The translations under genes were made by a program, and so were the position numbers. A stretch of DNA of 64,000 nt from Macrostomum lignano (Eukaryota): NCBI GenBank assembly GCA_002269645.1, contig NIVC01000540.1:186001-250000 (forward strand). Reading direction: 5' to 3'. Numbering within the stretch: the first letter of the stretch is position 1; each line of letters opens with the position of its first letter. Below, in pieces: positions 1 through 64,000 of this stretch. A model generated the notes under the pieces. The model searched no databases and was not told where the DNA came from. It worked only from the letters and a program-made list of their open reading frames with translations.

Positions 1-18
1 CATGTGACGGGAGGAGGG

Positions 19-471
<453 letters not shown>

Positions 472-3400
472 GTAGATAGCGAGAAAGAGCGAGCGAAGCG
501 AGCTCTTTCGAGCTTGCTTGCCGCAGCCAATCAAGCTGAATGCACGCACACAAGATCACCGGAAACGATTAAGGCAGCTGGAAAGCCAATGGGCGCGGTA
601 AGCGCTTTTATCCAGAGGAACTACCTGCTGGAACCAGCCTGCCGTTCGAAAATCAGACTACTCAAGTAGTGCAAAAGAGTGCGAGCAACTACCGAGAAAT
701 CTAATTTTCGTAACCGCTCCGGTGCAGGTCCTGGCAATAGATGGTAGATAGCGAGAAAGAGCGAGCGAAGCGAGCTCTTTCGAGCTTGCTTGCCGCAGCC
801 AATCAAGCTGAATGCACGCACACAAGATCACCGGAAACGATTAAGGCAGCTGGAAAGCCAATGGGCGCGGTAAGCGCTTTTATCCAGAGGAACTACCTGC
901 TGGAACCAGCCTGCCGTTCGAAAATCAGACTACTCAAGTAGTGCAAAAGAGTGCGAGCAACTACCGAGAAATCTAATTTTCGTAACCGCTCCGGTGCAGG
1001 TCCTGGCAATAGATGGTAGATAGCGAGAAAGAGCGAGCGAAGCGAGCTCTTTCGAGCTTGCTTGCCGCAGCCAATCAAGCTGAATGCACGCACACAAGAT
1101 CACCGGAAACGATTAAGGCAGCTGGAAAGCCAATGGGCGCGGTAAGCGCTTTTATCCAGAGGAACTACCTGCTGGAACCAGCCTGCCGTTCGAAAATCAG
1201 ACTACTCAAGTAGTGCAAAAGAGTGCGAGCAACTACCGAGAAATCTAATTTTCGTAACCGCTCCGGTGCAGGTCCTGGCAATAGATGGTAGATAGCGAGA
1301 AAGAGCGAGCGAAGCGAGCTCTTTCGAGCTTGCTTGCCGCAGCCAATCAAGCTGAATGCACGCACACAAGATCACCGGAAACGATTAAGGCAGCTGGAAA
1401 GCCAATGGGCGCGGTAAGCGCTTTTATCCAGAGGAACTACCTGCTGGAACCAGCCTGCCGTTCGAAAATCAGACTACTCAAGTAGTGCAAAAGAGTGCGA
1501 GCAACTACCGAGAAATCTAATTTTCGTAACCGCTCCGGTGCAGGTCCTGGCAATAGATGGTAGATAGCGAGAAAGAGCGAGCGAAGCGAGCTCTTTCGAG
1601 CTTGCTTGCCGCAGCCAATCAAGCTGAATGCACGCACACAAGATCACCGGAAACGATTAAGGCAGCTGGAAAGCCAATGGGCGCGGTAAGCGCTTTTATC
1701 CAGAGGAACTACCTGCTGGAACCAGCCTGCCGTTCGAAAATCAGACTACTCAAGTAGTGCAAAAGAGTGCGAGCAACTACCGAGAAATCTAATTTTCGTA
1801 ACCGCTCCGGTGCAGGTCCTGGCAATAGATGGTAGATAGCGAGAAAGAGCGAGCGAAGCGAGCTCTTTCGAGCTTGCTTGCCGCAGCCAATCAAGCTGAA
1901 TGCACGCACACAAGATCACCGGAAACGATTAAGGCAGCTGGAAAGCCAATGGGCGCGGTAAGCGCTTTTATCCAGAGGAACTACCTGCTGGAACCAGCCT
2001 GCCGTTCGAAAATCAGACTACTCAAGTAGTGCAAAAGAGTGCGAGCAACTACCGAGAAATCTAATTTTCGTAACCGCTCCGGTGCAGGTCCTGGCAATAG
2101 ATGGTAGATAGCGAGAAAGAGCGAGCGAAGCGAGCTCTTTCGAGCTTGCTTGCCGCAGCCAATCAAGCTGAATGCACGCACACAAGATCACCGGAAACGA
2201 TTAAGGCAGCTGGAAAGCCAATGGGCGCGGTAAGCGCTTTTATCCAGAGGAACTACCTGCTGGAACCAGCCTGCCGTTCGAAAATCAGACTACTCAAGTA
2301 GTGCAAAAGAGTGCGAGCAACTACCGAGAAATCTAATTTTCGTAACCGCTCCGGTGCAGGTCCTGGCAATAGATGGTAGATAGCGAGAAAGAGCGAGCGA
2401 AGCGAGCTCTTTCGAGCTTGCTTGCCGCAGCCAATCAAGCTGAATGCACGCACACAAGATCACCGGAAACGATTAAGGCAGCTGGAAAGCCAATGGGCGC
2501 GGTAAGCGCTTTTATCCAGAGGAACTACCTGCTGGAACCAGCCTGCCGTTCGAAAATCAGACTACTCAAGTAGTGCAAAAGAGTGCGAGCAACTACCGAG
2601 AAATCTAATTTTCGTAACCGCTCCGGTGCAGGTCCTGGCAATAGATGGTAGATAGCGAGAAAGAGCGAGCGAAGCGAGCTCTTTCGAGCTTGCTTGCCGC
2701 AGCCAATCAAGCTGAATGCACGCACACAAGATCACCGGAAACGATTAAGGCAGCTGGAAAGCCAATGGGCGCGGTAAGCGCTTTTATCCAGAGGAACTAC
2801 CTGCTGGAACCAGCCTGCCGTTCGAAAATCAGACTACTCAAGTAGTGCAAAAGAGTGCGAGCAACTACCGAGAAATCTAATTTTCGTAACCGCTCCGGTG
2901 CAGGTCCTGGCAATAGATGGTAGATAGCGAGAAAGAGCGAGCGAAGCGAGCTCTTTCGAGCTTGCTTGCCGCAGCCAATCAAGCTGAATGCACGCACACA
3001 AGATCACCGGAAACGATTAAGGCAGCTGGAAAGCCAATGGGCGCGGTAAGCGCTTTTATCCAGAGGAACTACCTGCTGGAACCAGCCTGCCGTTCGAAAA
3101 TCAGACTACTCAAGTAGTGCAAAAGAGTGCGAGCAACTACCGAGAAATCTAATTTTCGTAACCGCTCCGGTGCAGGTCCTGGCAATAGATGGTAGATAGC
3201 GAGAAAGAGCGAGCGAAGCGAGCTCTTTCGAGCTTGCTTGCCGCAGCCAATCAAGCTGAATGCACGCACACAAGATCACCGGAAACGATTAAGGCAGCTG
3301 GAAAGCCAATGGGCGCGGTAAGCGCTTTTATCCAGAGGAACTACCTGCTGGAACCAGCCTGCCGTTCGAAAATCAGACTACTCAAGTAGTGCAAAAGAGT

Positions 3401-4523
3401 GCGAGCAACTACCGAGAAATCTAATTTTCGTAACCGCTCCGGTGCAGGTCCTGGCAATAGATGGTAGATAGCGAGAAAGAGCGAGCGAAGCGAGCTCTTT
3501 CGAGCTTGCTTGCCGCAGCCAATCAAGCTGAATGCACGCACACAAGATCACCGGAAACGATTAAGGCAGCTGGAAAGCCAATGGGCGCGGTAAGCGCTTT
3601 TATCCAGAGGAACTACCTGCTGGAACCAGCCTGCCGTTCGAAAATCAGACTACTCAAGTAGTGCAAAAGAGTGCGAGCAACTACCGAGAAATCTAATTTT
3701 CGTAACCGCTCCGGTGCAGGTCCTGGCAATAGATGGTAGATAGCGAGAAAGAGCGAGCGAAGCGAGCTCTTTCGAGCTTGCTTGCCGCAGCCAATCAAGC
3801 TGAATGCACGCACACAAGATCACCGGAAACGATTAAGGCAGCTGGAAAGCCAATGGGCGCGGTAAGCGCTTTTATCCAGAGGAACTACCTGCTGGAACCA
3901 GCCTGCCGTTCGAAAATCAGACTACTCAAGTAGTGCAAAAGAGTGCGAGCAACTACCGAGAAATCTAATTTTCGTAACCGCTCCGGTGCAGGTCCTGGCA
4001 ATAGATGGTAGATAGCGAGAAAGAGCGAGCGAAGCGAGCTCTTTCGAGCTTGCTTGCCGCAGCCAATCAAGCTGAATGCACGCACACAAGATCACCGGAA
4101 ACGATTAAGGCAGCTGGAAAGCCAATGGGCGCGGTAAGCGCTTTTATCCAGAGGAACTACCTGCTGGAACCAGCCTGCCGTTCGAAAATCAGACTACTCA
4201 AGTAGTGCAAAAGAGTGCGAGCAACTACCGAGAAATCTAATTTTCGTAACCGCTCCGGTGCAGGTCCTGGCAATAGATGGTAGATAGCGAGAAAGAGCGA
4301 GCGAAGCGAGCTCTTTCGAGCTTGCTTGCCGCAGCCAATCAAGCTGAATGCACGCACACAAGATCACCGGAAACGATTAAGGCAGCTGGAAAGCCAATGG
4401 GCGCGGTAAGCGCTTTTATCCAGAGGAACTACCTGCTGGAACCAGCCTGCCGTTCGAAAATCAGACTACTCAAGTAGTGCAAAAGAGTGCGAGCAACTAC
4501 CGAGAAATCTAATTTTCGTAACC
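472..4523. repeat. 272-bp tandem array, ~14.9 copies, apparently identical units
   Basis: ORF track recurs every 272 nt on both strands with identical translation; first unit starts GTAGATAGC at 472, last breaks at TTCGTAACC 4523. Confidence 0.98.
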
Positions 4524-4604
4524 TGGGTCACTATCAATGTCACTCTCAGTGTCACTTTTTAGTGTCACTCCTTGTGCCACTCTCAGTGTTTTATAACCGT
4601 GTCA

Positions 4605-5510
<906 letters not shown>

Positions 5511-5579
5511 CTTATTTCACTGTCTTCCTATCTTGTACCCGCTCATATTTTCAAATTAATATTCCCCTATCAGTCTCAC

Positions 5580-5881
5580 CCTAGGCGCCGGGTAGATGGC
5601 GAACTCCAGCTTAGACTTCTTGCCGTATTCAACAGACAGGCGCTCCATGAGCAGGGAGGTGAAGCCGGAGCCGGTGCCGCCGCCGAAGCTGTGGAACACC
5701 AGGAAGCCCTGCAGGCCGGAGCAGCTGTCAGCAGTTTTTCTCAGCCGGTCGATGACCAGATCAATCATCTCCTTGCCGACTGTGTAGTGACCGCGGGCGT
5801 AGTTGTTAGCCGCGTCCTCCTTGCTGCTGATAAGCTGCTCCGGGTGGAACAGCTGCTTCGAGGCCGAGTTCTTGATCGTGT
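5580..5881 (-). CDS. TUBA: alpha-tubulin exon 3 (aa 76-176)
   Basis: [33 protein letters not shown]...SFGGGTGSG...YPAPR; acceptor CCAG (phase 1), donor GTGAGA (phase 0). Confidence 0.95.
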
Positions 5882-5905
5882 CTGGTGCATGTGACGGGAG
5901 GAGGG

Positions 5906-6374
<469 letters not shown>

Positions 6375-6388
6375 GCCTCTCTACTCAC

Positions 6389-6611
6389 CAATAACAGTCG
6401 GCTCCAGATCAACGAACAGCGCTCGCGGCACATTCTTCCCTGAGCTGGTCTCCTGGAAGAACGTATTGTAGGAGTCGTCTCCCTGGCCGAGGGTTGTGTC
6501 CGGCCTGGCGATGCCGTCCGGCCCGATGCCGTGCTCCAGGCAGTAGAGCTCCCAGCAGGCGTTGCCGATCTGCACACCAGCCTGGCCTACATGGATGGAG
6601 ATGCACTCGCG
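6389..6611 (-). CDS. TUBA: alpha-tubulin exon 2 (aa 2-75)
   Basis: [28 protein letters not shown]...[13 protein letters not shown]; acceptor GCAG, donor G|GTGAGT. Confidence 0.96.
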
Positions 6612-6684
6612 CTGCGGGTCGAGTACGGGCGATTTTCGGGCGTGGCTCGGAGAAGTGGGATAAAAAGTAACTGAGAAAGAGACG

Positions 6685-7340
6685 GAAGCAGAGATCAGAA
6701 CAGCCAGAAGCAGAGATAAGAACAGACAGAAGCAGAGATCGGAACAGACAGAAGCAGAGATAAGAACAGCTAGAAGCAGAGATAAGAACAGCCAGAAGCA
6801 GAGATCAGAACAGACAGAAGCAGAGATCGGAACAGACAGAAGCAGAGATCAGAACAGACAGAAGCAGAGATCGGAACAGGCAGAAGCAGAGATCAGAACA
6901 GACAGAAGCAGAGATCAGAACAGAGAGAAGCAGAGATCGGAACAGACAGAAGCAGAGATCAGAACAGACAGAAGCAGAGATCGGAACAGGCAGAAGCAGA
7001 GATCAGAACAGACAGAAGCAGAGATCAGAACAGACAGAAGCAGAGATCAGAACAGACAGAAGCAGAGATCAGAACAGACAGAAGCAGAGACCGGAACAGG
7101 CAGAAGCAGAGATCAGAACAGACAGAAGCAGAGATCAGAACAGAGAGAAGCAGAGATCGGAACAGACAGAAGCAGAGATCAGAACAGACAGAAGCAGAGA
7201 TCGGAACAGACAGAAGCAGAGATCAGAACAGAGAGAAGCAGAGATCGGAACAGACAGAAGCAGAGATCAGAACAGACAGAAGCAGAGATCGGAACAGACA
7301 GAAGCAGAGATCAGAACAGACAGAAGCAGAGATCAGAACA
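6685..7340. repeat. 22-bp minisatellite filling tubulin intron 1
   Basis: GAGATCAGAACAGACAGAAGCA in tandem. Confidence 0.95.
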
Positions 7341-7346
7341 ACTTAC

Positions 7347-7349
7347 CAT
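7347..7349 (-). CDS. TUBA: alpha-tubulin exon 1 (ATG only)
   Basis: CTACA-ATG|GTAAGT; an intron right after the start codon is typical of animal alpha-tubulins. Confidence 0.85.
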
Positions 7350-7793
7350 TGTAGAATTAAGCGGGACACAAAGCTGAACTGTCAGGGGTCGCGCAAAGAC
7401 ACACGAAATGAAGTTCCGCAGTTATTATTTCAACCTACCGCTTATCGCGCGGCTTCCATCGGCTGCTGTAAAATTTATCTAGACCAGGTAAGCTGAGAGA
7501 GCGGGCGGGCTGGCTTGGTGAGGGTGAGGGTGATAGGATTGGCTGGCTGGATGCAAGAGGCTGGACCGAACGAACACCGTCGAGTACCGAATTCCTCTGC
7601 GCCTTCATCGTCCCTCCCTTCCCAAGCAAAAACTGCCCGGCAACCCCTTGAAAATATTTGCCGCAGCAGAGGGCGTCTGTCAGCTTTCGGATGCCGCAAT
7701 AGGCAATACCTGGCTGAGTCATGGCTGCGTCCGGACATTCCCTCCGTGGAGCTCTAAATATAAAGCTTTGGAGTGGATAACCTGGATTTGAGG

Positions 7794-8406
7794 GCCTGCG
7801 ACGCTAAAATGAGTGCCTGCGACGCTAAAATGAGTGCCTGCGGCGCTAAAATGAGTGTCTGTGGCGCTAAAATGAGTGCCTGCGGCGCTAAAATGAGTGT
7901 CTGTGGCGCTAAAATGAGTGCCTGCGGCGCTAAAATGAGTGTCTGTGGCGCTAAAATGAGTGCCTATGGCGCTAAAATGAGTGCCTGCGACGCTAAAATG
8001 AGTGCCTGCGACGCTAAAATGAGTGCCTGCGGCGCTAAAATGAGTGCCTGCGGCGCTAAAATGAGTCCCTGTGGCGCTAAAATGAGTGCCTATGGCGCTA
8101 AAATGAGTGCCTGTGGCGCTAAAATGAGTGCCCATGACGCTAAAATGAGTGCCTGCGGCGCTAAAATGAGTGCCTGCGGCGCTAAAATGAGTGCCTGCGG
8201 CGCTAAAATGAGTGCCTGTGGCGCTAAAATGAGTGCCCATGACGCTAAAATGAGTGCCTGCGACGCTAAAATGAGTGCCTGCAGCGCTAAAATGAGTGCC
8301 CGCAGCGCTAAAATGAGTGCCCGCAGCGCTAAAATGAGTGCCTGCGGCGGTAAAATGAGTGCCTGCGACGCTAAAGTGAGTGCCTGCGGTGCTAAAATGA
8401 GTGTCT
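7794..8406. repeat. 21-bp minisatellite (GCCTGCGGCGCTAAAATGAGT)
   Basis: Direct reading; shares GGCGCTAAAAT core with arrays at 18533-19645. Confidence 0.95.
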
Positions 8407-9004
8407 GAGGCGCCAATTTAACGCCCCAGACATTAAATTGGCGCCAGTTAATTAAAATTTGACGCCAATTAAATTTTTCGGCGTTAAGTCATACAGGCCT
8501 CTCTGATCAACACTGCTTCTCCACTCCAGGTTCTGAATCTGGAACTCCTTGATTCTTTCAGAGAGAAAGCAAGAGATATTGCGATACCGCCAGCAGCCAG
8601 CCGCCTTCGCGCACGCTTATTCACCCATTTTCCCCCTTTCTTTCTTCCCAACATTCTGCCTCTAACGCTTCTAGAATGCAAAGCTCCGGTTGCTATGGGC
8701 CCTGCTTAGTCAGCGTCTGTCTGCAACGGACAAAACCAGAGACAAAATGGCTCTCTGCAACGAAGACAGATTTTGTTCGTTAAAACATTTGCTGCCGGCT
8801 GGGCAGGGCCTGGCTAGGAAACTGCTGTTCCATGCCAGGCAAAAAACCGCTCTGGTCCACTGTTTCCTAATTAGCGGCGCGAACGAATGCCGTTGCAGCA
8901 GGGCGCTCTAGAATAATTCGACGAAATTGTACTGATTGCTTAATGAAGGCTGTGTGCTTGTTGAGTGAGTTCGGATTGCAGTTTAGCTTTAATGTCATTG
9001 ACTG

Positions 9005-9580
9005 AGCCCTCTCCTCTCCGTTCAGAAGTTATCACTGCTCTCCCCTCTCCTCTCCTCTCTCCGCTCAGATGTTATATCTCCTCTTATCTCCCTCTATTCT
9101 TCACTCACATCTCTCCCCTCTCCGCGCAGATGTTATCGCTCCTCTCATCTCTCTCCTCCCATCTCTGTCCTCTCATCTCTCTCCTCTCACCTCTTTCCTC
9201 TACTCTCCACTCTCATCACTCTCCTCTACTCTTCCCTCTCATCTCTCTCCTCTTATCTCTTTCCTCTTATCTCTTTCCTCTACTCTCCCCTCTCATTTTT
9301 CTCCTCTCACCACTCTCCTCTCATCTCTCTCCTCTTATCTCTCTCCTATCATCTCTCCCCTCTCTTCTCCCCTCTCCTCTTCCCTCTCATCTCTCTCCTC
9401 TCATATTCCCCTCTCCTCTCCCCCTTCTCTCTCCTCTTCTCTATTCTCTCCTCTCCCCTCTCCTCTCCCCTCTCCTCTCCCCTCTCCTCTCCCCTCTCAT
9501 CTCTCTCCTCTGTTCTGCCTACTCATCTCTCTAATCTGCTCTTCCTCCCTGTCATCTTTCTCCTGTGCATTTTCGTCGCA
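9005..9580. repeat. CT-rich low-complexity tract
   Basis: Direct reading. Confidence 0.85.
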
Positions 9581-9915
9581 TCTTCTTTCATATTGTCCAT
9601 GAGCACAATGAAAAAAATCCAACGTAAAAATAATTTGTCAATATACTTCAATATACTCGTAGAAAAAGTCATACCCAAGTCTAGAGGCAGAGAATGCTTA
9701 TTATTTAACAAATACTCCTTGCTACTCGAATTAACGAGATATATTTGATTGGCTAATCAATTGATCAAATTTGCATGCTTTGCAAACGAATGGCGGGTTA
9801 TTAGAGGCTGTACAAAGGTGACAAACAATTCTGTACAAAATTTAAACAATTTTCCAACCTATGAGATAATAGCACACTATGGACAGCAGTTATAGTTAGC
9901 GAACAAAGTTCGAAG

Positions 9916-10410
9916 GCGGGGAGAGAGGCGGGGAGAGAGGCGGGGGAGAGAGGCGGAGGGAGAGAGGCGGAGGGAGAGAGGCGGAGGGAGAGAGGCGGAG
10001 GGAGAGAGGCGGAGGGAGAGAGGCGGAGGGAGAGAGGCGGGAGAGAGGCGGAGGGAGAGAGGCGGAGGGAGAGAGGCGGGAGAGAGGCGGAGGGAGAGAG
10101 GCGGAGGGAGAGAGGAGGGAGAGAGGCGGAGGGAGAGAGGCGGAGGGAGAGAGGCGGAGGGAGAGAGGCGGAGGGAGAGAGGCGGAGGGAGAGAGGCGGA
10201 GGGAGAGAGGCGGAGGGAGAGAGGCGGAGGGAGAGAGGCGGAGGGAGAGAGAGAGGCGGAGGGAGAGAGACGAAGGGAGAGAGAGAGGCGGAGGGAGAGA
10301 GGCGGAGGGAGAGAGAGAGGCGGAGGGAGAGAGGCGGAGGGAGAGAGGCGGGGAGAGAGGCGGAGGGAGAGAGGCGGAGGGAGAGAGGCGGAAGAGAGGC
10401 GGGGAGAGGA
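9916..10410. repeat. 14-bp purine-rich minisatellite (GAGAGAGGCGGAGG)
   Basis: Direct reading. Confidence 0.9.
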
Positions 10411-10872
10411 GGAAGTATGGAAAGTGCATTTTTGTTTCAAACCGAATTAGTCCTTTTATAAATCTAGTTCCCTGGTGAAAAACAGTTTGATGCAGAGATT
10501 GATGCAGATTAAAAAATACACCATTTACGAGCTACATTTGTTCAACTAATTCACTAGAACGAATTGGCGTCTGTAACAGATAGGTGCAGACTGAGTCCTA
10601 CTCGAGAGTGCAATCAATCTAAGCGGTACAAAGAACTCACAGCCAGAAGCAGAACTGGACAATATTGAGCGATTTCTATGCAGCGATTATCGTAAAAATC
10701 ACCACTTAACGGGCTAGAAGCACTCAGATTAGGCAGTAATACGTAATTCAGCGCTGGGGCAGTTACACTTCGTTTCTATTTGAAACGGAAAATTTTTCCT
10801 TCGCTGCCTACTCATCAACAGCTGTTCAGTAGGCGGAAAAGCAAGTTGCTGCTAATAATAATCAACTATTTA

Positions 10873-11531
10873 TTATGCCTCCTGCCCCTCCCCAGCGGCG
10901 GAGGCTTCGCCGCCCTCCCTCAGCAGCGAGTTGGCCTCGCGCAGCAGGGTGTCCGCCTTGCGCAGCATCCGCCTGCTCAGCTCCAGGCGAGCGTTCGGCC
11001 CGCCGCCGCTGCTTGCGCCACCCGATGATACTGATGCCGCCTCAGCGTCCGCCTCATCGGCGGCAGTTGTCGACATCAGGAAGGGCGCCGATTCCGAGGC
11101 CGACGCCGCGCCGACTCCGTTGGCAATGGAGTTCGGCCTGCAGTTCCCTGCTTGCCGCTGCCGCTGCTGCTGCAGCTGCTGCAGCTGCTGCAACTGCTGC
11201 TGCTGCCGCAACAGCTGCGACGGGTGCGGAGGCGGCGGCGGCGGACCGTGCGACTCGCGGCGGGACACGCCGCCGTTGGCCCCGACGGCCACTGTGTCGT
11301 AGAGGGCGCGGCAGCTGCCGGCTTCAGCGGCGCTCGGCGCCATGGAGCCAGGCGGCAGAGTTCTGGAGCGAGTCAGTCGGGAGCCGCCGCGTGGGAGCTC
11401 CTCGTACTGACTGTCCCGGCCCGAGGCGGCGGCTGCTGCTGCCGCGGTTTCGTCCTCGGTCACCTGGACGGTGCTGACGCAGAGGCAGGCACCGAGACAG
11501 CCCGGCGGTTGCTGCTTTCGGCGTCGCAGCT
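10873..11531 (-). CDS. Ig-domain receptor exon 4 (cytoplasmic tail, stop)
   Basis: Acceptor TTGCAG phase 1; LRRRKQQPPGCLGACLCV...SQYEEL...LYDTV...poly-Q...EGQEA*; GC-rich and in frame with the TM exon. Confidence 0.75.
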
Positions 11532-11659
11532 CTGCAAGTAGTTGGCGGAGGCGAGGATGTGGGCGGAGAAGGGAGTGGATTTTGCGGCTGAGATAAGGGC
11601 GGTTGTAAGAGGATGCACTAATAGGTAGATGTAGAAGTGGTAGATGTAGAAATGGCGAA

Positions 11660-12305
11660 TGTATGAAGGGTGGATGTATGAAGGGGCGGATGTATGAAGG
11701 GGCGGATGTATGAAGGGTGGATGTATGAAGGGGCGGATTTATGAAGGGGGCAGATGTATGAAGGGGCGGATGTATGAAGGGGCGGATGTATGAAGGGGCG
11801 GATGTATGAAGGGGGCGGATGTATGAAGGGGGGGCGGATGTATGAAGGGTGGATGTATGAAGGGGCGGATGTATAAAGGATGGATGGGATGTATGAAGGG
11901 CGGATGTATGAAGGGGTGGATTTATGAAGGGGGTATGTATGAAGGGTGGATTTATGAAGGGGCGGATGTATGAAGGGGCGGATTTATGAAGGGGCGGATG
12001 TATGAAGGGACGGATGTATGAAGGGGGGATGTATGAAGGGTGGATTTATGAAGGGGCGGATGTATGAAGGGGCAGATTTATGAAGGGGCGGATGTATGAA
12101 GGGGCAGATGTATGAAGGGGTGGATGTATGAAGGGCGGATTTATGAAGGGGCGGATGTATGAAGGGGGGATGTATGAAGGGTGGATTTATGAAGGGGCGG
12201 ATGTATGAAGGGGCAGATTTATGAAGGGGCGGATGTATGAAGGGGCAGATGTATGAAGGGGTGGATGTATGAAGGGCGGATTTATGAAGGGGCGGATGTA
12301 TGAAG
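11660..12305. repeat. 16-bp minisatellite (ATGTATGAAGGGGCGG)
   Basis: Direct reading. Confidence 0.9.
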
Positions 12306-13330
12306 TGGCAGATTGAAATGGTTGATTCGAGTCGCTGACAGGTGAAGTCGTGGATGAAGACTGAGGCAAGGTGGAACTTGATGAATGGAGGGAGGAAGGA
12401 ACGAATGAAGGGGCTGACGAATCCATTCAGCCTGACGGTCTGATCGATCCCAAACCAGACAGGATGAGGATGAGAATGGGATGCGGGAAGGTGGATGAAG
12501 CGGGAATCTGCCAGACCCCTGGCCCTAAGGAGGGATCCCGTGCCTTTTCTGACTCAGATCTCAGAAAGGCATTATTTATCACAATTCTCTTCTTACCTCA
12601 ATCTCTTGTCCTCTCCCTCCTCCTCGCCTTTCATCTTTTCCGACTTACGACGCGGGTTCCTTGTGTGTGTTTGTGTGTGCGCTGGCCCCGTCCTCCCCAT
12701 CCTATCTCAAATAACCCATCTAGCTGTCAGAAATCTCATCTTTTATTCGCATTTCTTTTTTATTTTCTTTGACTTTCTACCGGCGCTACCCGGCACTCTC
12801 TTCGTTTCACCATTAGCTAAGCTTAGCCCTGATTTCTGCTTTTCAGCCTGGGCAGTGCGTTGCAGCTAATGAAAGTCGCTTACTTATCCGAAAATTGTTG
12901 CATGCAGGGATTGCGTATTATTGGAAAGATAAGCGAGCTAAGAGACCCCGAACAAAGACTTACCTTCGATAGTTTGGAACTGATTCTTGCATTTATAAAA
13001 TTGCAGGTTTTACAACTTCACAACCTGTCACAGTTCGGATAAGCTGGCTAACCGAAAAGGCATCGCAGAACAGGATCCAAGTGTGAAGAAGATGAAAAAT
13101 CAACCCTAAGGCCTAAGCAACAACAGAGTTCCAAATATTAATTTGGGTTCAATCTGCATGAGGGTGTGTTTGCTTACGCATCCGTGTTCGGAATGGACAA
13201 GTCCCAGTTTCAAATAGACCTGACAGATAGTAGAATAACTTGTTTATGCACTCGCAATTAATTTATCAATAAGAAGAGCATTTAATGTGGCATTTAAAAA
13301 TTCCTTAGGGTTTAATATTTTCTTAGGACT

Positions 13331-13535
13331 AATCTAGCTCAGCCAATGAGAGAGCAGTAAGGAGAGAGAGAGATCAAAGTCAGACGGACGAAACTCAGCC
13401 TAGGGGGGCAGGCCCAATCTAGCTCAGCCAATGAGAGAGAGATCAAAGTCAGACGGACGAAACTCAGCCTAGGGGGGCAGGCCCAATCTAGCTCAGCCAA
13501 TGAGAGAGCAGTAAGGAGAGAGGTCAAAGTCAGAC
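13331..13535. repeat. ~70-85 bp local triplication (AATCTAGCTCAGCCAATGAGAGAG...)
   Basis: Motif recurs at 13331, 13416, 13485. Confidence 0.85.
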
Positions 13536-14562
13536 ACAAGCGGACTGGAGGCTGGAGCGCCACCCCTTTTCTGCTTGTTATGCGCACGCGCTGGATTCGG
13601 GTTTTTCTAAAGATGCTAATTTAATGGGTCTGCTTGTAGAAAGCCAAAGGCGATTGTTGCGGCTTTAAAAACTTGAAATGTTTTGTAAAATTAAGTTACA
13701 TTCATTTTATAATATTTTTTTTTAAATGTATCAAGACAAAAAGCTCTAATTTTACTACTGAAAAATAGTAGGTGATAGAATTCTTTGCAAGCGACATACT
13801 TTTTAAAACCTGTCGACAAACGAATTAGTGATTCATTGAGTACGATTTCAAAGCATTTCTCTCTTTTCCCTCAGTCTATATTTGACTCCCCTCTTTTCAG
13901 ATCTGACAGGTAATGCCTCCTTTGACCCTATGCTATCTCGCCATCTCTTCAATTCTCTAGAGCTGAGGTGTAGTCAGTCGGTTTTACGCCCTCGGGGTGC
14001 GAATCCTGTTCTTGATGCCGATGCGAGGATGGTTGGCTAACCTACCCTAAGGGATAAAGCTGAAGGGTCTGCCTGCCTACCTGCATGCATTGCCCGCCGC
14101 CCAGCCGCCCAGTTCCTCTTTCCGGGTACAGGACGCGGCCTTTCAAATGCCGCCCACAAGCGCAGGAATTCCAGCTGGCTGGCTACCAAAGCCAGGGCCC
14201 AATGCGTATTACGCAACACATGCTGAGCCACGCAATCTCTATGCTCTGATCCAGCTATTCATAGCTAATCTATACATGAAATGCACATATTTTACAACTG
14301 GCTTTAACGAAACGAATTGGAAGTGGCAGAGGAGAGACAGTGCTGGACCACCCGCATATCATATTTTCACTCCACTCCGTTGGATTCTATGGATTTCTGT
14401 CAACTAGAAGACGAATACTAGAAATTGAAAATTTGACATTCACCTGTCCAAGGATTCAATTCATGGGGTGACACAGCTAAGGATTGACATCTAATGTCAG
14501 TTGTAGGGACCTAAAGACTAATCTCTATGGATCTATGGAGTAAACTTGGTCTGAATGCCGGA

Positions 14563-15019
14563 TAGTGTGCTGGATAGAGTGCTGGATAGACTGCTGGATG
14601 GAGTGCTAGATAGAGTGCTGGATAGAGTGCTGGATAGAGTGCTGGATTGCTGTATAGAGTGTTCAATAGAGTGATGGATAGAGTGCTGGATAGAGTGCTA
14701 GATGGAGTGCTGGATTGCTGGATAGAGTGTTCAATAGAGTGCTGGATAGAGTGCTGGATTTCTGTATAGAGTGTTGGATAGAGTGCTGGATAGAGTGCTG
14801 AATTGCTGGATAGAGTGCTGGATAGAGTGCTGGATAGAGTGCTGAATTGCTGGATAGAGTGCTGGATAGAGTGCTGTATAGAGTGCTGGATAGAGTGCTG
14901 GATAGAGTGCTGGATAGAGCGCTGTATAGAGTGCTGGATAGAGTGCTGGATAGAGTGCTGTATAGAGTGCTGGATAGTGCTGGATAGAGTGCTGTATAGA
15001 GTGCTGGATAGAGTGCTGG
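14563..15019. repeat. 12-bp minisatellite (GATAGAGTGCTG)
   Basis: Direct reading. Confidence 0.9.
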
Positions 15020-16055
15020 GTGTAGCTTCACATGGAACACGGGGTAGAACCCACGTGTCCTTAATTTGTACTTTAACTGAGGTCAATTCTTCAGCTAGAA
15101 GCACAGCGACCCGGTAGGAACAGGTTAATCCGCGAACAGAACAGGGCGATTAAAAACCGAGGAGCCGGCATGGCGCACAGGCCTATTAATGAAGCGATCT
15201 CATCCAAGCTAATTAGCTGTACCCGCTAGCTAACAACCTGCTGCAGTGCAGCTGCGGATAAAGTAAATGCAGTCCCGCAGAAGCCAGCTCCGACCTTCTA
15301 CTCAAGCAGACTCGAATCTGTGACCCGAACCTGGGCCAATGAGCCAGCAATTCGAGCAGAGGGGGGGGGGGTTAGCGGTGCAAAAAAGACCCCATTAGGG
15401 ATGCGGCATGGAGCAGACGCACGCGCTTCCTACATCTATTAATCGATTCCTGCCGCTCTTTTTTAGCCCCCCTCCCTACGAAAGATTAAAACGAAGATTA
15501 AAAGGCGATGGGTGTGGCTTTGACGGTCTACTCCATGAGCTCTGCTTGACTCACCGGTGTGTTATATCTGTAATACCCCTGCCCTGCGCTTTCACAACTC
15601 TTAGTAACCAATGGGGATATTGGGAATATTTAGTTGCTAGGGCCTTGCCGTCAGCTGACTGTCCCCGATCTCGACCGCGTAGGCAGCGGGTGAATGACAG
15701 TTCGGGGTCGGCTCTGCGTTCAATATTCTCGCGCTCTTTCAATTAAGCGAATTCGCCATTCGACTGTTCAAAGTTGGTCACGGCATCATTCAGTGGCTGG
15801 AGTGGGCGAGCCCGGGACCAGATTAGGTTGGCAGGGAGAAACTCGAACACAACTCGAATAATTGACAGGTCGGGTGGGGATGTGACAGACGGTGGAGAGG
15901 GCGGGTGCTTAATTATAACTACCTGGAACATTGGTTGCCAGCCGGAACATTTGGCACGGCGAGGCACAAAGAGAGAGTGAGATGTGGCTTCAACATCACA
16001 TGTGAGGCTTCAATAGAAAGGGTCTGCTTTGATCAGGAAGGGTTGGGTGAAATTT

Positions 16056-16290
<235 letters not shown>

Positions 16291-16312
16291 CACACAGACA
16301 GTCAGCGATCAC

Positions 16313-16423
16313 CAATGTAATGCCTGGCCAGGATGCAGCGCAGGCAAAACCCAATGTTGACAACCAGCGACACGCCCAGCACGGCCAGAGCACCGATGAC
16401 GTAATCCGGCTTCATGCGGGGCA
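16313..16423 (-). CDS. Ig-domain receptor exon 3 (transmembrane)
   Basis: Acceptor TTCCAG, donor G|GTGATC, phase 1-1, 111 nt; PRMKPDYVIGALAVLGVSLVVNIGFCLRCILARHYI. Confidence 0.75.
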
Positions 16424-17297
16424 CTGGAAGGCGGGGTCGGGAGACGAGTTGCATTCGCCGAGCATAATCTTGCAAAGCAAATATTTGAGCAAGCAGAATT
16501 CGAGTCTTTTTTCCGTCAAAATCTCTCTCCCCTGGCGAAAATCCGCCGCACCACCTTTAGCGAGGCACCCCGCTGAGATTGGTCCGAAAACCTGGCATCC
16601 GACTGAGGGGGGGGGCTGGAAGAAGCAGAAGAAGCCACTGAACAGATTTTTGCTGCCACAAGAGACTGCCAGTCTGCAATTTAATTTTTCAAGGGGATTC
16701 TGAGCCTGCTTTGAGAGAAAGAGAGACCATGAGCGCGTGTCATTCTTTTCGCGAAATCTTGAGCTGGACTCAGAGCCCAGCACCTCTAGTGTTGTGTTTG
16801 AGCTTGTTTTCGTCAATTGAGCCGAGATAAAGAGTAGCAGAGTGAAATGCAGAATGTGGAGGTGCATAGAAACAGCTAAAATAATGGGTCGGCCGTATTG
16901 TTAAACATGAAAGTGAGCAATTTCTATGTGAGCAAGGCAAACTTTAATTATGTCAGCTTTGAAAAATTACAGCTTACTGGCTAGCAATATTCTAGGCAAC
17001 TGTTGTTAAGAAGTGGCTGGGGCAGTATCATGCCTCGCAGGTTAAAAAGATAAAGAGCCCCCCCCCCCAGTCTGGCTGCACCTCGCGCTTATCTAGACTA
17101 CCGATTAACCGTCTTGTGCAATTTTGCGGAAAAGCCATGGCAGACTGACAAATTTTCATTCGTAAACTTTGCCACTTCTTGCACAAGTGCTTCAGTTCTT
17201 GCCTGTCTTCTTTTATAGACAGCGTCACAATTTCTAACGCTCGGCACTTTAATCTGGCGCCATCGCGCTATTTATACAGGCTGGAGCCGTCTTCTCT

Positions 17298-17939
17298 AGC
17301 GCCACTATCCCAAAGCGCCACTATCCCAAAGCGCCACTATCCCAAAGCGCCACTATCCCAAAGCGCCACTATCCCAAAGCGCCACTATCCCAAAGCGCCA
17401 CTATCCCAAAGCGCCACTATCCCAAAGCGCCACTATCCCAAAGCGCCACTATCCCAAAGCGCCACTATCCCAAAGCGCCACTATCCCAAAGCGCCACTAT
17501 CCCAAAGCGCCACTATCCCAAAGCGCCACTATCCCAAAGCGCCACTATCCCAAAGCGCCACTATCCCAAAGCGCCACTATCCCAAAGCGCCACTATCCCA
17601 AAGCGCCACTATCCCAAAGCGCCACTATCCCAAAGCGCCACTATCCCAAAGCGCCACTATCCCAAAGCGCCACTATCCCAAAGCGCCACTATCCCAAAGC
17701 GCCACTATCCCAAAGCGCCACTATCCCAAAGCGCCACTATCCAAAGCGCCATTATCCCAAAGCGCCACTATCCCAACCCAAAGCGCCACTATCCCAAAGC
17801 GCCATTATCCCAAAGCGCAACTATCCCAAAGCGCCACTATCCCAAAGCGCCACTATCCCAAAGCCGCACTATCCCAGAGCGCCATTATCCCAGAGCGCCA
17901 CTATCCCAAAGCGCCATTATCCCAGAGCGCCACTATCCC
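17298..17939. repeat. 16-bp minisatellite (AAAGCGCCACTATCCC)
   Basis: Direct reading. Confidence 0.95.
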
Positions 17940-18532
17940 TCACAGTCCCAGCAGCAAAGACCGCAGACTCACAGTTCCCATCGGTCTCCTTTGTCCCCGG
18001 CTTTCCCGTCTCGCTCTCATCTACTGGCCGATTTCGTTGCCAGTCGGTCTGTCCGAAACGCCTGGACACAGAACGGTTGGTGGCCGAATGCGGCGCCAGA
18101 TCCGAACGATCTTTAGAAGGCAAAACAAAGGTGAAAAGGGAATATGAGTCACGATTTGATCACGTTGGGCCCAAAAAGCTGTAGTTATCTCATAAATTTT
18201 CCATTATTTGCCATCAGTAGAAACTCAGTGCCTGACTCAGCGCCTGTCTGCCTGTCTGCACAAAACTACAACTAAAGCAGTGCAGAGTACAGGATGCGAG
18301 CTGATGCCCCCCAGACTTCTCAATAGCTTGCGCTCCTCCCATTCCTGCCCCGGAGTGCAACTTAAAAATGGCTAGTGGCTTTTTTGCCAGTCATTATTGT
18401 ATAGAAAAGTCTTTCAATAGAGGGCCGGGGTAGCTGGCCAAATAGCTTTATTCGCAAAGTTAGTAATTAATTATAGTCTCATATACCTAGTAGACAGCAC
18501 TTCGCAATTCAAACTTTTTCTAAATCACTAGA

Positions 18533-18907
18533 ATCTTGTCTGTGGCGCTAAAATCTTGTCTGTGGCGCTAAAATCATGTCTGTGGCGCCGAAATTATGTC
18601 TGTGGCGCTGGAATCTTGTCTGTGGCACTAAAATCTTGTCTGTGGCGCTAAAATCATGTTTGTGGCGCCGAAATTATGTCTGTGGCGCTGGAATCTTGTC
18701 TGTGGCACTAAAATCTTGTCTGTGACGCTAAAATCTTGTCTGTGACGCTAAAATCTTGTCTGTGGCGCTAAAATCTTGTCTGTGGCGCTAAAATCTTGTC
18801 TGTGGCACTAAAATCTTGTCTGTGACGCTAAAATCTTGTCTGTGACACTAAAATCTTGTCTGCATCGCTAAAATCTTGTCTGTGGCGCTAAAATCTTGTC
18901 TGCATCG
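18533..18907. repeat. 20-bp minisatellite (TGTCTGTGGCGCTAAAATCT)
   Basis: Direct reading; second block at 19413-19645. Confidence 0.92.
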
Positions 18908-20145
18908 CTAAATAGTAATGTAGTTAATACTACAAGTGGATGCAAAACTACCCAAATTGATTTGCAAAAGCGTACAATATTGCATTATGATTATCATTAG
19001 AATCGCTATATTAAAAAATTCCATATCTAAAAAAGCCGGTTTAGGCTGCGCTTCTTCTATCGGCCTCGTGTGTGGTCTCGAAATTGAAAAAAATATACTG
19101 CTCAACCTGCTTTCTACAGGGCGTCCTTCCCTACTTTATGAGTATAACAGGGCTTCTCAGCTAATTATGTGCAGTCAGGCTGAGCACTTGCCCATGAAGC
19201 TTATGGGTCTCATGCGGGTTAATTCTGAGGTGGGCAAGGTGAATTCTGGTTATCGCAGAGCACACACACAGTGCAGTGCACTGCAGCCGTCTCTGCTTTG
19301 CCATACTGTTTTCTCTCGCCAATACACTCTCGCCCAGAGCTCCATCAAGTTTTGTCTTTCTCTCTCTCTCTCTCTCATTTTCATTCTGAACTGACCCGCC
19401 ACAAACCCGCCATGTCTGTGGCGCTAAAATCTTGTCTGTGGCGCTAAAATCTTGTCTGTGGCACTAAAATCTTGTCTGTGACGCTAAAATCTTGTCTGTG
19501 ACACTAAAATCTTGTCTGCATCGCTAAAATCTTGTCTGTGGCGCTAAAATCTTGTCTGTGGCGCTAAAATCTTGTCTGTGGCGCTAAAATCTTGTCTGCA
19601 TCGCTAAAATCTTGTCTGTGGCGCTAAAATCTTGTCTGCATCGCTAAATAGTAATGTAGTTAATACTACAAGTGGATGCAAAACTACCCAAATTGATTTG
19701 CAAAAGCGTACAATATTGCATTATGATTATCATTAGAATCGCTATATTAAAAAATTCCATATCTAAAAAAGCCGGTTTAGGCTGCGCTTCTTCTATCGGC
19801 CTCGTGTGTGGTCTCGAAATTGAAAAAAATATACTGCTCAACCTGCTTTCTACAGGGCGTCCTTCCCTACTTTATGAGTATAACAGGGCTTCTCAGCTAA
19901 TTATGTGCAGTCAGGCTGAGCACTTGCCCATGAAGCTTATGGGTCTCATGCGGGTTAATTCTGAGGTGGGCAAGGTGAATTCTGGTTATCGCAGAGCACA
20001 CACACAGTGCAGTGCACTGCAGCCGTCTCTGCTTTGCCATACTGTTTTCTCTCGCCAATACACTCTCGCTCAGAGCTCCATCAAGTTTTGTCTTTCTCTC
20101 TCTCTCTCTCTCATTTTCATTCTGAACTGACCCGCCACAAACCCC
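18757..20145. repeat. tandem segmental duplication (minisatellite plus ~500 bp unique), offset 736
   Basis: 18908-19409 recurs at 19644-20145, near-identical. Confidence 0.93.
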
Positions 20146-20397
20146 TCTTGCCCGTGCACTGCAGCGTGGGTGGTAAGTGTGCTGGGTTTAAAATTGAAAA
20201 CGGGAGGTTTCGGCACACTTTTTTTTAGTTAACTAATGGCGAAGCTTATTAATGAGGACGTCATATTCGATCTTCGATGAATAATTGTCTCGATTCTGGT
20301 GTCAATCCATTATATAAACTACTTCAAGACTTCCGTTCCTGCTAACTTCTTCCAGTTAAATTCTAATAGGAAACTATTTAAATTGCAATGTGTTTGT

Positions 20398-20429
20398 CGG
20401 TTAGTCAGTTAGTTAACTAATTAGTTAGG

Positions 20430-20514
<85 letters not shown>
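20398..20514. repeat. (TTAG)n microsatellite
   Basis: Direct reading. Confidence 0.95.
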
Positions 20515-20526
20515 GGCAGCACCTAC

Positions 20527-21072
20527 CCGACTGTCTAGCTGAATCAGAAGCGCTCATCTCCGCTGCTGCATCGGCGCCTCCAACAGCGGAAGCCGCCGCC
20601 GCCGGTGCCGCCGTGTCGATCGCCGGCACAGTCGTCGCCGTCGTAGCCGCGGCGACAGTCCGGAACTGGCCGAAGGCGGCGGTGGCGCTGGCGGCGCCGC
20701 GGAACTTGCAGAACCAGGAGCCCGTCAGCTCGGCCTTCCTGGAGTCAATCAGCAGGCGGACAGTCTTGGCGTTGCCAGACGTGTTCAGCAGCTTCTGGCA
20801 GCGGACGCTGTCGCTACTGAGCAATGGATGCAGCACGCGGCAGGTGCCGTCGCCCAGCATGGTGCAAATTGGGCTGCAGTCGCCGAAACAGGTGACGCCA
20901 CCATTGAGCAGGGGGCAGTGGAATTGGACCCGGTGATCGTCAGGGCTGCCTGGGATGCCGGTGACCTCGCAGCTCAGGCTGATCAGGTGGCCCGTCACGT
21001 TGACTCGCAGCTTGACGCCGATGCCGCCGCTGCCGGCACTGCTGCTTTCGATAAACGCCAGGACCTGCGACA
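20527..21072 (-). CDS. Ig-domain receptor exon 2 (Ig-like domain plus Ala/Thr-rich stalk)
   Basis: Acceptor TTCAG, donor G|GTAGGT, phase 1-1; ISLSCEVTG (B-strand Cys) ... LLIDSRKAELTGSWFC (E/F-strand motif). Confidence 0.8.
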
Positions 21073-21115
21073 CTGAAGGTCAAATAGAGAACCTATGATG
21101 AGGTATGCTGGAGAG

Positions 21116-21478
21116 CCTCACAAACTGGTCACTTCACAAACTGGTCCATTCACAAACTGGTTACTTCACAAACTGCTCAATTCACAAACTGGTTACTTCA
21201 CAAACTGGTTACTTCACAAACTGGTCACTTCACAAACTGGTCACTTCACAAACTGGTCACTTCACAAACTGGTCATTTCACAAACTGGACACTTCACAAA
21301 CTGGTCACTTCACAAACTGGTCACTTCACAAACTGGTCACTTCACAAACTGGTCACTTCACAAACTGGTCACTTCACAAACTGGTCACTTCACAAACTGG
21401 TCACTTCACAAACTGGTCACTTCACAAACTGGTAATTTCACAAACTAGAAAATTCACAAACTGGACGCTTCACAAACT
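21116..21478. repeat. 16-bp minisatellite (TTCACAAACTGGTCAC)
   Basis: Direct reading; same family at 25676-26020. Confidence 0.93.
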
Positions 21479-22064
21479 GACGCAACTTTAATGAGTTTCA
21501 TTTCACCTTGAAAATCACAAATCGGGCATGCAGTACCCTTCTTCGCTATAAAACATTTTAACTCATGTCGTGACCCCATATAATCTCTACCTGACTTGAT
21601 TCGTTTGTTGAAGAAAAAAAGCTAAAAATTGTTGAAACAATTCCAAGACTTTGAGCTCAGTTCCTAAGGACAAGAACCTCCGTGTCATAATAGCCGTGGA
21701 AAGCCAAATTAATTTTTAGAGAACGGCAAGGATCGAGAACAATTCAGAAAGAAGCAGACGATGAGTCAGTCCGGGGGCCAAAGCCGTGAAATGCGCCCCT
21801 CAGCGGGGCTTCCGCCTTTGGGCTTCTCAAGTTCCGCTGATTTGCCCACTGGCGTCTCTGGAGGCATTGTTGTTACATTGCTGCCATGCATAATGCAGTT
21901 CCAGCTGCGATAGAGCGACTGAGGGACCGCCTGGATACTAAACTGATTATTAAGACCCACTCTAGTCACGCGTCCTGCGTGCAAAACTGTAGCATTCTCT
22001 GTTTTGGGCCGCGGCACACTTCCTTGGAGTGGCGCGGCAGGGTCTGTAGGCGATGATCTAATTA

Positions 22065-22550
<486 letters not shown>

Positions 22551-23329
22551 AATTCATTGATTAAAATCTATAAAAAAGAGGCATTTCAAAGAAACATTAC
22601 TCTCACAATCAGTCTATGACTAAACCTCTGTTTTGCTTTCCATAAATCTCACTTAGTTTGTCTGGGGAAAGCGTGCCGTTTTGCCTAGAAAAAATTATTA
22701 GCAATAAACGGCAACTTTTTATGACCAAATTTGCCAGCTGAGTCAGTTTAGCGCAACGGCTTAATCAGCCCAAGCCGTGGCTTAGTGCCCTGCTGTAGTA
22801 TTACTAGCTCTTATTATTATTGTTATGCAGCCCTGTTTTCACTGGATAGCATAGCTGGCCCACGGCAGACCCCAAAGCTTCAACTTAATGTTAGCTGTGC
22901 CAAACAGCTCATTGCATTCGGCCGATTTGAGTAAAAAAACTCTCTCCTTTCTTTCTCCCTCTCCCTCCACTCCCCCTTTCTTCTCCCTCCTCTCTCCCTC
23001 ACCCTCCTCTTTACTTATCCCTCCTCTCTACTCCCCCTCTCTTCCCCCCCACTCCTCTCTCATCTTCCCATCCTCTTCCTCTTACCATCGACTAACCTTC
23101 CCACCCCCTATAGCCCTATCATTTTTATCTCCCGGATCTTTTAAGTCTCTATCTCTCTACTTTTCCTCTCTCTCTATCCCAGTTTTAATCCCATAATATT
23201 ATCTGGAACTCATTCGCCAATTAAATTAATTGATTTTCACTATACTTGATCATCCAGACTGTTATAAGTATCATTAGCTCTTCTACAAGACATCTTAACT
23301 AATAAGAGTGAGTCTTATTGCAATAATTA

Positions 23330-23444
23330 CAGTGGCGCAACCAGGGGGGGGGGGGGGGGGGGAGGCGGTCGCCACCCCTCCGCCCCCCTCCCGGGACTTT
23401 ACCCTCCAGAATCCCCCCTCAAAAAATTTCAGGTTGCGCTACTG
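23330..23444. mobile_element. 115-bp MITE with hAT-like termini
   Basis: TIR CAGTGGCGCAACC / GGTTGCGCTACTG (1 mismatch); ATAATTA directly repeated on both flanks. Confidence 0.8.
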
Positions 23445-23811
23445 ATAATTAACCCACTCTCGTTGCTAAATGATTGCATAACATAAAAAGCTTAAGTATT
23501 AACCCTTCTGAACATAAAATGCAGTGAAACATTCATCGGTTTCATGCTAAAGCAAATAAATTGAAAATTACTTTTTTTCTGTACGGCGCGGCAAAGATCA
23601 AAGGATGAATAGAAGAACTGGTTTCTAGCAGCCATAGGCGGAGAAGATTCGCTACAGACTTTAAATGGCTTTAAATTGTAGGAGAGAAAAATCGCTACAC
23701 AGATTTAATCGCCAAGTTATGCACGAGCACTTCAGCTGATCATAAAAACCCAACATTCACGGTCAGCTAGATCAGAGCTCGCAAAATATTTTAACTCAAG
23801 GCAGCCAGATG

Positions 23812-24425
23812 AGAGAGGACAGAATAGGGAATAGATCAGAGAGAAGAGAGAAAGAGAGAGAAAGGATAGGTGAGATGAGAGAAGAGGGAATAGATCAGAG
23901 AGAAGAGAGAAAGAGAGAGAAAGGATAGGCGAGATGATAGAATAGGGAATAGATCAGAGAGAAGAGAGAAAGAGAGAGAAAGGATAGGTGAGATGATAGA
24001 ATAGGGAATAGATCAGAGAGAAGAGAGAAAGAGAGAGAAAGGATAGGTGAGATGAGAGAAGAGGGAATAGATCAGAGACAAGAGAGAAAGAGAGAGAAAG
24101 GATAGGCGAGATGATAGAATAGGGAATAGATCAGAGAGAAGAGAGAAAGAGAGAGAGAAAGGATAGGTGAGATGATAGAATAGGGAATAGATCAGAGAGA
24201 AGAGAGAAAGAGAGAGAAAGGATAGGTGAGATGATAGAATAGGGAATAGATCAGAGACAAGAGAGAAAGAGAGAGAAAGGATAGGTGAGATGAGAGAAGA
24301 GGGAATAGATCAGAGAGAAGAGAGAAAGAGAGAGAAAGGATAGGTGAGATGATAGAATAGGGAATAGATCAGAGACAAGAGAGAAAGAGAGAGAAAGGAT
24401 AGGTGAGATGAGAGAAGAGGGAAGA
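23812..24425. repeat. 59-bp purine-rich minisatellite
   Basis: ATAGGGAATAGATCAGAGAGAAG...GATAGGTGAGATGATAGA in tandem. Confidence 0.9.
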
Positions 24426-24784
24426 GGGCTGGGTAGAGGGGCTTCGCGGGCCGGAGTTTGTAGTTTCTCAAAGACTCAAAACTTTAGTTTGACAAGGTGA
24501 GTCACACTTGGATCTGGGGGCCTTTGAGAATTTTGCTGGCTATTTGCCTGTTGTGCAGATGTCGCTCGGCCGGAGTCTAGAGAGAACTTGGGCCTGGCTT
24601 CCGCTTGCCGATTGCTTGGGCTGCTGCACAATGCTATAAATAAAAGCAAAGAGTTTACTTGCCGATGAGGGTGACTCACGGGACTGTTTTTAGGGTCACG
24701 CCGCTCTGAATTAAGATTGGGGACTGTTCGAATGAAAAAGTGCCTGTAACCAAGCCATTAGAACATTAGAAAACTAGGACAATA

Positions 24785-24947
24785 AGACACAGACAGACAG
24801 ACAGGCAGGCAGGCAGGCAGACAGACAGACGGAAAGGCAGGCAGGCAAGAAGACAGACAGACAGACAGACAGACCGACAGACAGACAGACAGGCAGGCAG
24901 GCAGGCAGACAGGCAGGCAGACAGACAGACAGACAGACAGACACACA

Positions 24948-24980
<33 letters not shown>

Positions 24981-25023
24981 ACAGACAGGCAGACAGACAG
25001 ACAGACAGATAGGCAGGCAGACA

Positions 25024-25069
<46 letters not shown>

Positions 25070-25082
25070 CAAGTAGACAGAC
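24785..25082. repeat. (GACA)/(GGCA) microsatellite
   Basis: Direct reading. Confidence 0.93.
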
Positions 25083-25675
25083 ATAGGCAGGTGCGAACAG
25101 CAGCCAGCAGAGTGCAGCTGGCTAATTGACACTCAGCCTTGCCCTACAACAGCCGCACTTGTAAAAAGCAAAGCCAACCCCAAGCAGCAGCAGGCAGACA
25201 GGTTGTTAGCTGGAGCACAGGGTCATTAAATCGTGTTTTTCGCCCTGGAGAGAGAGAGAGAGGCAACACCTCACTTGAGCAGCATTCTCTGCACTGCAGC
25301 GCTAATTTGTTGCGCAGCTCGGCCAGGCAGATTAACTATCGGCATTTTATTATCGCCGCATCGGCTACTGCGCTATCGCCAATACCGGGCGGGGGAGATT
25401 GTAAAATTTCAATTGCCGCTGAGGGAAATGAGGCTCGGACCTGCCTATAGCAGCTGGTGGTGGTCAGGCTATTCTTCAGCATTCATAAAATACTAGAATA
25501 ATATTAAAATTTGCTTGTCGGCTACTCTGTACCCAGTTCTCCGACTTGGAAGCTTGTTTTTCTTTAATTGTCGCAAGAAGCAGCAAGGTTGATTTGCAGA
25601 AAGTATCATATTTGTAGCTGCATAAATACATATTGCGACTCAAGAATCTGGTCTCAAACTATTCATCTTATACTA

Positions 25676-26020
25676 GACACTTTACAAACTGGAAAATTCA
25701 CAAACTGGACACTTCACAAACTGGACAATTCACAAACTGGACAATTCACAAACCCGACACTTCACAAACTGGTCACTTCACAAACTGGACACTTCACAAA
25801 CTGGACAATTCACAAACTGGATAATTCACAAACTGGACACTTCACAAACTGGACACTTCACAAACTGGACACTTCAAAAACTGGACAATTCACAAACTGG
25901 ACACTTCACAAACTGGACACTTCACAAACTGGACAATTCACAAACTGGACACTTGACAAACTGGTCACTTCACAAACTGGACACTTAACAAACTGGACAA
26001 TTCACAAACTGGACAATTCT
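25676..26020. repeat. 16-bp minisatellite (TTCACAAACTGGACA(C/A))
   Basis: Direct reading. Confidence 0.92.
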
Positions 26021-26949
26021 CAAAGTTGAACGTTTTTAGAATTAGTTTGCGGAGCGACCTCAATAAGAATTATGGGATAATACGGCCTGCTGAATTCTGG
26101 GAATTGGCGGACAAGCGATGGGAAATATATAAGAAGCCGCTGCATGCTGCAGTGACTCACTGCGCTTTGTGCGCTCCAAATATTGGAGTCCCAGAGGAGA
26201 AAGTTGAGGAAACCCTTGGCTAGCCAAAGGCCCCCACCTGACTGCGCGGGTGAAGCTGGATTCTTCTCCATCACAAAAACTCTCCGCCCTCCTCGCAGCC
26301 GCCCATCGTCACTTGGGCAGGTTAGGCTCAGGGATAAGGGAAACTGGGCGGACTCAAGTCAAGTCGCAGTCAAACCTGCCATTGTCGGCAACCCTCCTGC
26401 CCTCATTGTTGATAATTAATTAGCCTAGCGGGAAAGGGAAATTCTAGGAAATATTTTGGCTCTGAGAAATCCTCATACTGCAGTCTTCCTCCACTCCAAA
26501 TATTCCCAATATTTCTATGCCAGCCACGGAGTGGCTGCTGGGGTGGGGGGTTGTTCAACCAGTCAGACCCGATTGCGTAACCACTATTTTTTACATAGCT
26601 AAGCCTCCAGAGCCTTCCCATACTCCACTGCCACTTACCCTACAATTTTTTTCACCATCAGCAAGACAACCACTCTTACTATTACCTGCCTACGGTTCCG
26701 GCATCTGTTGCTCTCACGCATGCCTGCCTCTTGTATGGTCTTTGTCCGCTTTGACAGGGCCATAGGGTGGCGGCGGCATGAGAAAGGCGAGCTTGATTTA
26801 CTGTGCCGGATGGGGCGTAGGGGGCTGGCACTCACACATGGAATACGGTGAAGGGCTGTGCTGTCCGGTGACTAATAGATAATGAAGTCCTAAAGCTTCC
26901 AACTATTGTTTCTGGAATCTTGGCGCGCCGCAAGTAAAATAAACCTATA

Positions 26950-27352
26950 GGCGCCACAAACAAACTTAGGCGCCACAAGCACAATGAACCTAGGCGCCAC
27001 ATGCACAACTTGAAGCGCCACAAGCAGAAACCCTTGCACTACAAGCAGAAACCTTGCTGGCGCCACCAGCATAATAAACCTTAGCGCCACATGCACAACT
27101 CGAAGCACCACAAGCATAATAAACCTTGGCGCCACATGCACAACTTAAAGCGCCACAAGCATAATAAACCTTGGCGCCACATGCACAACTTAAAGCACCA
27201 CAAGCATAATAAACCTTGGCGCCACATGCACAACTTAAAGCGCCACAAGCATAATAAACCTTGGCGCCACATGCACAATTTGAAGCGCGCCACAAGCATA
27301 AACCTAGGCGCCACATGCACAATTTGAAGCGCGCCACAAGCATAAACCTAGG
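26950..27352. repeat. ~45-bp minisatellite (AAACCTTGGCGCCACATGCACAACTTAAAGCGCCACAAGCATAAT)
   Basis: Direct reading. Confidence 0.88.
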
Positions 27353-27418
27353 CAGCTCCAAAAACAGCTCAGCAGAATGATTAACGTGACAGGTATGGAC
27401 CAGTAATCGCACACTTAC

Positions 27419-27494
27419 AGTCCAAAAGAAGGCCGAACAGCAGGAGCAGCAACCGAACAAGCAGCCGAGGCAATGTTCTCTTTAACTTCGGCAT
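27419..27494 (-). CDS. Ig-domain receptor exon 1 (signal peptide)
   Basis: MPKLKRTLPRLLVRLLLLLFGLLLD + T|GTAAGT (phase 1); joins exon 2 to give ...LLLDLSQVLA-FIES. Confidence 0.72.
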
Positions 27495-27957
27495 TGCCGC
27501 ACCAATGTAGAAATGCTCATTATAGCAAAAGCAACATCTTTATGGAGGTGTTTGGATTCTTTTGCAGGCAAAACAAAAAATATATATTCAACTAGACAAC
27601 TCAAGAGGAAATTAAAGATTCGAATATTCGAAAAGACACTTGAGAAGGGAGGGTAAGTGGCGAACAAGACTGCTTGATGCACAGAGAGAACAGGCTGAGT
27701 AAAGAGGTCTGCTTTATAGAATAGCAGCCGTTCTGGAGGGAGGGGGGCTGAGCTTCAAGCCTCCTCAATCCGAATACGCTATTTATTGTCCCTCTCTTGG
27801 CTGCGAATGGAGAGGAGGGGCGGACGGCTAACAGGCCAACCAACCAGAGACCTCCTGTCTCCGACCAACCCTAAGGGGGGGGGGGCTACCCACGAGTAAC
27901 CGACTCTAGAAACCTTTTGTGTTCAGTATTGCGCTCATATAAACAGGGGGCAGATAT

Positions 27958-28933
27958 GGGTGCCATCACAAGCTCGAAAAGTCACATCGTCGAAAAGCAT
28001 CTACCATCACAATCTCGAAAAATCATAAGCTCGAAAAGTCATATCGTCGAAAAGTTTAGCAACCACCATCACAAGCTCGAACATGGTTAGGGTTAGAGCT
28101 TGTGCCTTAGGGTTAGGGTTTAGGGTTAAGTTTAGGGTTGGGGTTAGAACTTGTGCCTTAGGGTTAGGGTTTAGGGTTAGGGTCGGGGTTAGAACTAGTG
28201 CCTTTAAGTTAGGGTTTAGGGTTAGGTTAGGGTTGGGGTTAGGGTTAGTGCCTTGGGGTTAGGGTTAGTGCCTTGGGGTTTCGACGATGTGATTTTTCGA
28301 GCTTGTGATGGTGGCTGCTAAATTTTTCGACGATATGATTTTTCGAGTTTATGACTTTTCGAGATTGTGATGGAGCCTTGTTTTCGACGATATGATTTTT
28401 CGAGCTTATGACTTTTCGAGATTGTGATGGAGCCTTATTTTCGACGATATGATTTTTCGAGCTTATGACTTTTCGAGATTGTGATGGAGCCTTATTTTCG
28501 ACGATATGATTTTTCGAGCTTATGACTTTTCGAGATTGTGATGGAGCCTTATTTTCGACGATATGATTTTTCGAGCTTATGACTTTTCGAGATTGTGATG
28601 GAGCCTTATTTTCGACGATATGATTTTTCGAGCTTATGACTTTTCGAGATTGTGATGGAGCCTTATTTTCGACGATATGATTTTTCGAGCTTATGACTTT
28701 TCGAGATTGTGATGGAGCCTTGTTTTCGACGATATGATTTTTCGAGCTTATGACTTTTCGAGATTGTGATGGAGCCTTATTTTCGACGATATGATTTTTC
28801 GAGCTTATGACTTTTCGAGATTGTGATGGAGCCTTGTTTTCGACGATATGATTTTTCGAGCTTATGACTTTTCGAGATTGTGATGGAGCCTTGTTTTCGA
28901 CGATATGATTTTTCGAGCTTATGATGGCGACCC
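27958..28933. mobile_element. non-autonomous foldback-type DNA transposon with TTAGGG core and expanded 57-bp subterminal repeat
   Basis: 8-bp TSD GCAGATAT (27950-27957, 28934-28941); termini GGGTGCCATCACAAGCTCGAAAA / TTTTCGAGCTTATGATGGCGACCC; arms 28004-28081 and 28296-28373 inverted. Confidence 0.88.
28085..28277 (+). repeat. degenerate interstitial (TTAGGG)n
   Basis: Multiple TTAGGG/TTTAGGG units mixed with TTAGTGCC variants. Confidence 0.85.
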
Positions 28934-29095
28934 GCAGATATGACAATAAAAAATGTTAAGTTGAGACACTTTCAACGCGAAATAGGTCAAATTATGCAGA
29001 GTAAAAGTAAGGCGGAGAGATTATTTACGAGTAATGGTTGCAGGGCATAAGTTACTCAGGGGAGTTTAAGAGTGACGGAGTTGGGTTGCCGCTTG

Positions 29096-29615
29096 CCCCT
29101 GTATCCTCCAGTGGGTTGTCCCATGCTCTTTTATCCTCCAGTGGGTTGTCCCATGCTCTTTTATCCTCCAGTGGGTTGTCCCATGCTCTTTTATCCTCCA
29201 GTGGGTTGTCCCATGCCTCTGTATCCTCCAGTGGGTTGTCCCATGCCCTTGTATCCTCCAGTGGGTTGTCCCATGCCTCTGTATCCTCCAGTGGGTTGTC
29301 CCATGCTCTTTTATCCTCCAGTGGGTTGTCCCATGCTCTTTTATCCTCCAGTGGGTTGTCCCATGCTCTTTTATCCTCCAGTGGGTTGTCCCATGCCCCT
29401 GTATCCTCCAGTGGGTTGTCCCATGCCATTGTATCCTCCAGTGGGTTGTCCCATGCCTCTGTATCCTCCAGTGGGTTGTCCCATGCTCTTTTATCCTCCA
29501 GTGGGTTGTCCCATGCCCCTGTATCCTCCAGTGGGTTGTCCCATGCCATTGTATCCTCCAGTGGGTTGTCCCATGCTCTTTTATCCTCCAGTGGGTTGTC
29601 CCATGCCCCTGTATC
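29096..29615. repeat. 30-bp minisatellite (TATCCTCCAGTGGGTTGTCCCATGCTCTTT)
   Basis: Direct reading. Confidence 0.95.
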
Positions 29616-30133
29616 CTTCAATGGGGTCCTTCAGTTGTAGTTCCAGTGAGTACGTGAAATGCATTTTCATTACAATTAATTTTATTCAAGTTGAGACAAC
29701 ATTTATCGATGCCAGTGCTCGCATTTCTACTACAAGTAGCTAGGTGTGACTATTAGCGCGGTTTGTGAGGAAAATGGACTCAGATATTTGAGGCCTAACC
29801 ATGACTGTATTATAAACAAATAATTTGCAGATTCTTTAATAGATTCTTTTACGAAGTTTGCAGATTTCACTGTGGTAACAAAGCTTGAGTCGTAAACAAC
29901 AATAAAGAGTTTAAGTGAGTTAGGAGTTTACGATTAATTAAGAGACATTACTTATATGTGAAGTAGATTGTTGCGATTGTATCGAAAAAATATTCGGGAA
30001 TAATGAAGCAAATCATTTACAATTGTATAAGAACTTGGTGGTTACCAATTTATATTGTAAAAAAAGACATTAAACTGGCCTGGGTCAGTCCGTAAATGGA
30101 GATTTAGCTAGTCAGGCTTGCTGCTGTCAGTCA

Positions 30134-30820
30134 GCGGGAAAGCACTCAGGCAGCAGGGAGCACTCAGTCAGCAGGAAAGCATTCATGCAGCAGGGAGCAC
30201 TCAGGCAGCAGGGAGCACTCAGGCAGCAGGGAGCACTCAGGCAGCAGGGAGCACTCAGTCAGCAGGGAGCACTCAGGCAGCAGGGAGCACTCAGTCAGCA
30301 GGGAGCACTCAGGCAGCAGGGAGCACTCAGGCAGCAGGGAGCACTCAGTCAGCAGGAAAGCATTCATGCAGCAGGAAAGCATTCATGCAGCAGGGAGCAC
30401 TCAGGCAGCAGGGAGCACTCAGGCAGCAGGGAGCACTCAGGCAGCAGGGAGCACTCAGGCAGCAGGGAGCACTCAGGCAGCAGGGAGCACTCAGGCAGCA
30501 GGAAAGCATTCATGCAGCAGGAAAGCATTCATGCAGCAGGGAGCACTCAGGCAGCAGGGAGCACTCAGGCAGCAGGGAGCACTCAGTCAGCAGGAAAGCA
30601 TTCATGCAGCAGGAAAGCATTCATGCAGCAGGGAGCACTCAGGCAGCAGGGAGCACTCAGTCAGCAGGAAAGCATTCATGCAGCAGGGAGCACTCAGGCA
30701 GCAGGGAGCACTCAGGCAGCAGGGAGCACTCAGGCAGTAGGGAAGCACCCAGGCAGCAGGGAGCACTCAGGCAGTAGGGAAGCACTCAGGCAGCAGCAGG
30801 GAAGCACTCAGGCAGCAGGG
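30134..30820. repeat. 18-bp minisatellite (GCAGGGAGCACTCAGGCA) overlapping the channel stop codon
   Basis: Direct reading. Confidence 0.92.
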
Positions 30821-31130
30821 TCTCGCACAGAGGCGCAGTGACAGCCAGGACAGCCCAGTAGGCGGCGCTGAAGGCCACCCAGGCCAGCGGCAGGGCGGCT
30901 CTCAGCAGGCGGCGGCACAGCCGGCAGCAGCGAACTTGACGACGTCGACGATGATGCCGGCCGCTGCCTCGACCATGTCCGGCAGCTCGGCCGACCGACG
31001 CATCGATACCCGCCGTGCTGAACAGATCGAGATGATCCTCCGACGAGTCTGACAGCACGAGGGCGGCCGCCGCGGCGGATGTCGACCGCGGCGCCTTCGA
31101 GTAGGCCGTGATGGGCGAGCGGTAGGCCGC
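30786..31130 (-). CDS. Cys-loop ligand-gated ion channel exon 8 (M3-M4 loop end, M4, stop)
   Basis: Acceptor GGCAG phase 0; RLLRAALPLAWVAFSAAYWAVLA resembles the M4 R..FP..F..fn..YW motif. Confidence 0.85.
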   Translation of the reverse strand, partial: AAYRSPITAYSKAPRSTSAAAAALVLSDSSEDHLDLFSTAGIDASVGRAAGHGRGSGRHHRRRRQVRCCRLCRRLLRAALPLAWVAFSAAYWAVLAVTAPLCETLLPECFPAAA

Positions 31131-31149
31131 CTGCCGATGGGGTGGAGAT

Positions 31150-31292
31150 CGGGGATGGTTTCAGGGATAGGATCAGGGACGGGATCAGGGACGGGATCAG
31201 GGATGGGATCAGGGACGGGATCAGGGACGGGATCAGGGAGGGGATCAGGGATGGGATCGGGGATGAGATCAGGGAGGGGATCAGGGAGGGGA
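31150..31292. repeat. 12-bp minisatellite (GGGATCAGGGAC)
   Basis: Direct reading. Confidence 0.85.
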
Positions 31293-31578
31293 TTAAGCAT
31301 GGGCGAGCTCAAAGGATGGGGCAATTAAAGGTAGAGGTAATCAAAGGATGTGATCTCAAAGGACTACGGGTATCATAGTATGAGGATTAAAATTACGGGG
31401 ATAAAAAAGGATGGGAATAAAAACATAGGCAAGGATAGGGTTGAGATCATAATACGGTATGAATGTCTGCGCCAATCAGCTACTGTGAGTAGCTAGACAG
31501 TAGCGTCCTAACTTTGCTACTATTGATATTATACTTGGAAAAACGCAGGCAAGGCCGCACAGCAAACCGAACTCTCAC

Positions 31579-31845
31579 CTTGCCGGCGCCGGCGCCATTT
31601 TTGTTCGCGTCGGAGCCGTCGACGTGTCGCTCACCATCGTCATCGCGGTCTTCCTCGTTGCCACCGTCGTCGCGAGCATCGCTGCGGCTGCAGAAGCAGC
31701 AACAGCAGCAGCAACTGTCGGTGGAGGCGGAGCCGGGCGAGGCGACGGAGTCGGCAGCGGCGCTCAGAAGGCAGCAGACGGCGACGATGCAGGCGACGGC
31801 GTGCCAGGCATCCAGAATGGATAGCGGCTGTGGGAGCTGCCACGC
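31579..31845 (-). CDS. Cys-loop channel exon 7 (M2-M3 loop, M3, intracellular loop)
   Basis: Acceptor CCCAG, donor AAG|GTGAGA, phase 0-0; LPQPLSILDAWHAVACIVAVCCLLS. Confidence 0.82.
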
Positions 31846-31934
31846 CTGGGCGGGGGGTGAATTTTGAGTAGAATTCTCTTGGTACTCTACTGTGAGACTG
31901 CCTCTGGGGATTCTTTGAGAGTTTATCGTGCTTA

Positions 31935-32380
31935 ATGAGATTCTGTGAGATCCTGTGAGAAGCTGTGAGATTTTGTGGCATTCTGTGAGTTTCAATTAGA
32001 TTTTGTGAGAATCTCAGAGATTCTGTGAGGTTCTGTGAGAATCTGTGAGATTCTGTGAGATTCTATGAGATTCTGTGAGATTCTATGAGATTCTGTGAGA
32101 TTCTGTGAGATTCTGTGAGATTCTGTGAGATTCTGTGAGATTCTATGAGATTCTGTGAGATTCTATGAGATTCTGTGAGATTCTATGAGATTCTGTGAGA
32201 TTCTATGAGATTCTGTGAGATTCTATGAGAATCTGTGAGATTCTATGAGAATCTGTGAGATTCTGTGAGAATCTGTGAGATTCTGTGAGAATCTGTGAGA
32301 TTCTGTGAGAATCTGTGAGATTCTGTGAGAATCTGTGAGATTCTGTGAGAATCTGTGAGATTCTATGAGATTCTGTGAGA
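31935..32380. repeat. 10-bp minisatellite (TTCTGTGAGA)
   Basis: Direct reading. Confidence 0.93.
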
Positions 32381-32522
32381 CTCTCTTTAACGGGATTATA
32401 TACAAATTAGCGAGAATCAGCGGCATCATCTAATAATTTCAAAAGGAAATTTCAAAGAAAATTTAAGTTCAGTGAATCTCAAACAAAAAATAGAAACTCA
32501 GAGCAGAAGGCAAAAGTCTCAC

Positions 32523-32716
32523 CTGCACGATGCAGTGAAGCGCCAGCAGATTCACGCAGACCCGAGCGGCTGGGCATTCAATGAGCAGAAACAGACTGGA
32601 CAGACACAACAGGGTGAGGAGACCCGCCAGAATGCAACGGCGAAGCTCAGGCGAGGCCGCCGTGCTCAGCAGGTCCGACCGGATGCACACCTGCGCCTGC
32701 AGTCTCAGCCCGCGAG
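32523..32716 (-). CDS. Cys-loop channel exon 6 (pre-M1, M1, M2)
   Basis: Acceptor CCACAG (phase 1), donor CAG|GTGAGA; ELRRCILAGLLTLLCLSSLFLLIECPAARVCVNLLALHCIVQ. Confidence 0.82.
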
Positions 32717-32765
32717 CTGTGGAAGTGAGATTTTTTAAATAACCCTGACCCTAATCACTGATTAC

Positions 32766-35700
32766 CCTGAAGCCTCACTGATTACCTGAAGCCTCACTGA
32801 TTATCCTGAAGCCTCACCAACTATCCCGAAGCCTCGATGATTATCCTGAAGCCTTACCAACTATTCTGAAGCCTCAATAACTGTCCTGAAGCCTCACTAA
32901 CTATCCTTATGCCTCAATAACTATCCCGAAGCCTCACGCCTCACTGATTATCCTGAAGCCTCACCAACTATCCTGATGCCTCAATACGAGCTAACTATCC
33001 CGAAGCCTCACTGATTATCCTGAAGCCTCACCAACTATCCTGAAGCCTCACTGATTATCCTGAAGCCTCACCAACTATCCCGAAGCCTCGATGATTATCC
33101 TGAAGCCTCACCAAATATCCCGAAGCCTTACTGATTATCCTGAAGCCTCACTGATTATCCTGAAGCCTCACCAACTATCCCGAAGCCTCGATGATTATCC
33201 TGAAGCCTTACAAACTATTCTGAAGCCTCAATAACTTTCCTGAAGCCTCATTAACTATCCTGATGCCTCAATAACTATCCCGAAGCCTCACGCCTCACTG
33301 ATTATCCTGAAGCCTCACCAACTATCCTGATGCCTCAATAACTATCCCGAAGCCTCACTGATTATCCTGAAGCCTCACCAACTATCCTGAAGCCTCACTG
33401 ATTATCCTGAAGCCTCACCAACTATCTTGAAGCCTCACTGAATATCCTGAAGCCTAACAACTATCCTGAAGCCTCACTGATCATCCTGAAGCCTCACTGA
33501 TTATCCTGAAGCCTTACCAACTATTCTGAAGCCTCAATAAATGTCTTGAAGCCTCACCGACTATCCTGAAGCCTCAACGAATTTTCTGAAGTCTCACAGT
33601 TTATACTGAAATCTCACTGACTGTACTGAAGCCTCACTGCCTGTACTGAAGCTTCACTGACTGTCCCGAAGCCTCATTGACTGTCTCGAAGCCTCACTGA
33701 CTGTGCTGAAGCCTCACTAACTGTACTGAAGCCTCACTAACTGTACTGAAGCCTCACTAACTGTACTGAAGCCTCACTTACTGTACTGAAGTCTCACTAA
33801 CTGTACTGAAGCCTCACTAATTGTACTGAAGCCTCACTAACTGTACTGAAGCCTCACTAACTGTACTGAAGCCTCACTGCCTGTACTGAAGCCTCACTAA
33901 CTGTACTGAAGCCTCCCTTACTGTACTGAAGCCTCACTTACTGTACTGAAGCCTCACTAACTGTACTGAAGCCTCACTAACTGTACTCAGGCCTCACTAA
34001 CTGTACTGAAGCCTCACTAACTGTACTGAAGCCTCACTAACTGTACTGAAGCCTCACTAACTGTACTGAAGCCTCACTTACTGTACTGAAGCCTCACTAA
34101 CTGTACTCAGGCCTCACTAACTGTACTGAAGCCTCACTAACTGTACTGAAGCCTCACTAACTGTACTGAAGCCTCACTAACTGTACTGAAGCCTCACTGA
34201 CTGTACTGAATCCTCACTAACTGTACTGAAGCCTCACTAACTGTACTGAAGCCTCACTAACTGTACTGAAGCCTCACTAACTGTACTCAGGCCTCACTAA
34301 CTGTACTGAAGCCTCACTAACTGTACTCAGGCCTCACTAACTGTACTGAAGCCTCACTAACTGTACTGAAGCCTCACTGCCTGTACTGAAGCCTCACTAA
34401 CTGTACTGAAGCCTCACTAACTGTACTGAAGCCTCACTTACTGTACTGAAGCCTCACTTACTGTACTGAAGCCTCACTAACTGTACTGAAGCCTCACTAA
34501 CTGTACTGAAGCCTCACTAACTGTACTGAAGCCTCACTAACTGTACTGAAGCCTCACTAACTGTACTGAAGCCTCACTAACTGTACTGAAGCCTCACTAA
34601 CTGTACTCAGGCCTCACTAACTGTACTGAAGCCTCACTAACTGTACTGAAGCCTCACTAACTGTACTGAAGCCTCACTAACTGTACTCAGGCCTCACTAA
34701 CTGTACTGAAGCCTCACTAACTGTACTGAAGCCTCACTAACTGTACTCAGGCCTCACGAACTGTACTGAAGCCTCACTAACTGTACTGAAGCCTCACTAA
34801 CTGTACTGAAGCCTCACTAACTGTACTGAAGCCTCACTAACTGTACTGAAGCCTCACTTACTGTACTGAAGCCTCACTAACTGTACGGAAGCCTCACTAA
34901 CTGTACTGAAGCCTCACTTACTGTACTGAAGCCTCACTAACTGTACTCAGGCCTCACTAACTGTACTGAAGCCTCACTAACTGTACTCAGGCCTCACTAA
35001 CTGTACTGAAGCCTCACTGCCTGTACGGAAGCCTCACTAACTGTACTGAAGCCTCACTAACTGTACTGAAGCCTCACTTACTGTACTGAAGCCTCACTAA
35101 CTGTACGGAAGCCTCACTAACTGTACTGAAGCCTCACTAACTGTACTGAAGCCTCACTAACTGTACGGAAGCCTCACTAACTGTACTGAAGCCTCACTTA
35201 CTGTACTGAAGCCTCACTTACTGTACTCAGGCCTCACTAACTGTACTGAAGCCTCACTAACTGTACTCAGGCCTCACTAACTGTACTGAAGCCTCACTAA
35301 CTGTACTGAAGCCTCAATAACTGTACTGAAGCCTCACTAACTGTACTGAAGCCTCACTTACTGTACTGAAGCCTCACTTACTGTACTGAAGCCTCACTAA
35401 CTGTACTGAAGCCTCACTAACTGTACTGAAGCCTCACTAACTGTACTGAAGCCTCACTAACTGTACTCAGGCCTCACTAACTATACTGAAGCCTCACTAA
35501 CTGTACTGAAGCCTCACTAACTGTACTCAGGCCTCACTAACTGTACTGAAGCCTCACTAACTGTACTGAAGCCTCACTGCCTGTACTGAAGCCTCACTAA
35601 CTGTACTGAAGCCTCACTAACTGTACTGAAGCCTCACTAACTGTACTGAAGCCTCACTAACTGTACTGAAGCCTCACTAACTGTACTGAAGCCTCACTAA

Positions 35701-35804
35701 CTGTACTGAAGCCTCACTAACTGTACTGAAGCCTCACTAACTGTACTGAAGCCTCACTAACTGTACTGAAGCCTCACTAACTGTACTGAAGCCTCACTAA
35801 CTGT
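32766..35804. repeat. 3-kb 20-bp minisatellite (CTGTACTGAAGCCTCACTAA) with older degenerate left part
   Basis: Direct reading. Confidence 0.97.
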
Positions 35805-35838
35805 AGGAGCAAACAGTTCGTGCTTCAGTCGAGCTCAC

Positions 35839-35970
35839 CCTGCTCAGCAGAACCGGCCGCCTCGGTCACCCGATATACCAGAGGGTGCTGGCCGCCTCGC
35901 ACTTCGCTGCACTTCAGCCGGTGCCGGTCGCTCGGACTCACCCGAATCGAGCGGCGACTCTGTGGATGAG
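35839..35970 (-). CDS. Cys-loop channel exon 5 (beta8-loop C region)
   Basis: Acceptor CCGCAG, donor G|GTGAGC, phase 1-1, open frame THPQSRRSIRV...GSAEQG. Confidence 0.7.
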
Positions 35971-36062
35971 CTGCGGTTGAAGACAGAGAGTTAAGATAAA
36001 CAAAGACCAAAGGTCTGGAAAGTTAGCAACCCGGAACTTGAAGTTGCTTCAAATCGGCTTAC

Positions 36063-36145
36063 TATCTTCAAAGACAAGCGCGCACAGTTGGTCTCCTAGA
36101 GGATGCCGAATGCTGGAACTGTCGCACCTTACACTCGCTCGGTAC
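36063..36145 (-). CDS. Cys-loop channel exon 4 (Cys loop)
   Basis: Acceptor CTGCAG, donor A|GTAAGC; WYRASVR-C-DSSSIRHPLGDQL-C-ALVFED, 13 residues between the Cys. Confidence 0.88.
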
Positions 36146-36564
36146 CTGCAGTTTGTGGTGAGTATGGCTATCAGATGAGGATACGCACAATGTACAGACT
36201 GTTAAGTCCTCAGAAAAAAAGTACATACAGCCTGGTAAATGTACAGCTTGATAAATGCTGATAAACAGCATAAAAGTGCATTATAAATGTATGGCGTCTT
36301 AAGTGTACAGCCTAGATAGGTAGCAAAATTGCACATTTCTTTTTTTAATTACGTTCGTAGAGGCGGGGGGTTGTGTGCACACTGGCGCACTTTAAGCGAC
36401 ATTGTCACACAACCGGCGAGAGGCATTGCTGCCCATTCCGCCGACTCCTCTGAGCAGGCACACAAAAGCGCGGATACGTACGCAGTTATACGCACAGGCA
36501 CACACTCACACAGGAGTGTACAGCGGCCCTAACTTTATTTATCGTTAGGAATGTACACTTCACT

Positions 36565-36704
36565 GTGCCTTGGGGAATGACCCTCGACGAACAGAGCCAA
36601 GCCGAGATTCCAATTTAGTTCCAAATAATTGTGACTGCACTTGGAATCGAGCCTGGGCCGCTGGCGCATCAGAGCGCCGCACCAGACCACCGGGCTACGG
36701 CCCC
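36565..36704 (-). mobile_element. tRNA-derived SINE-like element (5' head)
   Basis: GGGGCCG-TAGCCCGGTGG (A box) ... GGCTCGATTCC (B box); 3' limit uncertain. Confidence 0.6.
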
Positions 36705-37018
36705 AGACACACTCACCAAAGCCTGTAGATTACTGCCCCAGACACACTCACCAAAGCCTGTAGATCACTGCCCCAGACACACTCACCAAAGCCTGTAGAT
36801 CACTGCCGCAGACACACTCACCAAAGCCTGTAGATTACTGCCCCAGACACACTCACCAAAGCCTGTAGATCACTGCCCCAGACACACTCACCAAAGCCTG
36901 TAGATCCCTGCCGCAGACACACTCACCAAAGCCTGTAGATCACTGCCCCAGACACACTCACCAAAGCCTGTAGATCACTGCCCCAGACACACTCACCAAA
37001 GCCTGTAGATCACTGCCC
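36701..37018 (-). repeat. 9 x 35-bp minisatellite, each unit containing the exon 3 end and GTGAGT donor
   Basis: Minus unit CAGTGATCTACAGGCTTTG|GTGAGTGTGTCTGGGG; plus-strand units start 36701, 36736 ... 36981. Confidence 0.95.
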
Positions 37019-37205
37019 TGTCGCCGGGAGCCAGATGAAGGTAGAGCGAGTTCTGATCCTCTTCCATGGACAACGCATTCACGAAGGCCATCCGCGGCGT
37101 CCACAGATTCTGACGGTTCAGCGGCACCGACTGCAGGTCCTCCTGGAGCATCTTCAGGAAGCGATGCCGCCAGCGCAGCTCCAGGGTGATGGACATGTCC
37201 AGGAT
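36997..37205 (-). CDS. Cys-loop channel exon 3 (beta2-beta6)
   Basis: ILDMSITLELRWRHRFL...QNLWTPRMAFVN matches the W.D.RL...WxPd...N motif; donor TG|GTGAGT (phase 2). Confidence 0.9.
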
Positions 37206-37304
37206 CTGGCAAAGTGGCAGGGGGGGGGGTAGAGAATCAATGCGAGTTATGATCGGAATTTCAGCAAAGTCTGCGAGACCGTTCAACATGCAAATAACGT
37301 GAAA

Positions 37305-37535
37305 ATGCTTAGAATGTTTTGCAAAGTATGTCAAGAATGTTTAGAATGTGCAGAACATGTCAAGAATGTTTAGAATGTGCAGATCATGCCAAGAATGTTT
37401 AGAATGTGAATATCATGTCAAAAATGTTTACAATGTGCAGATCATGTCAAGAATGCTTAGAATGTTCAGATCATTTCAAGAATGTTTACAATGTGCAGAT
37501 CATGTCAAGAATGCTTAGAATGCGCAGATCATGTC
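37305..37535. repeat. ~29-bp minisatellite (AAGAATGTTTAGAATGTGCAGATCATGTC)
   Basis: Direct reading. Confidence 0.85.
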
Positions 37536-37571
37536 AAAGATGATTTCTAATTTGCACAGCAAAAAACTCGC

Positions 37572-37740
37572 CTGATTAGCAAACCGCAGCACCCGTCCGA
37601 TCTCGAGTGAGACATTCAACAGGCCGTCAACAGAGTCGCCTAACGGTGCAATCTCTGGCACGTCCATGTTCATGTACAGGGAGCGGATCTGCTCCTTGAC
37701 CGACTCCGTGCTCAGTTTCCTGTCCGGGTGCGAGGTCGGA
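37572..37740 (-). CDS. Cys-loop channel exon 2 (N-terminal helix, beta1); GC donor
   Basis: Acceptor GACAG (phase 2); ESVKEQIRSLYMNMD...LNVSLEIGRVLRFANQ; donor CAG|GCGAGT joins in frame to ILDMS. Confidence 0.8.
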
Positions 37741-37844
37741 CTGTCATTTAGGTGAGAGAGTTTTAATCAGAGCATGTGCATCCTCTTTGTCCATAAGGCT
37801 TTGCATCCTGAAGCTTCGCCGCCCTAAAGCGCTACGACACTGAA

Positions 37845-38310
37845 GCCTCTTTAGTTCTGAAGCCTCACAGCCCTGAAGCCTCATGGGCCTGAAGCCTCAT
37901 GGCCCTGAAGCCTCACAGCCCTGAAGCCTCTTTAGTTCTGAAGCCTCACAGCCCTGAAGCCTCATGGCCCTGAAGCCTCTTTAGTTCTGAAGCCTCACAG
38001 CCCTGAAGCCTCATGGCCCTGAAGCCTCACAGCCCTGAAGCCTCACAGCCCTGAAGCCTCACAGCCCTGAAGCCTCACAGCCCTGAAGCCTCACAGCCCT
38101 GAAGCCTCACAGCCCTGAAGCCTCACAGCCCTGAAGCCTCATGGCCCTGAAGCCTCACAGCCCTGAAGCCTCATGGGCCTGAAGCCTCACAGCCCTGAAG
38201 CCTCACAGCCCTGAAGCCTCACAGCCCTGAAGCCTCATGGGCCTGAAGCCTCATGGCCCTGAAGCATCACAAGCCTAAAACCTCAGCCCTAAAACCTCAC
38301 AGCCCTGAAA
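37845..38310. repeat. 16-bp minisatellite (CCTCACAGCCCTGAAG)
   Basis: Direct reading; shares CTGAAGCCTCA core with 32766-35804. Confidence 0.9.
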
Positions 38311-39112
38311 CCTTATTCTCATTAAGCTTCATTATCCTTAAGCCTCATTATCTTTGATTCTCATTTCCCTTACGCACTATTATTCTTAATAAGGCTTAAG
38401 GGAAGCCTCATTATCTTTAAGCAAGCAACCGACTTTATTAACAAAATTAGTATTATACAAGAAATGATTACTCGCACCCCAAGTTTTGTATTCCCACAAA
38501 GCCGAACAAAAAGCAGAACTATTACAAGTCTAAAACAGCACATCTGAATCTCTAAAACAGTTCATTCCACATTAAAATTCATAGAATTTGTAAGCACAAA
38601 TTTTTCAGCCAACAATTTCCTGCATTTATGAATACAGGTTTCGCTACATGCAGGCGAGCTGGTGCGGAAACTGGGCCAACACTGCGGCCCTTATAGTTTC
38701 TGGGAGAGTAATAGACTTCGGTCAGTCATTTCCTGGCCTTCCCAGCACTTTTCCCGTTTGTCCCAGTTGTCCAGACTCTCTTCATGCCTGTCTGTCTGTG
38801 CCTCTGCCACCCTCAGCTGGCCCTGGGAAGTAGTTTGGGCCGAGTCAAACGACAGTCGTTGATTAGGCCCCCGCCCGCTAATAAGTGTTTCAGAGAATTG
38901 AAGCCACTTGTGCAGCTCCAGCATAAGGTTGTGTAAGTGTGTGTGTAAATAGCTTGTCCGTGTGCCAGCTGCATGGGTACAGGAAGACAAGCAGATTTTG
39001 TTTTGTATCGATCTTTTTCTCTAGCTCTCTCAGGTAGAATTGGTAAGCTTTTCTGCCGATTTTCTATAGTACCAAGCAGGTCTAGAATTTGCTCTTTCTG
39101 CCCCCCAGCCAG

Positions 39113-39222
<110 letters not shown>

Positions 39223-39914
39223 ATCCTGCTTTCATCCTAACTACAGGTAAATCACAGTTTAATCCCACTTTCATCCCGATATCTGTGTAATCTCCATTCT
39301 TATCCCTATTCTCGGATCCCTTTTTTATCCCAATCCCACTCGGATCATATTTTTATCCCAATCCTTCTTGGATCCCATTTTTATCCCAATATTTTACAGA
39401 TCCCATTTTTATCCAAATCACCGTTTTGGTATCTAATCTACCCAGAAAGCTAGCAAGATTGCGCACGCCATCTGTTCCAAATTTACACAAATAATTTTAA
39501 AGCAGCAATGCACATTTAATGCAGGAGACTATCAGTATATCATCATATAGCCTCGAAGAGCCTCCCAAAACTAGGGTAAACGAATTTTAGAAAGCAAATT
39601 GAAAAAAAATTTCCAGGTGTGCCGTGCCGCCCGCACCTGCTGAGCGACCCTGACAGCCCGTCTGCCGCCCATCAGAGCATCAGATGCTCCTGAATCTGAA
39701 CTACCCGATTCCGAAACTCTCAGAAAATCCCCAACAGCCATTCGCGCTTTATGAAGCCTCGAACTCCCCCCCCCCCTCTAAAGATCCCAGATTTCCAACA
39801 GGTGCTGTCCGTCAGGGCGCCAGCCCACCCGCCGTTAACGCACTCAAGGACGCCACGGAGTTTGAGGTTAAGTATCTGGACTGGAAACCGATAAGCCAGA
39901 TTTTTATACCTATC

Positions 39915-40505
39915 ACTGCCGGATCCCATTATAATCCCTATCACTGTCTGATCCCATTATAATCCCAATCACTGCCGGATCCCATTATAATCCCTATCAC
40001 TGCCGGATCCCATTATAATTCCAATCACTGTCTGATCCCATTATAATCCCAATCACTGTCTGATCCCATTAAAATCCCAATCACTGTCTGATCCCATTAT
40101 AATCCCTATCACTGCCGGATCCCATTATAATTCCAATCACTGTCTGATCCCATTATAATCCCAATCACTGTCTGATCCCATTAAAATCCCAATCACTGTC
40201 TGATCCCATTATAATCCCAATCACCGTCTGATCCCATTATAATCCCAATCACCGTCTGATCCCATTATAATCCCAATCACCGTCTGATCCCATTATAATC
40301 CCAATCACTGTCTGATCCCATTATAATCCCAATCACTGTCTGATCCCATTATAATCCCAATCATTGTCTGATAAAATTATAATCCCTATCACCGTCTGAT
40401 CCCATTATAATCCCAATCACTGTCTGATCCCATTATAATCCCAATCACTGTCTGATCCCATTATAATCCCAATCATTGTCTGATAAAATTATAATCCCTA
40501 TCACT
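39915..40505. repeat. 28-bp minisatellite (CCAATCACTGTCTGATCCCATTATAATC)
   Basis: Direct reading. Confidence 0.92.
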
Positions 40506-40854
40506 GTGTAGCATCATCACATCAAAGCTAGCCTCCTAGTTTTCACGATCCAGAAGTTCCATTCAGAAGTCCATGACGTCAACTGCCCCCCTCCTGTTCA
40601 GTAGGCCCCGCCGCCGCAGTCTCTTGTGACTCAGCGCCCGCGTCAGTTCACCAAGGTCAGTTCAGGTAGCAATTATTGGGGTTAATTGCTGTTCCACCCT
40701 AGCGGCAATGTAGAATAAGATGCTGCCATTAATTTATGATGCAGCCAGCGGCATAGCAACACAAGATACCTGCCAGTCAATTTTCATTTATGGAATTCTA
40801 TTGCAATTTGGCTATGACACTCTGACTTCCTAATCTGATCCTTACTTATTCTTC

Positions 40855-41003
40855 TTGTCTGATCTTCCTGACTCCTTGTCTGATCCCCTGACTCCTTGTC
40901 TGATCCCCTGACTCCTTGTCTGATCTTCCTGACTCCTTGTCTGATCTTCCTGACTCCTTGTCTGATCCCCTGACTCCTTGTCTGATCTCCTGACTCCTTG
41001 TCT
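40855..41003. repeat. 20-21 bp minisatellite (CCTGACTCCTTGTCTGATCC)
   Basis: Direct reading. Confidence 0.88.
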
Positions 41004-41080
41004 TAAAATCCCCGGTTTCCTACTACAATCCTAAGAGCCCACCCCGAACACAGATGAACTCCGGTCATTCATAAACGCAC

Positions 41081-41169
41081 CTGCCAAAATCCGGCTGAGC
41101 GTTGGCTTCTCTAGCGGAGTGCAGCAGGAGCAGCAATAAAAGCAGAAACTGCATCAGCGGCGGCGACAT
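41081..41169 (-). CDS. Cys-loop channel exon 1 (signal peptide)
   Basis: MSPPLMQFLLLLLLLLHSAREANAQPDFG + AG|GTGCGT (phase 2, matches exon 2 acceptor). Confidence 0.75.
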
Positions 41170-41530
41170 CACAGGGAAGAGGCTGCAGGCCAATCAAGCA
41201 AAGGTTGAAAAAGCAGCAGAGAAATACCAGCTACCAGCAATAGAGAGGCTTTTATCAGCTGGAATGGTGCAAAGCGAGGAAAACACCAGCTATAAAACTG
41301 TTTTTTGCCGGCCAAATGTTCGTCAAGAGCCGTTGCACCATTGGCTGAACTGAGAGGAGGGGGGACGGGCGATTCGTTAAGCTCCGAATTCGGAATTCTT
41401 ATGCAGCATCTTCTGTCTGAGGGGTGACTGACGCCACAAAATTTGTCCGATCTCCGCTGTCCAGTTGCTTAGTCCTTGCAGTAGGCAATCTGGCATTCTC
41501 CCTCCGCCTAGCATGCAGCCAAGTGCAGTG

Positions 41531-41882
41531 ACTCTCCATTGAGTCAGTCCTGCTCTCCATTGAGTCAGTCCTGCTCTCCATTGAGTCAGTCCTGCTCTAT
41601 ACATTGAGTCAGTCCTGCTCTCCATTGAGTCAGTCCTGCTCTCCATTGAGTCAGTCCTGCTCTCCATTGAGTCAGTCCTGCTCTCCATTGAGTCAGTCCT
41701 GCTCTCCATTGAGTCAGTCCTGCTCTCCATTGAGTCAGTCCTGCCCTCCATTGAGTCAGTCCTGCTCTCCATTGAGTCAGTCCTGCTCTCCATTGAGTCA
41801 GTCCTGCTCTCCATTGAGTCAGTCCTGCTCTCCATTGAGTCAGTCCTGCCCTCCATTGAGTCAGTCCTGCTCTCCATTGAGT
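41531..41882. repeat. 21-bp minisatellite (CTCCATTGAGTCAGTCCTGCT)
   Basis: Direct reading. Confidence 0.95.
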
Positions 41883-42364
41883 CGGTACAAAGATCGGTGC
41901 TCTTCATGCGATAGAGAGGACTCCGTGCTCCCCAACAATACAGCATTTCCAAGCCAAACAGCAAGCAAGTTAATCCTTAGTGGGAGAATCTCCAATCTTC
42001 TCTTCAGTTTGCAAAAGCAATGTAATTCATTGTTATTGACTGTCACCCCCTTTTTTAGTTCGCGGCGTTGTAGCGTAACTCCTGGGTTGAATTTTGATCT
42101 TTGACTACGCACAACATGCGCAGTGATTCTCTTTTGCATGCTGCGCTTGAGCAGGGTGTCTGAGAGAGTGCGAGTTTGCCCTAAAATTCGAAGCAGACAG
42201 CCATCAGCTCTGGCTGTTCAGCCATGCCGAACCTCGCAGGACTTCGAATTGCTGCTCTCGGGCCCTATCAAATCTTCGAATAGTTTCACTTATTGACTTC
42301 CAGCATCCCAACAGCACGCCATCGTTCAGTATTCGTCATTTTCCGCACAAATTTTGTAATAATG

Positions 42365-42675
42365 TGTGTGAATTGAACTGAACAATTGCCCTCTTGATTA
42401 AAGCCGTTTTGTACTTGTACCATAGCACACGCAAGCTCTGACTCAGCCGCATCTGAAGGCTGCGTACGGCTGTTCAGTCCAAGGACTTGGAGGTCGCCAC
42501 ACACAGCCTCAATTACCCCAGCTAATGCTGGCACCCATTTTACAGCTGGGTGAACTGAAGCAATGCAGAGTTAAGTGCCTTGCTCAAGAACACAAATTTT
42601 TCCGAGCGAGTGGGTCGAGAATCGAACCCCCGACCTTTCAGTCGTGAGTCCGACGCTCTAACCACTAGGCTAAAA
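42365..42675 (-). mobile_element. tRNA-derived CORE-SINE
   Basis: A box TAGCCTAGTGG, B box GGTTCGATTC, then GTGTTCTTGAGCAAGGCACTTAAC...TCAGTTCACCCAGCTGTAAAATGGG resembling the MIR/CORE domain; 3' end approximate. Confidence 0.85.
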
Positions 42676-43721
42676 AATTAAACACAAGAAGAAAACAGCA
42701 TCACTGTAGTGCCTCTGTATAAGCTTCAATCATAGTAGACTATTCATAGTAGGCATTCGTTCAAATTATATTGTCTTTAAAATGGGGAACTCGCGCTTTG
42801 ATGTCGAACACGCGCAACAAGAAATCCAGACAACCGGAAAGAAGACGGGCCTAATAGACGGGTCTAGTACTTACTAGAAGTCTAAGCTAGCTGTGTCTTT
42901 CTCACAATCAAGCTACTACTACGAGTACTATCGATTTCAACATCAGTTCTTGCTAAACTTCGATGCCGATATGTATCGAAAGTATACAATTTTAACCCAG
43001 TTGATTTTTGACCCACTGAACAAGAGAACAGGAGGCATAGACGGGATGAAAGAAGCAAGCGAAATCAAAAGCAAAAAGCGCAGCAAATAATCCTGAGTCA
43101 GTAAAGATTTTTCGAAAGAAAAATTTACAAAAAAGCTGGCTGAGAAAAGGGGGATTACGGTCTACGCGTGTACGGAGATGCGGTGCATGTACAGATGAGC
43201 GCCAGGTTGCTTGATTGCTTAATACCGGGCCAAGCTTCAGAGTCTACAATCTAGAAAATCTAGATTCTTATTATTTTGCGTCATTACGCTACTATTAGTA
43301 GCAGACTTAGCTAATATTTGACCATTTCAATTGTTATTTTAAACTAGCCAGGGCCCAATGAATTTGTGAATTCAGAATGCGCAGTGCTATATACAGAATA
43401 CAATGCATAATGTTAATGAAAGCGAAAGCCACAGGTGAAGCTCAGTGTAAAAATATGGGCCACAGTTAGGCGTATGTACACATTAATAAATCAACGATGG
43501 AACCCAATGGAAATGAGGAAATGACAATGCATGCGGGTGACACAGGGCGGCAATGCCAATGCAGCCAGCAATCTTCACGAGAACAGATACAATGCAAAGA
43601 GCATATAAAACATAGCGAGGTAGTTTGGTAAAGCAGGAGGTAACGACAACACAGTTTGGGAATAAAAAAATAGAACGACCCACAGCTCAGCCAGTACAGC
43701 CAGATTCGAGTTTAAACTGAC

Positions 43722-43915
43722 GATCTGGGAGGCTGGTGATGACCCAGCAACTGAGGATCTGGGAGGCTGGTGATGACCCAGCAACTGAGGATCTGGGAGG
43801 CTGGTGATGACCCAGCAACTGAGGATCTGGGAGGCTGGTGATGACCCAGCAACTGAGGATCTGGGAGGCTGGTGATGGACCAGCAACTGAGGATCTGGGA
43901 GGCTGGCCCAGCAAC
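43722..43915. repeat. 34-bp minisatellite (GACCCAGCAACTGAGGATCTGGGAGGCTGGTGAT)
   Basis: Direct reading. Confidence 0.92.
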
Positions 43916-45156
43916 TGCAGAGGGAGGCTGCTCAGACTGAGCACAGAAGCTGATTAGCTGCAGGATTACAAGCAGCTGGAGCAGCTCTCAATAGAACTGA
44001 AAGCAGCAATAGCAGAGCACAAGAAAAGCGGTTACAAAATCACGCAGAGACACCTGATTCAACAGAGCAGTTACGGCTACTTGCAGAAAGTAGAACACAA
44101 AAATATTTATAAAAAACACAAAGTAAGTGAGGCGCAGTTAAAGCAGTTAAAAAACCAGATGAAATCTCCTGCTAAAGTGTACACGTGAGAATAGCAACAT
44201 GTGGATTGGGCAAAACAGAGTCGGGGGGGCAGCAGATTAGGATAAATATCGAAACCAATAAAAAGTGTATGAATTCCTGAAGTTCTCGCCTGGTAACTCA
44301 TTTGAAACACACTGGACAGACAGACGGGGGGAGGCCGGCTGGCTGGGCAATTCGTGGCATCAGCGAACTTAACGCGGCAAAACAATTAAAGCATTATTTC
44401 CTGATTGCTTGATAAAAAGAGAGAGTATAATTACGCGTATTAAGAAATAAAATATATTAGCCAACAGACAGACAGATCGATACTAAAAAAATAACTGAAA
44501 ATAATTTGAATAATTAAGCCCTGATTTGGTCTGTAACACAGATACTAGAATAACTAGATGGGCCACACAGCACATTTGCGTGTAAGCTACTTTTAGTTTA
44601 GTAGTATTTTTAGTATGTATTTTTAAAGCCAAAGCTCATTTATAGGCTCTTATTACCCCCCCCGCTCAAACCCTCCAACCGCGCCTTTCCACACTACCCC
44701 CTCACCCCGCCCCAATTTTTATTGTCATTCTCGGAATTCCAGCCTAAAGCGGCCATGTACATTTCAGTGGACTGGCTAATGTACATTATTGCTGAACCAA
44801 TTAGCAAGTTGTTTACGCCTGAAAGCTTGGGCTTCTAAACTTATCAAAGTCATTTCAGCTGTCTGTATTTTTATAAAATAGCTTATGGATTCTTCTTTGC
44901 TACTGAACTGACAGTAGAAAGCTGTTTTGCTAAGTATATATGCCTGAGTGGCCCATCTACGTCGTAGCTATTTTAGTATCCGTGGCCAATGATAACAAAA
45001 GGGATTTCGCACCAACTGTTGGGCGTTCCAATGTTTATAATCTATGTGATTAATCAACTTACTATAAATATATATATGGAATCGAATTACAGGATTAGCG
45101 CCTGTGTAACAGCTGTGTTGCACTAATCATCATTCATACAGGGAGGGAGGGGGGCG

Positions 45157-46570
45157 TCACGCTGCTCCGCAATGGCTGTTCCGGTCGGCTGCGGCAACGG
45201 CGCTCAATGGGGCCGACGAGCCGCCGCTGCCGCTGGCGCCGTTGCTCCCAGACGTAGATCTGCAATGGCACTCGTCAGATTCAAGCTCGCCTTCCTGGCC
45301 GGCGAGATCGCAGTTGGCCGAGCTGCTGCCGGCCGTGGCATTCGATCCGGCCGGGGCGGGAGCGCCGAGCAGAGGCTTGGCCGAGTCGGTCTTGTTGCCG
45401 TCGCCAAAGCCGTGAACGCAATTGCCATTGGTCTCGTTGGCGCGGTGCCGATAACCTTCAACAGCGCCGCCGCAGCGAGTCAGAGCTAGCCGCTGCTGCT
45501 GATGCTGCCGAGGATGTGCCAGGCCGTTCCCGCCGCTCACGCCAACGTCAATAGCCGCTATGGTCGTCACCTGATGGCTGCCACCGCCGCCGATGGCTGT
45601 CGCCGATTGTCGCCGACGCCGGCGCCTTCGCCTACGCCAGGGACGCCGGAGGATGAGCCAGATGGCAGCCAGGGTGGCCAAGCCCAGAGCATAGCTGACC
45701 AGGGCGGCCAGAGCGTGCGACCACAGCGGATAGTGCGGCGTGGCTGACGATGCTTGAGGAGGAGTACATCGCTGTGAGTGCGGCGGAGGCTGCTGGACTT
45801 GTTGTACAGGCGATGAGGTTTGCAGCAAAGCTGGCACAGTCGGCAGGCTGGGCGGAAACAAAGGCTGGCTGACCGCATCGAACAGAGGCAAATAGTGAGC
45901 CCTGCCGCACGGCTTGGAGACCAGGCCGCAGTCTGAAATCCCGAATTGGGAAATCAGCTGGGCAGGCAGGCCGGTCAGTTCGGGCCTGACCAGATAGCAC
46001 GGATTAAACTGGCACCTGGCAATCAGCGAGCGATGCTTGAATTCAGCCAGCCGGATTAGCAGCCGATTCCTATAGAATCCGGGCGAGCCGAGCCAGTTCG
46101 AATTCGGCAGCGTGCAACCCTTGGCAACTAGCTCGGCCAGCAATTCGCCGGTGTCGGCGTCCTCCAGACGGCAGTTCTCAATAACGGCGCCATATAAGAA
46201 ATCGGTTCGAACAGGTCGAAGCTCGATTGTGTAGTTGCCAGGGTAACTGCTACGGCCGCTACTGCTATTGGTTAGGCTGAGACGGAAGGCCAGCTGACTG
46301 GCTATGCGCATTCGGTTCTGCTCAAATTCCGGCCCCGGCAGAGCTGCCTGCGGTCCCTCCCGCTCCACCGACGCGAGGCTCATGTCGCTCCAAGTAAAAA
46401 ATCGAAAATAGCGGCCCAGCTTATCCGTCAATGGGGGAGACCGCCAGTTGTTGAACTGCACAGCTAGATAGGCTGACACTTTGCTGGCCTTGGCTTCGCT
46501 GCCGCATTCGCCGCTGACAATCAGCCGGCCGACGCTGCCGTCTGGTAGGGTGGCTAAACGGCAGGAGTCG
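45157..46570 (-). CDS. ZP-module membrane protein, last exon (ZP-N end, ZP-C, TM, tail)
   Basis: Acceptor TTCCAG (phase 2); ZP-C-like Cys pattern ENC...AKGC...ARCQFNPC...SDC..SKPC; TM LAALVSYALGLATLAAIWLIL followed by poly-Arg. Confidence 0.8.
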
Positions 46571-46644
46571 CTGGAAAATTTGTTGCGCAATCGTGAAATT
46601 TTTTATTGGGCTCCGGCTGGCTTTACCACTAGTGCTAGTGCTGC

Positions 46645-46915
46645 AGGTGTACACAATGCTAATACTCATATAGTAAGGTGTACAGAATGCTAATACTGAT
46701 ATAGTAAGGTGTACAGAATGCTAGTACTCACAAAGTAAGGTGTACAGAATGCTAGTAATCACAAAGTAAGGTGTACAGAATGCTAGTACTCACAAAGTAA
46801 GGTGTACAGAATGCTAGTACTCACAAAGTAAGGTGTACAGAATGCTAGTACTCACAAAGTAAGGTGTACAGAATGCTAGTACTCACAAAGTAAGGTGTAC
46901 AGAATGCTAGTACTC
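46645..46915. repeat. 31-bp minisatellite (CAAAGTAAGGTGTACAGAATGCTAGTACTCA)
   Basis: Direct reading. Confidence 0.92.
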
Positions 46916-47000
46916 ATAACGTAAGTGAATGCAACCCAAGCAAGAAAGGTGTACATCATGCCTGCACTGCCACAGTGACAAGCTATTAAGAACCTCATAC

Positions 47001-47518
47001 CTATTGGAATCGATCTCAGCAATAGCCGAGTCCCTCTTGCGCACCATAGCGGCCCAGGCTAGCGAGTGAGTGCAGTTAGCCAGCACCCGCCTGTCCAGAA
47101 TGAGCAAAGTCTGGCCAGGTGACAGCTGCCGGAATTGCACCTGGCTAATTGCCTCATCCGGTTCATAGGTAAACGGATCAAAGCTGACATCGGCGATGAC
47201 GATTTTGTGTTTAGATTCCGGTTCGAACCGAATGCTGCGCAGGTAGGGGCCGGGCACTTCGCTGCGTCGGAGGCCCGGTTGCGCCTTGATGGTTACGTTA
47301 ACGGCGTTACCGCCGCTGTTGAGCAAGTCCAGGCCGCCAGCGTCTCGGCAGCCGTAGAGCAGCTTCAGCGAGGGCCGGTCGCCCCCACCAGACGTCCAGT
47401 TGGCAAGTCGGACACTGACCGAGGCCGGACAGGCTCCTCCGCTACCGATGATGTCGAATACGATAGCCAGGACAAACTGGCTGGCTCGGTCCGGCAGCAC
47501 TCGATCGGCCATGTTTAT
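47001..47518 (-). CDS. ZP-module membrane protein exon 3
   Basis: Acceptor CCCAG (phase 0), donor AG|GTATGA (phase 2); open frame INMADRVL...ANCTHSLAWAAMVRK. Confidence 0.78.
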
Positions 47519-48059
47519 CTGGGCGAGAGAGCGGATAATTGAGCTATATTGAATACCGGAACTTTTAGCTATAAATCTGACCGTTACAAATCAATCAACA
47601 AATAAATGAGCAAGTCAATCAATAAATCAACAAATCAATTAATCATTAAATGAGCAATCGAGCCATCAATCAAAAATTAACAAATTAACACACCAATAAA
47701 TAAAGAAATAAATAAATCAATAAAAAAATAAATCAACAAATCAATCAATCAATAAATCAATCAACATATCAACAAATCAATCAGTTAACTACAATATGCA
47801 AATTAATTAAACCATTCAACCACGAAATTAATAAATAAATAAAAAATTAACAAACAAACAATAAGCAATAATCAATCAGTCAAAAACAGACCAATCTATG
47901 CAATCAATAAATCACTGAGCAAGACTCCGGCTAAGTGATTCGTAAAATCATTGTCAACGTTTTTCCCAAGTCCAAGTCAGCTCTATGATAATTAGCTAAT
48001 TCGCCTACTAGCAGTAGTCTCCACCGGAAGAAACATAAATTAATACAAAAATAACCAAC

Positions 48060-48592
48060 CTGAACACTGTCCGGCAAATACAAGCCGCCAATTTCAATGA
48101 CAACAGTCCGAGCAGCTGGTGAACAATAGTCCCGATTTGGGCCTTCCGTATTGAAGGATATCGCCACCGGTTGCGGATTGCCGAACTGACGAATTAGAGG
48201 CGATACGATTGGCCTACTGCCGTCTTTGTGGCAATTGGCTATATTTTCATAGGATTTAAAATCAATGTCCAGCCTCCGACTGAAGCGGACAAATGCTAGA
48301 TTGGGCGTGTAATATGCGAACAGGCTGGCGGCCTCCAGGTAGCCTGGCCAGCCATCTCTCAGCGTGTTTAATATATTGCTGTAGCCTCTGATGCTGTTAA
48401 TCCGTCTGACAGTGAGGTTCAAGCCAGGCTGCGGCTCGGGCTGCACATTAGATGAAGCCGACAGATTCAATAGCAGCACTTCAACGGGCGCGGACAGCTG
48501 GCTGAGGCCTTCAAACTGTACTGAGACGCTGGAGTTGTGCGTGTTGCACCACAGCACCAGTTGCAGGGCGGAGCCGCGGTAGTCTTTGAAGC
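48060..48592 (-). CDS. ZP-module membrane protein exon 2
   Basis: Acceptor CGCAG (phase 1), donor CAG|GTTGGT (phase 0); FKDYRGSALQLVLWCNTHNSS...LPDSVQ. Confidence 0.78.
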
Positions 48593-49428
48593 CTGCGCGG
48601 CGGCGGAGGCGGCGGGTGAGCAGTCATATCAGAGTCAAGGGAAGCGAAAGTCCATCTATAATAAAATATACTCATAAAAAGCAGCCTCATATATGCACAC
48701 CGCCACCTGCCACAAATCCGCACATCGTGTCAGCCAGATCAGAGAGAGCGATGCGGTGCTGCGCACAGGCGGCAGTTGCGCAATGCGGTAAAGTGGAGAA
48801 TGCACCGGTAATCCAATAATATAATTTAAGTATAATGCAATGTAATATAATATAATATAATCGCTTTCTGGCAAACGCGAAGATCACTCGGGCTCCACTT
48901 TATGAGCTTAGTTGACATATATTCCCAATTATCCCCTTGCTTGTTCTCCCCTATCCCAAGTTCGATTTTCGTCGCCTTTTTTGCCAAACTTAGCTTCCTG
49001 GCATCACTGTGAGCAGAATGAAGTATCACTTGTGCGTATAGGTCACTCGGGCTCCACTTTATGAGCTTAAGTTGACATGAGATCCCCATTTTATCCCCTT
49101 TATCCCCTGGGACCCCAAGGAAGGGACCCGGATGGGATGTCTCGGCGATTCTAATCACCTGGTCCGACCAGTTATCGATTCCAGTCGGTTTGGTCTGGAG
49201 CCTTGCTTTGGGCTCCATTCTAGCGCTTAAGTTGACACCCCCTTTCAATATTGCAGAGTAGAACTTTAGAAATAGGATTGATATTTCTAATTATATATTT
49301 AAGCCTAGCTTCAGACACATCATAATGAATAACTTCTATAGAGAATCAAGATGACTAATAGTTAATGAAAAAAGCTAAAAAAATAGTTCCAAATATTAGA
49401 TCAGGTAAAGTGGCTCGCTTGATGAAGA

Positions 49429-49982
49429 GTAGATAAATAAAGGTAAATATCAACATGAAGTATTATTTGAGTTGCCGATGCATTTCGTCCATTTGCATTA
49501 GGACATCGTCAGGGTCTTTTTATTGAGAAACAATTTGAACGAATATTCAGTATATATAGATAGTTGAGAGTAACAAGAGTAGTTGAATTGAGTTTTTAAT
49601 TGATGGTTTAAAACTTGTACATAGTAATCAATTTTTTAATTAATTACAATGCAACGTTAAATAACCAACTTGCGATGGGTGGGGCTAGCCGTCAACTCAG
49701 AATTTTTTAGCTGATTTGTCAATGACCGGACTGGCTTGAAACTGATATGCACTTTACCCAACCAATACTGTATCAAAAATTGATTACTATGTACAAGTTT
49801 TAAACCATCAATTAAAAACTCAATTCAACTACTCTTGTTACTCTCAACTATCTATATATACTGAATATTCGTTCAAATTGTTTCTCAATAAAAAGACCCT
49901 GACGATGTCCTAATGCAAATGGACGAAATGCATCGGCAACTCAAATAATACTTCATGTTGATATTTACCTTTATTTATCTAC
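49429..49982. mobile_element. long inverted repeat (208-bp arms, 138-bp spacer), foldback/MITE-like
   Basis: 49429-49636 reads as the reverse complement of 49775-49982. Confidence 0.85.
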
Positions 49983-50855
49983 AAATATTAGATATTTCCT
50001 ACCAGATGATAGAGAAGCATAATGCGATTAAATGGGCGTCCTATCCCGATTATTACTAGTAAAAATGAAAAATGAGATTAGGGATACAAAGTAAAAATCT
50101 ATGATAATGCTGTTATTTATTGTATTTCACAAGCAGCTTGTTGATATATTTGACAAGCCAAATAACGAACACCCATGATCCTTACAATTTTAATCCAATA
50201 TATCGGCAGATTAAGTGAGGCTTATATGCCAGTTCTTGCTGTCTAAGACAAATCCAAAGCAAGAAGTAGCTTAATCTGTCCCAATTTCAATAGAATATCT
50301 GCGCATGTATCACTGCCGGGTGTCGGCAGCTTGTTTGCATTGTAAACACAAACGCTACAGCAACACAAGGTTGAGGAAAAGCATTTAAGCAGTTAAAAAT
50401 AAGCTTACTAATGCGTATAAACATTAACCTTAGAAAGCATTTCTGCCCCTGATTTCTCTGTTCCACTATGCAGTCTCCCTTAGCCTACAAGTTTAGCTCG
50501 TCTCCTTTGATATTTCTTCGCTGGCACGACTGGGGGCCTCGTGCTCCGGGAAATAGGCGCGAAAAACACATGACAGGCAAGGCTGTATATCAGAAATGAA
50601 AAATAGCTTTTAAAAGGGAGCGTATTTTTGTCACAGTTCCAGACAGTTGCGCCAGCAAAGTGCGCGCGATAAAGACTATAGTTTGCGACATCCAACTAAT
50701 AAGCTATACTTTACGAAATAGAACTAAGTCCGATGGGTGACATGGGATTATTGGAAACCGCCTATTTGAATGCCGATTTTTGAGTTGGTAAGGTGTCTAT
50801 TCAGGATACTGAAAGGTAAGAAGATTCTACTGTGCAAATAAACGAACCAGTGATT

Positions 50856-51180
50856 CTAGAGATGGCGAAAGGGCGATTCTATATCGATGGCGAAAAGGCG
50901 ATTCTATAGAGATGGCAAAGGGGCGATTCTATAGAGATGGCGAAAGGGCGATTTTATAGCGATGGCGAAAGGGTGATTCTAGAGATGGCGAAAGGGCGAT
51001 TCTATAGCGATGGCGAAAGGGCGATTCTATAGCGATGGCGAAAGGACGATTCTATAGCGATGGCGAAAGGGTGATTCTAGAGATGGCGAACGGGAGATTC
51101 TATAGATGGTGAAGGGGAGATTCTAGAGATGGCGAAGGGCGATTCTAAAATTTGCGAAAGTGCGGTTCTAGAGATGGCGA
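50856..51180. repeat. ~23-25 bp degenerate minisatellite (GATGGCGAAAGGGCGATTCTATAGC)
   Basis: Direct reading. Confidence 0.85.
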
Positions 51181-51914
51181 GGGGTGAAAATGGCGCTATA
51201 GTCTCTGAGTTTTTGGGAGCATTTTATGATTAAAATTTAAAGTGAAAGTGGCGCTACACTCGATGAGCATTTTGGGAACATTTTCTAATTAAATTTTCAA
51301 AGCGAAAATGCGCACTTTCGATAATGACGTAGATAAAAAATGACTTCCCACGCATGAAAAAAATAATTTTAAAGCAATGCTGGAAAATTCAATAAAATGA
51401 ATTGCAAGATAAAGGTGCTAAAATTGCTTGCCTAATCTCGCACACCCTTACCTACATAGGATTCTACCTACATTAAGTCAAAACACAAAGCACTTAGTAA
51501 CGGGCCTTCGGGAACGTCTGCATTGTCAAGGGAAGCAACAGTTCTACGATATATTCACTCCCAGTGCCTTGGGGATTGGCATGGGTGTGATTTGCACGAC
51601 AACCAGCTACACACAGCTTAAAGTTCAACTTGTCAATCTCAAAATGCGTGCTTTGATCTTTAGAATTATGGTATTAAACCAGCAAAAAAGGGAGACACAA
51701 CTATATACGCGCGCCGCTTTAGATAAGAAAAAACATATAGGACAGATAGAGGAGGGTGGCAGAAGGACACAAGGGGAATTGTGGCGGCAAGCCTTTGTGT
51801 GCAAAAAGCCCCCCCCCCTTACGAGATACGATTTAAACGAGTCACGGCCGCACGCGCCTAGAAGTGCGGCCGCACCGCATGTTGCATGCAGGCAGGCGGA
51901 ATGGACAAGCAAAA

Positions 51915-51920
51915 GAGAGA

Positions 51921-51987
<67 letters not shown>
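51915..51987. repeat. (GA)n microsatellite
   Basis: Direct reading. Confidence 0.95.
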
Positions 51988-51988
<1 letters not shown>

Positions 51989-53109
51989 AACATTAAGCCA
52001 AGAGCGCCGCCCGCTAAACTGGCGGGCCAAGGCCGAGTCGGAGAGCTGGCAGGTCTAGCGGCGGTCACGCGCTAGTGACCTTCGCGGGGTTGCCTAACCC
52101 CCCCCCCGCCCACTCAGCCTCATCCCCCGCCCCGCTATCGAGGATGGAAGGACGATCGGCTTCGGTTGGAGTGGCACAAGCGTGCGGCAAGCAGCAGCAG
52201 AAGTTCAAGACTTAAGGAATGGGAACGGAGGGGGACAGTGAGGAGGTGGAGGGGGGCAAGACTGACTGGCGAAATGAGAGATGAAGGAGAAGAGAAATGT
52301 GCAAGGAGAGGAAAGGGTTGGGGAAGAAAGGGAAATTCCGCTGCCAAAAAATGGAGAGTGGTGCACCCGCGAACACGCTTCACTCTACCGCCTCCCGCAG
52401 GCTTTCTATCCCCCCTCTCTTCCCTAGATCCAAAATCCTCTAAAAACCTCTCATCCCGCTCTTTCTCTATTTCTGTCGGCCATTTCGGTTCTGAATTTGC
52501 CGCCTCTCTCACACGCAGTCCGCATGCTCCTCAGCAGCTTCACCCCCTCTTTCCCCAAGCCAGCCAGCCTGCCCCCCCCTGCCTAGCAGCTTATAATATC
52601 GATAGAGAAAAGAAGACGCACAGACAGAAGCGGGGTCATGAAACAATAAAACCCCATGCAAAACAGGCGCGTGTCCAGTCAGCTAAACTGTGCTAAATAT
52701 CAGGCGCAGTTTAAATAGAAATAAAGATACTTAGAAGAAGAGTTACTATATCTAGTAGCCTACTAAGCTGCCCGGGGAGTAGTCACAAGACACCTGCTTT
52801 AAATGTTCTCTGCCTAGCCTTTGCCTCGCGTGCCCTAGCTTTTGTGACGCCAAGCATTTGATAGCAGGGCAGGAAATTTCTGAACACTGCCAGAAAGAGA
52901 ATAAGCTTTTATTACAATACTTGCAACACGAATGCAATAAAAATCAATCAATAAATACTCTTCCATAGTCACTGACCAGAGGAGTCAGTGGTGATGAGGT
53001 CATGGGTCTCAACTGCATACAGTGTAGCTCATAGGCTAAATTATATGGGTATAGCACTGTCAGAGAGGTATACCAGCTCATTGAGTGACTAAGTCTGAAA
53101 GGGATACAG

Positions 53110-53520
53110 CAGCCCTCACTGAGGGACTGTATGGGGGTACGGCAGCCACTGAGGGACTGTATGGGGGTACGGCAGCCACTGAGAGACTGTATGGGGGTAC
53201 GGCAGCCACTGAGGGACTGTATGGGGGTACGGCAGCCACTGAGGGACTGTATGGGGGTACGGCAGCCACTGAGGGACTGTATGGGGGTACGGCAGCCACT
53301 GAGAGACTGTATGGGGGTACGGCAGCCACTGAGGGACTGTATGGGGGTACGGCAGCCACTGAGGGACTGTATGGGGGTACGGCAGCCACTGAGAGACTGT
53401 ATGGGGTACAGCAGCCCTCACTGAGGGACTGTATGGGGGTACGGCAGCCACTGAGGGACTGTGGGGGTACGGCAGCCACTGAGGGACTGTGGGGGTACGG
53501 CAGCCACTGAGGGACTGTAT
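53110..53520. repeat. 30-bp minisatellite (GGCAGCCACTGAGGGACTGTATGGGGGTAC)
   Basis: Direct reading. Confidence 0.95.
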
Positions 53521-53614
53521 GAGAGGTACAGCAGAGCAGCCCACTGAAAAACTGAAACTATAGTGAGCTATTAAACTTCAAGACCATTATCAATATGCAT
53601 AGAGGAAATCATAC

Positions 53615-53906
53615 CTGTGGCATTAAAGTAGAACGTGTATGGATGCTGCACGTCAGCTACTTGATAGTAGAAAAATATTCTCAGCTTGCGAGTCTGATTA
53701 GCCAAATTATTAGTTGGACAAACAATTGCCGGGAAAAAATCTGGAAACTGTTGATTAATATTCTGTAGTTGATAATCAATCGTGGATAATTTGACGATTT
53801 CCTTGCTTGTTGGGCAGGTTGGCAAACTGCAGAGTACACAGGCTGGTAGTAGGCCTACAGTTGTTGCTAGCACCAGCAACAGAGGTGCTAGTGAGCTGCA
53901 TATCAT
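53615..53906 (-). CDS. probable first coding exon (signal peptide) of the ZP-module protein
   Basis: MICSSLAPLLLVLATTVGLLPACVLC...YTFYFNAT + G|GTATGA (phase 1, compatible with the 48592 acceptor); linkage across the 5-kb intron is inferred. Confidence 0.6.
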
Positions 53907-55253
53907 TGCATTACCTGCAACAGGTACATAGGGAGACATGATTGGAGATAGACACAGAGAAATTTTATTTAACTGCAATTAATTTAGTCATTACATTCAT
54001 CTCTAAGCTTATATCCAACTAGAGATAATATTAAATATGTATATAAGATGATCTCTTAGATAATATAGTTATACACATTTTTAATAGTTATAGTACTAAC
54101 AGAAATCATAAAAAGCCAACAATAATTATACTGTATAATGCATATTGTTTTTCTCTCCATTTAATCAAATTCTGTTACTGATTTAAAAACCTTTGATATT
54201 TAAAAGTATTTATTAGAAGGCATATTTTAATTTTTTTAAATATTTTCTCATTTTTGCTACTTGAAAAATCAAGGGACTACTTTACACATATTTGTACATT
54301 CAATTAGTATTCAAATCATTTCAATAACAGTTGATTTTAGTGTCAAAAGGATTTTTAAGCTAATAACTAATATAAATTTAGGGACATTTAAAATTTTAAG
54401 AAACTCATAATCTATATAAATAGATTCATTATAGCATAGAATATTTCCATAATTTTTTGTTATTCTAAGCAATAAATCTTCTAAGCTTGGCATTTTGGCA
54501 TATTACATTTTTTATTGTTACTTTGTTATTTTAATTTTTAGGTAAGTTATTAACTAACATTCCATTTTTAGTATATAGAAAAAGTTTTGCATTAGTGAGG
54601 AAAAGTTTCAAATCTTTCCAAAGAATAGTGAGGAAAAGTAGCAAAGAACTTTTGCAAGCTAGAACACCCCATATATTGCTTCTATGCCTAAAGTGCCCAT
54701 TGTGCCTCTAATGTACACTTTATGCCTTTTATGTACCTCCATTGCAGCACAACATTTGTTTACCTTTCACTCCACCAATACCCCCATTACCTACTTTGTT
54801 CACCTTTTGTGCCTCCAATGCACACTGTGCACCTTTAATGCATCCAACTCTCCTATGATACCTGTGTCCCTACTGCCTATTCCATGCCTTAAATTCACCT
54901 TTTGACCCTACAGAGGCACTCAAATGAACATGTGGTGCACAAGTGGAACAAAATAGGCATAAGAGAGGCCTACTTTAAAAAAAGCAAAATCCAATTGGTT
55001 AGTCATTTTATTTTAAATTCTATTTAGCTATTTAATTTATACATATCTAGCAACTCTAATAAAAAGACTAGATTTAGTCTTAAATTACTAATAGGTTTAG
55101 CTTTATCAACTATAAATATATACAAGTTTAAATATAAAAAATTAAGAATTATCACATTACCACAGAATAATGTCCTTTTGGCTAGAAAATTTGGGTGCAT
55201 AAAAGCCATTTTTAGGTCAATATCTCAGTGCATACAGCATAGATAGTGCAATA

Positions 55254-55517
55254 GGGTCCAATTATGTTTTTGAACTTTAAGCACTTATAACTTTTGAATC
55301 ATAATAGATAGAACAAAGCTACAATAAGCAATATGTGTCAAACTTCTAATTCTATATTTTTCCCATTTGATGATAAAAAATGATCATTAGCATAGTTTAT
55401 GCTCTGCTGTGGTTAGTTGGTTTGAAATTTATAAGCAGATTATATTTTGCAGCTTTGTTCTATCTATTATAGTTCAAAAGTTACAAGTGCTTAAAGTTCA
55501 AAAACATGATAGGACCC
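55254..55517. mobile_element. 264-bp MITE with ~80-bp imperfect TIRs
   Basis: GGGTCC(A)ATTATGTTTTTGAACTTTAAGCACTT... vs ...AAGTGCTTAAAGTTCAAAAACATGATAGGACCC; TA on both flanks. Confidence 0.75.
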
Positions 55518-55560
55518 TATTATGAAATGCCCAATATACAGCAAACTTAATATATGCATA

Positions 55561-55720
55561 TCTATACATATAAAAATCAAAACTCTGTTTGTCTGTCTGT
55601 CTGTGTGTGGACAATTTTGATTGCTATGGACTCGCAAACCACTCAACCAAATGACACTTTGCACCCACCCTAAACTTACTACGGAGAATGTCTTAGGCTA
55701 ACTTTTAATTTCCTAGACTC
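55561..55720 (+). mobile_element. 5' end of a non-autonomous Helitron-like element
   Basis: A|TCTATACATATAAAAATC...(GTCT)n...CTATGGACTCGCAAACCACTCAACC resembles invertebrate Helitron 5' ends; no convincing 3' hairpin/CTRR assigned. Confidence 0.5.
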
Positions 55721-58700
55721 AAGTCTTCCTACCTAAAAGTACAAAAAACTGCTCAAAATGCGCGATTTTTTCACTTAATCCTCCATAGCGCCGCTCCACT
55801 TCTACCAATTCTCTTCAAATTTGACACACACAATCTTCAACTATTTTGACACAATCGTGTAAAATTTCAAATCTAAAAGTTAATCCTAAAAGCCGCTGTG
55901 CACTTTTAAAGTTAGGCTGTTTTTTTCAGTGAGGCAGCCAACCCAACCTCCGCCCGCCTGCCTCTCTTTCCCGATCTGGACAAAGGGTGCCTCAAAGTTT
56001 TTTAAACAAAGTTTTTAAATTACTAACTTTGGGCTGCCATAAGTTTGCTTCACGTAAAGCGATTGACTTGAAACTTGACACAATTCTTCATTGACTTATT
56101 CTCTGTCCAAATATAAAGTCTCAACTCTGAGATTGTGTCATAAAGATTCAACCACTGTCCTCACTTCTGTATAAGACAAGTCTGCAGGAGTTAAACAAGG
56201 ATGGCAAATCAAGGCAATGTGGGATGGTTTGTAAAAATAGCGAAAAATTAATGAATAACTGATTTCAATGCAATCCTACTAAATTGCTTACACCATGAAA
56301 ATTTTAACATTAAGATACGAATAAGGTACTTGAAAATTTAAATAACCTCCTAAGAAATGTGTATTTCCTTGGTTGTTAGACTGCTGCAGACTTTGGTGGT
56401 GGAGCTAGAGAATGAAGATACACAAATTCCTCTCAGGACTACTAATTGGCCAGAAAGAGCACGAGAAATTATAACAAACATGATAGTACTACATCCACAA
56501 ACTGGCTTTCGAAGCAAGGATTGGCAGATTTTTATCTCAAAGGCCAGATAAAGAATCAAGCTTATGGCTGCGGGCCAGATGAGAGTGAAAAGGAAAAAGA
56601 ATAAACTATTAGAAATGGAGGAGGGGCGAGAGGGGAGAAGAGAATAGATAGAAGATATCAGGAGAGACAAGGGGGTTGAGGGCAGAGCAGAGAATATGGG
56701 AGTCGGGAGGAAGAAGCGAGAAGAGGGAAGAGAGAAGGGAGATGGAATAGTAGAGGTGAGAAGATGGAGAGAGAAGAGGGGAGAGATGAGACAGAGGATC
56801 AATGAGAGAGAGGAAAGTAGAGAAGAGTGAGAAGAGATGAGAGATGAGAGAACAGAGAGGCAGATGAGAGAGGATCGAGAGGAGAGATTAGAAAGGATAG
56901 AGAAGAGAGGAGATAAGAGAGGGATATAGCATGCACTCGAAAGGACTTCGATCAGTTTAACTAATCACTGAATTAAGAAGTCTAAATAAGTCTTGAAAAG
57001 TTGAATTAAAAATCAAGTTTTCACTATGTATCTTTTCAAAGTCAAGATGATTCGACAAATAAAGAATGTTCATTTTTACGGTGAATAGAATTGTTCATTT
57101 TTACATTAAATATAATAAAATCTAACTAATAATAGAAAAAGTCAGGGAACTATCCTTGAACACCAAAAAGCACATTGTGGATTTAATATCAACTGCATGT
57201 TCCTTAATAAAGGAATTCGGATTCTAGTATATATTTGATTATTTGTAGCATAATTTCTGAAAACTATAACTTGCTTGATTTTACTTTAAGTACTTATTAC
57301 ATTAATACTTATACCAAAGCTGCATGTACTTAAAATAAAAAATTATAGTTACTTATTAGACATTTTACTCCAATTAACTTAAAATAATTCAAATTTATTT
57401 TAATCAATTCATTTTTTGAAACTTTTTGGAAAATAGACAAAATTGAATTATTTAATTACCAAAAACCTACTAGCTTAACTAAAATAGCAGTTAGTCTTTA
57501 AAAAAAGATTTCACTTGTTAATTGAGAAAAATGAGGGTGTGCGAGGTGTAAAAATGCGAAAGAGCATGCAGGAAACAGAGACAAACAAAAATGTAGGTAA
57601 AAGACACTGCACATGCACATAATATGATAACCAGACATAATGCGCACACTGAAACACCAGTAGCAATGACGCCCAAGCTTTTGATGATCACAAGCGAAAA
57701 GGCAAAACCCAGCCATCAATCAAAGAAGTAGACTATAGCACGCATCTTGAGTGCATCACGCATTTTTTGCAGAGAAGCTCGAAAATTAACATTGTATTCT
57801 GTGCACAACCACCAACTGCGACAGGGTCTGCCGGGGGATTTGTGGGCACGCGGTCGCGGATACAAATCGGAGGAGTCGCTGACCATTCTGAAATTACTAG
57901 CTAGTACATGTAATTTTGTGTATTAATATATTTAGCCCGCTTTATTTCTATGCTCTCGTCTGCCTCTCGTTAATGCATCCCCAGACTCATGGAATAATCA
58001 AACTTATGATCGAACTATGCATGGCTTCCGTCCCTCGCTTTGAATCTCTCACCTCCCCATAGTTCCATCAACCTTACCGTAGTGGCTTCCTATGCAAAAA
58101 TCATCCCTCCGCATCTTACACAGGCTACTTCAGGCTGTAGACTGTACTACACTATTAATTAGTTGCGCTAAGGAATCTACATGTATTTTGCTCGCAGCGC
58201 AACGCGCTGCTCAAAGAAGTTTAGATCTATCTAGATATTCTAGTAATTTCAGGTTTGTCCATAGACTAGAGCTCATGAGATGAGAATTCCATTAACTAGT
58301 ACATTTAATATGAATGAACTGCGTGTGTGTGTGCTGTGCATACATATGTATAATATACGAGTAGTTTATGGGCCAAATTATTGTGTGGCACAATTCTTGG
58401 CATCACTCAGCAGGCACAAGATGCAGTTAAGCAGCGCACGAAAATTCTACAAAAGAAATTGAGCCTGGTTGAGGTGATGCGAGGAGGCAGATCCACACAA
58501 TCTCAGTGAATACACCAGACTGCACCAGATACGAGTCCAGTCGAATGTGCGCACTGGTCTAAGCAGCACACGCATGTCCTTCTGACAATGACGGCACCTA
58601 GCTTCGTCCAAGCCTTTGCCAGCGTCACTGACAGCGTCAATACTACCATGCAGTGCCACCTGCAGCACCGACAACGGCAATTCCTCCAGTTAGCCCACAA

Positions 58701-61127
58701 CAGTGGCTAAACTGAGGGACATGGAACCTACCCGCAGAAGACACACACATACACACACAGCACCGGCAGCAGCACTCTGACAGCATAACCTAAAGCTCCA
58801 TGAGCTCAGTTTTCAAGCATTGAAGAAGCAGAAGCAGTCATCTTGAATCCAGGGATCAGGAAGAGTGTTGCATGTCCGACATGTGCTGTTTCCGTCGCAA
58901 AAGGTGATGGAGCAAATTAATCAACACTTACTATCTAGCTCGTATTAAGACTAAAAAACTGAGGCAAGCTGGGATTAAACCAAAGAAAATTTTTTACTAT
59001 ACTTTTTTACCATGTACTTTTACTATACTTCTATAGTATAGTAGAGAGGTACTCTATTTAAATGCAGTAAGAAGTGAAACAAATTTATATATTTAATTAT
59101 TAAAATTAAATTAATTCAAGGTAAATAACTAATTTAACCAATTTATTAGAAGTATTTAATATTTTAATAAATTGATTTTTATACCTTACACGAAATAAGC
59201 TCTACATTCATTTCTTAGCTTGGGGCCCATCTGTATAAGGTCAGTTTCTTCAAAATGCTGATTAATTAATTAAGGCCTGTTGTCTTTACTTAAATTTATA
59301 AGGGCATCTTAGAAGTTAATATTACTATATAATACATGTATAATATTATTACTATATTATAATAATATAGTTGCAATTTTAATGACTATTGAATAAGTCT
59401 AAATGCTTCCCCTATTGACTCTAAATATATGGTATCTTTACCTTCAGAAAAAATTAGCATAGAATGACTTGATGAAAACAAAAAAAATCATTTCGAGATA
59501 CACATTTGCTGATCATTCAGGTCAAATTTCAAGGTCCAGTTTTGCACATGTTTCTCTGTAGCTTGGTTACAAGGATTTTAATAAAAATATAATAAATATG
59601 TCCAATGTACTAACTGATACATAGCCAAATTGAAGTATTTTCAAAAACAAAAAAATCATTTGCTCAGTTTACTTTACTGGATATCTGTGTAAAATTTCAG
59701 CTCAAAAGGTGCTCCATGGAGAATGCTAGTGTGGTTACAGGATATTTATTTTGTGCTTCAAAGTAGGAGTTTATTGCGATGCATGGTTGCTTTTAATTAT
59801 TTTTATCAACAATAGTGCTCTATTTCATAACAATTTTTTACAAAAAGATAAAAAGACATGTTTTTCTAATTATCTGCATCAAAATGTATCATTTTAAGCG
59901 CACATTCTAGACGTCAGCTGAAAAAATACATTTTGTGAGACGCAAAGAGGCTATCCCACCGGAAATGCTAGGCGTACAGTTAAGCGTCTATAAAATCATT
60001 TATAGTGCAGTTTATTGAGCTTTAAAAAAATCTTAAATTAAATTTATATAAGCTTTAATTTTAAATGTAATATAGCAAGGTTTCAACACAACAACAACTT
60101 TTTTTTAGCTACAGACATCTTGTAGTACCAAAAATTAACATCGGTGAAATGATTGAATTTGAATTTTTTCATCGCTAATTATCGCTTAATACCGCCAGAT
60201 GATTAAAAAACACTTTTGCATGATAAAGTTTAACCCAAAAATTATCTTTATTCACAGATAAAAGTGTCCTATTATTTTCAATATGGCAGTAACAATAGTA
60301 AATGTTCGGAAAATTGTTAAAATTTTTGCTCCTCCAGAATTTGCGAACGACCCGTGCATGACGCGTGTAAACGAAAATTAGAAAGTAAAGTTGTTTCAAA
60401 TTTGAGTATGTATAACAAAATAGTATTATTTTAGTATTATTTTCTCAGGATACAATTTACTTCTATTTTTATATACATTAAATTTGAACAAATAAGTTTG
60501 ATTATGTTTTCCAAAAGATATCCTTTACAGACTACAAATGATATTTTAAAAGTACGAAAACATGTCTTTTCGAACGTCAGCCCAAAGCTGGCAACTAGCA
60601 TCAGTACTAGCACTGTAACTAATAAGTCTTTTCATAGGCCCTATTACTGATTCCAGAACCAGAAACGGTTCGTATCTTCCAAGAAAAAAAGCAGTAGGCC
60701 TATAGCTATTTAACTTTGTTGAATGTTTCACTGCTTAACACTAACAGCCTCACTTAGCTCAATTTCTCACAGGGTCACAGTCTTCTTGATGTTGGCGTTG
60801 ACTATTGCCATTCAATTATTAATTTCAACTTTACTTTATGCATACAGCACATAAATCTATCCATTTTATGTGACAGAAAGTAATACTTTACTGTTGGATC
60901 TGGTTCTAGGACCAGAACAAGCAATATATGAAAAAGCCCTTAGTGTAGGCTTTAATAGGTTAATTTTTTTGCAGTTGTTATTTGTCTGGTGACTAGATGA
61001 ATAGCCTTTTTTCTATTCGTCTGGTTAAATTGCCAATACAAGTGTCTATTTGTCTAGTGATATAGATTTTAAAGATCTTTTTTCATATCCTGATTTGATT
61101 AATATTTTGTTATATGTAGTGTAGGCC

Positions 61128-61669
61128 CCACAGTTCGGATCGTGTAGTAGTGCACGCCGACACAAGAATCCCATCTCAGCTAAATGTATGCCAGTATACG
61201 CCAAAAACAAAAAAAATCCCTAAAATGTACGCCAAAAATTCCTCCTAAAAAAGGTCATTCGGTTTTCAGGAGTAGAGTTTTCTAAAAAAGGTTGTTTGTA
61301 CAAAAATTCTTTCAAATATTACAAATATTTTCATTTTAAACAAACTTAAATTAAACCTATAGAAAAAAATGCAAAATTTAAATTCTTAGCAATAATTTAC
61401 ACAAATTTTATTCGTTATTAATTGTAAAAAAGCAAAAAGTTTAAAACTGACTTTCTAGACTATATAAATTTTCCTTCATTTTACGTAAAAACTAAAAAGG
61501 GTTAATTTACATTACAATTTTTATACACGCATCCATTTATTCACCAAAATTGGTATGCCAAAAATTTCTTGAGCTCAAAGTAGTACACCAAAGTGGTACG
61601 CCAAAATAGCCAAACTTCTCAATGGTACGCCGGAAAATTCCGGCTTATATGTAACCTTCCTGAGTGTGG
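61128..61669. mobile_element. 542-bp MITE, CC...GG termini, 8-bp TSD TGTAGGCC
   Basis: TSD at 61120-61127 and 61670-61677; left end CCACAGTTCGGATC related to the 61864 element. Confidence 0.65.
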
Positions 61670-61748
61670 TGTAGGCCCTAACTTCTAAGCAAAGCAGATA
61701 TGTATATGTGATTTGGCATAATTTGGTGTAATGACATACACTAGTATA

Positions 61749-63003
61749 AATCCACGTCAAAATGGCCACACGCAAAATGGCCTCATAACAAAATGGCCAT
61801 ATGTCAAAATGGCTACATAGGCCTATAACAAATTTGGATGGCCATACCATCAAAACAGCCATTCCATAGTGCGGATCATGCTGGACTTACGCTGGAGGAA
61901 AAATCCAACATTTTTTGGCACTTATGCCAGACTTACGCCAACCAAAAAAAGGTCCCTCTGACTTATGCCACCCAAAAAAGGTCCCTCACAATTCTTGTGA
62001 ATAGAATAAAATAGAATAGAATAGATGATTTACAATTAATTGGTGATTAATTAAATTCAGAAGTTGCAACTGTTTAAAAATCTCATAAGTTGCAAATTCT
62101 GAATCAAGAATCAAAGCAAACATCTTGAAGCTAAAAAAAACCCTTTCTATCCTACAATAGATATTCTGCTATCTCATTTATACGAACTGCAATATTTTAA
62201 TGAACTTTGTTTTAATGCTGCTCTTTAACATCATAATTAATGCAAAGGTGTAATGTTCTATAGTGATACATTTGATCGTGAATGATCTCATTTGTGCCAA
62301 CATTTATGCCACTTGATTTATACCATGTACTTATGCCAAGCACTTACGCCAAGGCACATTTTGGCCTATACTTACACCAAGCACTTACGCCAGCCTCCGA
62401 TCCCAAACTAGATTTACGCCGGAGATCTCCAACATAAACGGCATGATCCGGACTATGGCAGCCATTTAGGATGTGATCTTCACCCTGCCTCACCCTGCTC
62501 TTTTGTCACCTGTCCACTCACAAAAGTCCCAAGCAGTGGCAGCTGCTCAAGCAGGAGGTTGCAAACATTTAAAATTAGGACATCAACCTAATTTTACTGA
62601 TTTTACTTATTTTAATTTTACTTTATAATGCACATTTGTTTAAATACATGTATATTTGTTCATATACTTATTCAAAATTGTCCTATGTGTTTTTTTATCA
62701 AGTTAAATTTTGAATCCAATCTGCAATTTCTTACAAAGTCTATAAACATTGGACTGTAAGCAAGTACCTAATAACTCAAATAACTTGACACATTAATGTA
62801 AAGACTTAATTAAATAACTTTAGAAACATATTTGCACATTGTATGACAAAATAAACTAACATTAAACTAACTCAACTAACTCAACTCATCTAAACTAAAC
62901 TAATGCATATGCAACTTATAAAAATTTGTTATATATGGTCATTTTAATGTGTGGCCATTCCGTTGTGAGTCCGTTTTGTGTGTGGCCATTTTGACATGCA
63001 CCC
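61749..63003. mobile_element. TIR element (GGGTGC-type terminus, 8-bp TSD CTAGTATA) hosting a nested MITE
   Basis: GTCAAAATGGCCACAC / GTGTGGCCATTTTGAC inverted ends; CTAGTATA at 61741-61748 and 63004-63011. Confidence 0.7.
61864..62458. mobile_element. 595-bp MITE, 8-bp TSD CAGCCATT
   Basis: TIR CCATAGTGCGGATCATGC / GCATGATCCGGACTATGG; TSD at 61856-61863 and 62459-62466. Confidence 0.85.
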
Positions 63004-63360
63004 CTAGTATAACAACAATAAAGATACAAGTGAGAAGTCTTTGAAGTCTAGGAATATTCACTCTTGTAGTTTCTGTAAAATAGATATTTTGGCATTATTA
63101 ATTTTACTAGATAAAAAACAAAATGCCTATTTGTCTAGTATTAACCAGAAAAATAGGGAAACATGAGTATTACCTAGTAACTAGACAAATAACCATATTG
63201 CTATTCATCTGGTCATTGGACAAATAACAATTGCCTAATTTTTTTATAACTTATCAATTGTGATTTTATTGTAAATAATTGTCTTAGGATTATTTCTCAT
63301 TTAAATAAATTGATTGGTATTCTTTATTTTTAAAAAGCAAAGCAATATTGATAAAGCATT

Positions 63361-64000
63361 TTAGGCCTATCTAAGTTAGGCCTAATAGGTAGGCAAGCCG
63401 CAAGTGTAGCTTGTTAAAGTAATGACAATGTCAATGAAATAAAAAAGATTAATGAACATTGAACAACAAAATATTTCTCACTAGATAAAACACTAGGCTT
63501 AAAATCTTAAATGAATTTGGTTTGTTTAAAGTTTAGTAGATCAAACATTTTTTATTTAAAATTTTAAAATTTTATTTAAAATTAATAATTTATTTTACAT
63601 TTTAATAATAATAATATAATAATAATACAATAATATACTAATATACTAATAGACAATAATATTATATATTATATATATAATATATAATATACAAGCTGTT
63701 GAAACCCGCGGATTTTGAACCCGGAGAACTCCATTCCCCGGAATTTTTTTTGCATGTATTCTAAAATCTGAGGTTCTTAAAAAATCTGAGATTTTAAAAT
63801 TTTAAATAAAAAATGTTTGATCTACTAAACTTTAAACAAACCAAATTCATTTAAGATTTTAAGCCTAGTGTTTTATCTAGTGAGAAATATTTTGTTGTTC
63901 AATGTTCATTAATCTTTTTTATTTCATTGACATTGTCATTACTTTAACAAGCTACACTTGCGGCTTGCCTACCTATTAGGCCTAACTTAGATAGGCCTAA
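63361..64000. repeat. long inverted repeat (arms at least 210 bp, 220-bp spacer) running to the window edge
   Basis: 63361-63570 reads as the reverse complement of 63791-64000. Confidence 0.9.

What the first reader, a model, noticed from the sequence alone, without database searches (positions are those of the whole stretch)
472..4523. Homogeneous 272-bp concatemer whose unit carries a strand-specific ssDNA-type hairpin: candidate rolling-circle mini-element
Seen: ~15 head-to-tail copies with no variant I could find, whereas most other arrays here are visibly degenerate. Each unit contains AGC-GA-GAAAGAGC-GA-GC-GAA-GC-GA-GCTCTTTC-GA-GCT (first copy 478-514). This 37-nt hairpin is Watson-Crick throughout except for two symmetric GA/GA pairs, and all four GA dinucleotides lie in a CGAG context. 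The unit also has further small hairpins (627-638, 657-670, 713-723) and two CCAAT boxes (525-533, 584-592). Known: d(GCGAAGC) is an exceptionally stable DNA mini-hairpin; tandem sheared G.A pairs are stable in 5'-PyGAPu-3' contexts; GAGC repeats are the AAV Rep (HUH endonuclease) binding motif. The complementary strand would have TC/TC mismatches, so the fold favours one strand. Inference: this looks selected for a single-stranded intermediate, for example a small circular non-autonomous element amplified by rolling-circle replication and integrated as a concatemer. An origin or terminus captured from a Helitron, parvovirus or YR element is another option.
Basis: partly seen in the sequence, partly recalled or inferred. 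Interest (0 to 1): 0.82.

Follow-up and report, generated by a model that had tools for sequence, protein, structure and literature searches.

The report
Young 272-bp tandem array in flatworm tubulin intron
A perfectly uniform 15-copy, 272-bp tandem repeat sits in an intron of one alpha-tubulin gene copy of the flatworm Macrostomum lignano, where it was recently imported at the joint of a local duplication; nothing found here ties it to a rolling-circle or virus-like element.

Summary
There are 14 identical 272-bp units and a 15th cut at unit position 238 (window 465-4523).

The window is Macrostomum lignano assembly Mlig_3_7. The array lies in an intron of an alpha-tubulin gene on the minus strand, between two copies of a 1.85-kb block. 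These copies are 100% identical apart from their TAGA repeat. Two diverged sister loci in the same assembly have neither the array nor the duplication.

Both array ends are truncated while inner units are complete. No progenitor sequence lies nearby. The donor was therefore already tandem or circular. The joints show a 2-nt microhomology and a TAGA-like homology.

The 37-nt hairpin is no more stable than shuffled sequence and barely favours one strand. A stronger 78-nt hairpin lies elsewhere in the unit, on the gene's sense strand, but ranks only in about the top 5% locally.

I found no Rfam family, tRNA, spliced leader, hammerhead core, HUH/Rep, RT or recombinase domain, and no relative in any searchable collection.

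Best reading: a young imported satellite-like array at a structural-variant joint. Rolling-circle amplification of a small circle stays possible but untested.

The parts
465..4523 (.). Tandem array of the 272-bp unit: 14 identical full copies from 478, a 15th copy ending at unit position 238, and a 13-nt partial copy at the left edge with one mismatch.
478..514 (+).
   Evidence: -9.1 kcal/mol, z -0.86; opposite strand -8.3 kcal/mol, z -0.60
527..531 (+). First CCAAT motif of the unit (first copy).
   Evidence: about 0.27 expected per strand by chance (my arithmetic)
586..590 (+). Second CCAAT motif of the unit (first copy).
640..717 (-). The strongest hairpin of the unit: 78 nt, 29 pairs, 12-nt loop, on the sense strand of the tubulin gene (first copy).
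   Evidence: RNA -33.5 kcal/mol, z -6.9; plus strand -19.6 kcal/mol, z -3.0. Calibrated to about the top 5% of local segments.
19..479 (.). (TAGA)n microsatellite. It is the in-window part of the distal copy of the duplicated block and merges with the TAGA-like tail of the unit at 465-477.
4522..4523 (.). Right joint: the 2 nt 'CC' are shared by the unit (positions 237-238) and by intron 4.
4524..4621 (-). First 98 nt of tubulin intron 4 (5' splice site GTGAGA), cut short by the array.
4522..6367 (-). Proximal copy of the 1.85-kb duplicated block: the start of intron 4, exon 4, intron 3 with its 30-mer array, exon 3 and (TAGA)n. The distal copy lies mostly left of the window (L001 16871-18715).
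   Evidence: 1384 bp with 0 mismatches; differences only inside (TAGA)n
4622..4925 (-). Alpha-tubulin exon 4.
5580..5881 (-). Alpha-tubulin exon 3.
6389..6611 (-). Alpha-tubulin exon 2.
7347..7349 (-). Start codon. Exon 1 contributes only ATG to the coding sequence.

Best explanation
The array is a young, locus-specific structural variant with no shown function of its own.

In one of three copies of an alpha-tubulin gene of Macrostomum lignano, a single repair or replication accident did two things. It duplicated a 1.85-kb block (TAGA repeat, exon 3, intron 3, exon 4 and the first 98 nt of intron 4). It also filled the joint with about 15 units copied from a 272-bp template that was already tandem or circular.

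The two new joints used short homologies: 2 nt (CC) on one side, and a 6-13-nt TAGA-like motif at the end of the unit against the intron's (TAGA)n on the other. That is the signature of template switching or microhomology-mediated end joining.

Shown here: the anatomy, the absence from sister loci, the identity of the copies, and the need for a tandem or circular donor. Inferred: the repair pathway, and that the array is a tolerated passenger because two other gene copies remain intact. If exons 3 and 4 were spliced in twice, the product would carry an in-frame 202-residue duplication (302 + 304 nt).

The 37-nt hairpin is a by-product of a GAGC-rich low-complexity stretch, not a selected origin of replication.
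For: - Host and gene. The spliced exons are 100% identical to M. lignano tubulin BOX15_Mlig024944g2. The window is the reverse complement of contig NIVC01000540.1.
- Layout. The order is exon 2, (CTAT)n, exon 3, 30-mer array, exon 4, 272-bp array, (CTAT)n, exon 3', 30-mer array, exon 4', exon 5.
- Age. The duplicated blocks differ at 0 of 1384 bases outside the microsatellite. The sister loci L002 and L003 are only 88-96% identical to this locus. They carry single copies of exons 3 and 4 and no unit.
- Origin. The unit has no other copy in the window or in the 31-kb, 26-kb and 25-kb loci.
- Ends. The array runs from unit position 260 to position 238, so inner units hold 21 nt that are absent from both flanks.
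- Assembly resolution. The assembly keeps 2% divergence between adjacent 736-bp copies.
- Precedent in the species. Injected DNA forms tandem concatemers and integrates at random in M. lignano (PMC5730564).
- Precedent elsewhere. Intronic satellite arrays, proposed to spread through excised circles, rolling-circle copying and reintegration at short similarities, are described in Tribolium (PMC3411249).
Against: - No donor locus or circle was seen. I could not search the rest of the M. lignano genome or the raw reads.
- The contig comes from error-prone long reads assembled with Canu and polished with Pilon. The exact identity of the copies, and even the duplication, could be partly an assembly product.
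- The unit is more self-complementary than background. Whole-unit RNA z is -3.0 (plus) and -4.4 (minus), against a background mean of -0.32, sd 1.27 and minimum -3.62 over 96 windows. That leaves room for a structured-RNA role.
Confidence: 0.55

Rival explanations
1. Rolling-circle origin. A 272-bp extrachromosomal circle (microDNA size), cut out of a single-copy site elsewhere, was copied round and round during break repair. The concatemer was then captured at the duplication joint. This is de novo birth of a satellite. It is a special case of the best explanation in which the donor is a circle, not an existing array.
For: There are zero variants in 14 copies (3,808 bp), while the same assembly keeps 2% divergence in a neighbouring duplication. 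The donor must have been circular or tandem. The unit length lies in the size range reported for microDNA (my knowledge). Tandem concatemers of introduced DNA form readily in this species. The circle, rolling-circle and reintegration route has been proposed for satellites.
Against: No circle and no single-copy progenitor was observed. A homogeneous chromosomal array as donor explains the data equally well. Polishing with multi-mapping short reads can erase rare variants (method).
Confidence: 0.2
2. Assembly artefact. The duplication, the array or its uniformity comes from mis-joined or chimeric long reads and consensus polishing in a repeat-rich, partly triplicated genome.
For: The method was Canu on CLR reads plus Pilon, and the authors report 180-312 Mb of redundancy. 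The duplicated blocks are suspiciously perfect. (TAGA)n, which forms one joint, occurs several times in the window.
Against: The other joint lies in 98 nt of unique intron with only 2 nt of shared sequence. That is too little for a false overlap. The two (TAGA)n copies differ at 9 mismatches and 3 gaps, as expected of separate loci. Three distinct contigs exist for the three gene copies, so this is not a collapse. The assembler resolves 2% divergence nearby.
Confidence: 0.15
3. Hairpin-RNA array. Transcribed with the tubulin pre-mRNA, each unit presents a 78-nt, 29-pair hairpin that is processed into small RNAs. This would be a new intronic tandem cluster like the repeated microRNA clusters of vertebrates.
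For: The hairpin at 640-717 lies on the gene's sense strand. It folds at -33.5 kcal/mol with z -6.9, against -19.6 and z -3.0 on the other strand. Three G-U pairs favour the sense strand. The whole unit folds best on that strand too.
Against: Under an identical scan, 3 of 60 background segments do as well. More than 60 places in the window reach -30 kcal/mol in 78 nt. Three G-U pairs all on one strand has a chance of 0.25. No microRNA or other Rfam family matched at E up to 10. The array is absent from the sister loci, so there is no conservation to lean on.
Confidence: 0.05
4. A captured origin or terminus of a Helitron, parvovirus or tyrosine-recombinase element, or a ribozyme-bearing retrozyme-type repeat.
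For: Only resemblance. There are four GAGC tetramers in the 37-nt hairpin, two of them adjacent, and the repeat is tandem with a unit of a few hundred bp in a flatworm.
Against: The 18 window ORFs scanned have no Rep/HUH, helicase, RT or recombinase domain. There is no Rfam match, ribozymes included. No CUGANGA hammerhead core lies on either strand. The unit and the hairpin core found nothing in IMG/VR, phage or plasmid collections. The same 21-nt core recurs in unrelated prokaryotic contigs, so it is not diagnostic.
Confidence: 0.03

Closest known systems
Euchromatic, gene-associated satellite arrays (for example TCAST-like elements in introns of Tribolium castaneum, PMC3411249)
   Same: Both are short tandem arrays of a unit a few hundred bp long inside introns. 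They are flanked by unrelated sequence and joined at short similarities. Import through a circle or by recombination has been proposed.
   Different: No parent satellite is known for this unit. The copies are identical rather than a few percent diverged. The array sits exactly at the joint of a 1.85-kb duplication.
Tandem duplications with templated insertions at the joint (replication template switching, FoSTeS/MMBIR type; my knowledge)
   Same: It has a direct duplication of local sequence, foreign sequence at the joint, and 2-13 nt of homology at each joint.
   Different: The insert is a 15-fold concatemer, so the template was repetitive or circular. The pathway is inferred from sequence only.
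MicroDNA / small extrachromosomal circular DNA amplified by rolling circle
   Same: The unit length of 272 bp fits the size class, and perfect head-to-tail copies are what one circular template would give.
   Different: No circle and no progenitor site was observed. This is compatibility only.
Retrozymes and hammerhead-bearing tandem repeats of animals (for example flatworm and newt satellite repeats; my knowledge)
   Same: It is a tandem repeat of a few hundred bp with a highly self-complementary unit, in a flatworm.
   Different: No hammerhead or other ribozyme was found by Rfam at E up to 10, and no CUGANGA core is present.
Tandemly repeated intronic microRNA clusters (my knowledge)
   Same: It carries one pre-miRNA-sized hairpin per repeat unit, in an intron, on the sense strand.
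   Different: There is no known miRNA family, no conservation and no expression data. The hairpin is only in the top 5% or so for this genome.

Membership tests
Satellite-like or macrosatellite tandem repeat | Head-to-tail copies of a unit longer than 100 bp with no coding capacity | tested here: met
   14.9 copies of 272 bp. The longest open stretch is 68 codons and no homologue was found.
Satellite-like or macrosatellite tandem repeat | The same unit present at other genomic sites or in related species | not testable with these tools
   Only about 130 kb of M. lignano could be read. There is no copy in the window or in L001-L003.
HUH/Rep rolling-circle elements (Helitron, parvovirus-like, CRESS-like) | A Rep/HUH endonuclease, with or without a helicase, in the element or a related autonomous partner | tested here: not met
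   No such Pfam domain in the 18 window ORFs scanned. The unit itself has no ORF over 68 codons. The rest of the genome was not searchable.
HUH/Rep rolling-circle elements (Helitron, parvovirus-like, CRESS-like) | An origin hairpin that is unusually stable or strand-specific | tested here: not met
   z -0.86 and -0.60; -9.1 against -8.3 kcal/mol. The energy model does not credit sheared G-A pairs, so the test is incomplete.
HUH/Rep rolling-circle elements (Helitron, parvovirus-like, CRESS-like) | Sequence relatives among viral or mobile-element collections | tested here: not met
   No match in IMG/VR, phages or plasmids.
Retrozyme / ribozyme-bearing tandem repeat | A self-cleaving ribozyme (hammerhead or other) in each unit | tested here: not met
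   No Rfam match at E up to 10 over 3.7 units on both strands. No match at gathering score over the window. No CUGANGA core.
Small-RNA gene arrays (spliced leader RNA, snRNA, 5S, tRNA or SINE-derived) | A recognisable RNA gene in the unit | tested here: not met
   Rfam found none. ARAGORN found none. The published M. lignano spliced leader (PMC8629364) has no match within 6 substitutions in the window or within 4 in L001-L003, and no BLAST match to the unit.
Tandem microRNA cluster | A pre-miRNA-like hairpin on the transcribed strand | tested here: inconclusive
   The hairpin is present, but 3 of 60 background segments match it.
Tandem microRNA cluster | Discrete mature small RNAs and conservation | not testable with these tools
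   No small-RNA reads were available. The array is absent from the sister loci.
Duplication with templated insertion (template switch or microhomology end joining) | A direct local duplication, foreign insert at the joint, and microhomology at both joints | tested here: met

The most novel reading that the evidence does not exclude
The array records the birth of a satellite. A 272-bp extrachromosomal circle was multiplied by rolling-circle synthesis and captured at a break inside a tubulin gene of a newly polyploid flatworm. Its sense-strand 78-nt hairpins now ride in the tubulin pre-mRNA, where they could seed a new small-RNA cluster.
Probability: 0.1. Interest if true: 0.6.

Novelty: new member of a known kind. 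Interest (0 to 1): 0.27.

Why it matters
If the structure is real, it is a cleanly datable example of how a long-unit tandem array appears in a gene. It is dated as younger than the homeolog split. The array was imported as a ready-made concatemer at a duplication joint with short homologies, and was tolerated because the genome holds spare copies of the gene. That bears on how satellites spread into euchromatin. It also bears on how far gene models in this widely used regeneration model can be trusted, since the annotated 450-residue tubulin must skip a duplicated exon pair. It offers no support for a new class of rolling-circle mobile element.

Tried and rejected
- Rfam, E up to 10 on 400-1400 and gathering scores on the whole window: nothing.
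- tRNA or SINE head: nothing.
- Spliced-leader RNA gene array: rejected, no match to the published leader.
- Hammerhead core motif: absent.
- Vector, phage or plasmid origin: no blastn match.
- Viral, metagenome and prokaryote-genome scans with a 28-32-nt unit word: nothing.
- The 21-nt hairpin core gave 32 metagenome hits. They share only 21-29 nt and belong to unrelated prokaryotic palindromes.
- Routes to other copies through predicted proteins failed. Exact look-up of the two 66-codon ORFs found nothing. A word-indexed search of the plus-strand ORF found nothing. A full HMMER search of the 68-codon minus-strand stretch gave one E = 7e-4 hit, which is a translated low-complexity repeat.
- SMRTbell read-around artefact: rejected. 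That would give a unit made of two perfectly complementary halves, and this unit is only partly self-complementary.
- Promoter reading from the two CCAAT motifs: too weak to pursue. About 0.27 are expected per strand by my arithmetic.
- Literature search for a Macrostomum satellite catalogue: none held.
Full report
**1. The observation**

The 37-nt anchor sequence occurs 15 times at an exact spacing of 272 bp (478, 750 ... 4286), and only on the plus strand. Units 1-14 are identical at every base. Unit 15 matches up to unit position 238 and then runs into unrelated sequence at window 4524. TRF gives 465-4523, period 272, 14.9 copies.

The palindromes at 627-638, 657-670 and 713-723 can be read from the sequence. 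The CCAAT motifs lie at 527-531 and 586-590. Other arrays of ten or more copies in the window show 57-99% matches, and only one other reaches 99%. The description is correct.

**2. Where the window comes from**

Just right of the array, the minus strand encodes alpha-tubulin exons. [quoted passage not shown] The locus fetched for that protein shows that window 1-17349 is the exact reverse complement of part of contig NIVC01000540.1 of assembly GCA_002269645.1, known as Mlig_3_7.

That assembly was built with Canu from error-prone PacBio reads and polished with Pilon. Its authors report 15% simple and tandem repeats and much redundancy, because the sequenced line carries extra chromosome copies (PMC5730564). 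Nearly every intron or spacer in the first 42 kb of the window has its own minisatellite. Tandem arrays as such are therefore ordinary here.

**3. Anatomy of the locus**

In gene orientation (locus L001), the order is as follows:

- ATG-only exon 1
- exon 2
- (CTAT)n
- exon 3
- a 30-mer array
- exon 4
- 98 nt of intron 4
- the 272-bp array
- (CTAT)n again
- exon 3 again
- the 30-mer array again
- exon 4 again
- the rest of intron 4 with 12-mer arrays
- exon 5

The array therefore sits exactly at the joint of a 1.85-kb tandem duplication. Outside the microsatellite, the two copies differ at 0 of 1384 positions. The two (CTAT)n tracts differ by 9 mismatches and 3 gaps. Exons 3 and 4 together are 606 nt. 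Splicing them in twice would therefore give an in-frame 202-residue duplication, and the annotated 450-residue product must skip one pair.

**4. Comparison with sister loci**

The same assembly holds two further copies of the gene on other contigs (L002 and L003). They are 88-96% identical to this locus and share its intronic minisatellites. Each has single copies of exons 3 and 4. Neither has any trace of the 272-bp unit in 25-26 kb.

The array plus duplication is a 5887-bp novelty private to this copy. It is much younger than the split between the copies: at about 5% divergence roughly 69 differences would be expected in 1384 bp, and none is seen.

**5. How the array got there**

The unit has no second copy or partial progenitor anywhere in the window or in the three loci. 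The array starts at about unit position 260 and ends at position 238. Inner units contain 21 nt (239-259) that neither flank can supply.

An in-place expansion of local sequence is therefore excluded. Whatever was inserted was already longer than one unit, so the donor was a tandem array or a circle.

- The right joint shares 2 nt (window 4522-4523) between unit and intron.
- At the left joint, the unit's own TAGA-like tail merges with the intron's (TAGA)n over 6-13 nt.

A direct duplication, a foreign insert at its joint and short homologies at both joints form the known signature of template switching or microhomology-mediated joining. I take that as the most likely mechanism (inference).

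M. lignano readily turns introduced DNA into tandem concatemers and integrates them at random (PMC5730564). Intronic satellite arrays in Tribolium have been explained by excised circles, rolling-circle copying and reintegration at short similarities (PMC3411249).

**6. Is the uniformity real?**

A 736-bp tandem duplication at 18676-20144 in the same contig keeps 15 mismatches, 2% divergence. The pipeline therefore does not flatten adjacent copies at that level. Rare single variants could still have been polished away. Zero differences in 3.8 kb means the copies are very young or come from one template. This cannot separate a homogeneous chromosomal donor from rolling-circle copying of one circle.

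**7. The hairpin claim**

As single-stranded DNA, the 37-mer folds at -9.1 kcal/mol with z = -0.86; 37 of 200 shuffles do as well. Its complement folds at -8.3 kcal/mol with z = -0.60. With 8-11 nt of flank added, a different pairing is preferred. The whole unit folds equally on both strands as DNA, -51.9 against -52.0 kcal/mol. Imperfect palindromes of this size occur about once per 2 kb in the rest of the window.

The energy model gives no bonus for sheared G-A pairs or the GCGAAGC loop.

The 21-nt core of the hairpin occurs exactly in 32 metagenome contigs of clearly unrelated, mostly prokaryotic context, often nested in longer palindromes. The motif is a recurrent simple hairpin. It is not a marker of any replication system.

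**8. What is structurally unusual**

The whole unit is more self-complementary than shuffles. RNA z is -3.0 (plus) and -4.4 (minus), and DNA z is -3.7 and -4.0. The minus-strand value lies beyond all 96 background windows from the same contig (mean -0.32, sd 1.27, minimum -3.62).

Most of this comes from a 78-nt, 29-pair hairpin at 640-717 on the minus strand, the sense strand of the tubulin gene. It folds at -33.5 kcal/mol with z -6.9, against -19.6 and z -3.0 on the plus strand. It has the size of a microRNA precursor.

Three cautions apply. Under an identical scan, 3 of 60 background segments do as well. More than 60 places in the window reach -30 kcal/mol in 78 nt. The three G-U pairs that favour the sense strand could fall that way by chance (p = 0.25). 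I treat this as a weak lead.

**9. Tests of named families**

- No Rfam family matched at E up to 10 over 3.7 units, and none at gathering score over the whole window.
- No tRNA-like gene was found.
- There is no match to the published M. lignano spliced leader.
- No hammerhead core was found.
- None of the 18 window ORFs scanned has a Rep/HUH, helicase, RT or recombinase domain.
- There was no match in plasmid, phage, IMG/VR, JGI metagenome or prokaryote-genome collections.
- The longest open stretches of the unit (66 and 68 codons) have no homologue. The single E = 7e-4 hit is a translated low-complexity repeat.

**10. Verdict**

The feature is real in the assembly and correctly described. 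It is best read as a young, imported, satellite-like array marking a complex structural variant in one of three tubulin gene copies (confidence 0.55).

The idea that a strand-specific ssDNA hairpin and an HUH-type system lie behind it is not. A circle plus rolling-circle origin stays open (about 0.2). Assembly error stays open too (about 0.15).

The kind of thing is known, so I rate it a new member of a known kind, with modest interest.

**Limit of this study**

I could read only about 130 kb of the M. lignano genome and no raw reads. Genome-wide distribution, read support and expression all remain untested.

Noticed in passing
window 1-42000: Almost every intron or spacer holds its own minisatellite: about 45 arrays, units of 4-92 bp, roughly 0.2-0.7 kb each (one of 3 kb), spaced every 0.4-0.5 kb. 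Those in the tubulin introns are shared with the two sister loci, so they are older than the split between the gene copies.
   Followed up: partly
L001 17356-18615 (left of the window) and window 4622-5881: Tubulin exons 3 and 4 are present twice in the annotated gene Mlig024944.g2. The 450-residue model must skip one pair. Including both would give an in-frame 202-residue duplication.
   Followed up: partly
window 18676-20144: Tandem duplication with a 736-bp period and 97.95% identity. It carries an identical 152-codon ORF in each copy with no Pfam match.
   Followed up: partly
window 28085-28280: Interstitial telomere-like block of mixed TTAGGG and TTTAGGG repeats.
   Followed up: no
window 54000-64000: G+C falls to 29-36%, against 42-59% in the rest of the window, with few ORFs.
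   Followed up: no
window 45157-48557, minus strand: Three long ORFs (477, 201 and 208 codons) look like exons of one gene. One has a predicted membrane-spanning stretch followed by a run of arginines. None has a Pfam family.
   Followed up: partly
L007, L008, L009, L012, L014, L016-L018, L020, L021, L027 (JGI metagenome contigs): The exact 21-nt hairpin core AGAGCGAGCGAAGCGAGCTCT is nested inside a longer palindrome (CCCAGGGTG...ACCCTGGG) in many unrelated environmental contigs. This may be a prokaryotic repeat family built on the same G-A-flanked GCGAAGC mini-hairpin.
   Followed up: partly
window 640-717, minus strand, repeated every 272 bp: A 78-nt, 29-pair hairpin of microRNA-precursor size on the sense strand of the host gene. 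It is much stronger than the hairpin the finding was built on.
   Followed up: yes
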